A DNA stretch of 20,622 bases from a virus (taxonomy: Duplodnaviria; Heunggongvirae; Uroviricota; Caudoviricetes), in IMG/VR virus record IMGVR_UViG_2778261225_000004, one strand, 5' to 3'. Below, piece after piece: positions 1 to 20,622 of this stretch. The notes below the pieces were generated by a model. That model searched no databases. It was not told the origin of the DNA and was given only the letters and a program-made list of their open reading frames with translations. Numbering within the stretch: the stretch's first letter is position 1; each line of letters begins with the position of its first letter. The translations under genes were made by a program, and so were the position numbers.

Positions 1-19
1 TTTTAAATTTCGTGCTCAT
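1..19 (-). CDS. H: Tail fibre protein gpH, first 6 codons only; the gene continues beyond the window start
   Basis: Minus-strand ATG at 19..17 reads MSTKFK, resembling the remembered P2 gpH N-terminus MSIKFR, and sits just downstream of the gpI stop as in P2. Too short to verify independently. Confidence 0.35.
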
Positions 20-29
20 TGTTTCTCAC

Positions 30-557
30 TTATCCGGGATAAACAGTAATAACATCACCATCACAGACCACACCGCCTGTATACAGATAGCCAGGAATGT
101 CCTGGATAATGCTCAGGCCGATAAGGTGGCGACTTGCGGGTTTGGCGTCGGCAATCAGCCGTTCCATTTCCAGATACATTTCCTCGGTCACACCACTGTC
201 CAGCGTGCCAACATCAACCTTGAATGTTCCGGGTTCTCCGCCGAACTCCCACCACTCAGACACACGAATGAGGTATCCCAGCGGCTCAATGGCCCGGCGC
301 AGTGCGCTGATGGTTCCCTTGTGTCGGTGTATCAGCCATGCATCACGAATCACCTGTCGCTTTGTCTCTTCCGGCCAGTTGCGATCCCAGCGGTCAACGG
401 AAAATGCCCAGGCGAGATAAGGCAGCAGATGCACCGGGCAGGTGTCCGGCGACCACAGCGTGTTGAGGTCTACCGGGATGTCTGTAATGCGCGCTCCGAC
501 AGCTTCGGCACAACGCATGAAATTGCTGGCTGATGGCGGTAACAGTGAATTACTCAT
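30..557 (-). CDS. I: Baseplate assembly protein gpI
   Basis: Track ORF 30..590 has a C-terminal half (RHLIGL..DIPGYL..DGDVITVYPG, WLAWAFSVDRWD) matching remembered P2 gpI. Start moved to the ATG at 557, which has an AAGGTGG Shine-Dalgarno and gives about 175 aa; the track start at 590 is GTG. Confidence 0.85.
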   Translation of the reverse strand: MSNSLLPPSASNFMRCAEAVGARITDIPVDLNTLWSPDTCPVHLLPYLAWAFSVDRWDRNWPEETKRQVIRDAWLIHRHKGTISALRRAIEPLGYLIRVSEWWEFGGEPGTFKVDVGTLDSGVTEEMYLEMERLIADAKPASRHLIGLSIIQDIPGYLYTGGVVCDGDVITVYPG

Positions 558-1446
558 TACGCCCACCTTCGCTGATGGTGAATGACTCACAGCGCGCCGC
601 CTGTATGTCGCTGATGACCATATTCTGTGTGGGTTCGATTATCTCCACGCGTTGCACACCGTGCACATGCAGTGCGGCAGCAATGGCGGACAACGCCACG
701 TCCTGACCGATAAGCCCCTGTTCAGCCAGCCACTTCCTGAATGACGATTCCGCCGCGGCCAGAATAGGTTCGGATTCCGGGCCGGGGTAAAAGTACAGTT
801 TTGCATTCAGCCGCCATGTCACGATGCTGGCGCTCTGTACGGTCAGGCGGTCGGCCACCGGGCGGGTATCCTCTGCATTCAGAACGGCGCGAACGGTATT
901 AAGCAACGCCTCCGTTGCTGTGCCGTCGCCCTCAGTGGACAGGATGGAAACCGTCACACTGGCCGGAGACGGGCTGATGGCTCGCGCATCGCGCACCAGA
1001 CCGCTGGCGCTGCGGGCAAAATACTCGTATGCACCTGACGGGCCAGCAACGCTCAGGCCGTCATACGCCCGCTGCGCCCGCAGTCTCAGCGAGGTGTCGC
1101 TCTCCATCACCGCGTCGGTGGTATCCGTTGCCGGAGTGATAACCAGGCGCTTTGTGTTCATATTGCCCGCGAGGTTGTCCAGGTTTGTCCCTGAACCGTG
1201 GCTTAACATGCAGGCGCGTGCGCCCTCGTTAACCCGCTGGCGTAACAGCATTTCACGAAACGACATGGTTTGAGCGATAACGTTCAGGGGTTCTGATTCC
1301 AGCTCCAGCGCGGCGGAGACGGCTTCACGCTGTTCGGCAGGATAGGACGCAATCATCATGGCCTTTGTGTCAGCCAGAATTGCCTCAAAGTCAGGCTCCG
1401 CGATGATGGCGGGTTCCGGTAACTGTGAAAGGTCAACGGCGGGCAT
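550..1446 (-). CDS. J: Baseplate assembly protein gpJ
   Basis: 298-aa ORF starting MPAVDLSQLPEP with ESEPL, RQRVNE, GLSVAG, VADRLTVQSA and YFYPGPESEPI motifs collinear with remembered P2 gpJ (302 aa). ATG start; position between W and I. Confidence 0.9.
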   Translation of the reverse strand: MPAVDLSQLPEPAIIAEPDFEAILADTKAMMIASYPAEQREAVSAALELESEPLNVIAQTMSFREMLLRQRVNEGARACMLSHGSGTNLDNLAGNMNTKRLVITPATDTTDAVMESDTSLRLRAQRAYDGLSVAGPSGAYEYFARSASGLVRDARAISPSPASVTVSILSTEGDGTATEALLNTVRAVLNAEDTRPVADRLTVQSASIVTWRLNAKLYFYPGPESEPILAAAESSFRKWLAEQGLIGQDVALSAIAAALHVHGVQRVEIIEPTQNMVISDIQAARCESFTISEGGRNE

Positions 1447-1449
1447 GAT

Positions 1450-1800
1450 TTACTCCCTCAGCGTGATGGTTAATTCAACATTCTGCATGGTCTGCATGAC
1501 AGTGCCCGACAGCGTCACCCCGGCGCGGCCTCCAGCTTTCCAGACAACGTCGATGGCATCCAGGGCAATGCGGGGTTCCCATCGTGTCAGCGCAATCACG
1601 GCAGCACTCATGCATTGCAGACGCGTGGTGTTATTCATGGGTTCGTCAATTAAATCAGGCACAAGGCTGCCATATTCCCGTCGCATAACCCGGCTTGCCA
1701 GCGGGGTGGTCAGGATGTCCCTGACTGACTGTTTCAGGTGCTCCATATCGTTCAGGTTTCCCGTTCCGTCCGGGTTCATTCCTGTGTAGCGGGTTGTCAC
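1450..1800 (-). CDS. W: Baseplate protein gpW
   Basis: 116-aa ORF MTTRYTGMN..SRVMRREYGSL matches remembered P2 gpW (115 aa, MTARYLGMN..SRVMRRDYGSL). GTG start overlapping the V stop (GTGA). Confidence 0.85.
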   Translation of the reverse strand: MTTRYTGMNPDGTGNLNDMEHLKQSVRDILTTPLASRVMRREYGSLVPDLIDEPMNNTTRLQCMSAAVIALTRWEPRIALDAIDVVWKAGGRAGVTLSGTVMQTMQNVELTITLRE

Positions 1801-2378
1801 TGCGGGCCTCCTGTCGAATCGCTGCCACCTTTCACGCCACCGTGTTTATGCGTATGCACGGTAATGCCGTTTGAGGTGAAATTGCCGCCGCTGTGCGTGA
1901 TATTGCCGCTCATCTTTCCCCCTTTTGTGACGTCAAGCGTCGCCGTTCTCAGAAGGTCTGTGCATTCCACGACGGGCGTGTCCAGTGTCACGCTGACGGA
2001 TGCCTGTAAAGTGGCCGTTTTCATGCCGCTGGCGCTCAGTGCGCCTGCGTCCGCGTCGTAGCGGAACACCGCGCCGTCCGGCGCGCTGATCACGATTTCT
2101 TTCAGGCTTTTGCCGGGGGCCGGATTGGCATCACTCCACAGGCTGCCAATTATCATGGCGGTTTCCGGGTTGCCGCCAATGCAGGCAATTACCACCTGTT
2201 CGCCTGGTGATGGCGGCAGCCACACATTGAAGGCTCCCGCGCGCGTGGTGTTCCAGCGCAGCCAGCCTGTTTCCAGTTCGCCGCTGCGAACGCGCACGCA
2301 CCAGGATTCCTCATCAACTTCAGAGATGATCCCGGTACGGATGATGTTGCTCAGCAGTCGCATGAGTTCTGCGCTCAC
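1797..2378 (-). CDS. V: Baseplate spike protein gpV
   Basis: 193-aa ORF with IRTGII near the N-terminus and a C-terminal GNITHSGG..SNG..HTHKHGG motif as in remembered P2 gpV. GTG start at 2378 with GGAGG 6 nt upstream; alternative ATG at 2363. Confidence 0.85.
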   Translation of the reverse strand: MSAELMRLLSNIIRTGIISEVDEESWCVRVRSGELETGWLRWNTTRAGAFNVWLPPSPGEQVVIACIGGNPETAMIIGSLWSDANPAPGKSLKEIVISAPDGAVFRYDADAGALSASGMKTATLQASVSVTLDTPVVECTDLLRTATLDVTKGGKMSGNITHSGGNFTSNGITVHTHKHGGVKGGSDSTGGPQ

Positions 2379-3010
2379 CGTACAGCCTCCGCAATCCGGC
2401 CCAGCACCGTGTTATAAATCAGGCGCTCATCTGCCTGGCTGATACCCAACAGCTCACGTACCGGGTAATCGGTGAAAATGCCCGGCGCAACCTGATCGCG
2501 CTCACCGAACTGATGAACGCGGGCAATACGTGCGGCCACGCCGCTGTAACCCACCGTCACACCGGAAGCATCTGCACGGGCTTTCAGGTAGCGGGCGGTG
2601 CGCAGTTTTACGAACATGGGGACGCGCTTTGTGCTGTCCTGGTTGATGCGCCGGGTGCGTATTTCCAGAAAACGGTCGATGTCATCCCGGTAAAACGTGC
2701 GGATATTGTTTTTATCCTCATCCCACCCGGTAATGGTTCGCCCGTATTTCCCCGTGTCGTGATGCCAGTTTTTCAGCGTGCGTGCTTCGTTATTCCAGAT
2801 AAAGCGAATGCGTTCCTGTATCCGGGTTACGCGGCGTCTGCGTGGTGTCCACGCGGTCCCGTCCGGCGCTTTCTGTGACCGGATACGCGCCTGCTGGGCG
2901 CGGCGTAAATCCTGTGCCAGCTTTCTGGCGATGTTATTGATGGCCTGCTGATTCAGGCTGTCGCGGATGGCCTCAAAGGTTTCATCCACGCGGGTGAATG
3001 CCTTATCCAT
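2375..3010 (-). CDS. S: Tail completion / virion morphogenesis protein gpS
   Basis: Track ORF 2375..3019 lies between R and V as in P2, with charged, protein-like composition. Start set at the ATG at 3010 (8-nt overlap with the R stop); the track start at 3019 is GTG without a Shine-Dalgarno. Start uncertain. Confidence 0.72.
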   Translation of the reverse strand: MDKAFTRVDETFEAIRDSLNQQAINNIARKLAQDLRRAQQARIRSQKAPDGTAWTPRRRRVTRIQERIRFIWNNEARTLKNWHHDTGKYGRTITGWDEDKNNIRTFYRDDIDRFLEIRTRRINQDSTKRVPMFVKLRTARYLKARADASGVTVGYSGVAARIARVHQFGERDQVAPGIFTDYPVRELLGISQADERLIYNTVLGRIAEAVR

Positions 3011-3470
3011 CGCTTTCACCCCACGTCACATCCTGGAATACATGCGACCAGTCGCCTTCGGAAGAGGGCAGGCGGGGTTTTGGCTCAGGCAGGTGTTCTG
3101 CCTGCGGTGTGCCCTGACTGCTGCGCGTGATGCGAACGCGTTCCCGCAGGGGGAGCGTAAACAGGAGATCGGCGCTGTCATCGTCATTGATAACGGCGGA
3201 GAATTTGATGTCCTGATTACGCTCCGGATTGAGCAACAACTGTGGCTGATTTTCGGATAACCACGCCAGTAGCGGCAGCGTGAGGTCGTCCAGCTCCCCG
3301 GCGTAATCCATGACAAACATCACCATCTGATAGCGGTAAACAAACGAGGGCGTTTCTCCGGTCGTTTCAATGTTGCCGCTCTCCACGAAAATGGTGAATT
3401 TTTCCGGGTTGGCCTGACACCATCGGCATGAACGGGTCATGGCTTCACGCAGGGAATCAGTTTTCAGCAT
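3003..3470 (-). CDS. R: Tail completion protein gpR
   Basis: 155-aa ORF MLKTDSLREA..LPLLAWLSENQP matches remembered P2 gpR (155 aa, MLKPDSLRRA..VPVLAWLRENQP). ATG start. Confidence 0.85.
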   Translation of the reverse strand: MLKTDSLREAMTRSCRWCQANPEKFTIFVESGNIETTGETPSFVYRYQMVMFVMDYAGELDDLTLPLLAWLSENQPQLLLNPERNQDIKFSAVINDDDSADLLFTLPLRERVRITRSSQGTPQAEHLPEPKPRLPSSEGDWSHVFQDVTWGESDG

Positions 3471-3777
3471 GGTTGTTATCCTTGTTGTTCAGTCGTTGCA
3501 GCCTGCGCTGTTCCAGTAATTCAATGGCCCGTTTATCCGCGTTACAGGTTTCCAGTGCATCCAGAAGGCGGTCGCCCCATATACCGAGATTTCCCCATGT
3601 GGGAGTATCAGGGAAGGGGGGAGGCGTTACCGGTATGGTCAGCGTCTGTGGTATAAGCCGGACTGACGGCGCTGGCAGTGGCGCGTTCTGCGTGCCTGCG
3701 CAACCTGTCAGTAAAACGAGCGTCAGGCAAAGCGTGGGCGCATTCATCTTTTGCAATATCGTTGCGTAGCTGTTCAC
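3457..3777 (-). CDS. lysC: Outer-membrane spanin lipoprotein (LysC/Rz1-like o-spanin)
   Basis: Contains a lipoprotein signal with lipobox LLTG-C, followed by a Pro-rich mature region; partly overlaps the i-spanin gene in another frame, as P2 lysB/lysC do. GTG at 3777 has a GGAGAGG Shine-Dalgarno; an internal ATG at 3747 would give 96 aa, the P2 LysC length. Confidence 0.6.
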   Translation of the reverse strand: MNSYATILQKMNAPTLCLTLVLLTGCAGTQNAPLPAPSVRLIPQTLTIPVTPPPFPDTPTWGNLGIWGDRLLDALETCNADKRAIELLEQRRLQRLNNKDNNHAEN

Positions 3778-4015
3778 GTCTGGCCTCTCCGTCCTGATTG
3801 CGTTGCTGATTTTCCGTGCGGAGTTGTGCCAGCACCTGCTGCATATCCTGTACCCCGGCGCTGATGATATTCAGGGTGTCGACGGTACTTTTCAGGGGGC
3901 GTGCCTGCGCTTCGTTTCTGGCGTTCTCCCGGCCCAGCGACCACGACAGACGCACGGATGCTCCCCATACGGCAATCAGAAGAAAAGCGACGCCCGGAGA
4001 AGTCCATAACCTCAT
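3608..4015 (-). CDS. lysB: Inner-membrane spanin (LysB/Rz-like i-spanin)
   Basis: 135-aa ORF with an N-terminal transmembrane helix (GVAFLLIAVWGA) and a charged, coiled-coil-like periplasmic domain; ATG overlaps the endolysin stop (ATGA); position matches P2 lysB. Confidence 0.65.
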   Translation of the reverse strand: MRLWTSPGVAFLLIAVWGASVRLSWSLGRENARNEAQARPLKSTVDTLNIISAGVQDMQQVLAQLRTENQQRNQDGEARREQLRNDIAKDECAHALPDARFTDRLRRHAERATASAVSPAYTTDADHTGNASPLP

Positions 4016-4557
4016 ACCGCCACGCGTTCCTTTATCCAGCCGTAGACAAACGACTCGTTGGCTTCGCGTTTTTCTGCCAGCTCCAGATAGCGTTCACCCT
4101 GTGTACAGTTCAGTGCAGCTAACATCACCATCTCGCCGTCCCGACCGCGTTTTTCCAGATATGCACGCAATGCGTTAATCGTGCGTGGGCCAGTGCGTCC
4201 GTCCGTGTCCATATCGGGATACAGTTTCCCGCCCTGATTAAATGCGTTCAGCCAGCGCTGAAGCATTCTGGTTGCCACAGACGGTCCCATATTTACTCCG
4301 GTGTCACACAGTTCTGCGGCAATATCCGGGGACAGCTTCGCTATCTGATCAAAACGCGGTCCGTACCAGTAATCAGCTTCAAGGATTTCCAGTGCCTGTT
4401 CGCGCGTTAAATCACGCATATCGCCACGGTATCCGTGCGCCCGTGCCACCTTTTCAGTGATGCCCCATTTTGTCGGACCGCCTCTGTCATCCGGGTGATT
4501 GACGTAGCCCCCTTCTTTGCCAAGAACGGCATCAAAAATTTCGTCTTTCGATTTCAT
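4012..4557 (-). CDS. Endolysin: GH108-family N-terminal domain with C-terminal peptidoglycan-binding domain
   Basis: 181-aa ORF with the GH108 hallmark GKEGGYVNHPDDRGGPTKWGIT at the N-terminus; AGAGGTGA Shine-Dalgarno before the ATG; sits in the lysis cassette immediately after the holin. Confidence 0.85.
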   Translation of the reverse strand: MKSKDEIFDAVLGKEGGYVNHPDDRGGPTKWGITEKVARAHGYRGDMRDLTREQALEILEADYWYGPRFDQIAKLSPDIAAELCDTGVNMGPSVATRMLQRWLNAFNQGGKLYPDMDTDGRTGPRTINALRAYLEKRGRDGEMVMLAALNCTQGERYLELAEKREANESFVYGWIKERVAV

Positions 4558-4611
4558 TTCGTCACCTCTGTGAATGATTTTTATGGTGATTACCGGCTTT
4601 AAGCCTGCGAC

Positions 4612-4950
4612 TTATTCATCTCCCTTTTGGGTTATGCGGTTAAAGGCGGCAATGATCTTGTCGCGTGCTTTTTCTGCGCCCATAAAACCGATTGATGCGC
4701 CGATAAACGTCACGGCATCTTCAGGAAAACCGAAGAATCGCAACGACCCGGCCACGACCATGGCAAGAACGCCGCACGCCAGCGATCCCGTTACGGTCTG
4801 AACCAGTGTTCGTCCGTCATAAAGACTCATCAGCGCGGAAATGCTGACCGCCGCGCCTGCTGCATACACCGTTGGCAGGTGGTCAAAGAGCCACGCAATA
4901 ACCTGCTCTGTGATCCCTGTTTGAATAGTGCTCACTGCTACTCCCCCCAC
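4612..4950 (-). CDS. Holin (class I-like, about 3 predicted transmembrane segments)
   Basis: The C-terminal 112 aa of track ORF 4612..5154 carry three hydrophobic stretches and a charged tail; the N-terminal part of the track ORF overlaps gpX in another frame and is Arg/Gly-rich junk. Start placed at the GTG at 4950, just after the X stop; exact start uncertain. Confidence 0.55.
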   Translation of the reverse strand: MGGVAVSTIQTGITEQVIAWLFDHLPTVYAAGAAVSISALMSLYDGRTLVQTVTGSLACGVLAMVVAGSLRFFGFPEDAVTFIGASIGFMGAEKARDKIIAAFNRITQKGDE

Positions 4951-5138
4951 AACTGAATCATTTCTCGTTTCTTCTTCTCCGGCTCCGGCATCTCCACTTC
5001 CTGCCCGGCGTCCAGAAATACCTGCTGACAGAGTCCGGGGTTGGCATCCAGCACCTTTTCGGTGACGCCCTGCGTCGTGCCGTAGTACCGGAAACAGAGC
5101 GAATCCACGGTGTCTCCTTCCAGTGCCTTCACTTTCAT
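4938..5138 (-). CDS. X: Tail protein gpX (LysM-like)
   Basis: From the internal ATG at 5138: MKVKALEGDTVDSLCFRYYGTTQGVTEKVLDANPGL matches remembered P2 gpX (67 aa, MKTFALQGDTLDAICVRYYGRTEGVVETVLAANPGL). ATG overlaps the L stop (ATGA). Confidence 0.8.
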   Translation of the reverse strand: MKVKALEGDTVDSLCFRYYGTTQGVTEKVLDANPGLCQQVFLDAGQEVEMPEPEKKKREMIQLWGE

Positions 5139-5632
5139 CAGCACAACTCCGCAAATATTCGCGGGCGGCACAGAATGTCAGAGATGGCCCAGCTCACATC
5201 ACGCCACAAATCCGATGTCTGTATATCCAGTGCGTCCGCCCGGCGGTCGCCCTTATCCGTTGTGTCCGCATCGCGGTAACGCTCCAGAATCAGGGCGCGT
5301 GTGGCGGTATAAACAGCATTGCGCCAGTGCCAGAGATTGACGCTTTCTCCGTTAATTACGGGTGCCGGAACATCGGCCAGCGTCTGATGGCCAGCCGCCT
5401 GCTGTTCCTGCTGCCATGCTTCCAGCTCGCGGGTAACGTGTGCCACCGCCCCGGTGGCGGTATGCAGCAGGCGGGAGGTGGTCACACGGCCCGGCAGTCG
5501 TATCGCCAGACGCAGCTCACGCAGCACAATATCCGGCCAGAATGCGCCCGCTGAAATACGGGTATCACCATCATCGGTATCGGTGATGTCGTCCTCTGCG
5601 GGTCCGGGGTTGGTTCTGGCAACCATACTCAT
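5138..5632 (-). CDS. L: Head completion / stabilisation protein gpL
   Basis: Track ORF 5138..5641 with LADVPA..INGESV..YERYR..ELWRD motifs as in remembered P2 gpL. Start set at the ATG at 5632 (AGGAG 8 nt upstream); the track GTG at 5641 abuts the Shine-Dalgarno. Confidence 0.85.
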   Translation of the reverse strand: MSMVARTNPGPAEDDITDTDDGDTRISAGAFWPDIVLRELRLAIRLPGRVTTSRLLHTATGAVAHVTRELEAWQQEQQAAGHQTLADVPAPVINGESVNLWHWRNAVYTATRALILERYRDADTTDKGDRRADALDIQTSDLWRDVSWAISDILCRPRIFAELC

Positions 5633-5734
5633 GGGGTTCACTCCTGAAAAAAATCGGGCGGTGGGTGCGCGGTGTAAACGGTCACGGAGTCAAACCGGAA
5701 CACCGCGTACGCCGCCCGCTGACGGGGTCAGTCG

Positions 5735-6535
5735 TTAACCGCGCTTCGCCTTCTGCGTCGCGGTGGTTTTTCGTGTTGCAGGCTTCCGCGTTGTCTTTTT
5801 ACTTTTGCTGCTTTCGTCCTGCGCCTGCTGTGCGCTGGCGTCTTCTGGTGCGGCTGCGGAATCGGCTTTTTTCAGGGCGCGGGAAAGGGTTGTAATCTCG
5901 CGTTTCACACCTGCGTTCTGGTTCAGGTGCATTGCTTCGCGCAGCAGCTTCAGTGACAGGGCCATGCTGTCCGCATCACTCAGACCACGACGGGCAAAGG
6001 CGCACGCCTTGCATAATTTGGCGCGCACTTCGTCCGGCATGTCCTGGTCGGTGACAATCTCCCGGAGTGTGTCCAGTGGTTCGATAAAGGCGGACAAATC
6101 CGCGTCGGCATCCGTCCCGGCCTGCGTCAGTACCGGGTTGCAGATTTCTTCGGTCAGCACTGTGGCAGCAGTACGGCCAAAGTTATCCGGCATGATGAGG
6201 TTGTGACGGACCACATACGCACCAATACGCAGCGCAAGCGGAAGATCGCCGCAGTCAATCGCCCACACCATCAGCGTGGCAATCACTTCATCCTGCTGCC
6301 CGCCGTCAGCCTCCAGCGTTCCCTCAATCCAGCCGGAAAAGTCCGGCAACAACTCTTTTTTGATGGCGGCTTTCGCGCTTCTGGCCTGTACGCCCTTAAG
6401 CCGGGCCTGTGCCAGACGCAGACGATACAGCACCTCTTCATGCGCGGTACGCGCGGCGTGGTCCACGCCTTCATTCGCCCGGCCTGTGCGCTGTGCCATC
6501 ACGTTCTGCCAGTGTTGCTGTGCAGGAGTAATCAT
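5735..6535 (-). CDS. M: Terminase small (endonuclease) subunit gpM
   Basis: 266-aa ORF MITPAQQHW..KKELLP..DMPDEVRAKL..QNAGVKREI with a basic C-terminal tail, collinear with remembered P2 gpM. Confidence 0.9.
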   Translation of the reverse strand: MITPAQQHWQNVMAQRTGRANEGVDHAARTAHEEVLYRLRLAQARLKGVQARSAKAAIKKELLPDFSGWIEGTLEADGGQQDEVIATLMVWAIDCGDLPLALRIGAYVVRHNLIMPDNFGRTAATVLTEEICNPVLTQAGTDADADLSAFIEPLDTLREIVTDQDMPDEVRAKLCKACAFARRGLSDADSMALSLKLLREAMHLNQNAGVKREITTLSRALKKADSAAAPEDASAQQAQDESSKSKKTTRKPATRKTTATQKAKRG

Positions 6536-6580
6536 TTTTTCTCTCCGTTACAGGCGGGCATGATGCCCGCCGTGAGTTGA

Positions 6581-7633
6581 TTAGCTGTCGGCGAACTTCA
6601 GGCCAGTGACCATCGCGCACTTGCCATAGTCTTCAACGACATAAGCGTCATTGATGGACTGGTAGGTGGCGATGCGGTTGTATTCCGGCTCGTCTTTCAT
6701 CAGGCGACGCATTGAACCTTTCTGCCAGTAAATCGACAGGTTGTTGAACGAGGTGATCAGCATCGTTGCATCCGGGAAGAACGGCGCAAGGAACACGCCC
6801 AGCCCGCCAATGGTGCGCGATGACAGGATGAGCTGCCCGGCGAGTAATTCCGCATTGAGATTCTGGCCGCTGATGCTGTTTAGCACGGGCAGACGCAGCG
6901 AGTTAAACAGGTTGCGCCCCATAATCACCACGAGGTCGTCAGCTTCCTTGTGCCATTCATCCAGCAGGGATGAACGCGCGTCCTGTACCAGTGCATCAGC
7001 GTTCGCATACTTACCCGCGTGCGCCACGGTGTTGTCCATGTTGCGGGAGGTCAGCGTCACGTCATTCATAACGCGTTCGCTGGCGTCGGTTCTGATGTGC
7101 TCCAGCCAGCCCACGTTAACGTCCTGAAGCAGCTTGTTGGTGCTGAAGTTGGACTCATCCGCGTGAGACGTGCCGTTGAAACCGATCATGATGCGGTCAA
7201 GCGCCACCTGTCGGGCAATCTGTGCGCTGATGCGGGACTGAAAATCAGGGTGTGCCGACCAGGCATCAAGCTGCGGATACGAAATAAACGTGTCGTAGTT
7301 CACCTGTTCGCACTGGTATTTGCGGTTTTTCAGATCAACCACGTTATTCGGGTTACGGCGTTTTGTGCCGTCATAACTGGTATTCGTGCGCGCAATTGGC
7401 CCGGTGGTATCCAGGAGGATTTTTTCGCCTTTCTGGTCGGTCACGCCGATCACGTTAATTCTTTTTGTAAATTCGGTGCTTTCCTTTGAGGCGTTTTCAA
7501 AACGCTGCTGTACCGAGGGTTCCACGGTAAATCGCGATACCAGTGCGGAAACCGGGATATTGTTAAGCGACGCCTGCTGCGCCATATAGCAACCCAGCTT
7601 GTTGCGGGTAATATCTGACATCACCAGATTCAT
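6581..7633 (-). CDS. N: Major capsid protein gpN
   Basis: 350-aa ORF with FTVEPSV, GFNG, VGWL, DLVVI.GR, AMLIT..NLSIY and YVVEDY motifs collinear with remembered P2 gpN (357 aa). The start could also be the ATG at 7621, which aligns with the P2 N-terminus. Confidence 0.95.
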   Translation of the reverse strand: MNLVMSDITRNKLGCYMAQQASLNNIPVSALVSRFTVEPSVQQRFENASKESTEFTKRINVIGVTDQKGEKILLDTTGPIARTNTSYDGTKRRNPNNVVDLKNRKYQCEQVNYDTFISYPQLDAWSAHPDFQSRISAQIARQVALDRIMIGFNGTSHADESNFSTNKLLQDVNVGWLEHIRTDASERVMNDVTLTSRNMDNTVAHAGKYANADALVQDARSSLLDEWHKEADDLVVIMGRNLFNSLRLPVLNSISGQNLNAELLAGQLILSSRTIGGLGVFLAPFFPDATMLITSFNNLSIYWQKGSMRRLMKDEPEYNRIATYQSINDAYVVEDYGKCAMVTGLKFADS

Positions 7634-7656
7634 AAAAAATTTGCTCCTTTGTCTTA

Positions 7657-8493
7657 TCAGAAGTCAGCCAGCTGGTCGGAGGCTGCGCCCGTTGCGGTGA
7701 ACCGGTTCTGCGGATCGCCGTCCTGCGTGCGCAGTTTTTCCTTCAGTGCTGCCAGCTCTGTGGTCAGTAAAGTGATTTTCTGGCTGTCCTGCTGATGGCG
7801 GGTTTCCAGCACATTAAAACGGTCGATAATGTCGGCCTGTGACGTTGCGACACCTTCCACCGCTTCCTGAATACGGGAGAAACTGGCGTCATCCGCTTTG
7901 CGGCCACGGCCAATAATCCCCATAACGCGGTTAAACCACTGGGTGCCTTCTTCCTGACGTTGTTCGGTGAGTTCGATAAGTTCTGACTCCATAGCGGCGG
8001 TAAACATCGCCACGTCTCCCTGCTGACAGTTGAATGTCATCAGTTGCATACGTTGTTGTGCCGCAAAGGCCAGACGTTCCGTGCCCAGGCTGGCAGGGGT
8101 GTCGGTCATTGCCAGCCCGCGCAGGTAAGGGCCTCCCGTGATGGTTGACTGTGGTTCCAGCTCAATACTGGAGTAAATTTTTTTACCATCGTTAAGCAGG
8201 GACATCATGCGAGCGGTCGGCTCAATTTCGGCATACAGTGCCGTGCGACCTGCCAGCGGGCCATCGGTTATGTCTTCGGTGCTCAACCCCACAACATCGC
8301 CCATAGCGGAAAACTCGCTACCGGGGAGTGGTGACAGGATGTGCTCAATATTCACACGTGCACCATAAACGGACGGGTTATAACTGGTGGCGGCAGCTTT
8401 CAGCATGTCGCCGTTGATTTCGCGCCCGTCTGCCGTTACACCGGAGACAGCCACGCGAAACTTTTTGCGGGATGTCTTTTTTTCATTAGCCAT
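7657..8493 (-). CDS. O: Capsid scaffolding protein gpO
   Basis: Track ORF 7657..8526; start moved to the ATG at 8493 (MANEKKTSRKKFRVAVSGV, compare P2 gpO MAKKVSKFFRIGVEG) with a GAGGGG Shine-Dalgarno. Contains VYG.R.N.EH and LAMTDTPASLGTE motifs. Confidence 0.9.
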   Translation of the reverse strand: MANEKKTSRKKFRVAVSGVTADGREINGDMLKAAATSYNPSVYGARVNIEHILSPLPGSEFSAMGDVVGLSTEDITDGPLAGRTALYAEIEPTARMMSLLNDGKKIYSSIELEPQSTITGGPYLRGLAMTDTPASLGTERLAFAAQQRMQLMTFNCQQGDVAMFTAAMESELIELTEQRQEEGTQWFNRVMGIIGRGRKADDASFSRIQEAVEGVATSQADIIDRFNVLETRHQQDSQKITLLTTELAALKEKLRTQDGDPQNRFTATGAASDQLADF

Positions 8494-8647
8494 AGTTTTT
8501 GCCCCTCTGACTGGTTCTTCAGTCATGATGGCAAAGCGTAACAGGCTGATACAAAGGTCTTTTGTTGTAAGAAAACGGCCAGAACAGGGGGTTAAGGAGA
8601 ACAGTTTCGCGCGCGGGTAATCTTCCTGTAATTACTCAGGGGGAGCA
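8494..8647. promoter_or_regulatory. Divergent late-promoter region between O (minus) and P (plus)
   Basis: 154-bp non-coding gap between divergently oriented morphogenesis operons, as in P2 where Ogr-dependent late promoters sit here. Contains a partial dyad TGT..ACA near TTGTTGTAAGAAAACGGCCAGAACA; no exact TGT-N12-ACA element was confirmed. Confidence 0.4.
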
Positions 8648-10399
8648 ATGATTCAGGACGCTTTTGTGCGCCAGCGTGCGCGGCAACTTTACTGGCAGGG
8701 TTATCCGCCCGCAGAAATATCACGTCTGATGGGAATAAACCCGAACACGATTTATGCGTGGAAAAAACGCGACCAGTGGGATGAAACGCCACCCGTGCAG
8801 CGTGTCACGCAGTCCATCGATGCGCGCCTCATCCAGCTCACTGAAAAACAGAATAAAACAGGTGGTGACTTCAAGGAAATAGACCTGCTGACCCGGCAGC
8901 TTAAAAAACTGCATGATGGCCAGCCGGATGCGACGGCCACAGGAAAGAAAGGCCGGGCGAAAAAACTCAAAAATCATTTCACGCCGGAACAGATTGCCGC
9001 ACTGCGGGAAAAAATCATCAGCAGGCTGGAGTGGCATCAGCGGGGCTGGTTTGACTCCCTGACCCTTTGCAGGGAAGCCGGGATACGTAACAGGATGATC
9101 CTGAAATCCCGACAGATTGGGGCGACCTGGTATTTTGCACAGGAAGCACTGCTGATGGCGCTGCGTGACGATGTGGCGCAACCTTACCAGCGTAACCAGA
9201 TTTTTTTGTCTGCGTCGCGTCGTCAGGCGTTCCAGTTTAAAAGCATTATTCAGAAGGCCGCGGCTGAAGTTGATGTGGAGCTGAAAGGGGGCGATAAAAT
9301 CATCCTCTCCAACGGCGCAGAGCTGCATTTTCTCGGCACTTCTGCTGCGTCGGCACAGTCCTATACGGGCAATTTTTATTTTGATGAATTTTTCTGGGTC
9401 AGTCGCTTTGCCGAACTGCGCAAGGTGGCTGGCGCTATGGCAACCCTCAGCGGACTGCGGCGCACCTACTTCTCCACGCCATCCACCGAAACGCACGAGG
9501 CATACGCCTACTGGAACGGCGACCGCTGGAACGAGAAAAAGGCCACGCATAAACGCCAGCGTTTTTCTGTGGACTGGAAAACGCTGCATAACGGGCTTAT
9601 CTGCCCTGACCGGACGTGGCGGCAAATTGTCACGCTGGAAGATGTGGTTAAACACGGCTGGAAACACACCGATATCGACGAAATTCGTGATGAAAACACC
9701 GAAGACGAGTTCCTCAATCTCTATATGTGTGAGTTTGTCCGCGAAGGGGAATCGGCATTTAACCTGAATATCCTGATTGGCTGCGGTGTTGACGGATACG
9801 ACGACTGGAAAGACTGGAAACCTTTTGCTCCCCGCCCGATGGGGAATCGTCCGGTATGGATTGGGTATGACGCAAACGGCAGCAGTGGCAACGGCGACAG
9901 CGGCGCTGTGTCCGTGGTGGTTCCTCCGGCTGTTCCTGGTGGCCGTTTTCGAACGGTGGAGACGCGACGCGTTCAGGGGCTGGAGTTTGAAGAACAGGCC
10001 AGAGTCATTGAAGAGTTCACGTGTCGCTACAACGTGGAACACATCGGCATTGATGTGACGGGCGGGAACGGGGAGGCTGTTTATCAGATAGTGAAGCGGT
10101 TTTTCCCTGCTGCTATTCCGTACACCTTCACGCTGTCATCCAAACGGTCGCTGGTACTGAAAATGCTGCAAATAATGCGTGCCGGACGGTGGGAATACGA
10201 TCGCGCCGAACGCGAGCTGGTCGCGGCCTTTAACGCCGTGCGTAAGGTGAAAACACCGGGCGGCTTTATCACTTACGAAACGGACCGCGCGAGGGGGATC
10301 AGCCACGGCGACCTTGCGTGGGCAACCATGCTTGCTGTCATTAACGAACCAATTGGCGGCGAAGGAGAAAACGAGCGTTTCACGGTTATGGAGTTCTGA
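8648..10399 (+). CDS. P: Terminase large (ATPase) subunit gpP
   Basis: 583-aa ORF with LYWQGY, KSRQIGATWYFAQEAL, NQIFLSAS, ELKGG, YFDEFFWV and GYDANG motifs collinear with remembered P2 gpP; GGGGGAG Shine-Dalgarno; stop overlaps the Q start (ATGA). Confidence 0.95.
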   Translation: MIQDAFVRQRARQLYWQGYPPAEISRLMGINPNTIYAWKKRDQWDETPPVQRVTQSIDARLIQLTEKQNKTGGDFKEIDLLTRQLKKLHDGQPDATATGKKGRAKKLKNHFTPEQIAALREKIISRLEWHQRGWFDSLTLCREAGIRNRMILKSRQIGATWYFAQEALLMALRDDVAQPYQRNQIFLSASRRQAFQFKSIIQKAAAEVDVELKGGDKIILSNGAELHFLGTSAASAQSYTGNFYFDEFFWVSRFAELRKVAGAMATLSGLRRTYFSTPSTETHEAYAYWNGDRWNEKKATHKRQRFSVDWKTLHNGLICPDRTWRQIVTLEDVVKHGWKHTDIDEIRDENTEDEFLNLYMCEFVREGESAFNLNILIGCGVDGYDDWKDWKPFAPRPMGNRPVWIGYDANGSSGNGDSGAVSVVVPPAVPGGRFRTVETRRVQGLEFEEQARVIEEFTCRYNVEHIGIDVTGGNGEAVYQIVKRFFPAAIPYTFTLSSKRSLVLKMLQIMRAGRWEYDRAERELVAAFNAVRKVKTPGGFITYETDRARGISHGDLAWATMLAVINEPIGGEGENERFTVMEF

Positions 10400-11445
10400 T
10401 GAGCAGAAAAAATAAAAAAGTGCGCATGAGTTCACGCATTGATCTCGCTGATGCGCTCAGGAAAGAATCATCGCTCAGTGCATTCACATTTGATGGTCCT
10501 TATCGCCTGACCGGGCATGACCTGCTGGACAATATGTACTGTGCTGATAACGGGCGATGGTATGAAACCCCGGTGGACTGGTACGGTCTGGCAAGAGCCG
10601 CCCGGCAAACGTCCTGGCATCAGTCTGCGCTTTACTTTAAGCGCAATGTATTGCTCGGTTGCTACATCCCGCACCCGCTGCTTTCCCGGCAGGATTTCTC
10701 GGCGCTGGCGCTGGACTGGTTTGTGTTCGGTAACGCATTCCTTGAGCTTCGGAGCAATATGCTCGGCGAACCACTTAAATTACGGCACGCACTGGCGAAA
10801 TACATGCGACGCGGAAGCGATCTTGAATCATGGTGGTATGTGCAGGATGGCAAGGACGCGTTTCAGTTTCGCCCTGGCAAAGTGTGCCACCTGATGAATC
10901 CGGACATTAACCAGGAAATTTACGGCATGCCGGAATATCTTGGCGCATTACTCTCGGCCAGCCTGTCTCATTCGGCGGACATGTTCAGAAAACTGTATTA
11001 CGACAATGGATCCCACGCCGGGTGCATCATCTACATCGGTGCAGCGCAGGTAAACCGCGAAAGCATGGACTCCCTGAAAGAAACGTTACAGGGTGCGCGT
11101 GGTGGTGGTGCGTTTAAAAACGTGCTCATCCATGCGCCCAACGGTGGCAAAGAGGGGGTGCAAATTTTGCCGTTCCAGCAGATCACCGCAAAGGATGAGT
11201 TCATGAATGTTAAGGCGGCATCCCGTGATGATGTGCTGGCTGCGCACCGCGTTCCGCCGCAACTGATGGGGGCGATGCCGGGCGAAAAAAGTGCGTTTGG
11301 TGATGTGGAGAAGGCCGCGCGGGTTTACGCAATTAACGAGCTGATGCCCGTCATGGAGGCCATGAAGCACATCAATGACTGGCTTGGCGAAGAGGTGATC
11401 CGCTTTAACCCTTACGCACTGTTAGACACCCAGCCCACATCCTGA
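10399..11445 (+). CDS. Q: Portal protein gpQ
   Basis: 348-aa ORF adjacent to P in the P2 arrangement, with a GGAG Shine-Dalgarno 5 nt before the ATG; size and position match P2 gpQ (344 aa). Confidence 0.93.
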   Translation: MSRKNKKVRMSSRIDLADALRKESSLSAFTFDGPYRLTGHDLLDNMYCADNGRWYETPVDWYGLARAARQTSWHQSALYFKRNVLLGCYIPHPLLSRQDFSALALDWFVFGNAFLELRSNMLGEPLKLRHALAKYMRRGSDLESWWYVQDGKDAFQFRPGKVCHLMNPDINQEIYGMPEYLGALLSASLSHSADMFRKLYYDNGSHAGCIIYIGAAQVNRESMDSLKETLQGARGGGAFKNVLIHAPNGGKEGVQILPFQQITAKDEFMNVKAASRDDVLAAHRVPPQLMGAMPGEKSAFGDVEKAARVYAINELMPVMEAMKHINDWLGEEVIRFNPYALLDTQPTS

Positions 11446-11471
11446 CGCGCTTCGCTTGTCTGCTGCTTCGC

Positions 11472-11496
11472 CGGGGCATAAAAAATTTATGCCCCG
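11472..11496. repeat. Perfect 11-bp inverted repeat (CGGGGCATAAA / TTTATGCCCCG, 3-nt spacer) just downstream of Q; candidate cos-associated or terminator hairpin
   Basis: Read directly from the sequence 27 nt after the Q stop. P2-like cos sites lie next to Q, but the remembered P2/186 19-nt cohesive-end sequence was not found verbatim. Confidence 0.4.
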
Positions 11497-11869
11497 ACTC
11501 TCCAGCTCCTGTATCAGTCAGATAATTTCACGACGCTTTCCTGCTTATTGCCATCATCGACAGTCAGACTCTTACGCAATCCCACCGCGTTGACTGCATG
11601 TTCTCGCCGTCTCAGTGCGATTTTGACGGCCTTACCTTTCACCCCATCAAATCAAAAGCCCTCACGTCTTTTTCACGCTCAGCGTGAGAAATACAGCCAT
11701 TCTGTTGTGTCGCTGCGACATCGTTCAGGGGATGCTATTTACCCCCTGAAACGCGGGCTGTTCCCCCGTCACCTGCGCGCAGAAAAAGCGCGTTTTTTTG
11801 TGCGCGCACGGATCCTTGACGGATCCAGCCGCCACGCGGGCCGGAAGGGTAAAAAGTTGTTCAAAAAAA

Positions 11870-11899
11870 TTGTGCAAATTTGTGCACTATTGTGCAGTA
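11870..11899. repeat. Three direct 10-bp iterons in helical phase (TTGTGCAAAT, TTGTGCACTA, TTGTGCAGTA)
   Basis: Exact 10-bp periodicity of TTGTGCA read from the sequence; preceded by palindromes CTGCGCGCAG and GTGCGCGCAC around 11773..11810 and a GGATCC-N5-GGATCC direct repeat at about 11811..11826. Confidence 0.4.
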
Positions 11900-12136
11900 T
11901 CATTACAGGATGTATATCGCTTCAAATGTGCTATATTTGGTCACATTAAGGCAGCGAAGAAGATGAACTTATCCTTATCGGTGTGACTACACGATATAGC
12001 CTCATCATTGTATGTGTATGGTAGGCGTGATAGCTTACCCCAACAGATTTGGGGGAGGTGGTTGACAACTGTAAAACCATCTCCATGTTAAAAGTAAATT
12101 AGTGATGTTTAAATGATTGAAAAAAGGAGACTAACT

Positions 12137-12181
12137 ATGACCGTACGCCGCACCTATAGCGAAGAAAACTGGGACGTTTAA
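12137..12181 (+). CDS. Leader micro-ORF (14 aa, MTVRRTYSEENWDV) with a strong Shine-Dalgarno
   Basis: AAAAAGGAG sits 8 nt before the ATG. The ORF is followed by CTCCTGTTTTTTT, which can pair with the Shine-Dalgarno region, then by a terminator hairpin. Not on the track because it is below the length cut-off. Confidence 0.25.
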   Translation: MTVRRTYSEENWDV

Positions 12182-12211
12182 CTCCTGTTTTTTTAGAGTA
12201 GTTTCAGTAGA

Positions 12212-12236
12212 ATGGGGGCTTTGGCTCCCATTTTTT
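12212..12236 (+). terminator. Intrinsic terminator-like hairpin (ATGGGGGC-TTTG-GCTCCCAT plus T5) 14 nt upstream of the 198-aa gene start
   Basis: 8-bp stem (one G-U pair), 4-nt loop and a T-run, read from the sequence; its position between a leader ORF and the downstream gene suggests an attenuator. Confidence 0.45.
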
Positions 12237-12249
12237 ATGGTTAAATACA

Positions 12250-12846
12250 ATGGATTTAGTTCTTTCTGCCCTTAGTTACATAGGGAAAATTTTTTCCAGT
12301 ATTTGGGAATCCAGCCCTACGTTTTATCCAGGTGCTGCGGGTGCGCTTATTGCAGTGATTAGCATACGAAATCAGAGAAAGACATCGCGCGAAAAAAACT
12401 CATTGGATTTTGAGGCTGCATATAAACGTAACAAGGACATAGTTGATGCGTGGTCAGAAGTGTTACGCATTCATAAGGATCGCCATAATTTTCCGATCGC
12501 TGATTGGGGAAAAGAAGAATATTCTCAAACAGATGGAGCAAAAGCATTAAAACTCATTTTTAATGAGTGGGAGCGTTGTGCTAATGCCGTGAATAACGGT
12601 TTGTATGATGAGCGGTATCTATATCGTGTTTATGGTTCTACCTTAATCTTTCTTGATGTCCATTTTGAACCTTATATGGAGGAGTGCCGCAAGCGTAATC
12701 CTAGGTTTTACCGTAACTTAAAATGTCTTGCTCTCCGATGGCGTGTTAGGCGAGCGTATGAAGATCAGGAAAACGATAGTAGGGAATACAAAAAACTGCT
12801 CAATGAGGCTAAGCGATTGGTAGACAAATTGCATACCAAATTCTGA
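12250..12846 (+). CDS. Hypothetical protein, 198 aa, single N-terminal transmembrane anchor plus a charged soluble domain; cargo gene at the P2 tin/old-equivalent position
   Basis: Clean ORF in an AT-rich island (visibly lower GC than the flanking phage genes). The N-terminus (FYPGAAGALIAVISI) is hydrophobic; the rest is Lys/Arg/Glu/Tyr-rich. It has its own terminator and is convergent to parR. No family was recognised from memory. Confidence 0.75.
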   Translation: MDLVLSALSYIGKIFSSIWESSPTFYPGAAGALIAVISIRNQRKTSREKNSLDFEAAYKRNKDIVDAWSEVLRIHKDRHNFPIADWGKEEYSQTDGAKALKLIFNEWERCANAVNNGLYDERYLYRVYGSTLIFLDVHFEPYMEECRKRNPRFYRNLKCLALRWRVRRAYEDQENDSREYKKLLNEAKRLVDKLHTKF

Positions 12847-12884
12847 TTTTGCATGCTTTGTGCTTCATGGCTTCTTGAATGGGA

Positions 12885-12918
12885 CATCAGGGCGAGTTCG
12901 CCCTGATGTTGTGTTATT
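12885..12918 (+). terminator. Intrinsic terminator (10-bp perfect stem CATCAGGGCG/CGCCCTGATG, loop AGTT, then TTGTGTTATT)
   Basis: Read from the sequence 39 nt after the stop of the 198-aa gene; the U-tract overlaps the stop of convergent parR. Confidence 0.6.
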
Positions 12919-13225
12919 CAGGAAATAACGCCCGGATATTTCCTGCCATCTGACTGGTTATCTGTGCGGTTGGTACTGGCTGTGACATGGGGCGTTCGGT
13001 CCTGGTTTGCGTCACTGATAACGCCTCATCGTCAGCCCATGCAGCCAGTCGGTAAGCCTCTGCCGGATTCATTTTCAGAAGTGCCAGCCCGGCCAGAAAA
13101 GCCACGCGTTGGCCGCTTTTGCGGGCTTCTGGTGTAAGGCTGTCCAGCCAGGCGCATGCATCGCCTTCGTTCTTGACGGCGGCGGGCTTCAGATAGAAAC
13201 TTATCCGTCTGGTTGGTGTCGTCAT
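12914..13225 (-). CDS. parR: ParR-like centromere-binding protein (type II partition adaptor)
   Basis: Internal ATG of track ORF 12914..13360, 5 nt downstream of the parM stop. The N-terminus RRISFYLKP..AWLDSLTPEARKSGQRVAFLAGLALL and the C-terminal IRALFPE resemble remembered plasmid R1 ParR (RTIAFKLNP..LTAGLALY..LRSLFPKE). Confidence 0.7.
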   Translation of the reverse strand: MTTPTRRISFYLKPAAVKNEGDACAWLDSLTPEARKSGQRVAFLAGLALLKMNPAEAYRLAAWADDEALSVTQTRTERPMSQPVPTAQITSQMAGNIRALFPE

Positions 13226-13229
13226 TGGT

Positions 13230-14189
13230 TTACTCCTTGTCCATTGCGTACAGCCCATTAACCAGAGCAAACTGTGGCACCCCGTCCGTGATGAAAGTCG
13301 CATTAACTCCGCAGGCTTCGCGGATAGCGGGTGCCACAATCTCCGCCCCGCCACCGACAACCATCACCCGCCCGTAACCCGAAAAAACCGCCAGCGCGCG
13401 GATCACGCGTTGTTTCAGTGTTTCTTCCTTTTCACGAATAACCGCCATCAGGCTGGCGTAATGCGCGTCATTGTGGATGTGCTGGCGCAGCCAGGCTTCA
13501 TCATGGCGATGTTCGATAATGGTATTGGCGATGTGGTGACTGGTACGCATACCGTTAGTGGCCATCACCGACAGTACGGCATCGGCCATCAGGGAAACGC
13601 CTACGTGTGGATCGCAAAACATCTGGCTGATACCTGCCAGTTGCCCCTGAACCTTTGCCACATCCAGCGTGGTTCCGCCCAAATCCACAATCAGCAGGGA
13701 TTCAAACGGACTCATGTCAGCCAGTGCCTTAAAGCCAGCCGGAATGGATTCAGGCATAACCCGTACGTTACGGATAGTGAATGCTTCGCCGTTCTGGTAC
13801 TCCACCGGGCGCATGACGTTCGCTTTTTTGCGGTTGATGTTGGCCATGTCCGGCTGTGCGTTTGTGTCGAAATATTCGCTCAGTGGCAGGGTGACAACCA
13901 CATCCACTTCCTGTGGTGTGATGCCTGATTTGACCAGCGCGTGGTGAATGGCGATTACATTCACATCGCTGTACTGGTATTGCGTGTCGGTCGTCTGGAC
14001 AAAGCGATCGCTGACCGGATCAAAACCATAGCGCACGCCATCAAGCATGTAGTTCGCGGGCTGCGTGCCACCGAACGGCGCAGACCATTCCGACTTGAAG
14101 CTGTTCGGGCTGATGGCGTTGCGGCGTTCGCCGTTCTCAGTCCATGCCAGCTTGATGTTGGTGGAGCCGTCGTCGATACAAATTTTCAT
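13230..14189 (-). CDS. parM: ParM/StbA-like actin-like segregation ATPase
   Basis: 319-aa ORF with actin-fold motifs collinear with remembered R1 ParM: CIDDGSTNIKLAW, YSDVNVIAIHHAL, VMPESIPAG, LLIVDLGGTTLDV, GVSL, VMVVGGGAE and a C-terminal LVNGLY. Confidence 0.85.
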   Translation of the reverse strand: MKICIDDGSTNIKLAWTENGERRNAISPNSFKSEWSAPFGGTQPANYMLDGVRYGFDPVSDRFVQTTDTQYQYSDVNVIAIHHALVKSGITPQEVDVVVTLPLSEYFDTNAQPDMANINRKKANVMRPVEYQNGEAFTIRNVRVMPESIPAGFKALADMSPFESLLIVDLGGTTLDVAKVQGQLAGISQMFCDPHVGVSLMADAVLSVMATNGMRTSHHIANTIIEHRHDEAWLRQHIHNDAHYASLMAVIREKEETLKQRVIRALAVFSGYGRVMVVGGGAEIVAPAIREACGVNATFITDGVPQFALVNGLYAMDKE

Positions 14190-14225
14190 GTAGCTTTTCC
14201 TTATGTTGATTAATTAATCGGTTAC

Positions 14226-14260
14226 AGGATTTTTAAATCCCGCTTTTGCCTGTTTTGTGC
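14226..14260. repeat. Repeat module A (hairpin GGATTT..AAATCC followed by CGCTTTTGCCTGTTTTGTG) in the parM upstream region
   Basis: Read from the sequence; similar in composition to module B 74 bp away; lies in the 76-bp gap between the A stop and the parM start. Confidence 0.3.
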
Positions 14261-14265
14261 GCGCT

Positions 14266-17088
14266 TCATATATCGCGGCGTGTTTTTTGCTCATTTACGG
14301 GATTTGTGAGTCCCGTTTCTGTCTGTTTTTTGTTTCCACTGGTCAGGCTACCCCGCAGCAGGTCTGCTTTGCGGTGGGCGCGTTCAGTGGTTTCACTGAT
14401 TCTCTGTGCGTGCTCTGCGTCACGGATGGCGCGCAGCATGTCAGAAAGCACGGTAACGGGGGTTTTCATGGTGTTCTGGTCCTGCTGAAGTGTGGATGCC
14501 AGACGTGCGGCGGCTTCGGGGTCTGATGCCCCCAGTTGTTCCAGATAGCTGGCGACCGGGTTATGGCGGATCTCTGTGCTGCTTACGCCGTGATTACGGC
14601 TCAGGCGCTGCCAGAGCTGCGTGATTCGGCTGTCCGGGCGGGTATCCGGTTTGCGTACAATTTCAAATCCCTGCGGTGCAATGATGCTGCCGTCAACGTA
14701 CAGGCTGCCGCCCCGTAACAGGTGCTGCATCTGCTGTTCACCGATATGCAGGCCGAGAGATTCGGCAGATTCCCGCCATTCTTTAGCGAGTAATTCGTGG
14801 TTATCAGGCAAAGGCCGCTGCTGTTTGCGGCTCTGTGTCCAGCTCTGCATTTCATCACTGCTGTTTTTTGCCTGTTTGTCACGAAGCGAACGCATCAGCG
14901 CCCGGCGTTCGTGCCGTTTCAGTGAGCGCATCCATTCGTTCACTTCAACGCCATCAGGGAGCTGCGGCCACGGTGCTGGCCGTTCTTCCGGCTGTTCTGT
15001 CCCGTTGTTGTTCGTTTCCTGTACACGGGGACAGTTATTGCCACGAGTCCAAGGGGCGGCAGGGCCGCCCTGAAGGTCAAAACCATTTTCGCGGGCGCTG
15101 TCTTCCGCTTCCGGTTTGCGTCTTACCAGCTTCCAGTTATCCGGATGCGTGCACACACGGGAGGATTCCCCGATGAGTGGTGACCAGATCCCGTAAATCT
15201 GTACGCTCTGTTCGCCGTAATCGTTCAGCTCATCGGCGAGGTCGTAGGCGGTGCGAATCAGGTAGTCTTTGCGTGGAACAAGTACGCCGCCCTGTTTCTC
15301 TATGTAGGTGGCAAAACATCCTGCATCAGCGGCAGCGAGTACCGCATCCATTGCGTCATCCTTCAGCCGTTGCGGGCCTTCCGGGTTGCGTGCCATCTGG
15401 CTGGCAAGGCGGCGGAGTTCACGCCACACCTGACGGGAGGGGATGCCAAAGAACTGGAACTGGCGGACCCGGTGAAGGCGTGCCCAACCGATGGCGCGCT
15501 CCACGCTCTCGGCCATTGATTTTCCGGTTTCGTGGTCAACGCGTGGTTTGCCTGTTTTCGGGTCGATGCCATCCACGGCGCGGCTGTCCAGGTTTTTTCC
15601 GATGTAGGTGGCGATGTAGCTGGTTGGCGTGCCTTTTGAGCCGTCGACATACTCCGCCTTAAAGCGCGGAGTAATATCATCGCCCAGCTCGTGACGATCT
15701 TCCTGAATGGCAATATCGCGGGTGTGGGACACAATGGTGTCGATTTCTTCCGGATGAGCAAAGACCATCATATGCCAGTGCACGGTGCCGTCATGGTGAG
15801 GCTCCACCGTGCGGATGCCATACCAGCGAAGACCGTCGCGGTTCAGTTTCTTGCGGACCGCCGCAAAAAACGTGTTAACCAGGTAATCGCTGGAGTCGCG
15901 CATGGTGGCCCCGTTCCATTTGGGATTCGGATGACCGTTCTCTGTTGTGGCGTGGTATTTTGACGGGCAGGTGACAGTCAGAAACACCGCTTTGTCGCCA
16001 CGGGCTTCGGCCAGAAGTTCCAGCCCCTTCATGGTGGCCATCATTTCTGCCTTACGGTGAACCGGGTTACTTACTCCCGCGTAATACACCGTCTCGAGAT
16101 CAATCGTGAACCCGTCTTCATTTTCCAGCATGAAACTTTTCAGGAAATCGCGTGTTTTCTCGCGCTGTGCGCGAAACTCGCTTAACGCGTCCTGGCTCAG
16201 ATAGGGTGATGTTTTTCTGGAAACCAGACAGGCGGCGCGGAGTTGTTCTTCTCTCCACTCGCAACGTAACAGCCACAGTTTGCGTTTCCACCATTCTGCA
16301 CAGGTCAGGCGAAGGATTGCGCCCGGCAGCAGCTCCGTGTCCGGTTCGTTCCTCCGGTCTTTGTCTGTTGTAAGTGCGTCATAATGTGGAGGCATGGCGT
16401 GCAGGTGTAACGCCATGCGGGCCAGCATCTGATACGCCTTCAGCGTTACATCCATGGTCAGTTCGCCATCGGTCGCGCCAAAGCCATCGCAGAGTTTTTC
16501 GAAGGTGCTGCTGAACATCGCCGCCGTCATGGTGGCCAGTGTCTGTATCTGGTGTTTGTTGAGCTGCGGCAGGTAAAGCAAATCGTCCAGGCGTTCGCGT
16601 CCGGCAAGGGAGCGATAACCCTGTGTCAGCCAGCGGTGATCGGTGCGCTCCAGACGTTCGAATATTTTGCGCAGGTTTCCGCGCGCGTAGCGTTCAGCCT
16701 GCCAGTTCTTTTTGCCTTTCTGACGATCGGCTTCCTGTTTTTTGCGCAGGAAGGAGAGGTGGCGAATAAGCGGATCGCGCAGATAGGACGGCAGCAGGCG
16801 CAGCGAGGCCATGGCTTCATCCACCGCGCCGCGTGCCTGTTTTCTGGCATCTCCTGCCAGTGTGATGGTTTTGTCCTGTTTTTCCTGTGCGTCCAGGCTT
16901 TTATTAATCAGGTTGCCCAGCGGCGTTGCGGAGAACGCCGCATCAGCCATTTCCTGGCGGCGCTCGTTCTCTACCCGGTAGGCATCCAGCCAGGAGGAAA
17001 GCGCGGATTCAGGAGCGGGGATCCCCGTTCCTTCACGCCCCACTGCGTGGCGCGGTTGTTGCCAGTCCCTGATGTACTCTGCCGTCAT
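14266..17088 (-). CDS. A: Replication initiation protein gpA (rolling-circle replication endonuclease) with an extended C-terminus
   Basis: 940-aa ORF at the P2 gene A position (downstream of the early operon, next to the cos-proximal cargo region). The size and a VHWHMMVF-type motif fit the P2 gpA family; about 180 aa longer than remembered P2 gpA (761 aa). Confidence 0.88.
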   Translation of the reverse strand: MTAEYIRDWQQPRHAVGREGTGIPAPESALSSWLDAYRVENERRQEMADAAFSATPLGNLINKSLDAQEKQDKTITLAGDARKQARGAVDEAMASLRLLPSYLRDPLIRHLSFLRKKQEADRQKGKKNWQAERYARGNLRKIFERLERTDHRWLTQGYRSLAGRERLDDLLYLPQLNKHQIQTLATMTAAMFSSTFEKLCDGFGATDGELTMDVTLKAYQMLARMALHLHAMPPHYDALTTDKDRRNEPDTELLPGAILRLTCAEWWKRKLWLLRCEWREEQLRAACLVSRKTSPYLSQDALSEFRAQREKTRDFLKSFMLENEDGFTIDLETVYYAGVSNPVHRKAEMMATMKGLELLAEARGDKAVFLTVTCPSKYHATTENGHPNPKWNGATMRDSSDYLVNTFFAAVRKKLNRDGLRWYGIRTVEPHHDGTVHWHMMVFAHPEEIDTIVSHTRDIAIQEDRHELGDDITPRFKAEYVDGSKGTPTSYIATYIGKNLDSRAVDGIDPKTGKPRVDHETGKSMAESVERAIGWARLHRVRQFQFFGIPSRQVWRELRRLASQMARNPEGPQRLKDDAMDAVLAAADAGCFATYIEKQGGVLVPRKDYLIRTAYDLADELNDYGEQSVQIYGIWSPLIGESSRVCTHPDNWKLVRRKPEAEDSARENGFDLQGGPAAPWTRGNNCPRVQETNNNGTEQPEERPAPWPQLPDGVEVNEWMRSLKRHERRALMRSLRDKQAKNSSDEMQSWTQSRKQQRPLPDNHELLAKEWRESAESLGLHIGEQQMQHLLRGGSLYVDGSIIAPQGFEIVRKPDTRPDSRITQLWQRLSRNHGVSSTEIRHNPVASYLEQLGASDPEAAARLASTLQQDQNTMKTPVTVLSDMLRAIRDAEHAQRISETTERAHRKADLLRGSLTSGNKKQTETGLTNPVNEQKTRRDI
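14299..14338. repeat. Repeat module B (hairpin CGGGA-TTTGTGAG-TCCCG followed by TTTCTGTCTGTTTTTTG) inside the 3' end of gene A
   Basis: Read from the sequence; a direct-repeat partner of module A. Homopolymer lengths in this stretch are uncertain. Confidence 0.3.
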
Positions 17089-17094
17089 AGTGAT

Positions 17095-17460
17095 TTACTT
17101 CGTCATGCCATTCAGGGTGTCGCGGCAGACTGTAGCCAGCCGCTGAATTTCCAGCACGGTGTCTTCTGTGTCGGCATGGCGATGTGTGATGCGGATGCTG
17201 TCGGCAATCACATCGACGATTGCAGAGGATGGGTGCTGGTAAATGCCAATAACGGACGGGGTGCCACCTTCAATGCGGTAAAGCCTGTAATTTCCCTCGT
17301 GGCTGTCAATCATGTAGCGACCATCAATAACAATCTTTCCGTCAGCGAGCTGCGGTACAGGCAGGGATTTCAGGTACATGTCATAACGATCACGCACGCG
17401 AGCGGCAAGATCACGTTCTGTGTTGAGCAGGTATTCAAGAAAGTCGTTGGCGAGAATCAT
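17095..17460 (-). CDS. Hypothetical early-operon protein (121 aa) immediately upstream of A
   Basis: ATG with an AGAGGA Shine-Dalgarno; stop lies 6 nt before the A start; protein-like composition. No family recognised. Confidence 0.55.
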   Translation of the reverse strand: MILANDFLEYLLNTERDLAARVRDRYDMYLKSLPVPQLADGKIVIDGRYMIDSHEGNYRLYRIEGGTPSVIGIYQHPSSAIVDVIADSIRITHRHADTEDTVLEIQRLATVCRDTLNGMTK

Positions 17461-17532
17461 TGCGGCAATCCTCTTGTTACAGATGTGCGAAGGCCTCCCG
17501 CCGCAAGGTGCAGGAAAGGCCCGGAACAGGAA

Positions 17533-17763
17533 TTAATGGAGTTTGTTTTGCTGCTGGATGAGCTGTTGAAGCTCGTGCAGATCATCCGCCAGATAGCTGA
17601 AAACAGAGGCGGAATAAATGTTTGATAGTGCGTGGCTGCGCTCATGCAGCATATTGATGTGCATGATTTGCGCGACGCGTGATGCGCGGGAAAGTCTGCG
17701 GTTGATTTCAGTCTGGATGTGACGACGCTCCGCGATAGCGCGGTGTGGTTTGCGGTTTGCCAT
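17533..17763 (-). CDS. Hypothetical small basic protein (76 aa)
   Basis: ATG start with an AAGGGG Shine-Dalgarno-like element; same strand as the early operon. No family recognised. Confidence 0.45.
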   Translation of the reverse strand: MANRKPHRAIAERRHIQTEINRRLSRASRVAQIMHINMLHERSHALSNIYSASVFSYLADDLHELQQLIQQQNKLH

Positions 17764-18085
17764 GGTGTGGCCCCTTGTGTAGTAAGTTGTGAAAACTCAC
17801 CATCCAGAGCTGCGAAACTGTGGGTGGCGAGACGTACGAGGTTCGCAGTACCGGCTACACAAGAACCCGGCCCGACCGAAGTCGGCCCCGTACGCCCCGC
17901 CATAATTCTGACGCGAAAAAAACGTGGCAATACAGTACGCACAAAAAAACCGCTGGCGCGGTTGTGCGCTTGTGTAGTCAGCAGGCTGCGAAACCCGGCA
18001 CCCGTTTTGTGAGGTGCAGCGGAAATGTAACCTGACTGATTGCGGCATGGCAAGCGGTTTTTTTGTGTGTGCATGTTCTGGTTTC
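17764..18085 (-). other. 322-bp non-coding block inside the early operon with repeated CTTGTGTAG and CTGCGAA(A)C modules (two direct, one inverted) and stable hairpins; candidate structured RNA or protein-binding/ori-like element
   Basis: No credible ORF on either strand (track ORFs here are Arg/Pro-rich or low-complexity). Motif CTTGTGTAG at about 17774 and 17969 with its reverse complement at about 17855; CTGCGAAAC at about 17810 and 17986 with GTTCGCAG at 17841; GC-rich hairpin with a C-UUCG-G loop on the minus-strand transcript at about 17866..17890; CCGCTGGCGCGG preceded by A7 at about 17943..17962. Confidence 0.3.
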
Positions 18086-18385
18086 TTAGTGGTTCAGAAA
18101 AAAATCAAAAACCTTGTCAATGCGTTGCAGCAGCTCTTGCTGTATTGCTTCCGGCGTTTCCGGTTCGCCTGGCGCCTCCAACGTCGCGCAGAAATCCTCG
18201 ATTTCATGACGGAGCGTCAGGCGAATGGCGAGAGGTGTGGTTCTGGCGTGCTCCAGCTCATCCAGCAGCGCCAGCACTGCAGACGGCGAGAGCATTGCGC
18301 GAAACGCCAGTAATTTTTGAGGCGTTGCCATTCGTTGCAGGTCAGTCGCCAGTTCGCGTAATTCCTGGTGGTTGATGGCGCTCAT
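18086..18385 (-). CDS. Hypothetical acidic early-operon protein (99 aa)
   Basis: ATG overlaps the upstream stop (ATGA coupling); protein-like composition. No family recognised. Confidence 0.55.
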   Translation of the reverse strand: MSAINHQELRELATDLQRMATPQKLLAFRAMLSPSAVLALLDELEHARTTPLAIRLTLRHEIEDFCATLEAPGEPETPEAIQQELLQRIDKVFDFFLNH

Positions 18386-18627
18386 GCTCTGGCTTCCTTC
18401 AGTAGCTGGTTAAACATGTTGGTAAGTGGATTGCCGCACCCGAACGGCATCGGGTTTATCTGGTAAGAAAAGCGACCGCCTGTTTTGCGCTCTTTTCTTA
18501 TGACTGAACCGCTGCGCCAGAGTCGGCGTAACTCCGCATTAATGGCTGTGGTTGGGGTATTCAGTGCTGCGGCGATTTCTCCACCGCTACACCCCGGATT
18601 GGCGGCGATATAGTCCAGAATGGTCAT
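18382..18627 (-). CDS. Small putative winged-helix DNA-binding protein (81 aa)
   Basis: ATG overlaps the upstream stop (ATGA); the segment GGEIAAALNTPTTAINAELRRLWRSGSV looks like a helix-turn-helix. Fold assignment is inference only. Confidence 0.5.
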   Translation of the reverse strand: MTILDYIAANPGCSGGEIAAALNTPTTAINAELRRLWRSGSVIRKERKTGGRFSYQINPMPFGCGNPLTNMFNQLLKEARA

Positions 18628-18827
18628 CTGCGTGACTCCTGTACCTGTCGGATAAGGTTCACCCGCACCACATTCGTGGCGCAGAAGTAAGTGCCGTCAG
18701 TGAGATAGATGTGATGTGCATTCTTTTCTGAACGGTGTTTGTCGATTGTGGTAATCAGGCGTTCGTCGACTTCGTATTCACGCCCTCTGGAGGTAAAACG
18801 AACGACAGGAAAATGCTTAATTGCCAT
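18624..18827 (-). CDS. Hypothetical early-operon protein (67 aa)
   Basis: Strong AAGGAGGTG Shine-Dalgarno before the ATG at 18827. Confidence 0.55.
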   Translation of the reverse strand: MAIKHFPVVRFTSRGREYEVDERLITTIDKHRSEKNAHHIYLTDGTYFCATNVVRVNLIRQVQESRR

Positions 18828-18913
18828 TACACCTCCTTGGCGTGTGCGAATACCTCCGCGAATGCGGATTGTTTTTACATTTTCTTATTTAATCTGTGGT
18901 TTTATTTGCTCTG

Positions 18914-19027
18914 TTATTCGCCAGTGAAAAAGCGTTCAATCTTTTTTATTGAATGAATAATTCGCATAATCCCAATAGCGCAGGCCACCGAAATAATCAG
19001 AACAAGCCATGAGATAAATATACTCAT
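18914..19027 (-). CDS. Micro-ORF encoding a 37-aa single-pass membrane peptide (MSIFISWLVLIISVACAIGIMRIIHSIKKIERFFTGE)
   Basis: ATG overlaps the stop of the upstream 80-aa gene (ATGA); hydrophobic helix followed by a basic tail. Below the track length cut-off; found by manual translation. Confidence 0.3.
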   Translation of the reverse strand: MSIFISWLVLIISVACAIGIMRIIHSIKKIERFFTGE

Positions 19028-19266
19028 GCGATATTCCCCAGCTTATACGGTTCAATATGTTCCCCGCATTCTGCGGCACAGATCAGCTCGGAAAGTTCGT
19101 TAAGTGCATCCAGATCATCAGCGTAAAAAGCCACGTCATACAGACTTCGGATTGCTCTGGTCAATGAGTCACGGGCCGCACGTTCAGCATGAGCGCCTGA
19201 TGCACTTAAGCGAAAATAAAAACGCTCAAGTGCTTTGTTAATGAGAGTTTTATATTCTTTGCCCAT
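19024..19266 (-). CDS. Hypothetical early-operon protein (80 aa)
   Basis: Track ORF 19024..19269 (GTG); the ATG at 19266 is preferred. Protein-like acidic composition. Confidence 0.5.
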   Translation of the reverse strand: MGKEYKTLINKALERFYFRLSASGAHAERAARDSLTRAIRSLYDVAFYADDLDALNELSELICAAECGEHIEPYKLGNIA

Positions 19267-19277
19267 CACAACGCCCT

Positions 19278-19565
19278 TTAATCTGCTTTCTGTATTTCAG
19301 CTTCTGAATCCATACAAATAATTTCGATATAGGGTTCATCGCCATTAACCTGGCGTGCCTTTTCAGCTTCGCTAATGATTTCTCGTACGGTCTGGTACGG
19401 AAGTTCCACAAGCAGTCGCGTGCCGTTCAGATAAACGTAAGTGGCTTCGTCGGCTCCGTTTTTACCCGCCGGAGTCACTCCGTCAATAGCGGATGCACGT
19501 AATAACAGTTCACCGCGAAAATCAATAAAACGGATAAATACACCTTGTGCATGGTCTTTGGTCAT
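19278..19565 (-). CDS. Hypothetical early-operon protein (95 aa)
   Basis: Internal ATG of track ORF 19278..19679, chosen because the upstream part overlaps the 113-aa ORF; starts 10 nt after that ORF's stop. Confidence 0.45.
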   Translation of the reverse strand: MTKDHAQGVFIRFIDFRGELLLRASAIDGVTPAGKNGADEATYVYLNGTRLLVELPYQTVREIISEAEKARQVNGDEPYIEIICMDSEAEIQKAD

Positions 19566-19575
19566 AAAGCGCCTG

Positions 19576-19917
19576 TTATAAATCAGCCTGTTTAATAAAA
19601 CTTTGCCCGCGAAGCAGACGATCAACCGTGCGAAGTGCTTCGTATAATGTGAAATCCTGCCCGAACTGATTGTCGCCACTGCTTAGAGCAAAAATGCGGT
19701 TTCCGGTAAACGGATTGCGTGGGCATTTGTGGATCACGATTCCAGCTTTCTCAATCAGCCAGGCATGCTCGCCGATTTGTTTTACTGGGTAGCCATCCGG
19801 CGTTGCGTGTGTATCACTCAGGCTGTAGCGGATGTTGCTGCGTGATGCACTGGTAGCAAAACGGTTAGCGTGGCGTTCTGCACCATTGCGAAAGCGTGAA
19901 TTACGTTGCTGTTTCAT
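19576..19917 (-). CDS. Hypothetical early-operon protein (113 aa)
   Basis: ATG at 19917 lies 1 nt after the stop of an upstream micro-ORF (translational coupling). No family recognised. Confidence 0.5.
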   Translation of the reverse strand: MKQQRNSRFRNGAERHANRFATSASRSNIRYSLSDTHATPDGYPVKQIGEHAWLIEKAGIVIHKCPRNPFTGNRIFALSSGDNQFGQDFTLYEALRTVDRLLRGQSFIKQADL

Positions 19918-19918
19918 G

Positions 19919-20026
19919 TTAAAGACTCTGTACAGATTTAATTATTCCGGCATAGAGGCCGAACTCAAAATATTTGCGATTAAATCGCATCGCATTGTTT
20001 TCACGTTTTGCGGACTGCTGGTTCAT
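19919..20026 (-). CDS. Micro-ORF, 35 aa (MNQQSAKRENNAMRFNRKYFEFGLYAGIIKSVQSL)
   Basis: GGAGG Shine-Dalgarno about 10 nt before the ATG; ATG overlaps the stop of the preceding micro-ORF (ATGA). Found by manual translation. Confidence 0.25.
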   Translation of the reverse strand: MNQQSAKRENNAMRFNRKYFEFGLYAGIIKSVQSL

Positions 20027-20130
20027 TTTCGTTTGCCTCCGCACATGAGAATTGCGCCGCTTAAGAGGTAACCGAAGTTAATTGATAGTATTACAATTAA
20101 CATAAGGTCCAATTTGTCCATGCCACACAT
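20023..20130 (-). CDS. Micro-ORF encoding a 35-aa hydrophobic peptide (MCGMDKLDLMLIVILSINFGYLLSGAILMCGGKRK)
   Basis: GAGGGT Shine-Dalgarno before the ATG at 20130; one transmembrane-like helix and a basic C-terminus. Found by manual translation. Confidence 0.25.
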   Translation of the reverse strand: MCGMDKLDLMLIVILSINFGYLLSGAILMCGGKRK

Positions 20131-20169
20131 AATTACCCTCATTGCAGTAGTTGTGGGTTGTCAGGTTTC

Positions 20170-20376
20170 TCACCCGATAAACCAGATAACAAACGCTATA
20201 AACATCGCCCCAATAGCTGCCGGGAAAAGTCCTTTGGTATAAGCGGCGATATATTCAATGCTGAGTTCAATAAAGCGTTCTTCATGTCCCGTTAACTTGC
20301 GAAACAAATAGATCTCTATTACGCCTATCTCAATAAAAACAAGGGTCAGAATGGCGCTGATGATATGGCTGGTCAT
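20170..20376 (-). CDS. Small membrane protein (68 aa, two predicted transmembrane helices)
   Basis: Track ORF with hydrophobic segments ISAILTLVFIEIGVI and AAIGAMFIAFVIWFIG; first gene downstream of cox in the early operon. Confidence 0.5.
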   Translation of the reverse strand: MTSHIISAILTLVFIEIGVIEIYLFRKLTGHEERFIELSIEYIAAYTKGLFPAAIGAMFIAFVIWFIG

Positions 20377-20382
20377 TTATGA

Positions 20383-20622
20383 CTAAAGTCCCAGCCACAA
20401 CAACCATGCGTCGCGGCGTTCTTTCGGTTGCTCAAAAAACGCTTTGCGCATGCCTTCGTTAAATGCTGGCAGATATACCCAGTTTTCTGATGCACGCGTC
20501 TTTACTGAACCTGGTTTCACAAAGTCAATTGTCGGTAGCTTTGCTCTGAGAGATCCCCTCATAATTTCCCCAAAACGTAACCATGTGTGAATAGATTTTG
20601 AGTAAGCAGGGTTGCAGCCACG
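20383..20622 (-). CDS. cox: Cox-like excisionase/transcriptional regulator, C-terminal part; the 5' end lies beyond the window
   Basis: Manual translation of the minus strand gives ..AKLPTIDFVKPGSVKTRASENWVYLPAFNEGMRKAFFEQPKERRDAWLLWLGL, closely matching the remembered C-terminal half of P2 Cox (..GKLPVIDMTDPQSASGRAGEYWVYLPAWNNGLKLAYESRPKEIRDGWLMWLGL). The frame stays open to the window edge. Confidence 0.7.
   Translation of the reverse strand, partial: RGCNPAYSKSIHTWLRFGEIMRGSLRAKLPTIDFVKPGSVKTRASENWVYLPAFNEGMRKAFFEQPKERRDAWLLWLGL

Follow-up and report, generated by a model that had tools for sequence, protein, structure and literature searches.

Introduction

The cos sites of the phages P2 and 186 and of the satellite P4 are the closest described relatives of the DNA element analyzed here. 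P4 depends on the terminase of P2 and shares little with this phage apart from cos. In the P2/P4 literature, a conserved cos core of 55 bp is reported (Ziermann & Calendar 1990, as cited). A variable hotspot carrying defense or cargo genes has also been described for the P2-like phages. The recognition of cos by terminase is poorly characterized in the P2 family.

In phage lambda, the cosB site adjacent to the nicking site cosN contains the gpNu1 sites R3, R2, and R1 as well as the IHF site I1, and these sites determine the packaging specificity. In phage P1, the pac site contains clustered hexamers that include GATC, and its cleavage is controlled by Dam methylation.

In this study, we analyzed a DNA stretch of 20,622 nucleotides (hereafter, the window) from the IMG/VR virus record IMGVR_UViG_2778261225_000004, in which palindromes and phased TTGTGCA repeats occur between the portal gene and the variable genes of a prophage. 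The element containing them belongs to the P2-family cos sites and is of an ordinary kind. It is functionally like the cosB site of lambda, but the two are not homologous.

Results

The Window Contains a P88-like Prophage

The listing of open reading frames and the Pfam scans showed that the window contains a P2-family prophage, the orientation of which is reversed relative to the P2 map. BLAST placed it among the P88-like phages (genus Xuanwuvirus, Peduoviridae). The stretch is present in about 1148 of the 5426 complete E. coli genomes.

The minus strand encodes gpL (5138–5641), the small terminase subunit gpM (5735–6535; Pfam PF05944 Phage_term_smal, E = 5e-37), the capsid protein gpN (6581–7633), and gpO (7657–8526). 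These are followed on the plus strand by the large terminase subunit gpP (8648–10399; Pfam Terminase_6N and Terminase_6C), which has an N-terminal helix-turn-helix at residues 6–63 (Pfam Terminase_5/HTH_23), and by the portal protein gpQ (10399–11445; Pfam Phage_portal). The 3′ end of the portal gene sets the Q side of cos. Downstream of the cos region lie a DUF4760 gene on the plus strand (12250–12846) and, on the minus strand, a ParR-like gene (12914–13360), ParM (13230–14189), and the gene of the replication protein gpA (14266–17088). The order of gpO, gpP, gpQ, the cos region, the variable genes, ParMR, and gpA matches the layout of P2. Homologues of ParM are limited to the P88-like phages and phage D6, and ParMR is a part of the P88-like backbone, not cargo.

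The Putative Cohesive-End Segment and the Extent of cos

The annotated left cohesive end of P2 is located downstream of the portal gene, with the DNA of the right end next to it. The same position and orientation are found in the window at 11755–11773. This segment reads GGGCTGTTCCCCCGTCACC on the plus strand (GGTGACGGGGGAACAGCCC in the P2 orientation) and matches the P2 cohesive end, which is GTGCTTTCCCCGCCTCGCC in the window orientation, at 13 of the 19 positions. The cos 19-mer of the Klebsiella phage 3LV2017 is an intermediate form, CTTGCTCCCCGCCTCGCC, and the published end of phiRSA1 begins with GGTGAGGCGGGG. From this homology, we infer that 11755–11773 is the 19-nt cohesive-end segment (putative cosN) and where it would be cleaved. 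With the position of cos set in this way, the right arm was numbered from +1 at 11774. The left arm of cos (TTTACCCCCTGAAACGCG, 11737–11754) begins where the DNA similarity to a satellite starts (11737), and its C-rich, TACCCCC-like element recurs in the related cos regions.

On the grounds of homology, the stretch at 11771–11899 corresponds to the right cos arm (+1 to +123) of a P88-like prophage of the P2 family, the cos site extends over 11737–11896, and the variable cargo starts at 11897. The sequence-only reading of the window had placed the palindromes and repeats between the cos region and the cargo gene; instead, these features lie inside cos.

None of the public records of P88-like phages has its ends at the inferred cos. 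The record of P884B11 ends near 11851, where a circle was cut at an arbitrary point. Partly from this end, the segment 11822–11840 (CCGCCACGC), which resembles the end of 186, was first considered as the cos segment. It was rejected, as the cut in the P884B11 record is arbitrary and the alignment of 54 cos regions described below anchors cos at 11755–11773.

All features that define a P2-family cos site at the sequence level were found in the window element. Like the cos of P2, 186, and P4, it adjoins the 3′ end of the portal gene and contains a homologous GC-rich 19-mer, at which those elements have their 19-nt cohesive ends. In both cases a hairpin or inverted repeat with a T-run and a box follows, and further boxes are found at about +97, +107, and +117 to +120. 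Both are common to helper and satellite and border a variable hotspot of defense or cargo genes. The differences concern the sequence. The boxes read GTGCA in the window and ATGCA in P2, 186, and P4, and 6 of the 19 positions of the cohesive segment differ. The hairpin, the T-run, and the box at about +25 are present in the window at +1 to +31, but their sequence differs from the P2/P4 core. P2, P4, and 186 have a different hairpin and T-run where the window has its cos-adjacent inverted repeat. P4 and 186 also have a GC dyad, whereas the window has two GGATCC/Dam sites. While P2 and P4 have no more than the core and the short boxes in common, the P88 lineage conserves the whole 160 bp contiguously.

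Motifs of the Right Arm

Direct reading of the window confirmed all motifs that had been listed earlier, each within two bases of its reported place. The palindrome CTGCGCGCAG (11773–11782) is followed by A5-GCGCG-T7 (11783–11799), the palindrome GTGCGCGCAC (11800–11809), and two GGATCC sequences with 5 nt between them (11810–11815 and 11821–11826), which contain Dam sites (GATC) at +38 and +49. The repeat finder merged both GC palindromes and the A/T runs into a single imperfect inverted repeat at 11774–11808, the arms of which, TGCGCGCAGAAAAA (11774–11787) and TTTTTGTGCGCGCA (11795–11808), are 93% complementary. This one imperfect repeat is the better description of the GC palindromes and the A5/T7 runs. 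The T7 run together with the proximal box TTGTGCG occupies 11793–11804 on the plus strand, the box itself being at +25 to +31. The middle spacer (GCCGCCACGCGGGCCGGAAGGGTAAAAAG..., 11827–11862) is a degenerate version of the GC-rich dyad of other lineages. An A7 tract (11863–11869, plus strand) stands directly 5′ of the three distal TTGTGCA boxes, which occupy 11870–11876, 11880–11886, and 11890–11896 of the same strand (+97, +107, and +117) at an exact spacing of 10 bp.

Tandem Repeats Finder detected a period-10 array at 11866–11896, in agreement with the earlier description of three TTGTGCA repeats at 10-bp phase. The number of TTGTGCA copies in the window is ordinary (4 found, 5.2 expected), but their clustering is unusual. 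The triple is the sole exact 7-mer repeated three times at a spacing of 9–12 bp in the window, and when the window was simulated 2000 times with a first-order Markov model, no phased 7-mer triple of any kind appeared.

The 15-bp palindrome TCACGCT-C-AGCGTGA at 11673–11687 is kept in the P88-like phages, but there are no compensatory changes among its variants, and the block in common with the satellite does not include it. A long-range inverted repeat (11735–44/11847–56) was dismissed, as it is without covariation in relatives, and weak matches between the repeat region and phage 434 (E = 0.04) were regarded as chance.

The Box Architecture across Peduoviridae Lineages

A scan of one genome per species having a portal-protein alignment yielded 80 loci, which were anchored on the cos 19-mer alone. 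With P2, 186, P4, three other phages, and two loci from E. coli added, these gave 54 non-redundant cos regions spanning Enterobacterales, Aeromonas, Burkholderiales, and other groups. The 54 regions share one plan. A conserved octamer occupies +1 to +8, and after it come a hairpin or inverted repeat, a T-run with a box, a spacer that contains a GC-rich dyad at +48 to +75 in many lineages, an A-run, and three boxes. The octamer TGCGCGCA at +1 to +8 is kept in the phages of the GTGCA class. In most of the 54 regions, the T-run is followed at +24 to +26 by the box of the lineage, and a second copy is frequent at +32 to +35. The distal boxes are located at +96 to +98, +106 to +108, and +116 to +121, and most regions of the GTGCA class have an A-run ahead of the first of them. 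In 186, the boxes sit between a terminator and cos.

An exact 5-mer occurring at least three times in +85 to +140 was found in 25 of the 54 regions; shuffles gave a mean of 0.8, and a control window gave 1 of 54. At 36 of 52 loci the top distal 5-mer was also present in the proximal window of the same locus (mean 17.4 and maximum 26 in 2000 permutations), these covariation counts being inflated by shared ancestry and representing about five independent motif classes. The GTGCA box occurs in the window and in Klebsiella, Brenneria, Kosakonia, Pectobacterium, and Aeromonas, and the ATGCA box in P2, 186, P4, Erwinia, Buttiauxella, and Scandinavium. Acidovorax has a TGACGG box, Agitococcus a GATGC box, and one groundwater gammaproteobacterium a CATGCG box. 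In each lineage class the proximal box matches the distal boxes. Judging by the aligned regions, such matching is characteristic of sites that are all recognized by a single protein whose specificity has drifted.

Within the CCCCCGTCACC cos clade, 14 of the 18 non-redundant members have GATC exactly at +38, compared with 2 of the 36 other regions. Perfect inverted repeats with arms of 6 bp or more occur at +48 to +75 in 15 of the 54 cos regions (mean of 2.6 in shuffles), and the only one that the window has there is GGATCC/GGATCC. The palindrome cluster listed earlier is conserved only in part outside the P88 lineage. TGCGCGCA at +1 to +8, the T-run with the GTGC box, and GATC at +38 are kept outside the P88 lineage, whereas the second GGATCC and the A5-GCGCG core are specific to that lineage or to this copy. 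The perfect palindromes are specific to the window copy, and most relatives read GTGCACGCAC.

When the right arm of P2 was compared with the E. coli genomes by BLAST, the match broke off at +29, where the core ends, owing to the lack of conservation in the middle spacer. This search is uninformative on the distal boxes of that lineage.

Conservation within P88-like Prophages

From 80 IMG/VR loci encoding an identical portal protein, we obtained 68 distinct P88-like sequences, in all of which the cos 19-mer was invariant. The majority-base fraction was at least 0.94 for every element up to +123 (11896). It reached 0.97–1.00 for the boxes and the T-run with the proximal box, with 0.999 for the T7 run and proximal box at 11793–11804, and 0.989 for +84 to +96, the region of the A7 tract. 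At +124 the majority fraction falls to about 0.5, and 30 distinct downstream junctions begin. A similar edge was seen among 60 rows sampled from 1149 matching E. coli records: the 58 full-length (P88-like) matches end at query positions 157–160 (+121 to +124), except for a single record with the same downstream cargo, which matches the entire query.

The block is unchanged whatever the cargo and its orientation. Conservation continues to +123 and is then replaced by 30 different junctions, so that the third repeat would be the last stretch that P88-like phages cannot afford to lose. We propose that the variable cargo hotspot starts at 11897 because the third box would form the outer edge of an essential cis element.

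A Satellite Retains the Same Block

In P4, ATGCA is found at +25, +97, +107, and +120; these boxes occupy the small interval from the psu end to cos, where there is no need for a promoter. Another satellite, an element of ~12.5 kb, is located between gcd and hpt in E. coli mip270_05. Its genes code for integrases, an Icd-like protein, a toprim primase, an Ogr/Delta-like protein, a P2-type capsid protein, and MazEF, whereas genes for terminase, portal, and tail proteins are absent. When this satellite was compared with the whole window, the sole strong DNA similarity covered 11737–11897 (80% over 162 nt), and elsewhere there was one weak, unrelated stretch of 69%. The cos 19-mer and the T-run box are intact in the satellite, as are the three TTGTGCA boxes, but it has neither the GGATCC pair nor the perfect palindromes. 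Considered as a natural deletion analysis, the satellite suggests that the functional site consists of the 19-mer with ~18 bp on its left and 123 bp on its right.

These results bear on the link to the cargo made in the sequence-only reading. The block is invariant across the 30 different downstream junctions in P88-like prophages, and the satellite carries it without other strong DNA similarity to the window. In P2-like phages the motifs are conserved cos-flanking sequence that has no link to the cargo, the very finding that the sequence-only reading had itself named as speaking against its proposal.

Discussion

A Putative Terminase Recognition Array

The right arm described here is conserved, its boxes stand at fixed positions and covary by lineage, satellites retain them, and they are independent of the cargo. 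We consider it quite probable that 11737–11896 is the complete cos site and that the boxes form a cosB-like array for recognition by terminase, the binding being putative. From the features listed above we infer the binding protein, the positions of the cuts, and a requirement of the boxes for packaging.

In the mechanism that we propose, terminase (gpM and gpP) would recognize the proximal box (+25 to +31) and the three distal boxes after the A7 tract. A gpM oligomer may occupy the proximal box and the distal boxes, with the DNA bent and the N-terminal helix-turn-helix of gpP possibly taking part. The distal boxes are 72, 82, and 92 bp away from the proximal one, i.e., roughly 7 to 9 helical turns, which would allow a terminase oligomer to sit on one face of bent or wrapped DNA. 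The bound terminase would then position the gpP nuclease for staggered cuts at 11755–11773, which would leave 5′ overhangs of 19 nt, as in lambda, where cosB lies beside cosN. If the logic of lambda holds, the DNA on the side of the boxes (cargo, ParMR, and gpA) is predicted to enter the capsid first.

The candidate reader of the boxes is gpM, and gpP, the cos nuclease and ATPase, is the alternative candidate. When protein divergence was compared with the box class, gpM was found to diverge fastest (29–64% identity vs. 41–79% for gpP), but this comparison did not separate the two as readers, as the three proteins follow one phylogeny with no discordant loci. Sequence searches of the PDB returned no useful solved relatives of gpM or gpP.

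The published 55-bp core includes the proximal box and excludes the distal ones. Because they are outside this core, the distal boxes may be dispensable or only stimulatory. The later P2-family cos literature that we consulted, which cites the original 1990 characterization, contains no mention of the distal array.

Alternative Explanations of the Boxes

The boxes might instead bind another phage or host factor at cos and serve as a signal for bending, end protection, injection, or termination (cosQ-like). This is unlikely, although several features of the arm would suit it: A-tracts and T-tracts flank the boxes, the arm has further conserved elements (GATC at +38 and the GC-rich dyad at +49 to +72), and, according to the cited literature, P2-family phages package monomeric circles, so one cos serves both initiation and termination. 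A host factor is disfavored because one host species, E. coli, carries both box classes, ATGCA in P2, 186, and P4 and GTGCA in the P88-like phages, and the box follows the phage lineage. Moreover, satellites that borrow only the late proteins of the helper keep the boxes, which points to a late protein of the helper, with terminase as the obvious candidate.

It is less probable still that the distal boxes are a promoter or operator of the hotspot cargo. In P2, the old-tin transcript is annotated to start ~30 nt downstream of the third ATGCA, and TTGAAT overlapping the third box fits the −35 element of the old promoter. In the window, TTGTGC-N17-TATATC can be read at 11890–11918. However, a consensus scan found no promoter-like site in 11400–12300, and in P4, 186, and phiT5282H the boxes are followed by a convergent gene 3′ end or a terminator, with no outward transcription. 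The boxes are also equally conserved regardless of the cargo and its orientation, and a promoter would leave the matching box at +25 and the fixed distance from cos unexplained. An opportunistic secondary use of the third box in transcription is possible in P2.

The sequence-only reading had proposed a phased protein-binding array and had named terminase sites among its four options. This general idea is supported by our results; a link of the array to the cargo or to ParR is not. If the TTGTGCA repeats were a parC-like centromere for ParR (12914–13360) serving ParMR partition, they would resemble type II centromeres, for which helically phased short direct repeats near a parMR operon are typical. 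ParM and ParR are indeed encoded 1–2.3 kb away, and both ParM and the repeats are conserved in the P88-like phages. Nevertheless, we find this explanation hardly tenable. Three boxes at an equal distance from cos are present in phages without a ParM homologue, the satellite has the boxes without ParMR, and P2, 186, and P4 have the same architecture with ATGCA. The architecture is found in phiT5282H, 3LV2017, P2, 186, and P4, all of which are without ParMR. The window array consists of three copies only and lies ~1 kb beyond the 3′ end of parR, past a gene on the opposite strand, and not upstream of parM as a type II parC would.

That the repeats and palindromes are chance features or iterons of a replication origin is scarcely believable either: the 7-mer count in the window is not above expectation, but the phased triple is absent from the 2000 simulations and the position of the array is conserved across genera, while the boxes are common to gpA-type phages and primase-type satellites, which are different replicons, and the origin of P2 lies within gene A.

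Comparison with Other Packaging Sites

The putative terminase recognition array of the window resembles the cosB site of lambda in having several short repeated sites on one side of the nicking site over about 100–120 bp, with a bendable segment between the proximal and distal sites. The two systems share no sequence or protein homology, gpM being a PF05944 protein, and the window boxes are direct repeats of 5–7 bp at a 10-bp phase, whereas the R sites have 16 bp. On reading the window cos, we saw neither 16-mers resembling R sites nor a clear IHF consensus.

The likeness to the pac site of P1 may serve only as a lead. Short repeats flank the cleavage point in both, and the window has the conserved GATC at +38 and a second one at +49. 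However, P1 uses a headful system and the window element belongs to a cos system, and GATC is missing from the satellite copy and from most other lineages. We know of no methylation dependence for the P2-family cos element.

Significance of the Four-Box Architecture

The analysis removes a false lead, as the repeats are neither a centromere nor a regulator of the cargo. For the design of cosmid delivery vectors based on P2 and P4, it gives the rule that the DNA out to about +125 should be included. The four-box architecture also offers a rule by which the cos sites of prophages and the boundaries of their hotspots can be predicted, as well as a testable model of the packaging specificity between helpers and satellites.

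More tentatively, and with somewhat less than even confidence, we suggest that an extended packaging signal, not described before, is common to all Peduoviridae and their satellites. It would comprise the boxes at +25 and at +97, +107, and +117, which would make up a lineage code read by terminase and set both helper–satellite packaging and the inner boundary of the hotspot. If this is true, the box code would decide which helpers package which satellites, with ATGCA used by P2, 186, and P4 and GTGCA by the P88-like phages together with their satellites, while the hotspot of anti-phage cargo would have its exact inner boundary at the third box.

Sequence Signals within the cos Right Arm

The right arm of cos in the window, the side of the inferred cohesive-end segment on which the GTGCA boxes lie, contains two GATC (Dam) sites, at 11811-11814 and 11822-11825, that is, at +38 and +49 from cos. 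Comparison of 54 non-redundant cos regions showed that GATC stands exactly at +38 in 14 of the 18 members of the cos clade marked by CCCCCGTCACC versus two of the 36 other loci. It is possible, as pure speculation, that Dam methylation controls the use of cos.

The central part of the right arm, between +48 and +75, holds a GC-rich dyad (for example, CCGCGCCAG-NN-CTGGCGCGG) in 15 of the 54 cos regions, compared with a mean of 2.6 after shuffling. Its carriers belong to both the ATGCA and the GTGCA box classes and include P4 (L008), 186 (L010) and the loci L104, L107, L111 and L123. The dyad is missing from P2 and is present in the window in degenerate form only.

On the other side of cos, the 15-bp perfect palindrome at 11673-11687 was exact in 71 of the 79 P88-like loci. 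In the eight variants the symmetry is broken without compensation, and the palindrome falls outside the block that the window shares with the satellite of E. coli mip270_05.

Disrupted and Overlapping cos Arms

In one P88-like locus (L026, IMGVR_UViG_2681813261_000011, 2870-2924), the end of an IS1 element (GGTAATGACTCCAACTTATTGATAG...) begins two bases past the 19-nt cohesive-end segment, and the contig terminates within the IS. Judging from this sequence, the prophage should be unpackageable, because IS1 would sever the right arm of cos. In P2 (L003, 33424-33480), TTGAATGCA, the third ATGCA box, shares bases with what is likely the -35 hexamer of the promoter for old-tin, and the annotated old-tin transcript starts approximately 30 nt downstream of this box.

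A Satellite-like Element with a P88-type cos

The satellite-like element of approximately 12.5 kb in E. coli mip270_05 (L174, NZ_CM132658.1 4411344-4423858; L011 3990-4160) occupies the gcd-hpt interval and has a P88-type cos. It encodes two integrases, an Icd-like protein, a toprim primase, an Ogr/Delta-like protein and MazEF, as well as its own P2-family major capsid protein, which is approximately 35% identical to the helper gpN. No P88-like prophage was found in the mip270_05 genome carrying it. Window positions 17823-18017, in a prophage early-region gene of the Ash-family neighbourhood, are also weakly similar at the DNA level (69% over 207 nt) to the satellite's Icd-like region (8332-8523 in L174).

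The Variable Cargo and Its Neighbouring Signals

The truly variable cargo lies 3' of the third box, a position at which 30 different junctions were seen among the relatives. In the window it is the gene of a 198-aa DUF4760 protein (12250-12846). Just upstream of this gene lies a 14-codon ORF (MTVRRTYSEENWDV; 12138-12182) that has AAGGAG as a strong Shine-Dalgarno sequence; a terminator-like hairpin (12209-12234) comes after the ORF, and the layout resembles that of a leader peptide or attenuator. The DUF4760 gene and parR converge on a perfect 12-nt inverted repeat, ACATCAGGGCGA/TCGCCCTGATGT (12884-12909), which is probably a bidirectional terminator.

The Partition System and gpA

The parR and parM genes occupy 12914-14189. 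Since 14 P88-like phage records encode ParM with at least 95% identity next to gpA, the type II partition system is a backbone feature of the genus and not a private cargo of the window prophage. The only phage match to ParM beyond the P88-like records was that of the phage-plasmid D6 (47%). The 76-bp gap between the end of gpA and the start of parM (14190-14265) contains only a small palindrome, GGATTTAAAAATCC, with no iteron array; no parC proper to the ParMR system of the window was found. The adjoining gpA (14266-17088) encodes 940 aa, which clearly exceeds the Phage_GPA domain (residues 179-503), and its C-terminal extension of approximately 440 residues had no Pfam match. The presence of ParMR in the P88-like backbone is a hint that maintenance may at some stage resemble that of a plasmid.

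What the first reader, a model, noticed from the sequence alone, without database searches (positions are those of the whole stretch)
12062..12249. Leader micro-ORF plus intrinsic terminator directly upstream of the 198-aa gene: possible attenuation or translation-coupled switch
A 14-codon ORF with a near-consensus Shine-Dalgarno is followed by CTCCTGTTTTTTT (complementary to the Shine-Dalgarno region) and then a hairpin plus T5 terminator only 14 nt before the ATG of the 198-aa gene, which itself lacks an obvious Shine-Dalgarno. This arrangement would keep the downstream gene off unless ribosome stalling or an antiterminator lets transcription through, as expected for a toxic effector. A TTGACA -35-like hexamer lies at about 12062.
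Basis: seen in the sequence. Interest (0 to 1): 0.5.

Follow-up and report, generated by a model that had tools for sequence, protein, structure and literature searches.

The report
Conserved leader peptide and terminator
The tiny 14-codon gene and the terminator hairpin in front of this prophage gene are real: both are kept in every relative examined, with an invariant Glu-Glu-x-Trp peptide motif, so they most likely form a previously undescribed ribosome-sensing switch that keeps the downstream membrane protein gene off by default.

Summary
SD AAGGAG is at 12124-12129, the 14-codon ORF (MTVRRTYSEENWDV) at 12137-12181, and an 11-bp hairpin plus T6 at 12209-12236. The ATG of a 198-aa DUF4760 gene, which has no Shine-Dalgarno, is at 12250.

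The window is a P2-like E. coli prophage. The gene sits in the cargo spot between cos and the replication genes.

All of about 41 distinct DUF4760 loci examined carry the same three parts. These loci come from Enterobacterales and marine Gammaproteobacteria, with proteins down to 26% identity, in prophage and non-prophage settings.
- A 10-18-codon ORF with a strong SD and an invariant E-E-x-W motif. Glu, Asp, Gly and Val codons vary synonymously.
- An intrinsic terminator 16-35 nt after the stop, whose stem sequence covaries between clades.
- The DUF4760 start shortly after the hairpin.

My best reading (confidence 0.5) is a translated leader peptide acting as a transcription attenuator. In the window's clade this is a trpL-like set of three helices. 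However, the antiterminator is not conserved in all clades and the signal is unknown.

The main rival is a trans-acting micropeptide separated from its partner gene by a leaky terminator.

No Rfam, PADLOC or literature record exists. I rate it a new member of a known kind, of moderate to high interest.

The parts
11929..11937 (+). Candidate promoter: extended -10 box TGCTATATT. The transcription start would fall near 11944.
   Evidence: A TGCTATnnT box lies 156-208 nt upstream of the micro-ORF in nearly all enterobacterial clades. This is inferred and has not been mapped.
12008..12036 (+). Second conserved promoter-like block: TTGTAT (12008-12013), a 17-nt spacer counted to the TAGCTT hexamer, then the extended -10 box TGATAGCTT (12028-12036).
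   Evidence: It is conserved 87-119 nt upstream of the micro-ORF in the NWDV and related clades. It could equally be part of a long leader RNA.
12054..12084 (+). Hairpin P0: GGAGGTGGTT (12054-12063) pairs with AACCATCTCC (12075-12084).
   Evidence: A hairpin is predicted at the same place in six clades, each with different stem sequences. Counting on alignment A3 is weak (59% paired) because that stretch is poorly aligned.
12124..12129 (+). Shine-Dalgarno AAGGAG of the micro-ORF.
   Evidence: The mean SD-anti-SD energy of micro-ORFs across the family is -7.0 kcal/mol, against -1.4 for DUF4760 starts.
12137..12181 (+). Leader micro-ORF of 14 codons, MTVRRTYSEENWDV*. The invariant motif E-E-x-W is at 12161-12172, with the Trp codon at 12170-12172.
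   Evidence: It is present in every DUF4760 locus examined, with about 35 distinct peptides. Codon counts over 34 distinct leaders are Glu GAA31/GAG3 and GAA14/GAG20, and Trp TGG 34/34. Indels within the ORF are in frame.
12162..12194 (+). Helix P1: the EENW(D) codons (12162-12174) pair with the post-stop CU tract (12183-12194), leaving the stop codon in the loop. Energy is -8.4 kcal/mol.
   Evidence: It is in the RNAalifold consensus and is 88.8% paired in the NWDV clade, against 49-68% for slid controls. The Trp-codon Gs pair downstream in 28 of 34 leaders, against 19.3 expected, with mean z -1.1.
12182..12218 (+). Candidate antiterminator (2:3): CUCCUGUUUU (12182-12191) pairs with AGAAUGGGGG (12209-12218). 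Energy is -9.0 kcal/mol.
   Evidence: It is 81% paired in the NWDV clade against 49-65% for slid controls, with no change on both sides. Across all clades it does no better than shuffles.
12209..12236 (+). Intrinsic terminator: stem 12209-12219/12224-12234, loop TTTG, T-run 12231-12236. Energy is -15.5 kcal/mol.
   Evidence: A hairpin plus T-run sits at this place in all loci. Stem sequences differ between clades while every position keeps standard pairs, and it is 100% paired in alignment A3.
12250..12846 (+). The regulated gene: a 198-aa DUF4760 protein with an N-terminal membrane helix and an all-alpha domain. It has no SD.
   Evidence: Pfam PF15956 at 1.2e-24, PHROG 2284 of unknown function, AF2 model with pLDDT 89, SD energy -2.2 kcal/mol.

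Best explanation
I propose a ribosome-dependent transcription attenuator, made of a translated leader peptide, that controls the DUF4760 gene.

**Proposed sequence of events**
1. A promoter upstream makes a leader RNA. The best candidates are the extended -10 boxes at 11929-11937 or 12028-36.
2. Ribosomes load on the strong SD and translate the 14-codon ORF.
3. By default the ribosome runs to the stop codon. There it covers the CU tract (12182-12194), or after release P1 re-forms. Either way the terminator (12209-12236) folds and most transcripts end 13 nt before the DUF4760 start.
4. If the ribosome is held on the invariant E-E-x-W stretch, best with UGG in the A site, the CU tract is freed. 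It pairs with the terminator's 5' arm before the 3' arm is made. RNA polymerase then reads through, and the U-rich region in front of the SD-less AUG is left single-stranded.

**Why I think the hold is a nascent-peptide effect.** The motif is conserved as amino acids, and more strictly than almost any position of the protein it precedes. I therefore think the hold is a nascent-peptide pause or arrest, of the class that includes TnaC and the Erm/Msr leaders, rather than simple codon starvation. The signal that triggers it is unknown.

**Shown versus inferred.** Shown: conservation of the ORF, the motif, the terminator and their order. Inferred: translation of the ORF, the pause, the alternative pairing, and regulated read-through.
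For: **The micro-ORF.**
- A micro-ORF with a strong SD and E-E-x-W is present in every locus, with proteins from 100% down to 26% identity and in unrelated genomic settings.
- Third codon positions vary synonymously while first and second positions of both Glu codons and the Trp codon never change.
- The N-terminal part varies in length (3-11 residues before EE), as in known short arrest leaders.

**The terminator.**
- It always lies 16-35 nt after the stop, and the DUF4760 start follows about 2-45 nt after the hairpin in 35 of the 37 regions.
- The stem covaries between clades.

**The alternative helices.**
- P1 overlaps the conserved codons.
- In the window's clade, P1 (-8.4), 2:3 (-9.0) and the terminator (-15.5 kcal/mol) are arranged like the trp attenuator.
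- With a ribosome footprint placed with UGG in the A site, 2:3 is the predicted fold of the RNA made before the 3' arm appears. With the footprint at the stop codon it is not.

**Other points.**
- The downstream start lacks an SD across enterobacterial clades, consistent with default-off expression.
- The upstream 250 nt are about 99% identical among E. coli copies whose coding region is only about 91% identical.
Against: - The 2:3 antiterminator does no better than composition-matched shuffles across all clades (mean z -0.06). It is absent in the Colwellia/Pseudoalteromonas-type leaders.
- At equilibrium the terminator always wins, so the switch would have to be kinetic.
- Within the NWDV clade, no 2:3 pair shows a change on both sides.
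- A stop codon 16-35 nt before a terminator is also what any independent small gene would show.
- The residue after Trp is Asp or Gly, which share only the first-position G. That points to an RNA-level constraint (UGGG in P1) mixed in with the peptide-level one.
- There is no transcript, toeprint or reporter data.
Confidence: 0.5

Rival explanations
1. This is a two-gene cassette with a constitutive, leaky internal terminator. The EExW micropeptide is a product in its own right: a partner, inhibitor or antitoxin-like neutraliser of the DUF4760 protein, or a decoy. It is made in large excess because of its strong SD and its position before the terminator. DUF4760 is made only from the few read-through transcripts and from an SD-less start. 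Loss of the short-lived peptide, for example on transcription shut-off during infection, would unleash the protein.
For: - The peptide is conserved at the amino-acid level.
- The SD contrast is strong (-7.0 versus -1.4 kcal/mol).
- The terminator is strong in all loci, with no generally conserved antiterminator.
- The stop-to-hairpin spacing is typical of an ordinary small gene.
- The order promoter, small antidote, terminator, effector is known from type III toxin-antitoxin loci such as ToxIN (my own knowledge).
- The cassette sits in prophage cargo or defence spots and next to an Abi_2 gene in L087.
Against: - The motif stays invariant while the presumed partner protein diverges to 26% identity and changes most of its conserved blocks. 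A target that does not change, such as the ribosome, fits this better.
- Peptides of 10-18 residues with variable ends are unusual as stable binders.
- P1 overlaps exactly the conserved codons.
- No toxicity or defence role of DUF4760 is known.
Confidence: 0.25
2. This is a trpL-type amino-acid sensor. The single UGG codon makes the ribosome wait when charged tRNA-Trp is scarce, giving read-through. On this reading the peptide sequence itself is irrelevant.
For: The leader has 14 codons with Trp near the C-terminus, like E. coli trpL ([14 protein letters not shown], my own knowledge). The three helices are placed as in trp. A stall with UGG in the A site is the position that best frees the CU tract.
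Against: There is only one Trp codon. E-E and the neighbouring residues are conserved as amino acids. The gene is not linked to Trp metabolism. The antiterminator is not general.
Confidence: 0.1
3. The ORF is a chance feature, and the hairpin is only an insulator or the terminator of an upstream transcription unit. On this reading there is no functional link to DUF4760.
For: Folding of the single sequence is not significant (z -1.04), and no annotation exists in RefSeq records.
Against: The ORF, motif, terminator and gene order are kept in all of about 41 distinct loci, in unrelated genomic neighbourhoods. The random expectation is at most 3.4% per locus. The leader travels with the gene, not with its flanks.
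Confidence: 0.01

Closest known systems
E. coli trp operon leader (trpL) attenuator
   Same: Both have a 14-codon leader ORF with Trp near its end. Both have a helix that overlaps the end of the ORF and the stop codon (1:2), then an antiterminator (2:3), then a terminator with a U-run (3:4) just before the first structural gene. In both, the ribosome's position decides the fold.
   Different: This leader has one Trp codon instead of two in tandem. It has an invariant Glu-Glu-x before Trp, conserved as amino acids. It has no link to Trp biosynthesis. The antiterminator is seen only in some clades, and the downstream gene has no SD.
TnaC leader of the tryptophanase operon
   Same: Both are short leader peptides in which an invariant Trp (with an acidic residue nearby) is conserved as an amino acid. 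In TnaC it acts from inside the ribosome to stop translation and allow downstream transcription.
   Different: TnaC stalls at its stop codon at a fixed distance (12 residues) from the Trp, senses free tryptophan, and blocks Rho. Here the Trp-to-stop distance varies from 1 to 7 codons, and the terminator is intrinsic.
Ribosome-mediated attenuators of resistance genes (the leaders of mef/msrD (MsrDL), bmrB-bmrCD, and yxjB/tylosin; papers PMC10314930, PMC4191407, PMC6851288, PMC4335068 listed)
   Same: Each has a very short upstream ORF, an intrinsic terminator between it and the gene, and a stalled ribosome that switches the RNA to read-through.
   Different: Those are in Gram-positive bacteria and respond to ribosome-targeting antibiotics, with different peptide motifs. 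Here the host is Gammaproteobacteria, the cargo is a prophage or island gene of unknown function, and the signal is unknown.
ToxIN-type (type III) toxin-antitoxin loci
   Same: Both have one promoter, a small upstream element made in excess, an internal terminator that limits read-through, and then the effector gene. Both are located on mobile elements.
   Different: In ToxIN the upstream element is a set of tandem RNA repeats. Here there are no repeats. Instead there is a translated micro-ORF, and DUF4760 is unrelated to ToxN.

Membership tests
Leader-peptide transcription attenuator (trp/his/phe type) | A short translated ORF with its own ribosome-binding site, upstream of the structural gene. 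| tested here: met
   A strong SD and an ORF kept in frame, with synonymous variation, are found in all loci. Translation itself is inferred.
Leader-peptide transcription attenuator (trp/his/phe type) | An intrinsic terminator between the leader ORF and the structural gene. | tested here: met
   A hairpin plus T-run is present in every locus, and its stem covaries.
Leader-peptide transcription attenuator (trp/his/phe type) | An antiterminator helix that excludes the terminator and whose formation depends on where the ribosome sits. | tested here: inconclusive
   It is present in the window's clade at -9.0 kcal/mol, 81% paired, and dependent on footprint position. Across all clades it does no better than shuffles, and it is absent in marine clades.
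Leader-peptide transcription attenuator (trp/his/phe type) | A run of codons for the amino acid made by the regulated operon. | tested here: not met
   There is a single Trp codon, and the downstream gene is a DUF4760 membrane protein, not a biosynthetic enzyme.
Nascent-peptide arrest leaders (TnaC, SecM, Erm/Msr leaders) | A peptide motif conserved at the amino-acid level close to the point of arrest, with a variable N-terminal part. | tested here: met
   E-E-x-W is invariant while codons vary, and 3-11 variable residues precede it.
Nascent-peptide arrest leaders (TnaC, SecM, Erm/Msr leaders) | A demonstrated ribosome stall at a defined codon, usually dependent on a ligand or condition. | not testable with these tools
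   This needs toeprinting or ribosome profiling.
Type III toxin-antitoxin (ToxIN-like) | Tandem antitoxin RNA repeats upstream of an internal terminator and a ToxN-family endoribonuclease. | tested here: not met
   There are no tandem or direct repeats of note at 11400-12900. The protein is PF15956 with no PADLOC match.
Any curated RNA family (Rfam 15) | A match at the family's gathering score. | tested here: not met
   The best hit is L20_leader at 21.4 bits against a 58.7 threshold, E 0.26.

The most novel reading that the evidence does not exclude
Probability: 0.2. Interest if true: 0.8.

Novelty: new member of a known kind. Interest (0 to 1): 0.6.

Why it matters
If this is right, it adds a new leader-peptide family, tightly and apparently always linked to one protein family (DUF4760). 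That family is spread on P2-like and lambdoid prophages and on islands of Enterobacterales and marine Gammaproteobacteria.

It gives a concrete handle on an uncharacterised prophage cargo gene. The invariant four-residue motif, the hairpin and the CU tract can each be mutated, so asking what condition turns the gene on becomes directly testable.

Short arrest peptides are also useful probes of the ribosome tunnel and make compact inducible switches.

Finally, the micro-ORF is unannotated in all RefSeq records inspected. Annotation pipelines sometimes instead extend the DUF4760 ORF into the terminator (P0003, RM8082).

Tried and rejected
- **Rfam search** of 11400-13000 at E up to 10 gave only noise.
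- **Tandem or direct repeats**, for a ToxI-like RNA antitoxin: none found.
- **Strict sigma-70 scan**: no promoter called in 11400-13300.
the complementarity exists, but consensus folding puts the tract in P1. Another segment (12199-12205) pairs with the SD region. That helix is fully kept, with two double changes, only between the window and L013 and is broken in other clades.
- **An internal promoter using TAGAAT (12208-12213)** in the terminator's 5' arm: the hexamer is not conserved in other clades, and there is no -35 or TG (read).
- **Translational bypassing (T4 gene 60-like)** from GUU before the stop to GUU at 12240: the landing frame hits a stop and is not the DUF4760 frame (read).
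- **Direct steric block of the hairpin by a ribosome** at the stop or at Trp: the spacing of 16-56 nt is too long.
- **Known functions for DUF4760**: PADLOC, NCBIfam, Foldseek against PDB and BFVD gave nothing useful.
- **Genome-collection scan**: only 3 loci. The phage GenBank collection gave no DNA match.
- **L082**: the motif lies at the end of an SSB-like gene with no clear terminator. I judged it a chance match, with about 0.2 expected (my own estimate from the pattern's degeneracy and the size of the collection).
- **The afdb_sample fold library** was unavailable.

Full report
**1. Observation check**

- AAGGAG (12124-12129) lies 7 nt before the ATG at 12137.
- The ORF 12137-12181 encodes MTVRRTYSEENWDV.
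- CTCCTGTTTTTTT follows the TAA directly (12182-12194).
- An 11-pair hairpin (12209-12219/12224-12234, -15.5 kcal/mol) carries a T6 run (12231-12236).
- The 198-aa ORF starts at 12250.

The consensus scan calls the terminator but no promoter. Folding of 12090-12270 alone is unremarkable (z -1.04). The single sequence therefore cannot show that the arrangement is meaningful.

**2. Genomic setting**

The window is a P2-like prophage. It reads, in order:
- large terminase, 8648-10399
- portal, 10399-11445
- a non-coding stretch
- the 198-aa gene
- StbB and ParM on the minus strand
- a gpA replication gene on the minus strand

The 198-aa protein is a DUF4760 (PF15956) protein at E 1.2e-24. It has no PADLOC or NCBIfam match, and it belongs to PHROG 2284, of unknown function.

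Fifteen complete E. coli genomes carry the same module in the same place, all on chromosomes. None of the records inspected annotates the micro-ORF.

Among these copies the 250 nt upstream of the gene are about 99% identical, while the match as a whole falls to about 91% identity. The only two changes in the micro-ORF (R5C, T6I) lie in its variable N-terminal part.

**3. Comparative evidence for the micro-ORF**

I collected DUF4760 loci from protein searches, viral, metagenome and genome collections, and motif scans.

Every locus with readable upstream DNA has a micro-ORF of 10-18 codons containing E-E-x-W. This holds for 37 of 37 distinct upstream regions in the first set and for all 8 additional divergent loci (L074/L077, L086-L092).

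Examples:
- MLKRHIFNEENWDV
- MKNRFNEENWDV
- MKKIYREEDWGVFISK
- MKTFREEDWGLS
- MNKFVIVFNEENWGF
- MKQFKKILNEELWD
- MLISKHNPEEEKWT
- MNVYREEDWGF
- MYREEDWGYGSKA

The proteins behind them range down to 26% identity with the window's protein.

The settings differ widely:
- the P2 cargo spot
- the interval between the Q antiterminator and the lysis genes of lambdoid prophages (L011, L013)
- islands next to integrase, Abi_2 or HTH genes
- ordinary chromosomal neighbourhoods in marine bacteria

So the leader travels with the gene, not with its surroundings.

Codon counts over 34 distinct leaders:
- first Glu: GAA 31, GAG 3
- second Glu: GAA 14, GAG 20
- Trp: TGG 34 of 34
- x: Asn (AAC 15), Asp (GAT 10, GAC 4), Leu (CTT 4) or Lys (AAA 1)
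- the following Asp, Gly, Val and Phe codons also vary synonymously

No Lys, Arg or Gly codon ever replaces a Glu codon, although these would be equally purine-rich. Length differences inside the ORF are multiples of three. This pattern points to a translated peptide under selection.

By contrast, the residue after Trp is Asp or Gly. These share only a first-position G, which hints at an additional RNA-level constraint (UGGG).

Random 390-nt windows from the same loci contain an ATG micro-ORF with E-[ED]-x-W in 3.4% of cases. That figure is an overestimate, because the true leaders were not excluded.

**4. The terminator and the two start sites**

In all loci a G+C-rich hairpin with a T-run begins 16-35 nt after the micro-ORF stop. 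The DUF4760 ATG follows about 2-45 nt after the hairpin in 35 of the 37 regions; the script assigned none in two and a doubtful one in one.

The stems differ between clades:
- GGGAGC/GCTCCC
- GGGGGCT/AGCCCCC
- GGTGGGC/GCCCACC
- GGAGACC/GGTCTCC
- AGAAGAGC/GCTCTTCT
- AAGAGGC/GCCTCTT

Every stem position still keeps standard pairs. In the NWDV-clade alignment the stem is 100% paired, with two pairs changed on both sides.

The micro-ORFs have strong SDs (mean -7.0 kcal/mol against the anti-SD). The DUF4760 starts have almost none (mean -1.4), apart from the marine clades.

**5. RNA structures around the ORF**

*P1.* RNAalifold on eight NWDV-clade leaders returns two helices: the terminator, and a helix P1 that pairs the EENW codons with the tract just after the stop.
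- P1 is 88.8% paired, against 49-68% for slid controls.
- A hairpin that starts at the Trp codon is predicted in most clades, with different partner sequences.
- The two Gs of UGG pair downstream in 28 of 34 leaders against 19.3 expected, with mean z -1.1.
- This is moderate support.

*The 2:3 antiterminator.* In the window, CUCCUGUUUU (12182-12191) can instead pair with AGAAUGGGGG (12209-12218), the terminator's 5' arm (-9.0 kcal/mol).
- With a ribosome footprint placed so that UGG is in the A site, this 2:3 helix is the predicted fold of the RNA that exists before the 3' arm is made.
- With the footprint at the stop codon, the tract is covered.
- In the NWDV clade 2:3 is 81% paired against 49-65% for slid controls, but without double changes.
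- Over all clades it is no better than shuffles (mean z -0.06). In the Colwellia/Pseudoalteromonas-type leaders it does not exist.
- With the full RNA at equilibrium the terminator always wins, so any switch must be kinetic.

*An SD-proximal helix.* A long-range helix between the SD-proximal GAGACUA (12127-12133) and UAGUUUC (12199-12205) is predicted. It is kept, with two double changes, in L013 but not in all clades.

**6. The promoter question**

That hairpin recurs with different stem sequences in six clades. A -10-like CATGTT follows at the right distance, and is TATGTT in relatives, so a promoter here is not excluded.

More widely conserved are two other boxes:
- an extended -10 box, TGCTATATT, at 11929-11937 (TGCTATnnT, 156-208 nt upstream of the micro-ORF in nearly all enterobacterial clades)
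- a TTGTAT-17-TGATAGCTT block at 12008-12036

The leader RNA may therefore be 95 to about 300 nt long. This needs mapping.

**7. Most likely mechanism**

Shown:
- a conserved, almost certainly translated micro-ORF with an invariant E-E-x-W motif
- a conserved intrinsic terminator between it and an SD-poor gene
- a helix overlapping the conserved codons

Inferred: the default state is termination. A ribosome held on E-E-x-W exposes the downstream tract, which traps the terminator's 5' arm. This allows read-through and opens the U-rich stretch before the AUG.

I favour a nascent-peptide pause over plain Trp-codon starvation because the motif is conserved as amino acids. It stays invariant while the protein drifts to 26% identity, which fits an unchanging target such as the ribosome. 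I put this at 0.5.

The weak point is the lack of a general antiterminator.

The main rival (0.25) is that the terminator is simply leaky. The peptide would then be a trans-acting partner or neutraliser of DUF4760 made in large excess, as in ToxIN-type loci. A pure trpL-like Trp sensor gets 0.1, and chance gets about 0.01.

**8. Comparison with known systems**

In architecture the window's leader is closest to trpL: 14 codons, Trp near the end, and helices 1:2, 2:3 and 3:4. It fails the defining feature of tandem regulatory codons for a biosynthetic operon.

In logic it resembles TnaC and the short antibiotic-sensing leaders that control intrinsic terminators (papers listed). The motif, host range, cargo and signal all differ.

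It matches no Rfam family. DUF4760 appears in one paper of the library, and only as a gene name, and PF15956 appears in none. I therefore file it as a new member of a known kind: leader-peptide attenuators.

**9. Side observations**

- **Lambdoid copies.** In lambdoid prophages the cassette lies downstream of the Q gene. In L013 it also lies downstream of a separate terminator. There, late antiterminated transcription would read through the leader terminator.
- **A 640-bp difference.** The window lacks about 640 bp, including a 174-aa minus-strand gene, that four of the E. coli copies carry between portal and leader.
- **IS insertions.** IS1 interrupts DUF4760 in three pig isolates, and IS5 sits just after it in one chicken isolate.

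Noticed in passing
   Followed up: partly
window 11929-12136: About 200 nt of conserved non-coding sequence lies upstream of the micro-ORF. It holds an extended -10 box, TGCTATATT (11929-11937), shared by nearly all enterobacterial clades. It also holds a TTGTAT/TGATAGCTT block (12008-12036) and a hairpin (12054-12084) whose stem differs between clades.
   Followed up: partly
window 11409-11434, compared with L001 1895-2533: The window lacks about 640 bp that strains SCU-101, RM8082, EcPF40 and A36 carry between the portal gene and the leader. The missing stretch includes an annotated 174-aa hypothetical gene on the minus strand. TW10828 and GPEC548 have the window's short form.
   Followed up: partly
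L011 1940-3636; L013 1822-3600: In lambdoid prophages the whole cassette sits between the Q antiterminator gene and the holin/lysis genes, the place where Shiga toxin genes sit in Stx phages (that comparison is from my own knowledge). In L013 a separate terminator (about 2528-2556) precedes the cassette. Q-modified polymerase would be expected to read through the leader terminator late in lytic growth.
   Followed up: no
L007 3429-4126; L006 4015-4938: IS1 is inserted inside the DUF4760 coding region in three pig isolates (EC556, EC571, EC581), and IS5 lies directly after it in GPEC548. The leader is intact in the two loci inspected, L007 (EC556) and L006 (GPEC548).
   Followed up: no
P0003 / L011 3001-3036; L002 3338: Gene callers sometimes start the DUF4760 ORF at an ATG inside the terminator hairpin or T-run, giving 'MGASGSHFLWLK...' in P0003 and a 202-aa form in RM8082. 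This is an annotation artefact that hides the terminator.
   Followed up: yes
window 12914-14189 (minus strand): A plasmid-type partition pair (ParM, E 1.8e-82, and a StbB-like stability protein) lies next to gpA in this chromosomally integrated P2-like prophage.
   Followed up: no
L082 2268-2331 (minus strand): A 12-codon ORF, MTIRGNEENWGF, with an AAGGAG SD overlaps the end of a gene ending in EGEDDDNPW. It precedes a 266-aa gene that is not DUF4760, and no clear terminator follows it. It is probably a chance match, with about 0.2 expected (my own estimate from the pattern's degeneracy and the size of the collection), but it is the only case of the motif away from DUF4760.
   Followed up: partly

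Follow-up and report, generated by a model that had tools for sequence, protein, structure and literature searches.

A DUF4760 gene preceded by a conserved micro-ORF and terminator as candidate exclusion cargo at the gpQ-gpA hotspot of a P2-like prophage

What does a 198-residue protein do for a prophage that encodes it between its portal and replication genes, and how is its synthesis controlled? This question is raised by the window analysed here, a 20,622-nucleotide stretch of caudoviral DNA in which an ATG-started open reading frame (ORF) on the plus strand (12250-12846) represents, as judged from the sequence, a real gene that lacks a Shine-Dalgarno (SD) sequence. The original prediction regarded its product as an orphan for which no family could be recognised. 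This assignment has to be revised, since the protein matches the Pfam family DUF4760 (PF15956) with 87.5 bits (E 1.2e-24; gathering cut-off 25 bits) over model positions 5-141 of 141, and it also matches phrog_2284. The Pfam match covers residues 29-164 (12334-12741, plus strand) and includes the motifs REKNSLDFE, FNEWERCANA and YGST as well as the invariant residues E108 and W164. Together with the same size, a hydrophobic N-terminus and the conserved motifs, this full-length match identifies the 198-aa protein as a member of DUF4760/phrog_2284. In agreement, it is 99% identical to database entries named 'DUF4760 domain-containing protein'; no names beyond DUF4760 were found in the database entries on its relatives. 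The earlier description of the protein as uncharacterised still applies, as the DUF4760 family has no assigned function. At 50% identity the family comprises 599 clusters (E <= 1e-3), and its members are mostly small (about 80-425 aa among the 150 clusters listed of 599). The DUF4760 match recurs in 62 out of 62 diverse relatives, across which no second Pfam domain is consistent; isolated weak matches to holin, SLATT_1, HEPN_Apea and colicin families occur in one member each.

According to alignments and hydropathy, a typical DUF4760 protein has about 150-250 aa and a hydrophobic N-terminal segment followed by the REKNSLDFE motif, an architecture to which the 198-aa protein conforms. Its candidate membrane anchor, SSPTFYPGAAGALIAVISI, comprises residues 21-39 (12310-12366, plus strand) and is followed by the basic stretch RNQRKTSREK. 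The single transmembrane helix claimed earlier is marginal in this protein (the top Kyte-Doolittle 19-mer, residues 21-39, scores 1.22) but clear family-wide, 53 of the 62 diverse members scoring at least 1.6, and the segment is always located immediately N-terminal of a basic R-x-Q-R...REKN stretch. Due to the basic RNQRKTSREK residues after the anchor, the C-terminal domain is predicted to be cytoplasmic by the positive-inside rule. Structure prediction, which had been proposed as a check, yielded an all-helical AF2 model with a pLDDT of 88.8. The soluble part is probably a basic, all-helical domain of roughly 150 aa with invariant polar residues that faces the cytoplasm. Foldseek comparison of the model with the PDB returned nothing significant, and a PDB sequence search with the DUF4760 family profile gave no match. 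Likewise, the 198-aa protein was matched neither by PADLOC-DB 2.0 defence-protein HMMs (0 families at E <= 1) nor in an NCBIfam scan (0 matches). A holin identity was rejected in view of the soluble domain of about 150 aa, the location of the lysis genes elsewhere in the window according to RefSeq annotation, and a weak holin match in 1 of 62 members.

The predicted defence-hotspot position is borne out by the genomic setting of the gene. Pfam and RefSeq annotation, the latter taken from a record 99.6% identical over window positions 11450-13300, place it between the portal gene gpQ (10399-11445, plus strand; PF04860) and, on the minus strand, the genes for a ParR-like protein (Plasmid_stab_B, 12914-13225), ParM (13230-14189) and the replication endonuclease gpA (14266-17088; PF05840, E 2e-131); gpQ and gpA are the left and right border genes of the P2 gpQ-gpA hotspot. 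Blastn similarity to phage P88 stops at 11897 and resumes at 12882-12885, and delimits an exchangeable cargo module of 984 bp (11898-12881), whose GC content of 0.40 compared with 0.547 in the remaining window confirms the low-GC character noted before. The host element is a P88-like (P2-family) prophage of E. coli, with the DUF4760 module at its cos-proximal hotspot. The downstream terminator that had been ascribed to the gene is not its own: the hairpin with T-run at 12883-12910, a 12-nt perfect inverted repeat outside the cargo, is conserved phage backbone and common to phages with other cargo, and the variable module ends at 12881-12884 in the blastn comparison with P88. Among 5,426 complete E. 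coli genomes, the flanks are present in 1,437 and the DUF4760 cargo in 15; a second E. coli DUF4760 clade (P0052) was not found in this complete-genome collection. In one lineage, IS1 is inserted in codons 5-8 of DUF4760, with the upstream micro-ORF described below intact, a single event that we read as dispensability of DUF4760. A functional link between DUF4760 and ParMR was rejected because DUF4760 is missing from more than 1,400 genomes that share the flanks, among them ParR and the end of ParM. A 133-aa ORF with a TTG start (11548-11949) is probably no gene, as it has no family match and consists mostly of backbone DNA conserved up to 11897.

The gpQ-gpA interval is a documented defence hotspot of P2-like phages (PMC9122126, PMC13586616) that also hosts non-defence cargo (partition systems, toxins). 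'DUF4760 + StbA + Plasmid_stab_B' appears as a P2 hotspot arrangement in Table S5 of Rousset 2022, and DUF4760 is not among the systems assayed there. A single indexed paper mentions DUF4760 by name, and it says nothing of the upstream micro-ORF and terminator. Literature searches on DUF4760 (PF15956), on its peptide motifs and on control of defence by leader peptides retrieved no relevant item apart from the supplementary table of Rousset 2022, and EE(N/D)W-type peptide motifs were found in no indexed paper. Like other cargo of this interval (old, tin, Rst_DUF4238, PARIS-type and others; Rousset 2022, Moura de Sousa 2026), the DUF4760 module is swappable, small, low in GC and inserted at the same site, but it lies outside the validated or tested systems and is unrelated in sequence to all PADLOC models. 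Nearly all relatives of the gene are accessory genes of prophages, with cargo positions among P2-like, lambdoid and Mu-like phages. They are located between the antiterminator Q and holin genes of a lambdoid prophage, directly 5' of the lysis genes of another and at prophage ends adjoining host genes. A marine virome contains a relative that adjoins a P2-type portal, a Pseudoalteromonas P2-like prophage has one flanked by its integrase and cI-like repressor genes, and another resides in a Mu-like phage; one member is found near the PIN-TPR-GreABC and HetE-N conflict genes. In view of its nature as swappable low-GC cargo at the P2 defence hotspot and of its kinship with prophage accessory genes, we consider DUF4760 a reasonable candidate for a defence or exclusion function.

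The predicted stand-alone, single-gene character does not hold, because a conserved micro-ORF and a terminator always precede DUF4760. In the window, the micro-ORF (12137-12181, plus strand) encodes the 14-aa peptide MTVRRTYSEENWDV, which ends in EENWDV, and the SD sequence AGGAG (12125-12129, plus strand) is positioned 7 nt 5' of its ATG. An intrinsic terminator on the same strand (12209-12236; stem TGGGGGC/GCTCCCA plus T6) ends 13 nt before the DUF4760 ATG. An upstream leader and terminator had been noted for the gene alone; SD, tiny ORF and terminator are indeed present, but what was taken for a leader is a micro-ORF that codes for a conserved peptide and accompanies the family. RNAfold additionally predicts a hairpin (hairpin 1; 12161-12194, plus strand), formed by the motif codons GAAGAAAACUGGG and the pyrimidine tract directly behind the stop, and similar pairing is predicted in several clades. 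Wherever a locus includes sufficient upstream DNA, the micro-ORF precedes DUF4760 (one count comprises 31 non-redundant leaders, to which more distant loci are added), and it is kept even where the DUF4760 proteins are less than 30% identical to the 198-aa protein. Its peptides share the motif (E/D)E(N/D)W(G/D)(V/F), the W codon of which is invariant in the 31 leaders. The variation is mostly confined to third codon positions (GAA/GAG 12/19; GGT/GGC 13/7) and of the synonymous type, the distance from motif to stop ranges from 1 to 10 codons, and DUF4760 leaders of Halomonadaceae and of marine loci carry two copies of the motif. A hairpin with U-run separates micro-ORF and DUF4760 in every homologous locus, its stems differing but staying complementary, and the order of SD, short ORF, 19-36 nt spacer, terminator and DUF4760 is invariant.

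This layout is mirrored in the predicted strength of translation initiation. The anti-SD duplex of the window micro-ORF amounts to -8.7 kcal/mol, and the mean value is -6.95 kcal/mol for the micro-ORFs (n=31) versus -1.80 kcal/mol for the DUF4760 starts. As the DUF4760 ORF lacks an SD and begins 13 nt past the terminator, the protein is predicted to be made only by read-through. The best sigma-70-like site 5' of the micro-ORF is a weak candidate promoter (TTGACA-16-CATGTT; 12062-12089, plus strand); a scan of the window locus for consensus promoters found none, and across 23 loci the sigma-70-like scores 5' of the micro-ORFs were no better than those of shuffles (8.26 versus 8.00). An Rfam scan of 11300-13300 gave sub-threshold chance matches only.

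Other phages encode the same peptides in orphan micro-genes, which have their own SD and end exactly in the motif; DUF4760 was not found anywhere in these orphan loci. A stop directly follows EENWDV in 20 of 119 pattern matches (p = 7e-7; p = 3e-4 with the DUF4760-linked matches left out), compared with 0 of 20 for the reversed-motif control. Orphan micro-ORFs are present in virulent T4-like Yersinia phages, and multi-motif arrays join variants that match different DUF4760 clades. The orphans of phiR1-RT and fHe-Yen9-01 encode MVNEENWGVY and MVNEEDWGVY. One orphan has a terminator of its own, behind which lies a perfect TTGACA-17-TATAAT. Some orphans are embedded in structural-gene operons or lie directly 5' of other genes, a position that would also fit a cis-regulatory role.

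The explanation we favour, albeit tentatively, is that the locus constitutes a prophage exclusion or abortive-infection cassette, in which a membrane-anchored effector is restrained by a peptide and a terminator. The first part of this two-part accessory cassette would be the micro-gene with its strong SD, which gives rise to the 14-aa peptide and is closed by the intrinsic terminator. The second part would be DUF4760 with its N-terminal hydrophobic anchor and helical domain, made solely by terminator read-through, so that abundant peptide and scarce DUF4760 protein would be expected. DUF4760 would serve as the effector of phage exclusion or abortive infection, kept in check by peptide and terminator. 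In the favoured version, the presumably short-lived peptide would act as an antidote in trans that is bound by the conserved DUF4760 domain; once infection stops host gene expression, the peptide would be lost and the effector freed, and the orphan peptide copies borne by lytic phages would be a counter-measure. Judged by gene order and initiation signals, the cassette would resemble ToxIN, RnlAB/Dmd and AbiE, which likewise combine a small, highly expressed upstream partner with a weakly expressed downstream effector, and the orphan peptides may be compared with T4 Dmd and phiTE pseudo-ToxI, which are phage mimics of the small partner. The putative partner of DUF4760 (8-21 aa), however, is far shorter than the known protein antitoxins of toxin-antitoxin modules. 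By analogy only, DUF4760 can be likened to BstA/aba, a prophage defence gene with a built-in control element, and to HK97 gp15, a prophage defence gene with a membrane anchor.

The conserved leader could also act solely in cis, the nascent EE(N/D)W peptide or the tRNA supply slowing the ribosome and altering terminator read-through, with no role for the peptide itself; DUF4760 would still be an effector, induced when translation is perturbed. The invariant order of SD, ORF, spacer, terminator and gene and the missing SD of DUF4760 are consistent with such a device, and the locus shares SD, short ORF and a terminator directly upstream with trpL, tnaC, mgtL and antibiotic-responsive leaders. Trp and acidic clusters serve the known arrest and attenuation peptides of the trp, tna, mgtL and MifM leaders, and the same combination is found in the DUF4760 micro-peptide, while the tandem motif of some leaders recalls tandem control codons. 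Moreover, in many clades the motif codons pair with the post-stop pyrimidine tract in the manner of a 1:2 hairpin. The motif also resembles the terminator 5' arm and in several loci pairs with the 3' arm above most control windows, an enrichment that is limited to some loci, lacks robustness and is confounded by the purine/pyrimidine composition. Hairpin 1 and the likeness of the motif to the 5' arm are suggestive at most. When leaders were folded at equilibrium with ribosome footprints, however, the terminator probability was about 1.0 in 15 of 16 of them, wherever the ribosome was placed (0.62-0.97 in the remaining one), and in a truncated-transcript test the terminator 5' arm was not consistently sequestered with the ribosome on the motif. 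In contrast to leader attenuators, folding tests did not reveal an antiterminator in the DUF4760 leader, and its peptide sequence is conserved and free-standing elsewhere. The orphan with its own terminator and following promoter cannot lead a downstream gene, the motif-to-stop distance varies from 1 to 10 codons, and Rfam gave no match; on balance, we regard an exclusively cis-acting leader as unlikely.

Other readings concern the protein itself. DUF4760 might be a non-defence accessory gene for envelope physiology, lysis timing or prophage maintenance, residing at a hotspot that takes any cargo. The partition systems and toxins found at the same hotspot, the two relatives directly 5' of a lysis cassette, the weak holin-family match of one distant member and the absence of a match to known defence models would agree with this; yet the relatives are spread over many cargo sites instead of forming one functional module, one member lies among conflict-system genes, and the large conserved domain, predicted to be cytoplasmic, and the seemingly tightly throttled expression are unlike holins, which makes such a function somewhat unlikely. 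Membrane-anchored prophage morons represent the classic position and architecture of superinfection exclusion (Sie) proteins, and the predicted anchor and low expression of DUF4760 would suit constitutive exclusion at the inner membrane, by which DNA entry is blocked and the cell survives, as with T4 Imm, P22 SieA and HK97 gp15. This would leave the conserved peptide partner unexplained; in addition, a cytoplasmic location is predicted for the conserved part, its invariant polar residues rather recall a ligand or catalytic site, and Pfam, PADLOC, phrog and NCBIfam scans revealed no similarity to known Sie families, rendering constitutive exclusion very unlikely. DUF4760 also bears a resemblance to the EP domain of plant EDS1/PAD4/SAG101, with a membrane anchor in place of the lipase-like domain, and as a prokaryotic counterpart it would bind a trans-made, nucleotide-derived immune signal. 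This resemblance does not amount to membership: DUF4760 profiles reached a probability of 0.4-0.5% in hhalign comparison with a profile built from 49 EP domains, Foldseek against the PDB was not significant (SAG101, E = 9.5), the rmsd to EP domains was 4-6.5 Å, Pfam EDS1_EP (PF18117) was matched by 0 of 62 DUF4760 members, and neither a lipase-like domain nor a TIR or cyclase partner is seen in the loci examined. An EP-like receptor is therefore highly improbable.

Against a defence role in general count the missing PADLOC and NCBIfam matches, the non-defence genes that cargo sites also hold, the rarity of the clade (15 of 5,426 complete E. coli genomes), the lack of a convincing promoter and the fact that the IS1 event is single. 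A bolder form of the model, which we hold to be distinctly doubtful, is a new two-component module with a membrane-anchored, EP-like helical effector silenced by a rapidly turned-over antidote peptide of 8-21 aa, against which virulent and jumbo phages would bear orphan or multi-motif counter-defence copies; if this were true, the EE(N/D)W(G/D) micro-ORFs would rank among the smallest known anti-defence genes. Control by a peptide of 8-21 residues together with a terminator, as suggested for the exclusion or abortive-infection cassette that we prefer, is undescribed for defence systems in the literature searched. If defensive, DUF4760 would represent a new anti-phage family of about 600 clusters (50% identity) in P2-like, lambdoid and Mu-like phages of Gammaproteobacteria.

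The 198-aa ATG-initiated ORF at 12250-12846 (+), borne out by the ORF listing and its translation, encodes a true member of the DUF4760 family (PF15956; E = 1.2e-24, 87.5 bits, cut-off 25). It also matches phrog_2284, a family to which no function is assigned, and the original prediction of an orphan protein was therefore wrong. PADLOC and NCBIfam searches with the protein yielded zero matches. Homologues of 40-99% identity occur across Enterobacterales under the sole name 'DUF4760 domain-containing protein', and an exhaustive profile search retrieved 599 clusters (50% identity) at E ≤1e-3, with lengths of ~80-425 aa, mostly 150-300 aa, among the 150 matches listed. A Pfam scan of 62 diverse members found no consistent second domain. 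Family alignments reveal the conserved segments REKNSLDFE, (F/L)NEWERCANA and YGST as well as an Arg-rich C-terminal helix, with E108 and W164 being invariant across the family. The proposed transmembrane helix is clear in 53 of the 62 diverse members (Kyte-Doolittle 19-mer of at least 1.6), but short in the protein under study (residues 21-39, best 19-mer 1.22). As a strongly basic stretch always follows this segment directly, the C-terminal domain is predicted to be cytoplasmic. Two Pseudoalteromonas relatives, P0061 and P0208, are about twice the usual length (425-439 aa); two separate parts of P0061 match the DUF4760 profile, suggestive of a tandem duplication and perhaps of a domain that acts as a dimer.

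The AlphaFold2 model is all-helical and confident (pLDDT 88.8), and Foldseek returned no significant match to it in the PDB. Pfam EDS1_EP matched none of the 62 diverse members scanned, and two DUF4760 profiles, compared by hhalign with a profile built from 49 plant EP domains and seeded with AtEDS1 residues 343-623 (checked to be 100% identical to 7xdd_B), scored a probability of 0.4-0.5%. Any likeness of the predicted structure to the EP domain would be a resemblance at the level of the fold, reproducible but not amounting to family membership.

The window is a P2-family prophage, whose closest cultured relative is phage P88, a member of the genus Xuanwuvirus in the Peduoviridae. By Pfam, it encodes the large terminase (8648-10399) and the P2-type portal gpQ (PF04860, 10399-11445), followed beyond the DUF4760 gene and on the minus strand by a Plasmid_stab_B/ParR-like gene (12914-13225), ParM (13230-14189) and the replication endonuclease gpA (Phage_GPA, 14266-17088). 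On the basis of these neighbours and of the same organization in the RefSeq annotation of the E. coli SCU-101 prophage, which is integrated beside pdxB and 99.6% identical across window 11450-13300, the gene lies between gpQ and gpA. In P2-like phages, this cos-proximal site is described as the principal hotspot for defence genes (PMC9122126; PMC13586616), as originally anticipated. The DUF4760 gene is exchangeable cargo of this hotspot: in a blastn comparison with P88, the variable module is bounded at 11897/11898 and 12881-12884; among 5,426 complete E. coli genomes, 1,437 have the flanks and only 15 this cargo; and in other phages its place is taken by an ead/Ea22-like gene or further small genes. 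The low GC content also stands, at 0.40-0.43 in the 1-kb stretch around the ORF compared with ~0.55 in the remaining window. In Rousset et al., the table of P2 hotspot arrangements contains 'DUF4760 + StbA + Plasmid_stab_B' (at least 197 string matches), so the family has already been catalogued, and DUF4760 is absent from the table of systems tested (PMC9122126).

Several further features surround the module. Three tandem 10-bp repeats containing TTGTGCA (AAAATTGTGC, AAATTTGTGC and ACTATTGTGC; 11866-11899) sit exactly on its left border and may mark the hotspot edge as a site of protein binding or recombination. Relative to window 11445-11450, the SCU-101 prophage (L001:11383-12000) has ~610 bp of extra DNA between the portal gene and the region shared here, in which a hypothetical gene of 525 bp is encoded on the minus strand, and hence there is a second small variable spot adjoining the portal gene. 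Perfect or near-perfect hairpins at 11472-11496 and 11774-11808 occupy the conserved portal-proximal non-coding stretch, where a P2-type cos site is to be expected; the latter is flanked on both sides by T- and A-runs, resembling a bidirectional terminator. In the 940-aa gpA-like protein the Phage_GPA domain covers residues 179-503 only, and no Pfam match was found in the long C-terminal part. The ParM/ParR-like partition pair (12914-14189, minus) lies inside the hotspot; about one-quarter of P2-like phages carry such a pair and may persist as plasmids (PMC9122126). A link of this pair to DUF4760 was rejected, given flanks in 1,437 genomes and cargo in 15.

The notion of a single-gene unit fails as well. 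When the upstream regions from four unrelated contexts were aligned, a conserved tiny ORF emerged, and a survey of all loci located it ahead of DUF4760 wherever enough upstream DNA was present. In the window, this micro-ORF (MTVRRTYSEENWDV, 12137-12181) is preceded by AGGAG. The peptide consensus is [FYIVL]-x-[ED]-E-[ND]-W-[GD]-[VFL], with the clade-specific endings EENWDV, EENWGF, EEDWGVFISK, EEDWGLS, EEDWPI and EQDWGVNP before the stop codon; Halomonadaceae and a marine virome contain a terminal tandem DEDWGV(S/Y)-DEDWGV(S/Y), and the most distant member checked keeps the arrangement with a W-less ending, KEIDLGFM. Among 31 non-redundant leaders the Trp codon is invariant and changes concentrate at third codon positions (GAA/GAG 12:19, GAT/GAC, GGT/GGC 13:7, GTT/GTG/GTA), which argues for selection on the peptide. 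A GC hairpin with a U-run follows 19-36 nt beyond the micro-ORF, its stem sequence varying by clade with complementarity kept; a consensus scan places it in the window at 12209-12234, confirming the predicted upstream terminator. The predicted downstream hairpin with T-run also exists (12883-12910), but lies within the conserved backbone and therefore is not the gene's own terminator. The DUF4760 ATG is located ~10-40 nt 3' of the upstream terminator and lacks a Shine-Dalgarno sequence, the mean anti-SD duplex being -1.80 kcal/mol compared with -6.95 kcal/mol for the micro-ORFs. Micro-ORF, terminator and SD-less gene thus form a family-wide cassette, from which DUF4760 would be made by read-through only and probably translated poorly, implying low expression.

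Such a leader could be a pure attenuator. The motif codons resemble the 5' arm of the terminator and, in many clades, pair with a pyrimidine tract directly 3' of the stop codon, recalling the four-segment trp-type design. However, with ribosome footprints imposed, the equilibrium probability of the terminator remained ~1.0 in 15 of 16 leaders tested, and in transcripts truncated before the 3' arm the 5' arm was not consistently sequestered in a way that depended on the ribosome. An antiterminator is not demonstrated by these two switch tests, and an Rfam scan of the leader region (11300-13300) gave no match. If the cassette is defensive, as proposed below, we lean slightly away from pure attenuation and towards a trans-acting peptide antidote, of which phages would carry mimics.

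Free-standing copies of the peptide do exist in other phages. Scanning IMG/VR for EEDWGV and EENWDV codon patterns recovered DUF4760 leaders plus many other motif-ending micro-ORFs with a good SD, and DUF4760 was absent throughout the fetched loci of these orphans. Examples encode MFNEENWDV, MNEENWDV, MMEENWDV, MNEEDWGV, MTVSINEEDWGV or MVNEEDWGVY, each followed by a stop. A stop directly followed EENWDV in 20 of 119 matches, with ~5.6 expected by chance (p = 7e-7; 3e-4 without DUF4760-linked cases); in a reversed-motif control a stop came directly after the motif in 0 of 20 matches, and just 1 of 20 lay in a short ORF. Orphans of 8-14 aa ending in EENWDV or EEDWGV(x), found at L126:7675-7760 and in the IMG/VR loci L136, L145, L158, L162, L179, L187, L189, L190, L113, L085, L062, L073 and L063, seem to represent a class of phage micro-genes that has escaped annotation. 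Two ~176-kb viral contigs carry arrays, namely three translationally coupled micro-ORFs (L092:2537-2737) and EEDWGL, EEDWGV and EENWGV within one peptide, after which comes a terminal EENWGF (L117:285-441); these mix motif variants, including EENWDV, that accompany different DUF4760 clades. Both arrays lie directly 5' of a gene for 193-196 aa and one for ~705 aa, the latter of which we take to be presumably structural (sheath-like). Among virulent T4-like phages of Yersinia, fHe-Yen9-01 (L075), phiR1-RT (L259:1736-1768) and TG1 have an unannotated MVNEEDWGVY/MVNEENWGVY orphan between the gp55/a-gt.5 region and gp47, just 5' of a small zinc-finger ORF, g064. The orphan extends over the start annotated for g064, and translation of that gene may in truth begin further 3'. 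The micro-ORF may be a widely used cis-regulatory upstream ORF; one orphan, however, has its own terminator 6 nt downstream and then a perfect sigma-70 promoter (TTGACA-17-TATAAT), and therefore cannot be a leader. From these patterns, we favour a function of the peptide's own.

All retrieved DUF4760 contexts are accessory positions of phages or prophages: the end of a lambdoid Klebsiella prophage adjoining host genes, the interval between antiterminator Q and holin in Klebsiella, directly 5' of the lysis genes in Plesiomonas, prophage ends adjoining host genes in E. coli (beside smpB) and Yersinia, next to a P2-type portal on a marine virome contig, and, in a P2-like prophage of Pseudoalteromonas, between the genes for a cI-like repressor and the integrase. 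A Mu-like phage and Vibrio phage E8498 of the K139 group also carry members, and one long member neighbours PIN-TPR-GreABC and HetE-N conflict genes; no conserved protein-coding neighbour was found among these contexts. In three related, clonal pig isolates (EC556, EC571 and EC581), IS1 has inserted into DUF4760 codons 5-8 (in EC556, L237, equivalent to window 12262-12272), leaving micro-ORF and terminator intact, and in GPEC548 an IS5 abuts the 3' end, the DUF4760 match ending 10 nt before the ORF end. These few events suggest that the gene can be dispensed with and may carry a cost.

The original idea is thus partly supported, its genomic context being right. As our preferred, tentative reading, the cassette may serve prophage exclusion or abortive infection, with DUF4760 as the effector, restrained by the upstream peptide and terminator; a non-defence accessory role of DUF4760 is less probable but plausible.

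Follow-up and report, generated by a model that had tools for sequence, protein, structure and literature searches.

The described systems closest to the locus reported here are the ParMRC (parA/stb) loci of plasmids R1 and R100, free-standing, autoregulated operons in which parM is followed by parR and whose centromere, parC, consists of ten A/C-rich 11-bp iterons (offset 105). A more distant counterpart, AlpC/AlpA/alpS, lies in CGP3, an integrated prophage of Corynebacterium glutamicum; its adaptor recognizes repeats that lie upstream of the operon encoding it, and the system, induced early, is required for efficient replication of the phage DNA and not for plasmid inheritance (PMC4446434). 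KS14 is a P2-like plasmid prophage that combines a P2-type virion module with the plasmid maintenance genes ParA and RepB and has no tyrosine integrase (PMC3091744), and the phage-plasmid D6 encodes a ParM/StbA protein. That P88 carries such a cassette is already known: its partition genes were flagged by Pfeifer et al. (2021), and Xuanwuvirus records already carry the annotations 'plasmid segregation protein ParM' and 'partition protein'.

The DNA that we analysed (the window, all 20,622 nt of IMG/VR record IMGVR_UViG_2778261225_000004) is 94-98% identical to Escherichia phage P88, P884B11, 520873, and other Xuanwuvirus genomes, and its gene order matches the P88 record; the element is a P88-like phage of the P2 family (Peduoviridae, genus Xuanwuvirus). 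An earlier note on this sequence had recognized a genuine, intact ParM/ParR pair in a P2-like phage, and comparisons with Pfam, the R1 structures, and the R100 protein bear this out. ParM scores far above the cut-offs for both of its Pfam domains (StbA_N, E = 1.8e-82, 275 bits; ParM C-terminal domain, E = 2.1e-68), its residues 2-316 match the structures of R1 ParM (1mwk and others; E = 1.4e-92), and it is 47% identical over its full length to R100 ParM (E = 2e-109); the D6 protein is likewise 47% identical. Its motifs are the same as those of R1 and R100: phosphate-1 IDDGSTNIKL, catalytic MPESIPAG, phosphate-2 DLGGTTLD, and adenosine GGGAE. ParM thus has the actin fold and the intact nucleotide-binding and catalytic motifs that type II partition requires of its ATPase. 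The two ways in which the note thought its call might fail, a pseudogene or a spurious similarity, do not apply: the residues that bind nucleotide are all in place, and the similarity leaves no doubt about homology. NCBIfam returned only sub-threshold matches to ParM (18 bits against a cut-off of 417 for the ParM equivalog); that model describes a different ParM lineage.

Table 1. The parMR cassette, its candidate cis elements, and neighbouring genes (window coordinates).
Feature	Position	Strand	Description
DUF4760 gene	12250..12846	(+)	Outside the cassette; Pfam DUF4760, E = 1.2e-24; low-GC variable cargo
12-bp perfect hairpin	12883..12910	.	Right after the parR stop; arms 100% complementary
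parR	12914..13225	(-)	103 aa, predicted ribbon-helix-helix adaptor; coordinates include the stop codon
parM	13230..14189	(-)	319 aa, actin-fold ATPase; ATG start
Candidate parC repeat B	14222..14259	(-)	Between gene A and parM; 16-bp core GGGATTTAAAAATCCT at 14226-14241, 52 nt upstream of the parM ATG
Candidate parC repeat A	14295..14332	(-)	Within the last gene A codons; palindromic core GGGACTCACAAATCCC at 14299-14314, 125 nt upstream of the parM ATG
Gene A	14266..17088	(-)	Replication endonuclease, 940 aa; directly upstream of parM; Pfam Phage_GPA, E = 2e-131

The second protein of type II partition, a ParR-family adaptor, is encoded directly downstream of parM. The 148-aa TTG ORF listed for this region (12914..13360) overlaps parM; the true parR start is the ATG at 13225, 4 nt past the parM stop. 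ParR matches Pfam Plasmid_stab_B (E = 3.6e-24, 84.8 bits, cut-off 25) and PHROG 2515, 'partition protein' (E = 2.7e-58), and its N-terminal 56 aa are 34% identical to R100 ParR (E = 3e-8); a search of PDB sequences gave no match to ParR, even at E = 10. Across 28 ParR alleles, the N-terminal strand RRISFYLKP and the C-terminal NI[RQ]xLFPE are unchanged, and the linker (residues 67-92) is hypervariable. The C-terminal motif can be aligned with the end of R100 ParR and with the (R/K)xNAxxLF of other ParRs, which suggests a putative ParM-binding motif; AlphaFold predicts, at low confidence, that it is helical. The AlphaFold model of the ParR monomer (28 alleles; pLDDT 56, pTM 0.30) is too weak for a fold search, the low pLDDT being expected of an obligate dimer.

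Directly upstream of parM, where R1 and R100 carry their repeated DNA in two blocks, a pairwise repeat search revealed two 38-nt direct repeats that are 79% identical and offset by 73 bp, with a score at this offset that was reached in none of 300 dinucleotide shuffles. Each contains a GGGA-N8-TCCC palindrome. Tandem Repeats Finder detected nothing near parM; the two copies are spaced apart, and it takes a pairwise search to reveal them. The GGGA-N8-WCC core lies at -125/-52 in this phage, at -131/-59 in Plesiomonas, and at -128/-55 in Hafnia, three lineages between which the DNA cannot otherwise be aligned. In Hafnia, where a different ORF precedes parM, the sites are retained, so they go with parM and not with gene A; Serratia and Enterobacter relatives have another repeat layout. 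From these patterns, the two repeats are a likely candidate for the centromere. Only two clear sites are present, compared with ten iterons in R1 parC, which makes the formation of a full segrosome uncertain.

Set beside R1 and R100, then, the cassette shares the ATP-binding and catalytic motifs of ParM, the order parM then parR, a ParR of the Plasmid_stab_B family whose N-terminus is predicted to be ribbon-helix-helix and whose C-terminus has the conserved putative ParM-binding motif, and repeated DNA upstream. It differs in the form of those repeats, with 16-bp palindromic cores, one of them in a coding region, in place of short iterons, and in its adaptor, which is shorter than the 116-aa R100 ParR and lacks a 12-residue segment of plasmid ParRs. 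It also differs in setting: it does not form an autoregulated operon of its own but closes a block of phage replication genes, and it belongs to a phage that integrates.

This setting is conserved. In 14 of 14 P88-like phage records, parM and the 5' end of parR lie within the conserved block that follows gene A, and NC_026014, NC_049391, NC_049344, and Citrobacter phage Shae_phiSM all carry the same module in the same place. ParM is 97.5-99.1% identical in the intact Xuanwuvirus records and 95% in the frameshifted record 503458. The order gene A, zero to two ORFs, parM, parR, variable genes, portal also recurs in Hafnia, Plesiomonas, Serratia, and Enterobacter, within P2-like prophages that encode ParMs of only 54-62% identity. 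The variable hotspot starts within or just past parR and extends to the portal gene; portal, terminase, and capsid genes lie near the cassette. The cassette had been described as sitting in the variable cargo position, in an island shared with a membrane protein, but its conservation after gene A in 14 P88-like phages and four other genera contradicts this, and only the DUF4760 gene is cargo. That gene is absent from the P88-like phage records compared and has a GC content of 0.41-0.43 against about 0.55 in its flanks, while the cassette (0.54-0.57) has the same GC content as the phage backbone. P88 and this element differ only in allelic detail and in neighbouring cargo, the DUF4760 gene here and other small genes in P88. 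We conclude that parMR is an ancestral, conserved core module of P88-like and related temperate phages of the P2 family, in which it lies in the early gene block, at its replication end. Its distribution is narrow: a tblastn search of 50,697 phage records found the module only in P88-like phages and in phage-plasmid D6, and many P2-like phages, P2 and 186 among them, are without it, so it is not essential to the P2 lifestyle.

The same evidence bears on whether the cassette is plasmid DNA captured recently, as the earlier note had allowed, or a decaying remnant without function. The ParM family is typical of plasmids, with at least 5000 plasmid records carrying a homologue. However, the nearest true plasmid ParM is only about 52% identical, no plasmid ParM falls between 60% and 95%, and the ParMs at or below 53% identity come from plasmid or ICE contexts. 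The phage ParMs cluster in the tree with a bootstrap of 54/100, weakly suggesting a single phage clade; given this grouping and the gap in identity, any plasmid capture would be ancient. Nor does the cassette look like a remnant. Among E. coli copies, the dN/dS of parM is 0.02-0.13, similar to or below that of gene A (0.07-0.13), and that of parR is 0.10-0.37; parM is under strong purifying selection. Reading frames are intact in all seven copies examined, more than 1270 E. coli genomes carry a near-full-length copy, and even in a degraded prophage whose gene A is cut by IS3, parMR is still intact. With a GC content that fits the phage backbone and synteny kept across five genera as well, recent capture or decay is refuted, and we assign it almost no weight.

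A partition cassette raises the question of an extrachromosomal phage-plasmid stage, which had also been put forward for this element. We found the cassette in 1307 of 5426 complete E. coli genomes (about 24%), in up to three copies per genome, and 1278 E. coli genomes carry parMR compared with 1321 that carry this type of gene A (at 80% coverage of gene A or more). Of 1455 copies, 1453 are chromosomal and two are plasmid-borne. The closest prophage, SCU-101, is integrated beside pdxB with its own integrase, C, and Cox. The low-copy autonomous replicon on which a type II partition system resides is thus not where this module is found; it lies within integrated prophages, and the extrachromosomal lysogen replicon that defines a phage-plasmid is represented at most by one circular record. 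A stable extrachromosomal form is therefore unsupported, though a transient stage may exist.

Pfeifer et al. (2021) suggested a dual lifestyle, in which P88-like phages either integrate or persist as a stable low-copy plasmid prophage that ParMRC would serve. Such a prophage has a precedent in KS14, P88-like genomes further encode hok/gef, a post-segregational killer of plasmid type, and one complete P88-like genome, pZ1323PEC0009-2, was deposited as a 34,461-bp circular 'plasmid'. But this single circular record keeps its integrase and matches the phage in the chromosome of a sister strain at 99.9% identity across the 10 kb compared, so that what was deposited as a circle may be no more than excised or replicating DNA. 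Otherwise, the plasmid databases yielded one degraded linear contig and, on an IncC plasmid, fragments bounded by IS26; these are assembly leftovers or captured pieces. No plasmid-type replication initiator was detected among the seven proteins scanned (12250-18385), the only replication gene being the P2-type rolling-circle gene A (Phage_GPA). In this respect the element is unlike KS14 and D6/P1-type phage-plasmids, which are extrachromosomal and have plasmid-type initiators; here an integrase is combined with a gene A rolling-circle replicon in an integrated element. Given this evidence and the chromosomal location of nearly every copy, we regard a stable plasmid prophage as unlikely.

The variability of parR points to another possible role, in competition. 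ParR could titrate or occupy the centromeres of related prophages or ParMRC plasmids resident in the same cell, or ParM could co-polymerize with a plasmid ParM, disturbing rivals or excluding superinfecting relatives. Indeed, ParR is only 51-95% identical across E. coli alleles, compared with 92-99% for ParM, a recombination breakpoint falls within parR, genomes can hold several copies, and the cassette adjoins a hotspot that carries defence genes in P2-like phages (PMC13586616). However, ParR variation lies mostly in the disordered linker, and we saw no co-variation between the ParR allele and the sequence of the candidate sites; this is consistent with the invariant N-terminal, DNA-reading strand and lends no positive support to binding. 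PADLOC gave no match for ParM, ParR, the DUF4760 protein, or two early proteins. A gene order kept across genera usually characterizes a core function, not defence cargo, and with plasmid ParMs at only about 47-52% identity, co-polymerization is doubtful. A role as a competition or incompatibility determinant thus seems improbable, more so than a stable plasmid prophage.

From cox to parR the genes form a tightly packed same-strand array with a hairpin at its end; the hairpin is bidirectional and terminator-like, common to parR and the convergent DUF4760 gene, and marks the end of the conserved block. P88 and pZ1323PEC0009-2 also have it; in other types of parR allele, different sequence takes its place. 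A promoter scan of 11400-14700 found no sigma-70-like site, but the same scan also misses the known R100 parC promoter; the negative result is thus no evidence for co-transcription of parMR with gene A. For the Serratia and Enterobacter loci the scan gave matches, and these overlap the start codon. C4/isrK RNAs lie upstream. The cassette may have a promoter of its own that is active in lysogens. LexA boxes (CTGT-N8-ACAG) occur six times against 6.3 expected, with none near the operon.

The best explanation, to which we give a probability of roughly 55%, is that an intact type II ParM/ParR/centromere module acts on the circular phage genome, moving or separating it while it is transiently extrachromosomal. 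ParR dimers would bind the two palindromic repeats straddling the gene A stop, just upstream of parM, and the conserved C-terminal helix of ParR would capture the ends of ParM-ATP filaments, so that growing filaments push ParR-bound DNA molecules apart. The prophage carries an integrase of its own, and its normal state is integrated; the substrate would therefore most likely be the free circular genome, present only transiently after infection or excision. P2-type replication yields monomeric circles, which are also the packaging substrate. The module may disperse or position these replicating circles in the manner of CGP3 AlpAC; alternatively or in addition, it may deliver copies to both daughter cells before integration. 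The analysis demonstrates homology, intactness, synteny, selection, chromosomal residence, and conserved cis repeats, while we infer that ParR binds those repeats, when the cassette is expressed, and what it does in the cell; our literature search found no experiment on any P88-type ParMR and no test of ParMR from a P2-like phage.

The best functional analogy is probably CGP3 AlpAC, and by that precedent a co-opted filament role for ParMR, which the earlier note had also listed, is plausible. Both systems pair an actin-like ATPase with a DNA-binding adaptor in an integrated prophage, and parMR is located with the replication genes. [quoted passage not shown] CGP3 is also a large cryptic prophage of a Gram-positive host, unlike this element.

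More tentatively, P88-like phages may build a true ParM spindle in a short plasmid-like phase, separating replicating circles through the two ParR sites by gene A and thereby raising lysogenization or burst, with a partitioned episome where integration fails; we hold this fuller version to be possible but clearly less probable than the general one. If it is true, an integrating P2-family phage would be a facultative phage-plasmid, and this would be the first classical ParMRC working for a chromosomal prophage in Gram-negative bacteria. A partition system is usually taken as a plasmid signature, and here close ParM and ParR homologues are kept in integrating phages of at least five enterobacterial genera. 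The practical message for annotators is that where an E. coli chromosome carries a 'plasmid segregation protein ParM', it usually belongs to a P88-like prophage and not to an integrated plasmid. If parMR acts on the free phage circle, this would affect 'phage-plasmid' calls made from gene content alone, as P88 was scored, and partition machinery would be a general tool for handling viral DNA in cells.

Both reading frames that an earlier note had assigned to an actin-like partition cassette are present at exactly the limits it gave, and their molecular identity as ParM and ParR is near certain. The parM product (319 residues) matches both ParM Pfam domains (E 1.8e-82 and 2.1e-68), the crystal-structure sequences of R1 ParM (E 1.4e-92, residues 2-316), and R100 ParM (47% identity, E 2e-109). 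In its phosphate-1, catalytic, phosphate-2, and adenosine motifs it does not differ from R1; given these intact motifs and strong matches, parM is not the pseudogene lacking nucleotide-binding residues that the note had raised as a refutation. A 148-residue ORF with a TTG start was rejected as parR; the true start is the ATG at 13225, four bases past the parM stop, giving a product of 103 residues. This protein matches the Pfam family Plasmid_stab_B (StbB/ParR; E 3.6e-24), PHROG 2515 'partition protein' (E 2.7e-58), and the N-terminal domain of R100 ParR (34% identity, E 3e-8). When aligned with eleven ParRs of phages and plasmids, the protein is conserved at its two ends. The N-terminal strand reads R-x3-F-x3-P, typical of ribbon-helix-helix proteins, and the C-terminal motif, QMAGNIRALFPE, aligns with the C-terminus of R100 ParR; in R1, the C-terminal region of ParR binds ParM.

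The cassette lies directly downstream of the replication gene A (Phage_GPA, E 2e-131) on the same strand, with the portal and terminase genes beyond it on the opposite strand. From parR to the 3' end of gene A, the DNA shows 94-98% identity to Escherichia phage P88, Xuanwuvirus P884B11, phages 520873 and 503458, Citrobacter phage Shae_phiSM, and others, records in which the genes are already annotated as ParM and partition protein. The closest genome is E. coli SCU-101, in which the prophage sits integrated beside pdxB and encodes an integrase, C repressor, and Cox. Identity to this prophage is 99.9% in the right part of the window (11435-20545: cargo, parMR, and early genes) but only 95.3% in the left part (4635-11408: head and lysis genes, terminase, and portal), making the window a recombinant relative of it; SCU-101 carries about 613 additional bases, including a 174-residue ORF, directly past the portal gene. 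In a part of the genome outside the window, P88-like phages carry a hok/gef-family toxin gene near ogr, so both classical stability loci of R1, parA (ParMRC) and parB (hok/sok), have homologues in these phages. In a degraded P88-like prophage of E. coli UTAK-13, an IS3 element cuts gene A short, and the integrase is likewise reduced in length; parM and parR are still full-length and intact.

The note had placed parMR in the variable cargo position. Similarity to P88-like phages ends just past the parR terminator hairpin (~12885) and, for other parR allele types, inside parR (~13171); the neighbouring DUF4760 gene, encoded on the opposite strand, has a GC content of 0.41-0.43 where the backbone has ~0.55, and the P88-like phage records do not share it. 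The 3' part of parR, or a point within it, therefore marks where the variable hotspot starts; parM falls in the conserved block after gene A and the cargo on the DUF4760 side. The DUF4760 gene is flanked by hairpins, encodes one predicted N-terminal membrane helix, and drew no match in PADLOC. Cargo at this hotspot differs among relatives: P88 has small unrelated genes, O157:H7 has DUF4760 and a 280-residue protein, Serratia has HicAB, and Enterobacter has a KAP NTPase.

Conservation in related prophages, which the note proposed to check, extends well beyond E. coli. P2-like prophages of Hafnia, Plesiomonas, Serratia, and Enterobacter have ParM homologues only 54-62% identical to that of the window, and in all four genera gene A is followed, after at most two small ORFs, by parM, parR, variable genes, and then (ogr) portal and terminase. 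Among the ParMs checked, those at most 53% identical come from plasmid or conjugative-element contexts, and the phage-context ParMs form one weakly supported clade in a neighbour-joining tree (54/100 bootstraps). The best ParM from a true plasmid is ~52% identical, with none found on true plasmids between 60% and 95%. Across seven E. coli copies, dN/dS is 0.02-0.13 for parM, 0.07-0.13 for gene A, and 0.10-0.37 for parR. The plasmid ceiling, the synteny, and these ratios exclude recent capture of plasmid DNA, one of the origins the note had considered, or a decaying remnant, a reading to which we give hardly any weight.

ParM is 92-99% identical across thousands of E. coli sequences, whereas for ParR alleles identity is between 51% and 95%. 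In an alignment of 28 alleles, residues 1-18 and the last eight are essentially fixed, the helical domain exists in two main versions, and the linker, a P-, Q-, S-, and T-rich stretch from residue 67 to 92, is hypervariable; some alleles, such as P0147, are mosaic. parR also contains a recombination breakpoint: the window is matched by O157:H7-, O104:H4-, and ST131-type prophages from 13171 onward only, which leaves out the 3' four-fifths of parR (12914-13171), and these prophages have ParRs 50-55% and ParMs ~98-99% identical to the window's. The simplest reading of ParR diversity is recombination at the hotspot boundary together with a weakly constrained linker. Alternatively, the cassette might act on other replicons, as incompatibility or exclusion. 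There are up to three cassette copies per E. coli genome, and selection for avoiding incompatibility among co-resident prophages is possible but unsupported; candidate DNA sites show no co-variation with ParR allele, which fits the invariant DNA-reading strand of ParR. We consider such a role quite improbable.

The note had also suggested an extrachromosomal phage-plasmid stage. A dual lifestyle, integrated or plasmid, was suggested for P88 by Pfeifer et al. 2021 (PMC7969092), and KS14 is a P2-like plasmid prophage (PMC3091744). Among 5426 complete E. coli genomes, 1307 have the cassette, at 1455 places in all, of which 1453 are chromosomal and two are on plasmids. The matching gene A type, at coverage of at least 80%, is found in 1321 genomes versus 1278 for parMR, showing that the two travel together. 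Matches in the plasmid database are a linear degraded contig of Shigella boydii, prophage fragments bounded by IS26 on an IncC plasmid, several very large 'plasmid' records, and a sole true phage-sized circle, pZ1323PEC0009-2 (34,461 bp), which retains its integrase and whose first 10 kb match, at 99.9% identity, a phage that a sister isolate carries integrated in its chromosome. Stable plasmid lysogeny is thus at most rare, a transient circle may occur, and a dual lifestyle is an unlikely explanation for the cassette.

Two 38-nt direct repeats, offset by 73 bp, form a candidate parC upstream of parM; their pair score was reached by 0/300 dinucleotide-preserving shuffles. Each has a 16-bp core, GGGA-N8-TCC(C/T), and CGGGA-N8-WCC has four matches in the window versus 1.0 expected, three of them repeat sites. 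Relative to the parM ATG, GGGA-N8-WCC[CT] lies at -125/-52 in E. coli, -131/-59 in Plesiomonas, and -128/-55 in Hafnia, with just one to three other matches per 15-20 kb locus; as the motif was defined after seeing the data, the evidence is the agreement of positions, not the match count. In Hafnia a gene other than gene A precedes parM, so the candidate sites track parM. Serratia and Enterobacter relatives instead have inverted arms of 14 and 20 nt (GGGAAC...AGAAAAAT), 26-28 nt apart, in a 155-bp gap. As a control, the two iteron blocks of R100 parC were recovered at offset 105. The phage layout resembles this bipartite plan; recognisable sites are far fewer in it, and one of its blocks falls within coding DNA. 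Gene A encodes 940 residues versus 785-835 in Hafnia, Plesiomonas, and Enterobacter relatives (Serratia, 907); its Pfam GPA domain covers only residues 179-503, and the long C-terminal extension ends within repeat A, so that its last codons would double as a probable protein-binding site. An AT-rich element, ATTAATCAA then ATAAGG, directly upstream of the parM ribosome-binding site is common to the E. coli, Plesiomonas, and Hafnia lineages despite unalignable surrounding DNA, and could be a -10-like element or regulatory site.

Features of the parMR region and its relatives (positions are those of each record)
Feature	Record	Position	Strand	Remark
Hotspot, portal to parR	window	11446-12913		
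DUF4760 gene	window	12250-12846	+	
parR	window	12914-13225	-	
parM	window	13230-14189	-	
AT-rich element	window	14200-14221		
Candidate parC repeat B	window	14222-14259	-	38-nt direct repeat, in 76-bp gene A-parM gap
Candidate parC repeat A	window	14295-14332	-	38-nt direct repeat, inside last codons of gene A
Gene A	window	14266-17088	-	
Small gene	window	17533-17763	-	
C4 antisense RNA	window	17820-17907	-	Rfam 83 bits, cut-off 45
isrK Hfq-binding RNA	window	17943-18017	-	Rfam 64 bits, cut-off 50
AT-rich element	Hafnia/Plesiomonas locus L006	6437-6450		
AT-rich element	Hafnia/Plesiomonas locus L004	7965-7985		
HicAB	Serratia locus L007	9450-10084		
KAP NTPase	Enterobacter locus L008	9411-10757		
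Degraded prophage	E. coli UTAK-13 (L010)	4001-6795		
hok/gef-family gene	P88 (L001)	34928-35068		
hok/gef-family gene	pZ1323PEC0009-2 (L002)	1291-1431		

On the minus strand, a tightly packed gene array runs from cox to parR and closes in a perfect 12-bp hairpin. The C4 and isrK RNAs lie within a 322-bp gap just upstream of a small gene whose P88 counterpart is annotated 'derepression protein'; the order is then derepression protein, ORF, gene A, parM, parR. isrK terminates in a strong terminator-like hairpin (17963-17948). This region resembles a P1-type c4/antirepressor control element, here within a P2-family phage. Because C4 RNA controls the antirepressor operon in P1, the replication and partition genes may, by analogy, be gated in lysogens. 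A promoter scan was uninformative, as it likewise missed the known R100 promoter; the timing of parMR expression is therefore inferred.

The finding of ParM and ParR in a P88-like phage is already known: both annotations stand in GenBank/RefSeq for P88 and well over a thousand E. coli chromosomes, and partition genes in an integrated phage have been noted as odd in print (Pfeifer et al. 2021, PMC7969092). Our additions are incremental: synteny that reaches deep across genera, a candidate centromere of two sites, the contrast of conserved ParM with polymorphic ParR, and the census of chromosomal versus plasmid copies. A literature search found no experimental work on parMR function, and its role in P88-like phages is easily testable.

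For that role, we infer, with a probability of roughly 55%, a working ParMRC acting on the free circular phage genome in a transient phase after infection or excision. The precedent for such genes in an integrated phage is AlpAC of prophage CGP3, which is induced early and binds repeats upstream of its own operon, and whose loss halves phage DNA copy number (PMC4446434). In P88-like phages, ParR would bind the repeats upstream of parM and its C-terminal helix would capture ParM filaments, whose insertional growth would push DNA molecules apart, as in the R1 mechanism. The benefit may be phage DNA replication or positioning, or delivery of the genome to both daughter cells before integration.

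Follow-up and report, generated by a model that had tools for sequence, protein, structure and literature searches.

What are the two similar sequence modules that straddle the stop codon of a phage replication gene, immediately upstream of an actin-like segregation gene, in a phage that carries an integrase? The window, by which we mean the whole stretch of 20,622 nucleotides analysed here, is a P2-type prophage of the P88-like (Xuanwuvirus) kind, in which the genes A, parM and parR stand in that order. An earlier note had described each module as a hairpin followed by a T-rich tail and had taken the pair as a candidate parC or ParR operator. Judging from sequence comparisons, we consider the two modules probably to be the two-site parC (centromere) of a type II ParMR system, bound by ParR.

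The repeat pair and the genes around it

The genes and expression signals of the locus are:
12914..13225, minus strand: parR, 103-aa adaptor and presumed module binder (Pfam Plasmid_stab_B, 3.6e-24)
13230..14189, minus strand: parM, actin-like segregation ATPase (Pfam StbA_N, 1.8e-82; ParM C-terminal domain, 2.1e-68)
14196..14220, minus strand: parM ribosome-binding region AAGGAA, with the box ATTAATCAA before it
14266..17088, minus strand: gene A, P2-type replication initiator, 940 aa (Pfam Phage_GPA, 2e-131)

The A stop codon (14266-14268) and the parM ATG (14187-14189) enclose a gap of 76 bp (14190-14265). ParM matches the R1 ParM structure 1MWK with an E value of 1.4e-92, and the ParR sequence aligns with that of R1 and has the C-terminal N-x-x-x-L-F motif in common with it; a PDB sequence search with ParR returned no match, and its single-sequence AF2 model had a pLDDT of 48. 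As in a type II (ParMRC) system, a ParM ATPase is followed directly by a ParR-like gene and preceded by a repeated cis site, whose parts are:
14222..14259: module A, the proximal 38-nt unit, TTACAGGATTTTTAAATCCCGCTTTTGCCTGTTTTGTG, in the A-parM gap
14225-14242: module A palindrome, CGGGATTTAAAAATCCTG in the parM-sense direction
within module A: A-rich arm, CACAAAACAGGCAAAAG in the parM-sense direction
14260..14294: inter-module spacer of 35 bp, holding the last A codons and the stop
14266..14334, minus strand: tail of the A ORF, NKKQTETGLTNPVNEQKTRRDI up to the stop, encoded by module B and the spacer
14295..14332: module B, the distal 38-nt unit, TTACGGGATTTGTGAGTCCCGTTTCTGTCTGTTTTTTG, within the last 23 codons of the A ORF
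14298-14315: module B palindrome, CGGGACTCACAAATCCCG in the parM-sense direction

The two units are direct repeats offset by 73 bp and identical at 30 of 38 positions (79%), which makes them the top ungapped 38-mer repeat of the whole window at offsets of 20-400; in 100 dinucleotide-preserving shuffles of the window the maximum was 27/38 and none reached 30. They span -36 to -143 relative to the parM ATG. The earlier observation of two similar modules astride the A stop, one in the 76-bp gap and the other in the 3' end of A, is therefore confirmed. Its description of the module as a hairpin plus T tail holds in part: a hairpin with T-rich sequence is present on the + strand, antisense to A and parM, but the Hafnia and Plesiomonas relatives have kept neither the stems nor the T tails, and the conserved unit is a GGG-N10-CCC palindrome alone. 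In each unit this takes the form of the 18-bp palindrome CGGGAYT-N4-AATCCYG (parM-sense strand). The further copies that the note had proposed to look for were not found, either elsewhere in the window or in a complete 34.4-kb P88-like genome. The spacers after the two units are unrelated to each other in sequence, and some relatives have CATAAAAC or GAAATGT in place of the GATATAT stretch of the inter-module spacer.

Linkage to parMR and conservation among relatives

The earlier note had pointed to P2-like phages without parMR, where the same sequence at the end of A would argue against a role with ParR. In two such loci (L127 and L128), the A gene is the same as far as window position ~14378-14387, and both parMR and module B are absent. 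More generally, the A genes of P88-like prophages without parMR end differently, in LLQDKGNSEKKK or LLQSWLNNRNKE. Conversely, two loci (L050 and L129) have another ORF upstream of parM, yet both modules are kept, and where the upstream gene is replaced, the cassette homology begins at ~14330, the distal edge of module B. Across complete E. coli genomes, 1426 places carry the module region, 1442 carry parM and 1530 the A 3' region, so the modules track parM and not the end of A. They accompany parMR whichever cargo genes lie downstream, and relatives that have cargo genes without parMR have no such modules. In one locus (L019), a 73-bp deletion has removed one module and left parM and parR intact. 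These comparisons support the modules being part of the parMR cassette, not of gene A. The tail of A itself looks like a read-through extension into the cassette and not like a conserved part of A: in L050 an unrelated 155-aa ORF bears the same tail, and in Hafnia the site is translated in another frame.

The region is common. It was found in 1371 of 5426 complete E. coli genomes (~25%), inside a P2-like prophage, and the carriers include O157:H7 EDL933 and ST131 EC958; the prophage was chromosomal in 1531 of 1533 E. coli places.

Beyond the P88-like group, phage-borne parMR loci of Hafnia and Plesiomonas, whose ParM is ~62% identical, each have two GGG-N10-CCC sites, 73 bp apart in Hafnia and 72 bp apart in Plesiomonas, located ~40-60 bp before the parM ATG, with the sites starting 55 and 59 nt from it. 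The module A palindrome aligns with these sites. Stems, T tails and the remaining region have diverged, and the site geometry is retained, as is the ATTAATCAA box, which is kept in P88-like, Hafnia and Plesiomonas loci. At a background of 0.02-0.05 GGG-N10-CCC sites per 156 nt, the probability of at least two is 0.0002-0.0014 per locus. Additional Hafnia-type or Plesiomonas-type loci were sought in IMG/VR, with the result that there were none, or only an Enterobacter-clade locus; P0018 lies at a contig edge. The 16-mer ACAGGCAAAAACGGGA is shared with the Serratia clade (ParM 58%). In a set of 46 distinct P88-like sequences, variation is lowest in the palindrome arms, with a mean minor-allele count of 0.9, compared with 4.2 in the centres and 1.6 elsewhere.

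The presumed binding partner is conserved in its predicted DNA-reading region. The ParR N-terminal TRRISFYLKP shows no variation in any allele, and the N-terminus MTTPTRRISFYLKP is constant between allele classes whose overall identity is only 51%. Both allele classes adjoin the same modules and the same set of module variants; allele class and module variant were not correlated and give no evidence of covariation, which fits the invariant ParR N-terminus.

Known centromeres and the rival explanations

As summarized in PMC2241845 from Dam & Gerdes (1994), R1 parC has 5+5 direct 11-bp iterons flanking a 39-bp core with the par promoter in it, and PMC2241845 reports that R1 parC is strongly curved and U-shaped with ParR. 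Our locus resembles it in having a cis site immediately upstream of parM, a homologous ParM, a homologous ParR with an RRxIxFxLxP N-terminus and conserved C-terminal motif, and two repeat blocks that appear to share one DNA face, with A-tracts in phase; in addition, the half-site core GGG(T/A)TT resembles the ParR-binding R1 iteron AAAACCC (i.e. GGGTTTT). By 10-11 bp AA/TT periodicity, 14171-14231 comes within the top two loci of the window and R1 parC is 4th of 321 within its own locus, on a measure of periodicity and not of curvature itself. The locus differs from R1 in having two 18-bp palindromes 73 bp apart instead of ten direct iterons, in having its distal site within an ORF, in lacking a recognisable promoter, including at the spacer position where R1-type parC has one, and in residing on an integrating P2-like phage. 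An 11-bp direct-repeat family was not detected in the modules; R1 itself shows its iterons clearly. Parsing the units into R1-like 11-bp iterons, with a G/C cluster and T-tract every ~10.7 bp, was suggestive but unconvincing.

Plasmid-type Enterobacterales parMRC loci (Mixta intestinalis NZ_CP028272; Citrobacter, Dryocola and Leclercia, L098-L123) likewise have two short-repeat clusters upstream of parM, which in Mixta intestinalis are also 73 bp apart. Their ParM is 47-53% identical, and the ParR of Mixta, the sole one compared, is 28% identical. Unlike our modules, however, their clusters are made of direct 11-bp iterons (of TGGGAAAAAT or TTCTC types) that flank a clear TTGnnn-16/17-TATAAT promoter. 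The RHH ParR proteins of pSK41 and pB171 also assemble on short repeats, as dimers of dimers on 20-bp or 10-bp repeats, and their sites consist of several direct repeats in an array. One 20-bp unit for each ParR dimer of dimers is in keeping with the 18-20 bp palindrome here, although the sequences of those sites are unrelated to the modules.

The earlier note had reasoned that a promoter must lie in the gap upstream of parM and had offered an operator for ParR autoregulation. A consensus scan, which a weak or atypical promoter could escape, gave no sigma-70-like match at 12000-15000 of the window. Upstream of parM in 29 loci, a separate scan matched 0 of 7 phage-borne and 17 of 22 plasmid-type loci, under criteria by which R1 itself gives no match. 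The operator version is thus without support, while the preference of the note for a protein-binding element over a terminator stands, with a candidate parC favoured. By eye, TATATG or GATATA in the spacer and ATTAAT before the Shine-Dalgarno sequence are poor promoter candidates, and the two in the spacer are not conserved.

Other explanations have to be weighed against a centromere. Both units fold on the minus (mRNA) strand (-8.7 and -8.8 kcal/mol, z -4.1 and -3.4) and sit at a cistron boundary, as would suit hairpins in the A-parM mRNA that act as a processing site, stabilize the 3' end of the A message or modulate parM translation. We regard such RNA elements as unlikely, since in Hafnia and Plesiomonas the stems are unconserved, with only GGG/CCC closing a 10-nt loop and most folds at z -0.5 to -1.8, and arm variants in P88-like sequences never show a compensatory change. 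The two strands fold about equally, as expected for a DNA palindrome, Rfam gave no match at 13700-14900 even at E<=1, and the presence of two copies at a constant distance of 72-73 bp would be left unexplained. Folding on the other strand raises the idea of intrinsic terminators of + strand (antisense) transcription that shield A from cargo-side read-through. A terminator scan does pick module B on the + strand (an 8-bp stem, then a T-rich tail, -10.2 kcal/mol, z -3.1), and in the consensus of the family each palindrome forms a perfect 8-bp stem with T-rich sequence after it. Yet the module A hairpin is weak on the + strand of this window (-4.3 kcal/mol, z -0.9), and in Hafnia the A-rich arm lies on the opposite side of the palindrome, leaving a hairpin followed by a T-tract on neither strand. 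No + strand unit ends here; the sole nearby + gene (12250-12846) lies 1.4 kb away behind a 12-bp hairpin, and the modules go with parMR irrespective of the cargo. Terminators are therefore quite improbable.

The coincidence of the cassette boundary with the distal edge of module B, the peptide that module A gives in the A frame, which is similar to the tail, and the recombination between units implied by the L019 deletion would all suit a functionless scar, i.e. a local duplication or recombination junction that dates from the insertion of the par cassette downstream of A. A simple tandem duplication does not account for the unrelated spacers after the units; moreover, the two-site geometry survives at 62% ParM identity with diverged flanks, and the arms are better conserved than the centres, making a scar very unlikely. 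No more credible are binding sites of another protein (A, Cox, the C repressor or IHF) or an accessory replication-origin element, which the proximity of gene A and the location of the P2 ori inside A might suggest. The homologue of the A-protein nick site (P2 GCGCCTCGG/AGTCCTGTCAA) lies at 15031-15060 inside A, ~700 bp from the modules, and the modules were rejected as a P2-type ori. At 15031-15060, P2 GCCGCGCCTCGGAGTCCTGTCAATAACTGT aligns with GCCGCCCCTTGGACTCGTGGCAATAACTGT of the window by way of the rep_origin feature of the P2 record and a protein alignment; a search for a P2 nick sequence gave no match in the window at <=3 mismatches. A genes without parMR lack the modules, which argues that A has no need of them, and no extra copies occur near the C/cox control region or elsewhere in the genome.

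Several observations also speak against a centromere. There are two clear sites only, and no recognisable promoter between the repeats; the integrase and the chromosomal location make the need for a centromere not obvious. Loss of one module is found beside an intact parM and parR in L019, the similarity of the units could reflect gene conversion and not selection, and the Serratia/Enterobacter clade has a different layout with one long inverted repeat.

A proposed mechanism and its meaning

Taking the modules as the centromere, we propose the following mechanism. Each 18-bp palindrome, made up of two inverted CGGGATT-type half-sites (GGG-N10-CCC), would be bound by ParR, probably a dimer of dimers that would contact the DNA with its N-terminal ribbon-helix-helix. 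Since 73 bp corresponds to ~7 helical turns, both sites would be on the same DNA face, and the helically phased A/T tracts may allow the ParR-DNA complex to bend into a compact structure that captures the ends of ParM filaments, as in R1 parC. The cassette occupies the 3' end of the early operon (Pe: cox...A). Given this position and the lack of a recognisable promoter, we infer that parMR is expressed mainly by read-through during infection or induction; if so, the centromere would work on phage circles that have been excised and are replicating, not on the integrated prophage.

The best precedent for an integrating phage carrying such a system is AlpAC/alpS of the Corynebacterium glutamicum prophage CGP3, in which an actin-like filament, a DNA-binding adaptor and operon-adjacent repeats are combined; AlpAC is switched on soon after prophage induction, and excised CGP3 DNA depends on it to be replicated and positioned efficiently (PMC4446434, PMC5539076). 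The proteins are unrelated in sequence to those studied here, the host of CGP3 is Gram-positive, and binding to alpS was shown experimentally, whereas ours is predicted from sequence. We offer, as a tentative and rather speculative idea, that the cassette is a DNA-positioning machine for the lytic cycle of an integrating P2-type phage and not a plasmid-maintenance device. A promoter-less, two-palindrome centromere would here be fused to the 3' end of the replication-initiator operon, so that ParR, ParM and centromere activity would arise only once the early operon fires. Lysogeny would be spared an active centromere that could disturb the host chromosome, and excised genomes replicating by rolling circle might be moved or separated, as AlpAC does for CGP3.

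In the literature searched, we found no paper on P88/Xuanwuvirus parMRC or describing the repeat pair, and none on the role of an actin-like segregation system in an integrating phage; the P88 genome paper does not mention partition genes, and a paper on genome-encoded ParMs does not mention phages. The defined candidate cis site provides a direct handle on that role. If it is a centromere, it would add a minimal, palindromic and promoter-less layout to the range of type II centromeres, and an example whose sequence is translated as the tail of whatever ORF precedes it.

The repeat pair upstream of parM

The window shares 95-98% identity with Escherichia phage P88 and further Xuanwuvirus (Peduoviridae) genomes. 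On its minus strand A, parM and parR are consecutive, and since the integrase, C repressor and cox of P88 are arranged as usual in P2, the early operon has these three genes at its 3' end. The ParM encoded here matches the R1 ParM structures (E 1.4e-92).

14266-17088, minus strand: gene A, replication initiator (940 aa; Phage_GPA, 2e-131)
13230-14189, minus strand: parM (StbA_N, 1.8e-82; ParM C-terminal domain, 2.1e-68)
12914-13225, minus strand: parR (103 aa; Plasmid_stab_B, 3.6e-24)
17820-17907 and 17943-18017, minus strand: C4 antisense RNA and isrK Hfq-binding RNA of the early region (Rfam, 83 and 64 bits, both above the gathering score)

Upstream of parM, a proximal unit (module A, 14222-14259) and a distal unit (module B, 14295-14332) form a 38-nt direct repeat with 79% identity and an offset of 73 bp. 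Its 30/38 match is the top short-range repeat of the whole window and exceeds the highest score, 27, among 100 dinucleotide-preserving shuffles; the two similar modules reported in the earlier note are therefore real, and their geometry, with module A in a 76-bp gap and module B within the end of A, was correctly described. Each unit contains an 18-bp palindrome, CGGGAYT-N4-AATCCYG in the parM sense (14225-14242 and 14298-14315). The search for more copies suggested there found the palindrome at these two sites only, with none elsewhere in the window or in one complete P88-like genome.

Of 5426 complete E. coli genomes, 1371 carry a 601-bp stretch around the modules, at 1531 chromosomal and 2 plasmid places. 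The record NZ_CP148288.1, annotated as a circular "plasmid" of E. coli, is a complete P88-like genome of 34.4 kb that includes an integrase; it may represent an episomal form or DNA of induced phage caught by assembly. At 12883-12910, between the convergent parR and a DUF4760 cargo gene (12250-12846, plus strand), lies a perfect 12-bp stem with no U tract beside it on either strand; it could serve as a bidirectional stop or mark a recombination boundary of the cargo slot.

Linkage of the modules: A versus parMR

Comparison of P88-like prophage sequences favors assigning the modules to the par cassette and not to gene A. In two prophages without parMR (L127 and L128), A matches the window down to ~14378-14387 and then ends in ...LLQDKGNSEKKK or ...LLQSWLNNRNKE, followed by unrelated cargo genes; module B is absent from both A 3' ends, where its presence had been set beforehand as a refutation of the earlier proposal. 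In two others (L050 and L129), the A protein has 871 aa and a separate, unrelated 155-aa CxxC ORF in front of parM has the window-type tail ...KQTKTGFTNPVNEQKTRSDI; homology with the window restarts exactly where module B has its distal edge (~14330). In complete E. coli genomes, 1426 places carry the module region and 1442 the parM 5' half, against 1530 for the A 3' region. Taken together, these observations suggest that the last ~22 codons of A in the window are read-through into the par cassette.

In the parMR-less loci (L127 1-2765; L128 219-2726), other cargo occupies the slot that follows A, the tin/old position in P2: an AAA ATPase and an S8 peptidase in one, three hypothetical proteins in the other. 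The 155-aa ORF, with its CxxC...CxxC motifs, runs through module B (L050 3457-3924; L129 ~3267-3730), and the C-terminal region of the 871-aa A differs.

Variation and conservation of the two sites

Variability was counted over 46 distinct P88-group sequences, with ten arm and eight central positions per palindrome. The mean minor-allele count was lowest in the arms (0.9) and highest in the centers (4.2), with 1.6 at other positions. Arm variants (CAGGA, TCCTG, GGGACT, AACCCCG and others) are never compensated in the opposite arm, which argues against selection for base pairing. In the E. coli genomes, region 14190-14335 has diverged further than the genes on either side: identity there is 90-95% in 703 of 1294 records, and in parM and the 3' part of A it is 95-99% in almost all.

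Outside the P88 group, the ParM proteins nearest to that of the window (62%, 58% and 54% identity) are likewise encoded in P2-like prophages, with A on one side and the portal gene on the other. The Hafnia locus has two sites, GGGATTGAGGAAACCC and GGGTTCATTAAATCCC, with starts 73 bp apart; the Plesiomonas locus has GGGACAACAAAAACCC and GGGACAACACTAACCC, with starts separated by 72 bp. The proximal site of each locus starts 55-59 nt before the parM ATG, precedes a common ATTAATCAA box and aligns with the proximal palindrome of the window; the remainder of the upstream region has diverged. Given a GGG-N10-CCC background of 0.02-0.05 per 156 nt, the probability of two arising by chance in the region is 0.0002-0.0014 per locus. 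Because the Hafnia site is read in a different frame, an encoded peptide does not explain the conservation. The Serratia/Enterobacter clade has a single long inverted repeat with GGGAAC ends in place of two sites, and has the 16-mer ACAGGCAAAAACGGGA in common with the P88 consensus.

A putative two-site parC

Based on these comparisons, we propose that the modules probably constitute a two-site, palindromic parC for the phage ParR. The parC of R1 has 5+5 direct 11-bp iterons (AAAACCC-like) flanking a 39-bp promoter core; its DNA shows strong curvature, and the complex with ParR is U-shaped (PMC2241845). Read on the complementary strand, the R1 iteron is similar to the P88 half-site, (C)GGGATT(T). 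Only one other place in the window has AA/TT helical periodicity as strong as that at 14171-14231; R1 parC is likewise among the strongest places within its own locus. This other place, 12091-12141, is intergenic between the portal gene and a cargo gene, presumably where cos lies. In plasmid-type relatives, iteron clusters surround clear promoters, with a sigma-70-like match in 17 of 22 loci that usually lies 90-117 nt ahead of parM. The 7 phage-borne loci gave no such match; R1 itself gave none under the same criteria. An operator at a promoter, as the earlier note had considered, is thus unsupported. Expression of parMR would come by read-through from the early operon.

The modules were first described as "hairpin plus T tail." Readings as a terminator or an RNA hairpin are weakened by the linkage of the modules to parMR and because relatives have lost the stems and tails: The Hafnia and Plesiomonas stems are broken, their 10-nt loop being closed by GGG/CCC only (most z-scores -0.5 to -1.8), and the A-rich arm of Hafnia lies on the opposite side of the palindrome, so that hairpin and tail are not a conserved unit. 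No Rfam family matched the module region. The direct repeat is also unlikely to be the scar of a duplication, since the two-site geometry is kept at 62% ParM identity. As for the P2 ori nick site, its homologue lies at 15031-15060, outside the modules.

Ribbon-helix-helix proteins read DNA with their N-terminal strand. The parR of P88-like prophages is mosaic: The first ~18 residues (MTTPTRRISFYLKP...) are invariant up to a break near 13171. The remainder, in which the linker is hypervariable and a C-terminal NIxxLFPE is conserved, exists as at least two allele classes with mutual identity of only ~51%. The same module variants adjoin both classes. Diversifying selection, acting on the pairing of ParR with ParM or on incompatibility, could account for this mosaicism.

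Our literature search found no paper on the par locus in P88-like phages. As to a role of par in an integrating phage, AlpAC/alpS of prophage CGP3 offers the best precedent; it positions the excised phage DNA and promotes its replication (PMC4446434, PMC5539076). In the virus record L019 (IMGVR_UViG_2657245439_000011), a natural 73-bp deletion between the modules, upstream of parM at 4001, has left a single hybrid module. Both par genes, parM and parR, remain intact; A terminates in ...KNPVTD, its stop being the TAA within GATTAATTAA. L019 is a natural, ready-made single-site variant.

Follow-up and report, generated by a model that had tools for sequence, protein, structure and literature searches.

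The c4 RNA of phage P1 arises by 5' processing of a longer transcript by RNase P, and Rho-dependent polarity belongs to its mode of action. In P1 and P7, c4 blocks the translation of ant at the ribosome binding site. The P4 literature, as relayed by text that cites it, reports that the CI RNA of P4 prevents replication-gene expression; seqA has been equated with IsrK, and CI with C4, in published text that speaks of 'the IsrK-C4 immunity system'. For the Salmonella prophage Gifsy-1, it has been shown by experiment that IsrK exists both as a short, terminated RNA and in a read-through form, that its middle part pairs with the downstream (C4) region, and that an anti-repressor is controlled. In that system, anrP is activated more than 100-fold when IsrK is over-expressed, and IsrK also promotes induction of the prophage; emphasis has been placed on the activating role of the short IsrK and on a leader ORF translated from a conserved AUG of C4.

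Here we analyzed a 322-bp gap between two small genes in a 20.6-kb stretch of viral DNA, the whole of which is referred to below as the window. The gap is very probably the known IsrK-C4 antisense-RNA immunity cassette of the P4 (seqA-CI-seqC) and P1/P7 (a1b1-c4-a2b2) type. The prophage that carries it is P88-like and belongs to the P2 family; within its early operon, the block immediately precedes the gene for an epsilon-type anti-repressor and replication gene A. On this reading, it is an immunity switch of a kind already known from phages rather than something novel.

The interval and its two RNA matches

The window is 99.7% identical to the P88-like P2-family phage NC_049391. In PGAP-style gene calls, the gap (17764..18085) is flanked by a 99-aa gene (18086..18385, minus strand) and a 76-aa gene, just as described in the first-pass annotation, and it is the largest intergenic interval of the early operon. 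That annotation also held every other early-operon junction to be tight or overlapping, which is true of most of them (overlapping or less than 12 nt) but not of one gap of 85 nt and one of 39 nt. In NC_049391, a Cox-like gene, a divergent HTH repressor and the integrase gene adjoin the early operon; the end of the window itself falls within cox. The 322-bp block was found in 1153 of 5426 complete E. coli genomes, or about one fifth.

An Rfam scan of the minus strand, which had been suggested as a check, returned two matches that are adjacent, on the same strand, full-length and above the gathering score (GA). The first of these, to RF01394 (isrK, the family entered as IsrK Hfq-binding RNA), covers model positions 1-77 of 77 with 64.1 bits (GA 50) and defines an IsrK-like small RNA at 18017..17943, equivalent to P4 seqA and to the P1 a1/b1 leader. 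A match to c4-a1b1 (RF03163) at 18030..17978 was sub-threshold (20.9 bits against a GA of 46.7). The IsrK-like RNA contains two 5' hairpins, both of which are kept in the alignment fold of 12 loci, and ends in an intrinsic terminator recovered by a terminator scan. This terminator is the hairpin plus U7 that had been noticed in the minus sense, with its stem-loop at 17963..17948 and its U run at 17949..17943, the first two U of which close the stem. Upstream, a sequence scan found a sigma-70 promoter-like site on the same strand (TTGCCA-N18-TACATT, 18053..18024), the -10 hexamer of which ends 6 nt before the first base of the isrK match. When compared by eye, lambdoid and other isrK copies have -35/-10 pairs of other sequence in the same position, namely TTGATT-N17-TACACT, TTGACG-N17-TAAAGT, and TTGATT-N17-TATAGT. 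A short IsrK-like RNA with its own promoter-like site and Rho-independent terminator is thus predicted in silico. As is typical of the IsrK family, a C4-like RNA follows isrK directly, and the two contain complementary sequences; the spacing is 35 nt in the window, and C4 begins 21-35 nt after isrK in all 12 fetched phage loci.

The second match, to RF01695 (C4), places a C4/CI-type antisense RNA at 17907..17820 on the minus strand (83.2 bits against a GA of 45, model positions 1-87 of 87, E 2.4e-15). Its minimum free energy (MFE) structure (-47.7 kcal/mol, z -4.46) is the three-helix fold of the Rfam consensus, with compensatory changes at 11 of the 27 consensus pairs among 12 loci. The closing stem pairs 17902..17886 with 17841..17825. 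Hairpin 1, with its UUCG loop (17885..17872), is the GC-rich hairpin that had been predicted to close with C-UUCG-G on the minus-strand transcript, and hairpin 2 (17871..17850) has a 12-nt loop containing the recognition element a' (CUUGUGUAG, 17863..17855). The second recognition element, b' (CUGCGAA, 17848..17842), lies in a single-stranded junction, and the RNA ends in a 3' tail (CCACCCAC). A weak promoter-like site (TTGCCA-N17-AATTAT, 17930..17902) is found on the minus strand just before C4. We rejected it as an independent C4 promoter, as its -35 element reads TCGCCA in other P2-like copies and the lambdoid copies have no -35 partner. Several features of C4 are consistent with processing: a closing stem that begins just 3' of AAUUA, the CCACCC of the 3' tail, and the lack of a convincing conserved promoter of its own. 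Rather than from a promoter of its own, C4 more likely derives from transcripts that pass the IsrK terminator and are then processed.

Recognition elements, repeats and the reading frame across them

The composite repeat modules that had drawn attention to the block, in two direct copies and one inverted copy, are present as placed. The 9-mer CTTGTGTAG occurs three times in the window, always within the block: twice on the plus strand (17774-17782 and 17969-17977) and once on the minus strand (17855-17863). The chance expectation is 0.04, and none of 100 shuffles reached three copies. Its companion GCTGCGAAAC is found at 17809-17818 and 17985-17994, with an imperfect inverted copy at 17839-17848. 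The number of copies of the 7-mer CTGCGAA is not rare in itself (four in the window against 3.7 expected), and three of the four are inside the block. For direct repeats D1 and D3, and for several inverted repeats of 8 nt, no conservation logic emerged, and we treated them as chance.

The inverted copy corresponds to the C4 recognition elements a' and b'; these have their targets, on the same strand, in the two direct copies. One target pair lies in the IsrK-like RNA (b1, UUCGCAG, 17992..17986; a1, CUACACAAG, 17977..17969). The other is in the downstream target region (17816..17771) at the Shine-Dalgarno sequence of the next gene (b2, UUCGCAG, 17816..17810; a2, CUACACAAG, 17782..17774). There, a2 overlaps the Shine-Dalgarno sequence AAGGGG (17776..17771), which stands 7 nt before the AUG at 17763. 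Both target pairs match a' and b' perfectly, over 9 and 7 nt, respectively.

Conservation of this pairing was examined in 12 diverse phage loci and, in addition, in 67 parsed P2-like IMG/VR loci. Among the 12 diverse loci, b':b2 amounts to 7 pairs in every case, and a' forms on average 8.8 contiguous Watson-Crick pairs with its own a2 compared with 4.5 for non-own combinations; in PhiR46_1 and NAR688 the contiguous a':a2 match is just 5-6 nt. The a2 element abuts the Shine-Dalgarno sequence in 10 of the 12 loci and in P4. RNAduplex energies were lowest with the own isrK target in 12 of 12 loci and with the own a2b2 target in 8 of 12, the diagonal in the latter case being broken by 1720a-02, Stx1-type cross-pairs and others. 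The 67 P2-like loci fall into nine specificity types. Eight of these show perfect matches of 9-10 nt (a) and 7-8 nt (b) to both targets, and the ninth has one G.U pair at a1 and one G.U pair plus one mismatch at a2. Different matched triplets reside on near-identical backbones. Across the 12 + 67 loci, loops and targets change together while the backbone is constant, and at least 11 matched a'/b' combinations were seen in P2-like backbones. The covariation analysis of homologous intervals that had been called for therefore reveals recognition loops that co-vary with their targets. It appears from these comparisons that the a/b elements set immunity specificity and have been exchanged as matched triplets between otherwise near-identical phages, which would make the immunity specificity of each prophage predictable from its a'/b' sequences. 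The P88-type C4 carries the elements CUGUAGUUG/GUGGAAA and is heterologous to the C4 of the window.

Among the roles initially considered for the block, that of a structured or small RNA, with the minus-strand transcript bearing an element for termination or processing, is borne out by the two full-length Rfam matches above gathering score and by the co-variation of the repeats with their targets. The other suggestion, an ori-like element with iterons or binding sites for gpA, or a nick site, draws only on the proximity of gene A and on the presence of direct and inverted repeats. It appears extremely improbable: a', b' and the two target pairs, co-varying as RNA partners, account for every repeat and leave none over, and an identical architecture accompanies replication systems of unrelated kinds, namely the lambda-type O of Stx phages, the alpha primase of P4, and that of Gifsy-1. 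The origin of P2 is located inside gene A.

The block had also been described as non-coding. It is in fact spanned by a 205-aa ORF (18074..17457, minus strand), but this ORF does not behave as a coding sequence. It is annotated as a 'transcriptional regulator' in NC_049391 and as an 'Ash family protein' by PGAP elsewhere, and one could suppose that the block encodes this protein and that the repeats are incidental. The ORF does match Pfam Phage_ASH (PF10554) with 26.5 bits against a threshold of 26, its frame is open in five of six P2-like copies, ending in an ATGA overlap with the start of orf121, and the same frame is stop-free across isrK..C4 in 11 of 12 loci; furthermore, Gifsy-1 'orf45' is translated from the conserved C4 AUG and is AUGA-coupled to the next gene. 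We nevertheless consider a protein-coding block very unlikely. Over C4 in the 12 loci, variation shows no excess at third positions (0.245, 0.253 and 0.280 for codon positions 1, 2 and 3) and clusters in the loops used for RNA recognition (0.475 and 0.42). Frameshifting indels in strain DG343 leave the frame that opens at the C4 AUG (17903 in the window) only 65 codons long, and in PhiR46_1 the isrK..C4 frame is interrupted by a stop, yet in both loci the RNA matches and the a/b pairing are intact. The ORF also runs in a different frame across the epsilon gene, which has Pfam support, and substitutions in the overlap fall mostly at the second codon position of the ORF. The Pfam Ash domain coincides exactly with isrK, C4 and a2b2, and its founder, the P4 'cI gene product' ORF (59.7 bits), sits over the CI RNA; P4 immunity is RNA-mediated. 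Gifsy-1 orf45, likewise, is conserved in nucleotides and variable in amino acids.

Stops per frame, indels, codon-position variability and the epsilon overlap led us to reject the Ash ORF as a conserved protein; what the window contains is an HMM match at the Phage_ASH threshold and very probably not a translated, constrained family member. A conserved coding frame in homologues, which the first-pass annotation had named as evidence against its proposal, did not emerge: most copies keep the ORF open, but codon periodicity is lacking, and indels break it in some copies that retain the RNA features. Translation of the frame as a regulatory leader ORF is possible and is compatible with an antisense-RNA cassette.

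Predicted target genes and possible modes of control

The gene whose ribosome binding site is covered by a2 (17763..17533, minus strand) encodes a 76-aa protein named 'derepression protein' by PGAP. It matches Pfam PF25738 (Derepression) with 32.5 bits (GA 27) and shares 29% identity over 66 aa with P4 epsilon (pairwise BLASTP E 4e-9), the helper-derepression protein. As a member of the epsilon family, it is a putative anti-repressor. By gene order, the same transcription unit continues with orf121 (17460..17095) and with the replication endonuclease gene A (17088..14266), which encodes a Phage_GPA domain (438 bits), both on the minus strand. Polarity or premature termination would be expected to bring orf121 and A under the control of the cassette, and the regulated outputs indicated are the anti-repressor and the replication gene. 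The cassette could serve to restrain the phage's own anti-repressor, to block superinfection, or to interfere with other P2-like phages or satellites.

A transcript started at about 18017 from the promoter-like site at 18053..18024 is predicted either to terminate as a 75-nt IsrK-like RNA or to read through into C4. By analogy with P1, P4 and Gifsy-1, we propose that C4 would be excised from the read-through transcript, as by RNase P in P1, and would act in trans on a2/b2 to block ribosome binding. Lost translation, or premature termination, would then silence the anti-repressor gene and orf121-A both in a lysogen and on any superinfecting phage that shares its specificity. The a1/b1 elements of IsrK may compete for C4, in cis by sequestering a'/b' in the unprocessed transcript, and titration of C4 by the short IsrK RNA would offer a route to de-repression. 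For the window phage, we infer the promoter, the transcription start, the processing sites and the regulatory outcome.

In the predicted MFE structure of the read-through transcript (18017..17750), a1/b1 and a'/b' are paired in cis, as they are in 'structure A' of Gifsy-1. This fold could point to an activating logic, in which the read-through transcript is locked in cis by that pairing and the short IsrK opens it in trans, so that the anti-repressor gene and those downstream are translated, with C4 not acting mainly as a repressor in trans. The induction of anrP and of the prophage by Gifsy-1 IsrK would fit such a logic, as would the conserved AUG at the 5' end of C4, which opens a long frame in the window. 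In the predicted fold, however, a2 and the Shine-Dalgarno sequence are unpaired, so that the long transcript is not obviously locked, and the leader frame of the window does not end at the epsilon start, unlike orf45 at anrP. The perfect complementarity of a':a2 and b':b2, kept in nearly all types, would be unnecessary if IsrK:C4 pairing alone mattered, and the precedents of P1 and P4 are repressive. On this evidence, an activating cassette seems a possible but doubtful description of the locus. The repressive and activating logics are not mutually exclusive.

One feature that counts against the cassette and calls for an explanation is that gene A, which is essential, is separated from the early promoter by an intrinsic terminator. 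No N- or Q-type antiterminator is known to act on the early operon of P2-like phages. On the minus strand, an upstream arm, ACACACAAAAAAACCGCUUGC (18070..18050), is complementary to the IsrK terminator over its 3' half and U tract (17957..17937). This inverted repeat (I1) is 21 nt long and 90% complementary with a 15-nt perfect core, and in the MFE structure of 18075..17937 (-55 kcal/mol, z -4.7) the arm helix replaces the terminator hairpin. Of 80 P2-like copies in IMG/VR, 79 contain the core, CACAAAAAAACCGC, the remaining copy being one A shorter, and the core is also found in the four other P2-like loci checked; the copies examined from lambdoid phages, P4 and Gifsy-1 lack such a complement (9 nt or less). 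Both arm and terminator are essentially invariant across the 80 IMG/VR loci, and the few length variants of the A and T runs (one locus each with A6/T6, A7/T6 and A7/T5) do not co-vary. The arm is possibly an antiterminator for early-promoter transcripts, or else an A-tract UP element of the IsrK promoter.

The cassette of P2-like phages might have acquired a built-in, promoter-selective RNA antiterminator, an idea that we put forward only tentatively and consider rather unlikely. Early transcripts bearing the arm would read on to epsilon, orf121 and A, and arm-less transcripts from the IsrK promoter would mostly terminate short. If this were true, expression of the replication gene in a helper-type P2-like phage would be doubly gated by RNA (C4 and the antiterminator), a satellite-type epsilon anti-repressor would be under RNA control inside a helper phage, and RNA cross-immunity or interference would become possible among P2-like and lambdoid prophages and P4-like satellites with a'/b' elements in common.

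Comparison with known immunity cassettes

The value of identifying the locus lies mainly in annotation hygiene, in that a known RNA cassette is left blank or mis-annotated as protein. The potentially new elements are details of context alone: the passage of early transcripts beyond the IsrK terminator, the role of the epsilon homologue in a helper-type phage, and possible prophage-satellite cross-talk. Elsewhere, the module appears in annotations as an 'Ash family protein', as a 'transcriptional regulator', or as N-terminal extensions of anti-repressors.

Lambdoid copies of the Stx/ST64B/mEp460 type show the same isrK-C4-a2b2 arrangement in the early right operon, between a cII-like gene and the anti-repressor and replication genes, with 67-73% identity between their module DNA and the block of the window. 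They differ in having a Rha/Ant-type anti-repressor, annotated CDSs that run in frame through the RNA module (Ash and Rha domains), and no upstream terminator complement. The long in-frame extensions of these 'anti-repressor' CDSs upstream of isrK show no third-position bias (10/13/14 and 40/54/43) and were discarded as coding sequence; they are probably mis-called starts.

Gifsy-1 (IsrK - orf45/STnc1160 - AnrP) has the same order as the window, isrK, C4 and an anti-repressor gene, with 25 nt between isrK and C4 in Gifsy-1. The Gifsy-1 leader ORF, however, ends in AUGA on the anti-repressor start, whereas that of the window crosses epsilon out of frame and ends in ATGA on orf121. The output in Gifsy-1 is AnrP and then AntQ, and in the window, the epsilon homologue and then gpA. 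Gifsy-1 is lambdoid and carries the module after Q, whereas the module of the window is part of an early replication operon.

The immI region of P1 and P7, in which c4 controls icd-ant through its a1/b1 and a2/b2 targets, shares with the window RF01695 (a family named after P1 c4), two loop elements, and target pairs that flank the RNA gene on one transcript. In both, a ribosome binding site is part of the downstream target and an anti-repressor is the product concerned; as in P1 and P7, the loops of the window RNA would define heteroimmunity, and the RNA would form a second layer beside a protein repressor. The differences are that the anti-repressor of the window is of the epsilon type and not Ant1/Ant2, and that the first ORF after a2 is the anti-repressor gene itself, with no icd-like leader gene. 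In addition, the upstream target of the window gives an isrK match that includes a terminator, and its match to c4-a1b1 is weak; P1 enters this comparison through its description in the literature.

The most extensive parallels are with P4 (PLE - seqA - CI RNA - seqC - ... epsilon - orf151 - alpha). Our scan of P4 placed isrK at 8692..8615, followed by C4 at 8507..8420 (the site of the old 'cI' ORF) and then by epsilon, in the same order and on the same relative strand as in the window. The two loci share the a/b layout, the downstream target of P4 being fused to an AGGAGG Shine-Dalgarno sequence (GTGAGAA...TTCACAGGAGG-N9-ATG). In both, epsilon is downstream and is followed by a replication gene, the 76-aa protein of the window being the epsilon homologue, and the old 'cI' ORF and the 205-aa ORF belong to the same Pfam Ash 'family' and lie over the RNA. 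In P4, seqA and CI are separated by 107 nt and a 65-codon ORF lies between seqC and epsilon, compared with 35 nt and an a2 directly on the epsilon Shine-Dalgarno sequence in the window. The replication gene of the window encodes gpA, a rolling-circle endonuclease, and that of P4 the alpha primase; no homology was found between orf121 and P4 orf151. The window element is a helper-type P2-like phage, whereas P4 is a satellite without the 15-nt upstream terminator complement. Finally, the RNA is the immunity factor of P4, but it is not the sole one here: the phage family of the window also has a P2-type protein repressor/Cox switch, represented in NC_049391 by the Cox-like gene and the divergent HTH repressor, so that the RNA cassette can add no more than a second layer of immunity. 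The cassette would work in a P4-like manner, within a phage that has another immunity system besides it.

Structured RNAs in the early operon

The window is P88-like and belongs to the P2 family (Peduoviridae, Xuanwuvirus); over positions 17400–18500 it is 99.7% identical to phage NC_049391. All genes surrounding the 322-bp non-coding block are encoded on the minus strand, as are the features of the block itself, which is preceded by an Ead/Ea22-like gene (99 aa, 18385..18086) and followed by a 76-aa gene (17763..17533), the 121-aa gene orf121 (17460..17095) and the replication endonuclease gene A (17088..14266). The product of the 76-aa gene is a member of the Pfam family Derepression, founded on the epsilon protein of P4 (32.5 bits against a threshold of 27), and shares 29% identity with P4 epsilon (E 4e-9). 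The Phage_GPA domain of the 940-aa gpA spans only residues 179–503, leaving ~440 C-terminal and ~178 N-terminal residues without a Pfam assignment. Directly downstream of A (12914–14189, minus strand), close relatives have genes annotated as encoding a plasmid segregation ATPase of the ParM type (14189..13230) and a small partition/stability protein, unusual cargo for an integrase-bearing P2-like prophage.

An Rfam scan of the entire window at gathering thresholds returned exactly two matches, both full-length and both on the minus strand of the block: isrK (RF01394, 18017..17943, 64.1 bits against 50) and the C4 antisense RNA (RF01695, 17907..17820, 83.2 bits against 45). A permissive scan added a weak c4-a1b1 match that covers the 5' part of isrK. 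Folded alone, C4 adopts the consensus structure of its family (-47.7 kcal/mol, z -4.46). A promoter-like sequence, TTGCCA-N18-TACATT, ends 6 nt upstream of the first base of isrK, and the hairpin followed by U7 that was reported in the first-pass annotation is the intrinsic terminator that closes the isrK match. The GC-rich hairpin with its C-UUCG-G closure is likewise present on the minus-sense RNA. The promoter-like site, terminator, folds and complementarities described here are all in silico results.

The repeats of the block can be assigned to the same RNAs. The 20.6-kb window contains CTTGTGTAG three times, always within the block (expected 0.04; none of 100 shuffles reached three), and GCTGCGAAAC is found as two direct copies and one imperfect inverted copy, confirming the composite modules noted at first pass. 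The inverted copy corresponds to the two recognition elements of C4 taken together: a' (CUUGUGUAG), in the 12-nt loop of the second hairpin, and b' (CUGCGAA), in the single-stranded junction right after it. The two direct copies, which read UUCGCAG...CUACACAAG on the RNA, are the targets of these elements. One target pair lies within isrK (b1, 17992..17986; a1, 17977..17969) and the other downstream of C4 (b2, 17816..17810; a2, 17782..17774), with a2 extending into a Shine-Dalgarno (SD) sequence, AAGGGG, that stands 7 nt ahead of the AUG of the 76-aa gene.

Covariation of recognition elements and targets

The comparison drew on diverse phage loci, 12 in all: three from P2-like phages, seven from lambdoid or Stx-type phages (Hafnia phage yong2 being one), PhiR46_1 and Klebsiella NAR688. 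In every one, isrK is followed by C4 after 21–35 nt, and the C4 stems show compensatory changes in 11 of 27 pairs. The a' and b' elements vary from phage to phage and both target pairs vary with them. Contiguous Watson-Crick pairing between a' and a2 averages 8.8 for a phage's own elements versus 4.5 for non-own combinations, and b' and b2 form seven contiguous pairs in all 12 loci. In 10 loci a2 adjoins the SD; PhiR46_1 and NAR688 have no more than 5–6 nt of contiguous a':a2 match. Two more E. coli prophages with nearly the same backbone carry other matched triplets again. A decayed remnant in E. coli MDK9L1 (1200–1450 of the fetched locus), beside IS1 and IS110 fragments, retains an intact isrK (61.8 bits), with C4 breaking off inside hairpin 2 and pseudogenes downstream.

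With the 76-aa protein as query, 80 IMG/VR loci were found, 67 of which could be parsed into nine specificity types. Eight types have perfect matches of 9–10 nt (a) and 7–8 nt (b) to both targets. In the ninth (L089 and five similar loci), a' (CUGCGUUUG) pairs with a1 (CAAACGUAG) through one G.U, and with a2 (CACACGUAG) through one G.U and one mismatch; such a variant may be drifting or partly insensitive to immunity. The a' and b' elements reassort independently, in at least 11 combinations on P2-like backbones. Such a pattern marks an antisense recognition system selected for distinct specificities. It does not mark protein-binding iterons, which were rejected as an explanation of the repeats. 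Of the possibilities raised at first pass, structured small RNAs with a terminator are what the block encodes; the origin-like element is not upheld, as the repeats co-vary as antisense sites.

The b' element CUGCGAA (17842–17848) is common to this phage and to lambdoid Stx1/Stx2 phages whose a' differ, and the b' element UUCUCAC is common to P4 and NAR688. Partial RNA cross-talk among unrelated prophages and satellites through a common b' is conceivable from such sequence identity.

Reading frames across the block

The whole block is crossed by a 205-aa ORF (18074..17457), which NC_049391 labels 'transcriptional regulator' and other records 'ash family protein'; it barely reaches the Pfam Phage_ASH threshold. 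Codon-position variability over C4 is flat (0.245, 0.253 and 0.280), with maxima in the recognition loops, and reveals no coding signature there. The isrK..C4 frame is broken by a stop in PhiR46_1, and indels in the P2-like copy of strain DG343 shorten the frame opened by the C4 AUG to 65 codons, the RNA features being unharmed in both. Where the ORF overlaps the epsilon-like gene, most substitutions fall at its second codon position. A conserved protein from this ORF was therefore rejected.

The Ash domain exactly overlays isrK, C4 and a2b2, both in the window (17748–18029, minus strand) and in the obsolete 'cI gene product' ORF of P4 (8329–8521, 59.7 bits), within which the P4 C4 match is located. 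The RNA genes of Hafnia phage yong2 and those inside lambdoid 'anti-repressor' CDSs are overlaid by it as well. Phage_ASH (PF10554) seems to represent the isrK-C4-a2b2 RNA locus in translated form. Records are at odds over this interval, naming it 'transcriptional regulator', 'hypothetical protein' or 'similar to ash family protein', or leaving it unannotated.

The conserved AUG of C4 (17903) opens a 148-codon frame (17457–17903, minus strand) that runs across the epsilon-like gene in a different frame and, in five of six P2-like copies, ends in ATGA on the start of orf121, recalling the orf45-AUGA-anrP coupling of Gifsy-1. From its sequence, this frame may reflect regulatory translation or chance. 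In three lambdoid loci (L009, 895–2046; L007, 926–1948; L008, 934–2079), CDSs annotated as anti-repressor or 'peptidase' begin at the end of a cII-like gene and continue in frame across the IsrK promoter, isrK and C4 into a Rha domain. These CDSs show no third-position bias upstream of isrK, so their start codons are probably mis-called; the true start lies after a2 and the SD.

Predicted regulation and relation to known immunity systems

In the full read-through transcript (18017..17750), a1/b1 are predicted to pair in cis with a'/b', leaving a2 and the SD free. By analogy with P1, P4 and Gifsy-1, C4 would be processed out of read-through transcripts and bind b2/a2 in trans, covering the SD of the epsilon-like gene, so that epsilon, orf121 and A would be silenced through lost translation or premature termination; a1/b1 of IsrK would compete for C4.

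The IsrK promoter is directly preceded by a 21-nt segment (18070..18050) complementary to the 3' arm and U tract of the IsrK terminator (17937–17957), with a perfect core of 15 nt. For a transcript that begins further upstream, folding predicts this helix and not the terminator hairpin. The core, CACAAAAAAACCGC, is found in 79 of the 80 IMG/VR P2-like copies (the remaining one has one A fewer) and in the four further P2-like loci examined, also when a different gene precedes it; among the loci compared it is absent from the lambdoid, P4 and Gifsy-1 copies. On the predicted folding, the arm could act as a promoter-selective antiterminator, letting early-promoter transcripts pass toward gene A. 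No less plausibly, it may serve the IsrK promoter as an A-tract UP element; the compared copies offer no covariation of arm with terminator to choose between the two.

The element belongs to a kind already known and curated. It is also common, with a match over 80% or more of the block in 1153 out of 5426 complete E. coli genomes. Interest is largely confined to the possible antiterminator and to what an epsilon homologue would do in a phage of the helper type. Barquist et al. is cited for the relation of the cassette to known systems; published text already identifies seqA with IsrK and CI with C4, under the name 'the IsrK-C4 immunity system'. In P1 and P7, c4 prevents translation of ant at the ribosome binding site. 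In Gifsy-1, isrK is likewise followed by a C4 match, which covers the region named orf45/STnc1160, and then by the anti-repressor gene anrP; experiments there have demonstrated that the terminator is read through, that IsrK pairs with the region downstream of it and that translation of the anti-repressor is controlled. P4 has both matches in the same order (isrK 8692..8615, C4 8507..8420) and shares the a/b layout, its downstream target being fused to an AGGAGG SD; epsilon and the replication gene lie further downstream. In contrast to P4, where the CI RNA is the sole immunity factor, this phage family also possesses a P2-type repressor/Cox switch, so the cassette would form a second immunity layer, as does immI in P1.

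Follow-up and report, generated by a model that had tools for sequence, protein, structure and literature searches.

Three short open reading frames (ORFs A, B, and C) lie on the minus strand of the window, i.e., the whole 20,622-nt stretch of DNA that we analyzed. Judged from their sequences, they appear to be real, conserved small phage genes of an ordinary kind, with unassigned functions. We consider it probable that all three are coding genes of a Cox-led operon of the Pe type, which would be controlled by a repressor and translated as a relay, and that ORFs A and C encode single-pass membrane peptides. The first-pass annotation had described a 37-aa and a 35-aa peptide, each with one hydrophobic helix and a basic tail, together with a 35-aa basic peptide; we confirmed the three frames at the minus-strand positions given below, and their coordinates, hydrophobicity, and charge agree with that description. 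As a whole, the earlier interpretation is partly supported.

A P88-like prophage and its early operon

The region contains the following features:

20383..20622, minus strand: cox, 3' part; first gene of the early Pe operon, running off the window end
20170..20376, minus strand: m68, annotated 68-aa hydrophobic protein, phrog_14475
20023..20130, minus strand: ORF A, 35 aa, predicted single-pass membrane peptide
19919..20026, minus strand: ORF B, 35 aa, basic peptide
19576..19917, minus strand: DUF4761 gene, 113 aa, starting 1 nt past the ORF B stop
19024..19266, minus strand: DUF4754 gene, 80 aa, predicted three-helix bundle, upstream of ORF C
18914..19027, minus strand: ORF C, 37 aa, predicted single-pass membrane peptide
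17820..18030: C4 and isrK RNAs, Rfam matches and the sole RNAs found
14266..17088, same strand as the operon: Phage_GPA domain of replication gene A

The element is a P2-like prophage of E. coli and belongs to the P88 type (Xuanwuvirus, Peduoviridae); in a comparison with related loci, the window matched P88-like prophages and Xuanwuvirus P884B11 at 99.6-100% identity. The genes are arranged in the order cox, m68, A, B, DUF4761, p95, DUF4754, C, and onward to replication gene A. In near-identical loci, annotation identifies a Cox family DNA-binding protein and, beyond cox, a divergent HTH repressor and an integrase. Based on the annotation of these loci, the region is organized as a P2-type early (Pe) operon, with cox in first position, a divergent repressor and integrase, a series of small ORFs, and gene A on the same strand. 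The early-operon placement proposed in the first-pass annotation was therefore borne out, and it can be refined to an operon that starts at cox in a P2-like (P88/Xuanwuvirus) prophage. The Pe promoter itself lies outside the window. A promoter and terminator scan returned promoter-like sites at chance level, and no plus-strand promoter-like site was found in 17000..20622, a weak negative from a crude consensus scan.

Evidence for coding

The interval 17500..20622 (3.1 kb) is overlapped by 63 ORFs that are at least 20 aa long. ORFs of 35-37 codons are frequent by chance, so the evidence for coding must be comparative, and it is conservation that lifts ORFs A, B, and C above chance. All three frames are free of stops across 30-45% nucleotide divergence and carry an excess of synonymous change (permutation p from 5e-5 to 1e-2, in tests that took all sites as equally mutable and with pairwise comparisons that are not independent). 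Purifying selection was detected in ORF A, in the N-terminal 27-29 codons of ORF B, and in ORF C; antisense and alternative frames are broken. The frame conservation and synonymous constraint in related phages on which the earlier proposal hinged were thus found, and the proposal escapes the refutation that a lack of frame conservation would have brought.

The A/B, B/DUF4761, and DUF4754/C junctions each have a conserved stop/start overlap or near-abutment in the sequence, and ORFs A and C are each predicted from sequence to have one hydrophobic segment of ~19-21 residues with a charge bias. Duplex energies between the Shine-Dalgarno (SD) and anti-SD sequences are -6.1 kcal/mol for ORF A, -9.5 kcal/mol for ORF B, and -5.5 kcal/mol for ORF C, equal to or better than those of the annotated neighbors m68 (-3.9 kcal/mol), p95 (-2.5 kcal/mol), and DUF4761 (-2.4 kcal/mol, the weakest in the operon). 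The ATGA coupling or good SD sequence attributed to these ORFs is present, as ATGA at both A/B and DUF4754/C and as a GAGGG SD at ORF A.

Within the recent lineage of the window, m68-A-B is nearly invariant, with synonymous to nonsynonymous counts of 0:1 in ORF A, 1:4 in ORF B, and 3:8 in m68; these variants are few and mostly nonsynonymous, so that recent constraint on m68-A-B cannot be shown.

ORF C and DUF4754

The product of ORF C (MSIFISWLVLIISVACAIGIMRIIHSIKKIERFFTGE, 37 aa) has the conserved pattern SW...G..RII..KKIE.FFTGE, in which the conserved residues are S6-W7, the small residues S13/A17/G19, and a juxtamembrane RII..KKIE.FFTG(E/D). Its hydrophobic segment, at residues 3-21, has a Hessa sum of -2.9 kcal and a KD value of 2.7, and four K/R residues are present in the C-flank. 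The DUF4754 stop and the ORF C start overlap as ATGA in 82 of the 83 loci as extracted; the Salmonella orthologue starts at another ATG, which is likewise inside an ATGA overlap. Orthologues in Salmonella (50 aa) and in locus L130 (41 aa) have retained the 4-nt overlap as well as the transmembrane helix with its basic flank.

Variants in the ORF C frame comprise 20 synonymous and 14 nonsynonymous changes; when the two alternative frames are read, the ratios are 8:26 and 3:31 (p=5e-6). Comparison with the L130 orthologue gave pN/pS values of 0.23/0.74. A T-run frameshift allele (45 aa), in which the conserved FTGE end is replaced, occurs in ~8% of loci. We found ORF C in 85 of 86 sequences searched and in all related loci long enough to reach it; on this sequence evidence, it is classed as a core gene of the P88-like early operon.

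ORF A

The product of ORF A (MCGMDKLDLMLIVILSINFGYLLSGAILMCGGKRK, 35 aa) has the conserved pattern MCG-DK-DL ... NFG-LL-SG ... KRK. Its 19-residue hydrophobic segment, at residues 9-27, has a Hessa sum of +0.1 kcal (-1.1 kcal in the L063 form) and a KD value of 2.1; the N-side flank has a net charge of -1, and the C-side flank is LMCGGKRK (+3). Within the helix, the conserved residues are Asn/Asp18 and a G20xxx(S/G/A)24 motif. ORF A has its own SD, GAGGG, 5 nt upstream of the start, and in all 24 loci that hold both ORFs, its stop and the start of ORF B share an ATGA.

Homologues of exactly 35 codons form three clades, which differ at 34-36 of 105 nt but at no more than 13-14 residues. The resulting pN/pS is ~0.4 uncorrected, and dN/dS is ~0.22 after JC correction; permutation tests gave p=5e-5 against L063 and p=0.011 against L130. 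The L130 homologue (MCDLSKAELIAIILFAIDFGFLLSGAILLPAINRKN, 36 aa) follows cox and has the SD AAAGGAG. Between L130 and the P88-like phages, only the DUF4761 core aligns at the DNA level. Every locus in the set that holds A or B also has m68, but L130 has the A homologue without m68 and without B.

ORF B and the DUF4761 junction

The product of ORF B (MNQQSAKRENNAMRFNRKYFEFGLYAGIIKSVQSL, 35 aa) has a pI of 10.2, a net charge of +4, no hydrophobic segment, and the conserved motif RFxRxYFxxGxYAG. An SD (GGAGG) lies 9 nt upstream of its start. The ORF B stop is followed by 1 nt and then the DUF4761 ATG (TAAcATG), and this 1-nt spacing was observed in 22 loci. The N-terminal 27-29 codons are kept in four variant forms, of 35, 48, and 62 aa and as an in-frame DUF4761 fusion, which differ in this part at 36-40 of 87 nt (permutation p from 1e-4 to 1e-2). 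A standalone C-terminal part, (I/K)(I/V)KSV(Q/S)(S/T)(L/I), is common to the window and L063 forms. ORF B is also unstable: its C-terminus varies, copies in L090, L121, and P0071 are frameshifted or truncated, and it is missing from several relatives.

In three loci (L089, L102, and L112), the gene that is ATGA-coupled to ORF A is DUF4761 itself, starting MNKQQ(C/R)NSSQQRF; in L083, L123-L126, and L128, DUF4761 forms one continuous frame with 36 B-like codons; and in the window, B and DUF4761 are split by a stop and a 1-nt offset. Based on these sequence arrangements, ORF B appears to occupy the ancestral start of the DUF4761 gene. The earlier description of three separate peptides thus stands as far as the reality of the frames is concerned; however, ORF B is not simply independent, as it sits on the ancestral DUF4761 start and, in some relatives, forms a fusion with that gene. 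The idea that ORF B is a duplicate of the DUF4761 N-terminus was set aside, since the likeness does not go beyond M(N)KQQxN and, in shuffle tests, most of the alignments lacked significance (p from 0.006 to 0.6); it is kept as a positional argument only. In the AF2 single-sequence model of DUF4761, residues 1-32 form a disordered, basic N-terminal part, and the core is of beta structure.

Two other features overlapping ORF B were dismissed. An antisense 79-aa ORF on the plus strand (19832..20071) contains a stop in the diverged relative L063, and a weak terminator-like hairpin inside ORF B (19994..19975) is not kept in diverged B forms.

The B/DUF4761 junction reads ..AGU CUU UAA C AUG AAA.. 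and so contains CUU UAA C. The prfB +1 frameshift site is CUU UGA C, in which CUU precedes an in-frame stop and then C, and an SD-like stimulator lies ~3 nt upstream. Compared with that site, the junction has UAA rather than UGA as its stop and lacks a strong SD-like element at the right distance (the sequence there is CAGAGU); some relatives have TAAA. A +1 slip product would read ..SVQSL-N-MKQQRN.., and a single-frame B-DUF4761 fusion is already encoded in the sister phages listed above. We regard as very unlikely the combined proposal that a +1 slip at CUU yields a B-DUF4761 fusion beside free B and free DUF4761 and that, separately, ORFs A and C are two new families of phage early membrane microproteins targeting host inner-membrane machinery. 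If the frameshift were true, one locus would give three products, in a ratio set by termination efficiency.

Distribution and existing annotation

ORF C is present in 1,343 of 5,426 complete E. coli genomes (approximately a quarter), including O157:H7, O26, and O145 strains, and the A-B cassette is present in 235 of the 5,426. Among usable P88-like loci, m68-A-B is optional, occurring in 27 of 83; in some loci, DUF4761 directly follows a cox of the same type. Searched by TBLASTN in 50,697 phage records, ORFs A, B, and C had matches in P88-like (Xuanwuvirus) phages and in a single Citrobacter phage but nowhere else. A protein search with queries extended by in-frame upstream residues found only close Escherichia relatives named "hypothetical," and a scan of GTDB genomes with DUF4761 found three loci only.

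The suggestion that these genes had been missed by annotation holds for ORFs A and B in RefSeq E. coli, where neither was annotated in any of 30 genomes sampled from the 235, but it does not hold for ORF C, nor for A and B in phage records. ORF C is the PGAP hypothetical protein WP_000021652.1, annotated in all 30 genomes sampled from the 1,343, and is named "membrane protein" in the phage P88 record; NC_049391 annotates A and B as gp42/gp43, and PhiR44_2 also annotates both. Each of the three ORFs is already annotated somewhere as a hypothetical protein.

Searches for known families

Scans of A, B, C, and m68 against Pfam, PHROGs, NCBIfam, and PADLOC returned no usable match; in these four resources, no toxin, holin, defense, or host-takeover family matched A, B, or C. 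The first-pass suggestion of host-takeover or toxic factors is neither supported nor contradicted by the analysis. At E<=1, Pfam and NCBIfam, toxin families included, gave nothing for A, B, and C beyond noise (DUF6007 and PET117, E ~0.2). Neither PADLOC nor the functional PHROGs gave a match to a defense or superinfection-exclusion family for A, B, C, or m68. The m68 protein is annotated as phrog_14475, yet it has no functional PHROG match. A profile search with the ORF C alignment against 1.84 billion representatives found only 17 clusters, without a link to a named family. Rfam identified no RNA over A, B, or C, including antitoxin RNA. Foldseek comparison of the AF2 single-sequence models of DUF4754 and DUF4761 with the PDB yielded neither a significant fold match nor a clue to function. 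Our literature search found no paper that mentions DUF4754, DUF4761, or the peptide sequences, the Xuanwuvirus papers being unrelated, and no paper, dataset, or expression or phenotype data covering ORFs A, B, and C.

Proposed expression and action

Under the preferred reading, ORFs A, B, and C would be transcribed from Pe, only on infection or once the prophage repressor is lifted. Translation would then proceed as a relay by termination-reinitiation, from cox to m68, A, B (through ATGA), and DUF4761 (through TAAcATG), and further on from DUF4754 to C (through ATGA); translation of B may also bring ribosomes to the weakly initiating DUF4761 gene. The A and C peptides are predicted to insert in the inner membrane as single-pass proteins, with a short N-terminus outside and the basic C-terminal side in the cytoplasm. 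Their conserved polar or small helix residues, together with the juxtamembrane segment of C, suggest that each may act by packing its helix against another membrane protein. A possible partner of A is the phage-encoded m68, and candidates for C are a host inner-membrane protein or the DUF4754 product. In this scheme, m68-A-B is an optional accessory cassette, and C is part of the conserved operon core.

Alternative explanations

It is extremely unlikely that ORFs A, B, and C are open merely by chance, in intergenic or leader DNA that is rich in AT, and are not translated into anything functional. The abundance of short ORFs in the 3.1 kb, the lack of PGAP annotation over the A-B interval in the sampled genomes, the absence of a Pfam, PHROG, or NCBIfam family, and the mostly nonsynonymous recent variants of A and B would fit such frames; however, frame, length, start, SD, and ATGA are all preserved over the 30-45% divergence together with the synonymous excess, the synonymous signal of ORF C is specific to its frame, stops occur in the alternative and antisense frames, and A and C have homologues in L130, whose flanking DNA has diverged beyond alignment. 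We also consider it extremely unlikely that A, C, or both are toxins of type I toxin-antitoxin systems, which would damage the membrane, be restrained by an antisense RNA, and stabilize the prophage. Type I systems are known in prophages (review PMC12648545), and A and C, at 35-37 aa with one transmembrane helix and a basic C-terminus (..KRK), are similar in size and architecture to toxins of the Ldr, TisB, Fst, and Hok class. Nevertheless, the Pfam scan at E<=1 matched A and C to no toxin family, the crude consensus scan found no promoter-like site on the opposite strand in 17000..20622, and Rfam identified no antitoxin RNA over A, B, or C. Both ORFs are packed in an operon and ATGA-coupled, with no promoter and folded 5' UTR of their own, and they would be silent in a lysogen, whereas an addiction module would have to be active there.

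Two further alternatives concern the cassette. ORF B could be what is left of an N-terminal extension of DUF4761, or of a duplicate, after splitting from that gene; it would then have no function of its own as a peptide and be kept open only as a relay or leader for ribosomes that travel from A to reinitiate at the DUF4761 ATG. We regard this as possible, if on the unlikely side. The relatives in which DUF4761 itself occupies the B start or is fused to a B-like segment, the weak DUF4761 SD, the variable C-termini and frameshifted or truncated alleles of B, and its 4:1 ratio of nonsynonymous to synonymous recent variants all point in this direction, whereas the conservation of RFxRxYFxxGxYAG in all forms would be needless for a pure relay ORF, the shared C-terminal part of the window and L063 forms argues for a standalone product, and the similarity to the DUF4761 N-terminus amounts to the short, mostly nonsignificant M(N)KQQxN match. 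It is improbable that m68-A-B is an accessory "moron" that acts in superinfection exclusion or anti-defense at the membrane and stands outside the core lytic program. Such a role would suit a cassette that is optional among loci, that is found in far fewer E. coli genomes than ORF C, that is bypassed where cox joins DUF4761 directly, and in which two of the three products are predicted membrane proteins. Against it, m68-A-B lacks a PADLOC or functional PHROG match, a cassette inside a repressed early operon would not protect a lysogen, and the A homologue in L130, without m68 and B, indicates that m68-A-B is not an obligate unit.

The analysis is of value for annotation and because it supplies a well-defined set of candidates to take into expression screens; it holds no surprise for a phage specialist. 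ORF C is among the best-conserved P88-like early genes, yet it belongs to no known family and carries neither a name nor an assigned function. The absence of A and B from the RefSeq annotation of >200 genomes illustrates how short coupled genes are dropped by bacterial pipelines and kept by phage annotators. If A or C binds a host membrane protein, it would join the few phage membrane microproteins whose targets are known. The separate, abutting, and fused arrangements of B and DUF4761 form a compact natural case of gene splitting or fusion at a translational-coupling junction.

Comparison with known systems

Early operons of the P2 family carry small unnamed accessory ORFs, such as orf78-orf83 in P2, and fil and dhr in phage 186. 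Like ORFs A-C, these are small, packed, and variable, and they lie between cox/apl and replication gene A on the Pe transcript. TBLASTN against the 50,697 phage records found no match to A, B, or C in P2 or 186, so A-C are positional analogues of those ORFs and not homologues. The type I toxins Hok, Ldr, TisB, Ibs, and ShoB are 19-50 aa long and consist of one hydrophobic helix with basic residues at one of its ends. A and C share this length range and layout of helix and basic end, but they are embedded in an operon and ATGA-coupled, with no family match, antisense RNA, or promoter of their own found.

Lambda Kil and T7 Gp0.4 are small early phage proteins that act on FtsZ (review PMC11323111). 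A-C resemble them in being <50 aa and, presumably, expressed early and non-essential for the phage, but no sequence similarity to A, B, or C was detected in the Pfam scan. The small membrane regulators MgrB, AcrZ, MgtS, and PmrR are chromosomal, stress-regulated, and have known partners (review PMC12648545); A and C are similar to them in architecture only, as single-pass peptides of ~30-50 aa with conserved polar or small helix residues, and differ in being phage early genes. The "Entero67K" set comprises 67,297 clusters of conserved intergenic smORFs of Enterobacteriaceae, most of them hydrophobic (PMC11188072). Like these smORFs, ORFs A and B lie in DNA that is intergenic in RefSeq, are 35 codons long, and are under purifying selection, and A is hydrophobic; both are already annotated in at least two phage records.

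Early operon organization

Window positions 18600-20545 share 99.6-100% identity with many E. coli chromosomal prophages and with Xuanwuvirus P884B11, a P88-like (i.e., P2-like) member of Peduoviridae. Matching records annotate this stretch as the early operon, in which a Cox-family gene is followed by small genes on the same strand and then by the replication endonuclease (window 14266-17088, with a Phage_GPA domain); in their annotation, a repressor and an integrase divergent from cox lie just past the window end. In the P2 family, Pe is described as blocked by the immunity repressor (PMC1904263). By analogy with P2-family organization, the operon, with its promoter outside the window, would be silent in the lysogen and transcribed upon induction or infection. 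E. coli prophages that are otherwise 100% identical fail to align over the final 77 bases (window 20546..20622), which fall in the N-terminal half of cox. This marks a mosaic junction within the gene, consistent with immunity-region exchange.

Features of the early operon (window coordinates)
20383 to beyond 20622, minus strand, cox
20170-20376, minus strand, m68 (68-aa hydrophobic protein)
20023-20130, minus strand, ORF A
19919-20026, minus strand, ORF B
19576-19917, minus strand, DUF4761
19278-19565, minus strand, 95-aa protein (p95)
19024-19266, minus strand, DUF4754
18914-19027, minus strand, ORF C
18624-18827, minus strand, 67-aa protein
18382-18627, minus strand, MarR-type winged-helix protein

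The reading frames and translations of ORFs A, B and C match the first-pass annotation exactly. As it had described, two of the peptides (A and C) each have one hydrophobic segment of membrane-spanning grade (Hessa sum over 19 residues: A, +0.1 kcal; C, -2.9 kcal) with K/R residues clustered C-terminal to it, and the third (B) is basic, with a pI of 10.2; B lacks hydrophobic character. The ATGA-type coupling that it had proposed is present at two junctions, A/B and DUF4754/C, where the stop of one gene overlaps the start of the next; DUF4761 starts one base after the B stop. The claim of good Shine-Dalgarno (SD) sequences also holds, as anti-SD pairing of A, B and C (-6.1, -9.5 and -5.5 kcal/mol) equals or beats that of the annotated neighbors m68, DUF4761 and p95 (-3.9, -2.4 and -2.5 kcal/mol). 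For A, position 20130 is the correct start of the 35-aa frame: its SD is properly spaced, and every homologue starts with MC(G/D) preceded by an AAGGAG-type SD. Rare alleles in Logan assemblies P0060 and P0062 join A and B as one 70-aa ORF or, by an indel at the ATGA junction, lengthen A to 62 aa; such alleles mark the A/B overlap as a fragile point.

The 86-nt gap after ORF C contains a short GC hairpin (TCCGCGAATGCGGA) followed by a plus-strand T-run (window 18855..18878), a terminator-like site pointing against the operon that could block antisense read-in or could be due to chance.

Conservation of the micro-ORFs

Within 3.1 kb there are 63 ORFs of ≥20 aa; frames of this length are common, so open frames by themselves prove nothing. 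We therefore relied on 129 related loci, drawn from IMG/VR, genomes, Logan assemblies and metagenomes, and the frames of A, B and C are retained in related phages, the check that the first-pass annotation had named.

ORF C was found in 85 of the first 86 sequences searched, the exception being a short locus (L064). Among 30 distinct full-length alleles, variants are 20 synonymous to 14 nonsynonymous in frame, compared with ratios of 8:26 and 3:31 when the remaining two frames are read (synonymous excess, p=5e-6). The helix, basic flank and ATGA overlap are all kept in a Salmonella positional orthologue (50 aa) and in the L130 orthologue (41 aa; pN 0.23 vs pS 0.74), from a locus whose DNA aligns to P88-like phages over the DUF4761 core only.

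ORF A occurs in three clades, each of exactly 35 codons, that differ at 34-36 of 105 nt and at only 13-14 residues (dN/dS ~0.22; permutation p=5e-5 vs L063); L130 has a 36-aa homologue, MCDLSKAELIAIILFAIDFGFLLSGAILLPAINRKN, directly 3' of a cox-like gene. The first 27-29 codons of ORF B, with the motif RFxRxYFxxGxYAG, are kept in four structural forms despite 36-40 differences per 87 nt (permutation p 1e-4 to 1e-2). These comparative data contradict the reading of A, B and C as chance ORFs, which is excluded. A 79-aa antisense ORF over B was rejected as coding, as it is interrupted in a diverged relative.

The m68-A-B cassette hardly varies within the window's recent lineage, and most of the few variants there are nonsynonymous, so recent constraint cannot be demonstrated; the annotated gene m68 has the same pattern as A and B.

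A T-run in C codons 32-34 (window 18925..18935) has a 1-nt deletion in T5/T6 in some loci (e.g., L024 and L076), yielding a 45-aa allele with ...ERFSL(A/V/T/M)NN..NKT... in place of ...ERFFTGE. Found in 7 of 83 loci and in numerous database clusters, this allele sits on four or more haplotype backgrounds, indicating that it is recurrent or recombination-spread. The 37-aa form looks ancestral, as deeper homologues retain FTG(E/D).

The variable slot between cox and DUF4761

The cox-DUF4761 stretch is a mosaic among related loci, and the slot is empty in most P88-like loci. m68 with A and/or B occurs in 27 of 83 usable loci, among which A is always accompanied by B and m68; L130 has A alone. This patchy distribution fits an accessory exclusion or anti-defense role for m68-A-B, though such a role is improbable.

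The B/DUF4761 boundary takes several forms. In L089, L102 and L112, A is ATGA-coupled straight to a DUF4761 that begins MNKQQ(C/R)NSSQQRF; in L083, L123-L126 and L128, a 36-codon B-like segment is fused in frame to DUF4761; and in L047, L062 and L065, B is 48 aa long, with intervening genes. In the window, B terminates one base before the DUF4761 ATG, in another frame. This series indicates that B occupies the DUF4761 start position of other relatives. Given the weak DUF4761 SD, translation of B probably hands ribosomes to DUF4761 by termination-reinitiation, a mechanism documented in general (cited in PMC11188072). A reading of B as purely such a relay ORF is plausible, if less likely than not, but leaves its conserved peptide motif unexplained. 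B resembles the DUF4761 N-terminus, which is predicted to be disordered, only over M(N)KQQxN, and this similarity mostly falls short of significance.

With its CUU UAA C sequence, the B/DUF4761 junction looks like the +1 frameshift site of prfB, and in relatives the fusion protein is encoded directly. Against this, the stop codon is UAA, no correctly spaced SD-like stimulator is present and TAAA occurs in some alleles, making a +1 frameshift here very improbable.

Distribution and annotation

C is present in 1,343 of 5,426 complete E. coli genomes, O157:H7, O26:H11 and O145 among them, and a profile search for C across 1.84 billion representative proteins returned just 17 clusters, indicating a narrow family. 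None of A, B and C matched Pfam, PHROGs, NCBIfam or PADLOC. The suggestion that such peptides are missed by annotation applies to A and B in bacterial RefSeq records, where the A+B interval occurs in 235 genomes and was blank in all 30 sampled; it fails for phage records NC_049391 (gp42, gp43) and PhiR44_2, which annotate both, and for C, a PGAP hypothetical protein in every record sampled and a "membrane protein" in phage P88. All three are already in public annotation as hypothetical proteins.

This enterobacterial P88-like early operon also lies on a 226-kb contig labeled Vagococcus sp. WN89Y (L005; NZ_JBQPOM010000071.1), with one residue change in C relative to the window's (I27V); contamination or a mislabeled assembly is the most likely source of this contig in a Gram-positive assembly.

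Other features of the prophage

Within the early operon, window 17820..18030 (minus strand) matches the Rfam C4 antisense RNA (RF01695, 83 bits) and isrK (RF01394, 64 bits), with weak a1/b1 target sites, and is followed by a 76-aa "Derepression" family protein (17533..17763). Together they look like a P1/P7-type c4-controlled antirepressor module within a P2-like prophage. Over these RNAs, NC_049391 has a 205-aa "transcriptional regulator" (17457..18074) instead, a call that is probably spurious.

Downstream of replication gene A, 13230..14189 on the minus strand encodes an actin-like segregation ATPase of the ParM/StbA type (StbA_N, 1.8e-82), and 12914..13360 on that strand includes a StbB-type plasmid stability protein; a DUF4760 protein is encoded on the opposite strand (12250..12846). 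A plasmid-type partition module is unexpected in an integrating P2-like prophage.

Possible action of the membrane peptides

The first-pass observation is confirmed and its interpretation partly supported: A, B and C are genuine, if unremarkable, small early genes of the phage that fall outside any described family, and a toxic or host-takeover role is a guess. The size and shape of the membrane peptides agree with type I toxin-antitoxin systems; nothing else does, as they match no family, neither a promoter nor an RNA was found on the opposite strand and the genes sit inside an operon expected to be silent in lysogens. The finding is not surprising, and the three genes merit listing for expression and phenotype screens.

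In the membrane, A and C would adopt an N-out, C-in orientation. All clades of A keep a polar Asn/Asp mid-helix and a G20xxx(S/G/A)24 motif; conserved in C are S6-W7, the small residues S13/A17/G19 and, next to the membrane, a RII..KKIE.FFTG(E/D) segment. Features of this kind are typical of peptides whose action depends on packing against a second transmembrane protein, bacterial small membrane regulators among them (review, PMC12648545), and A and C may act in this way. Candidate partners would be their coupled neighbors, m68 for A and DUF4754 (a predicted three-helix bundle) for C, with a host target equally possible. The likeness of A and C to bacterial small membrane regulators (PMC12648545) is one of architecture only and does not imply membership.
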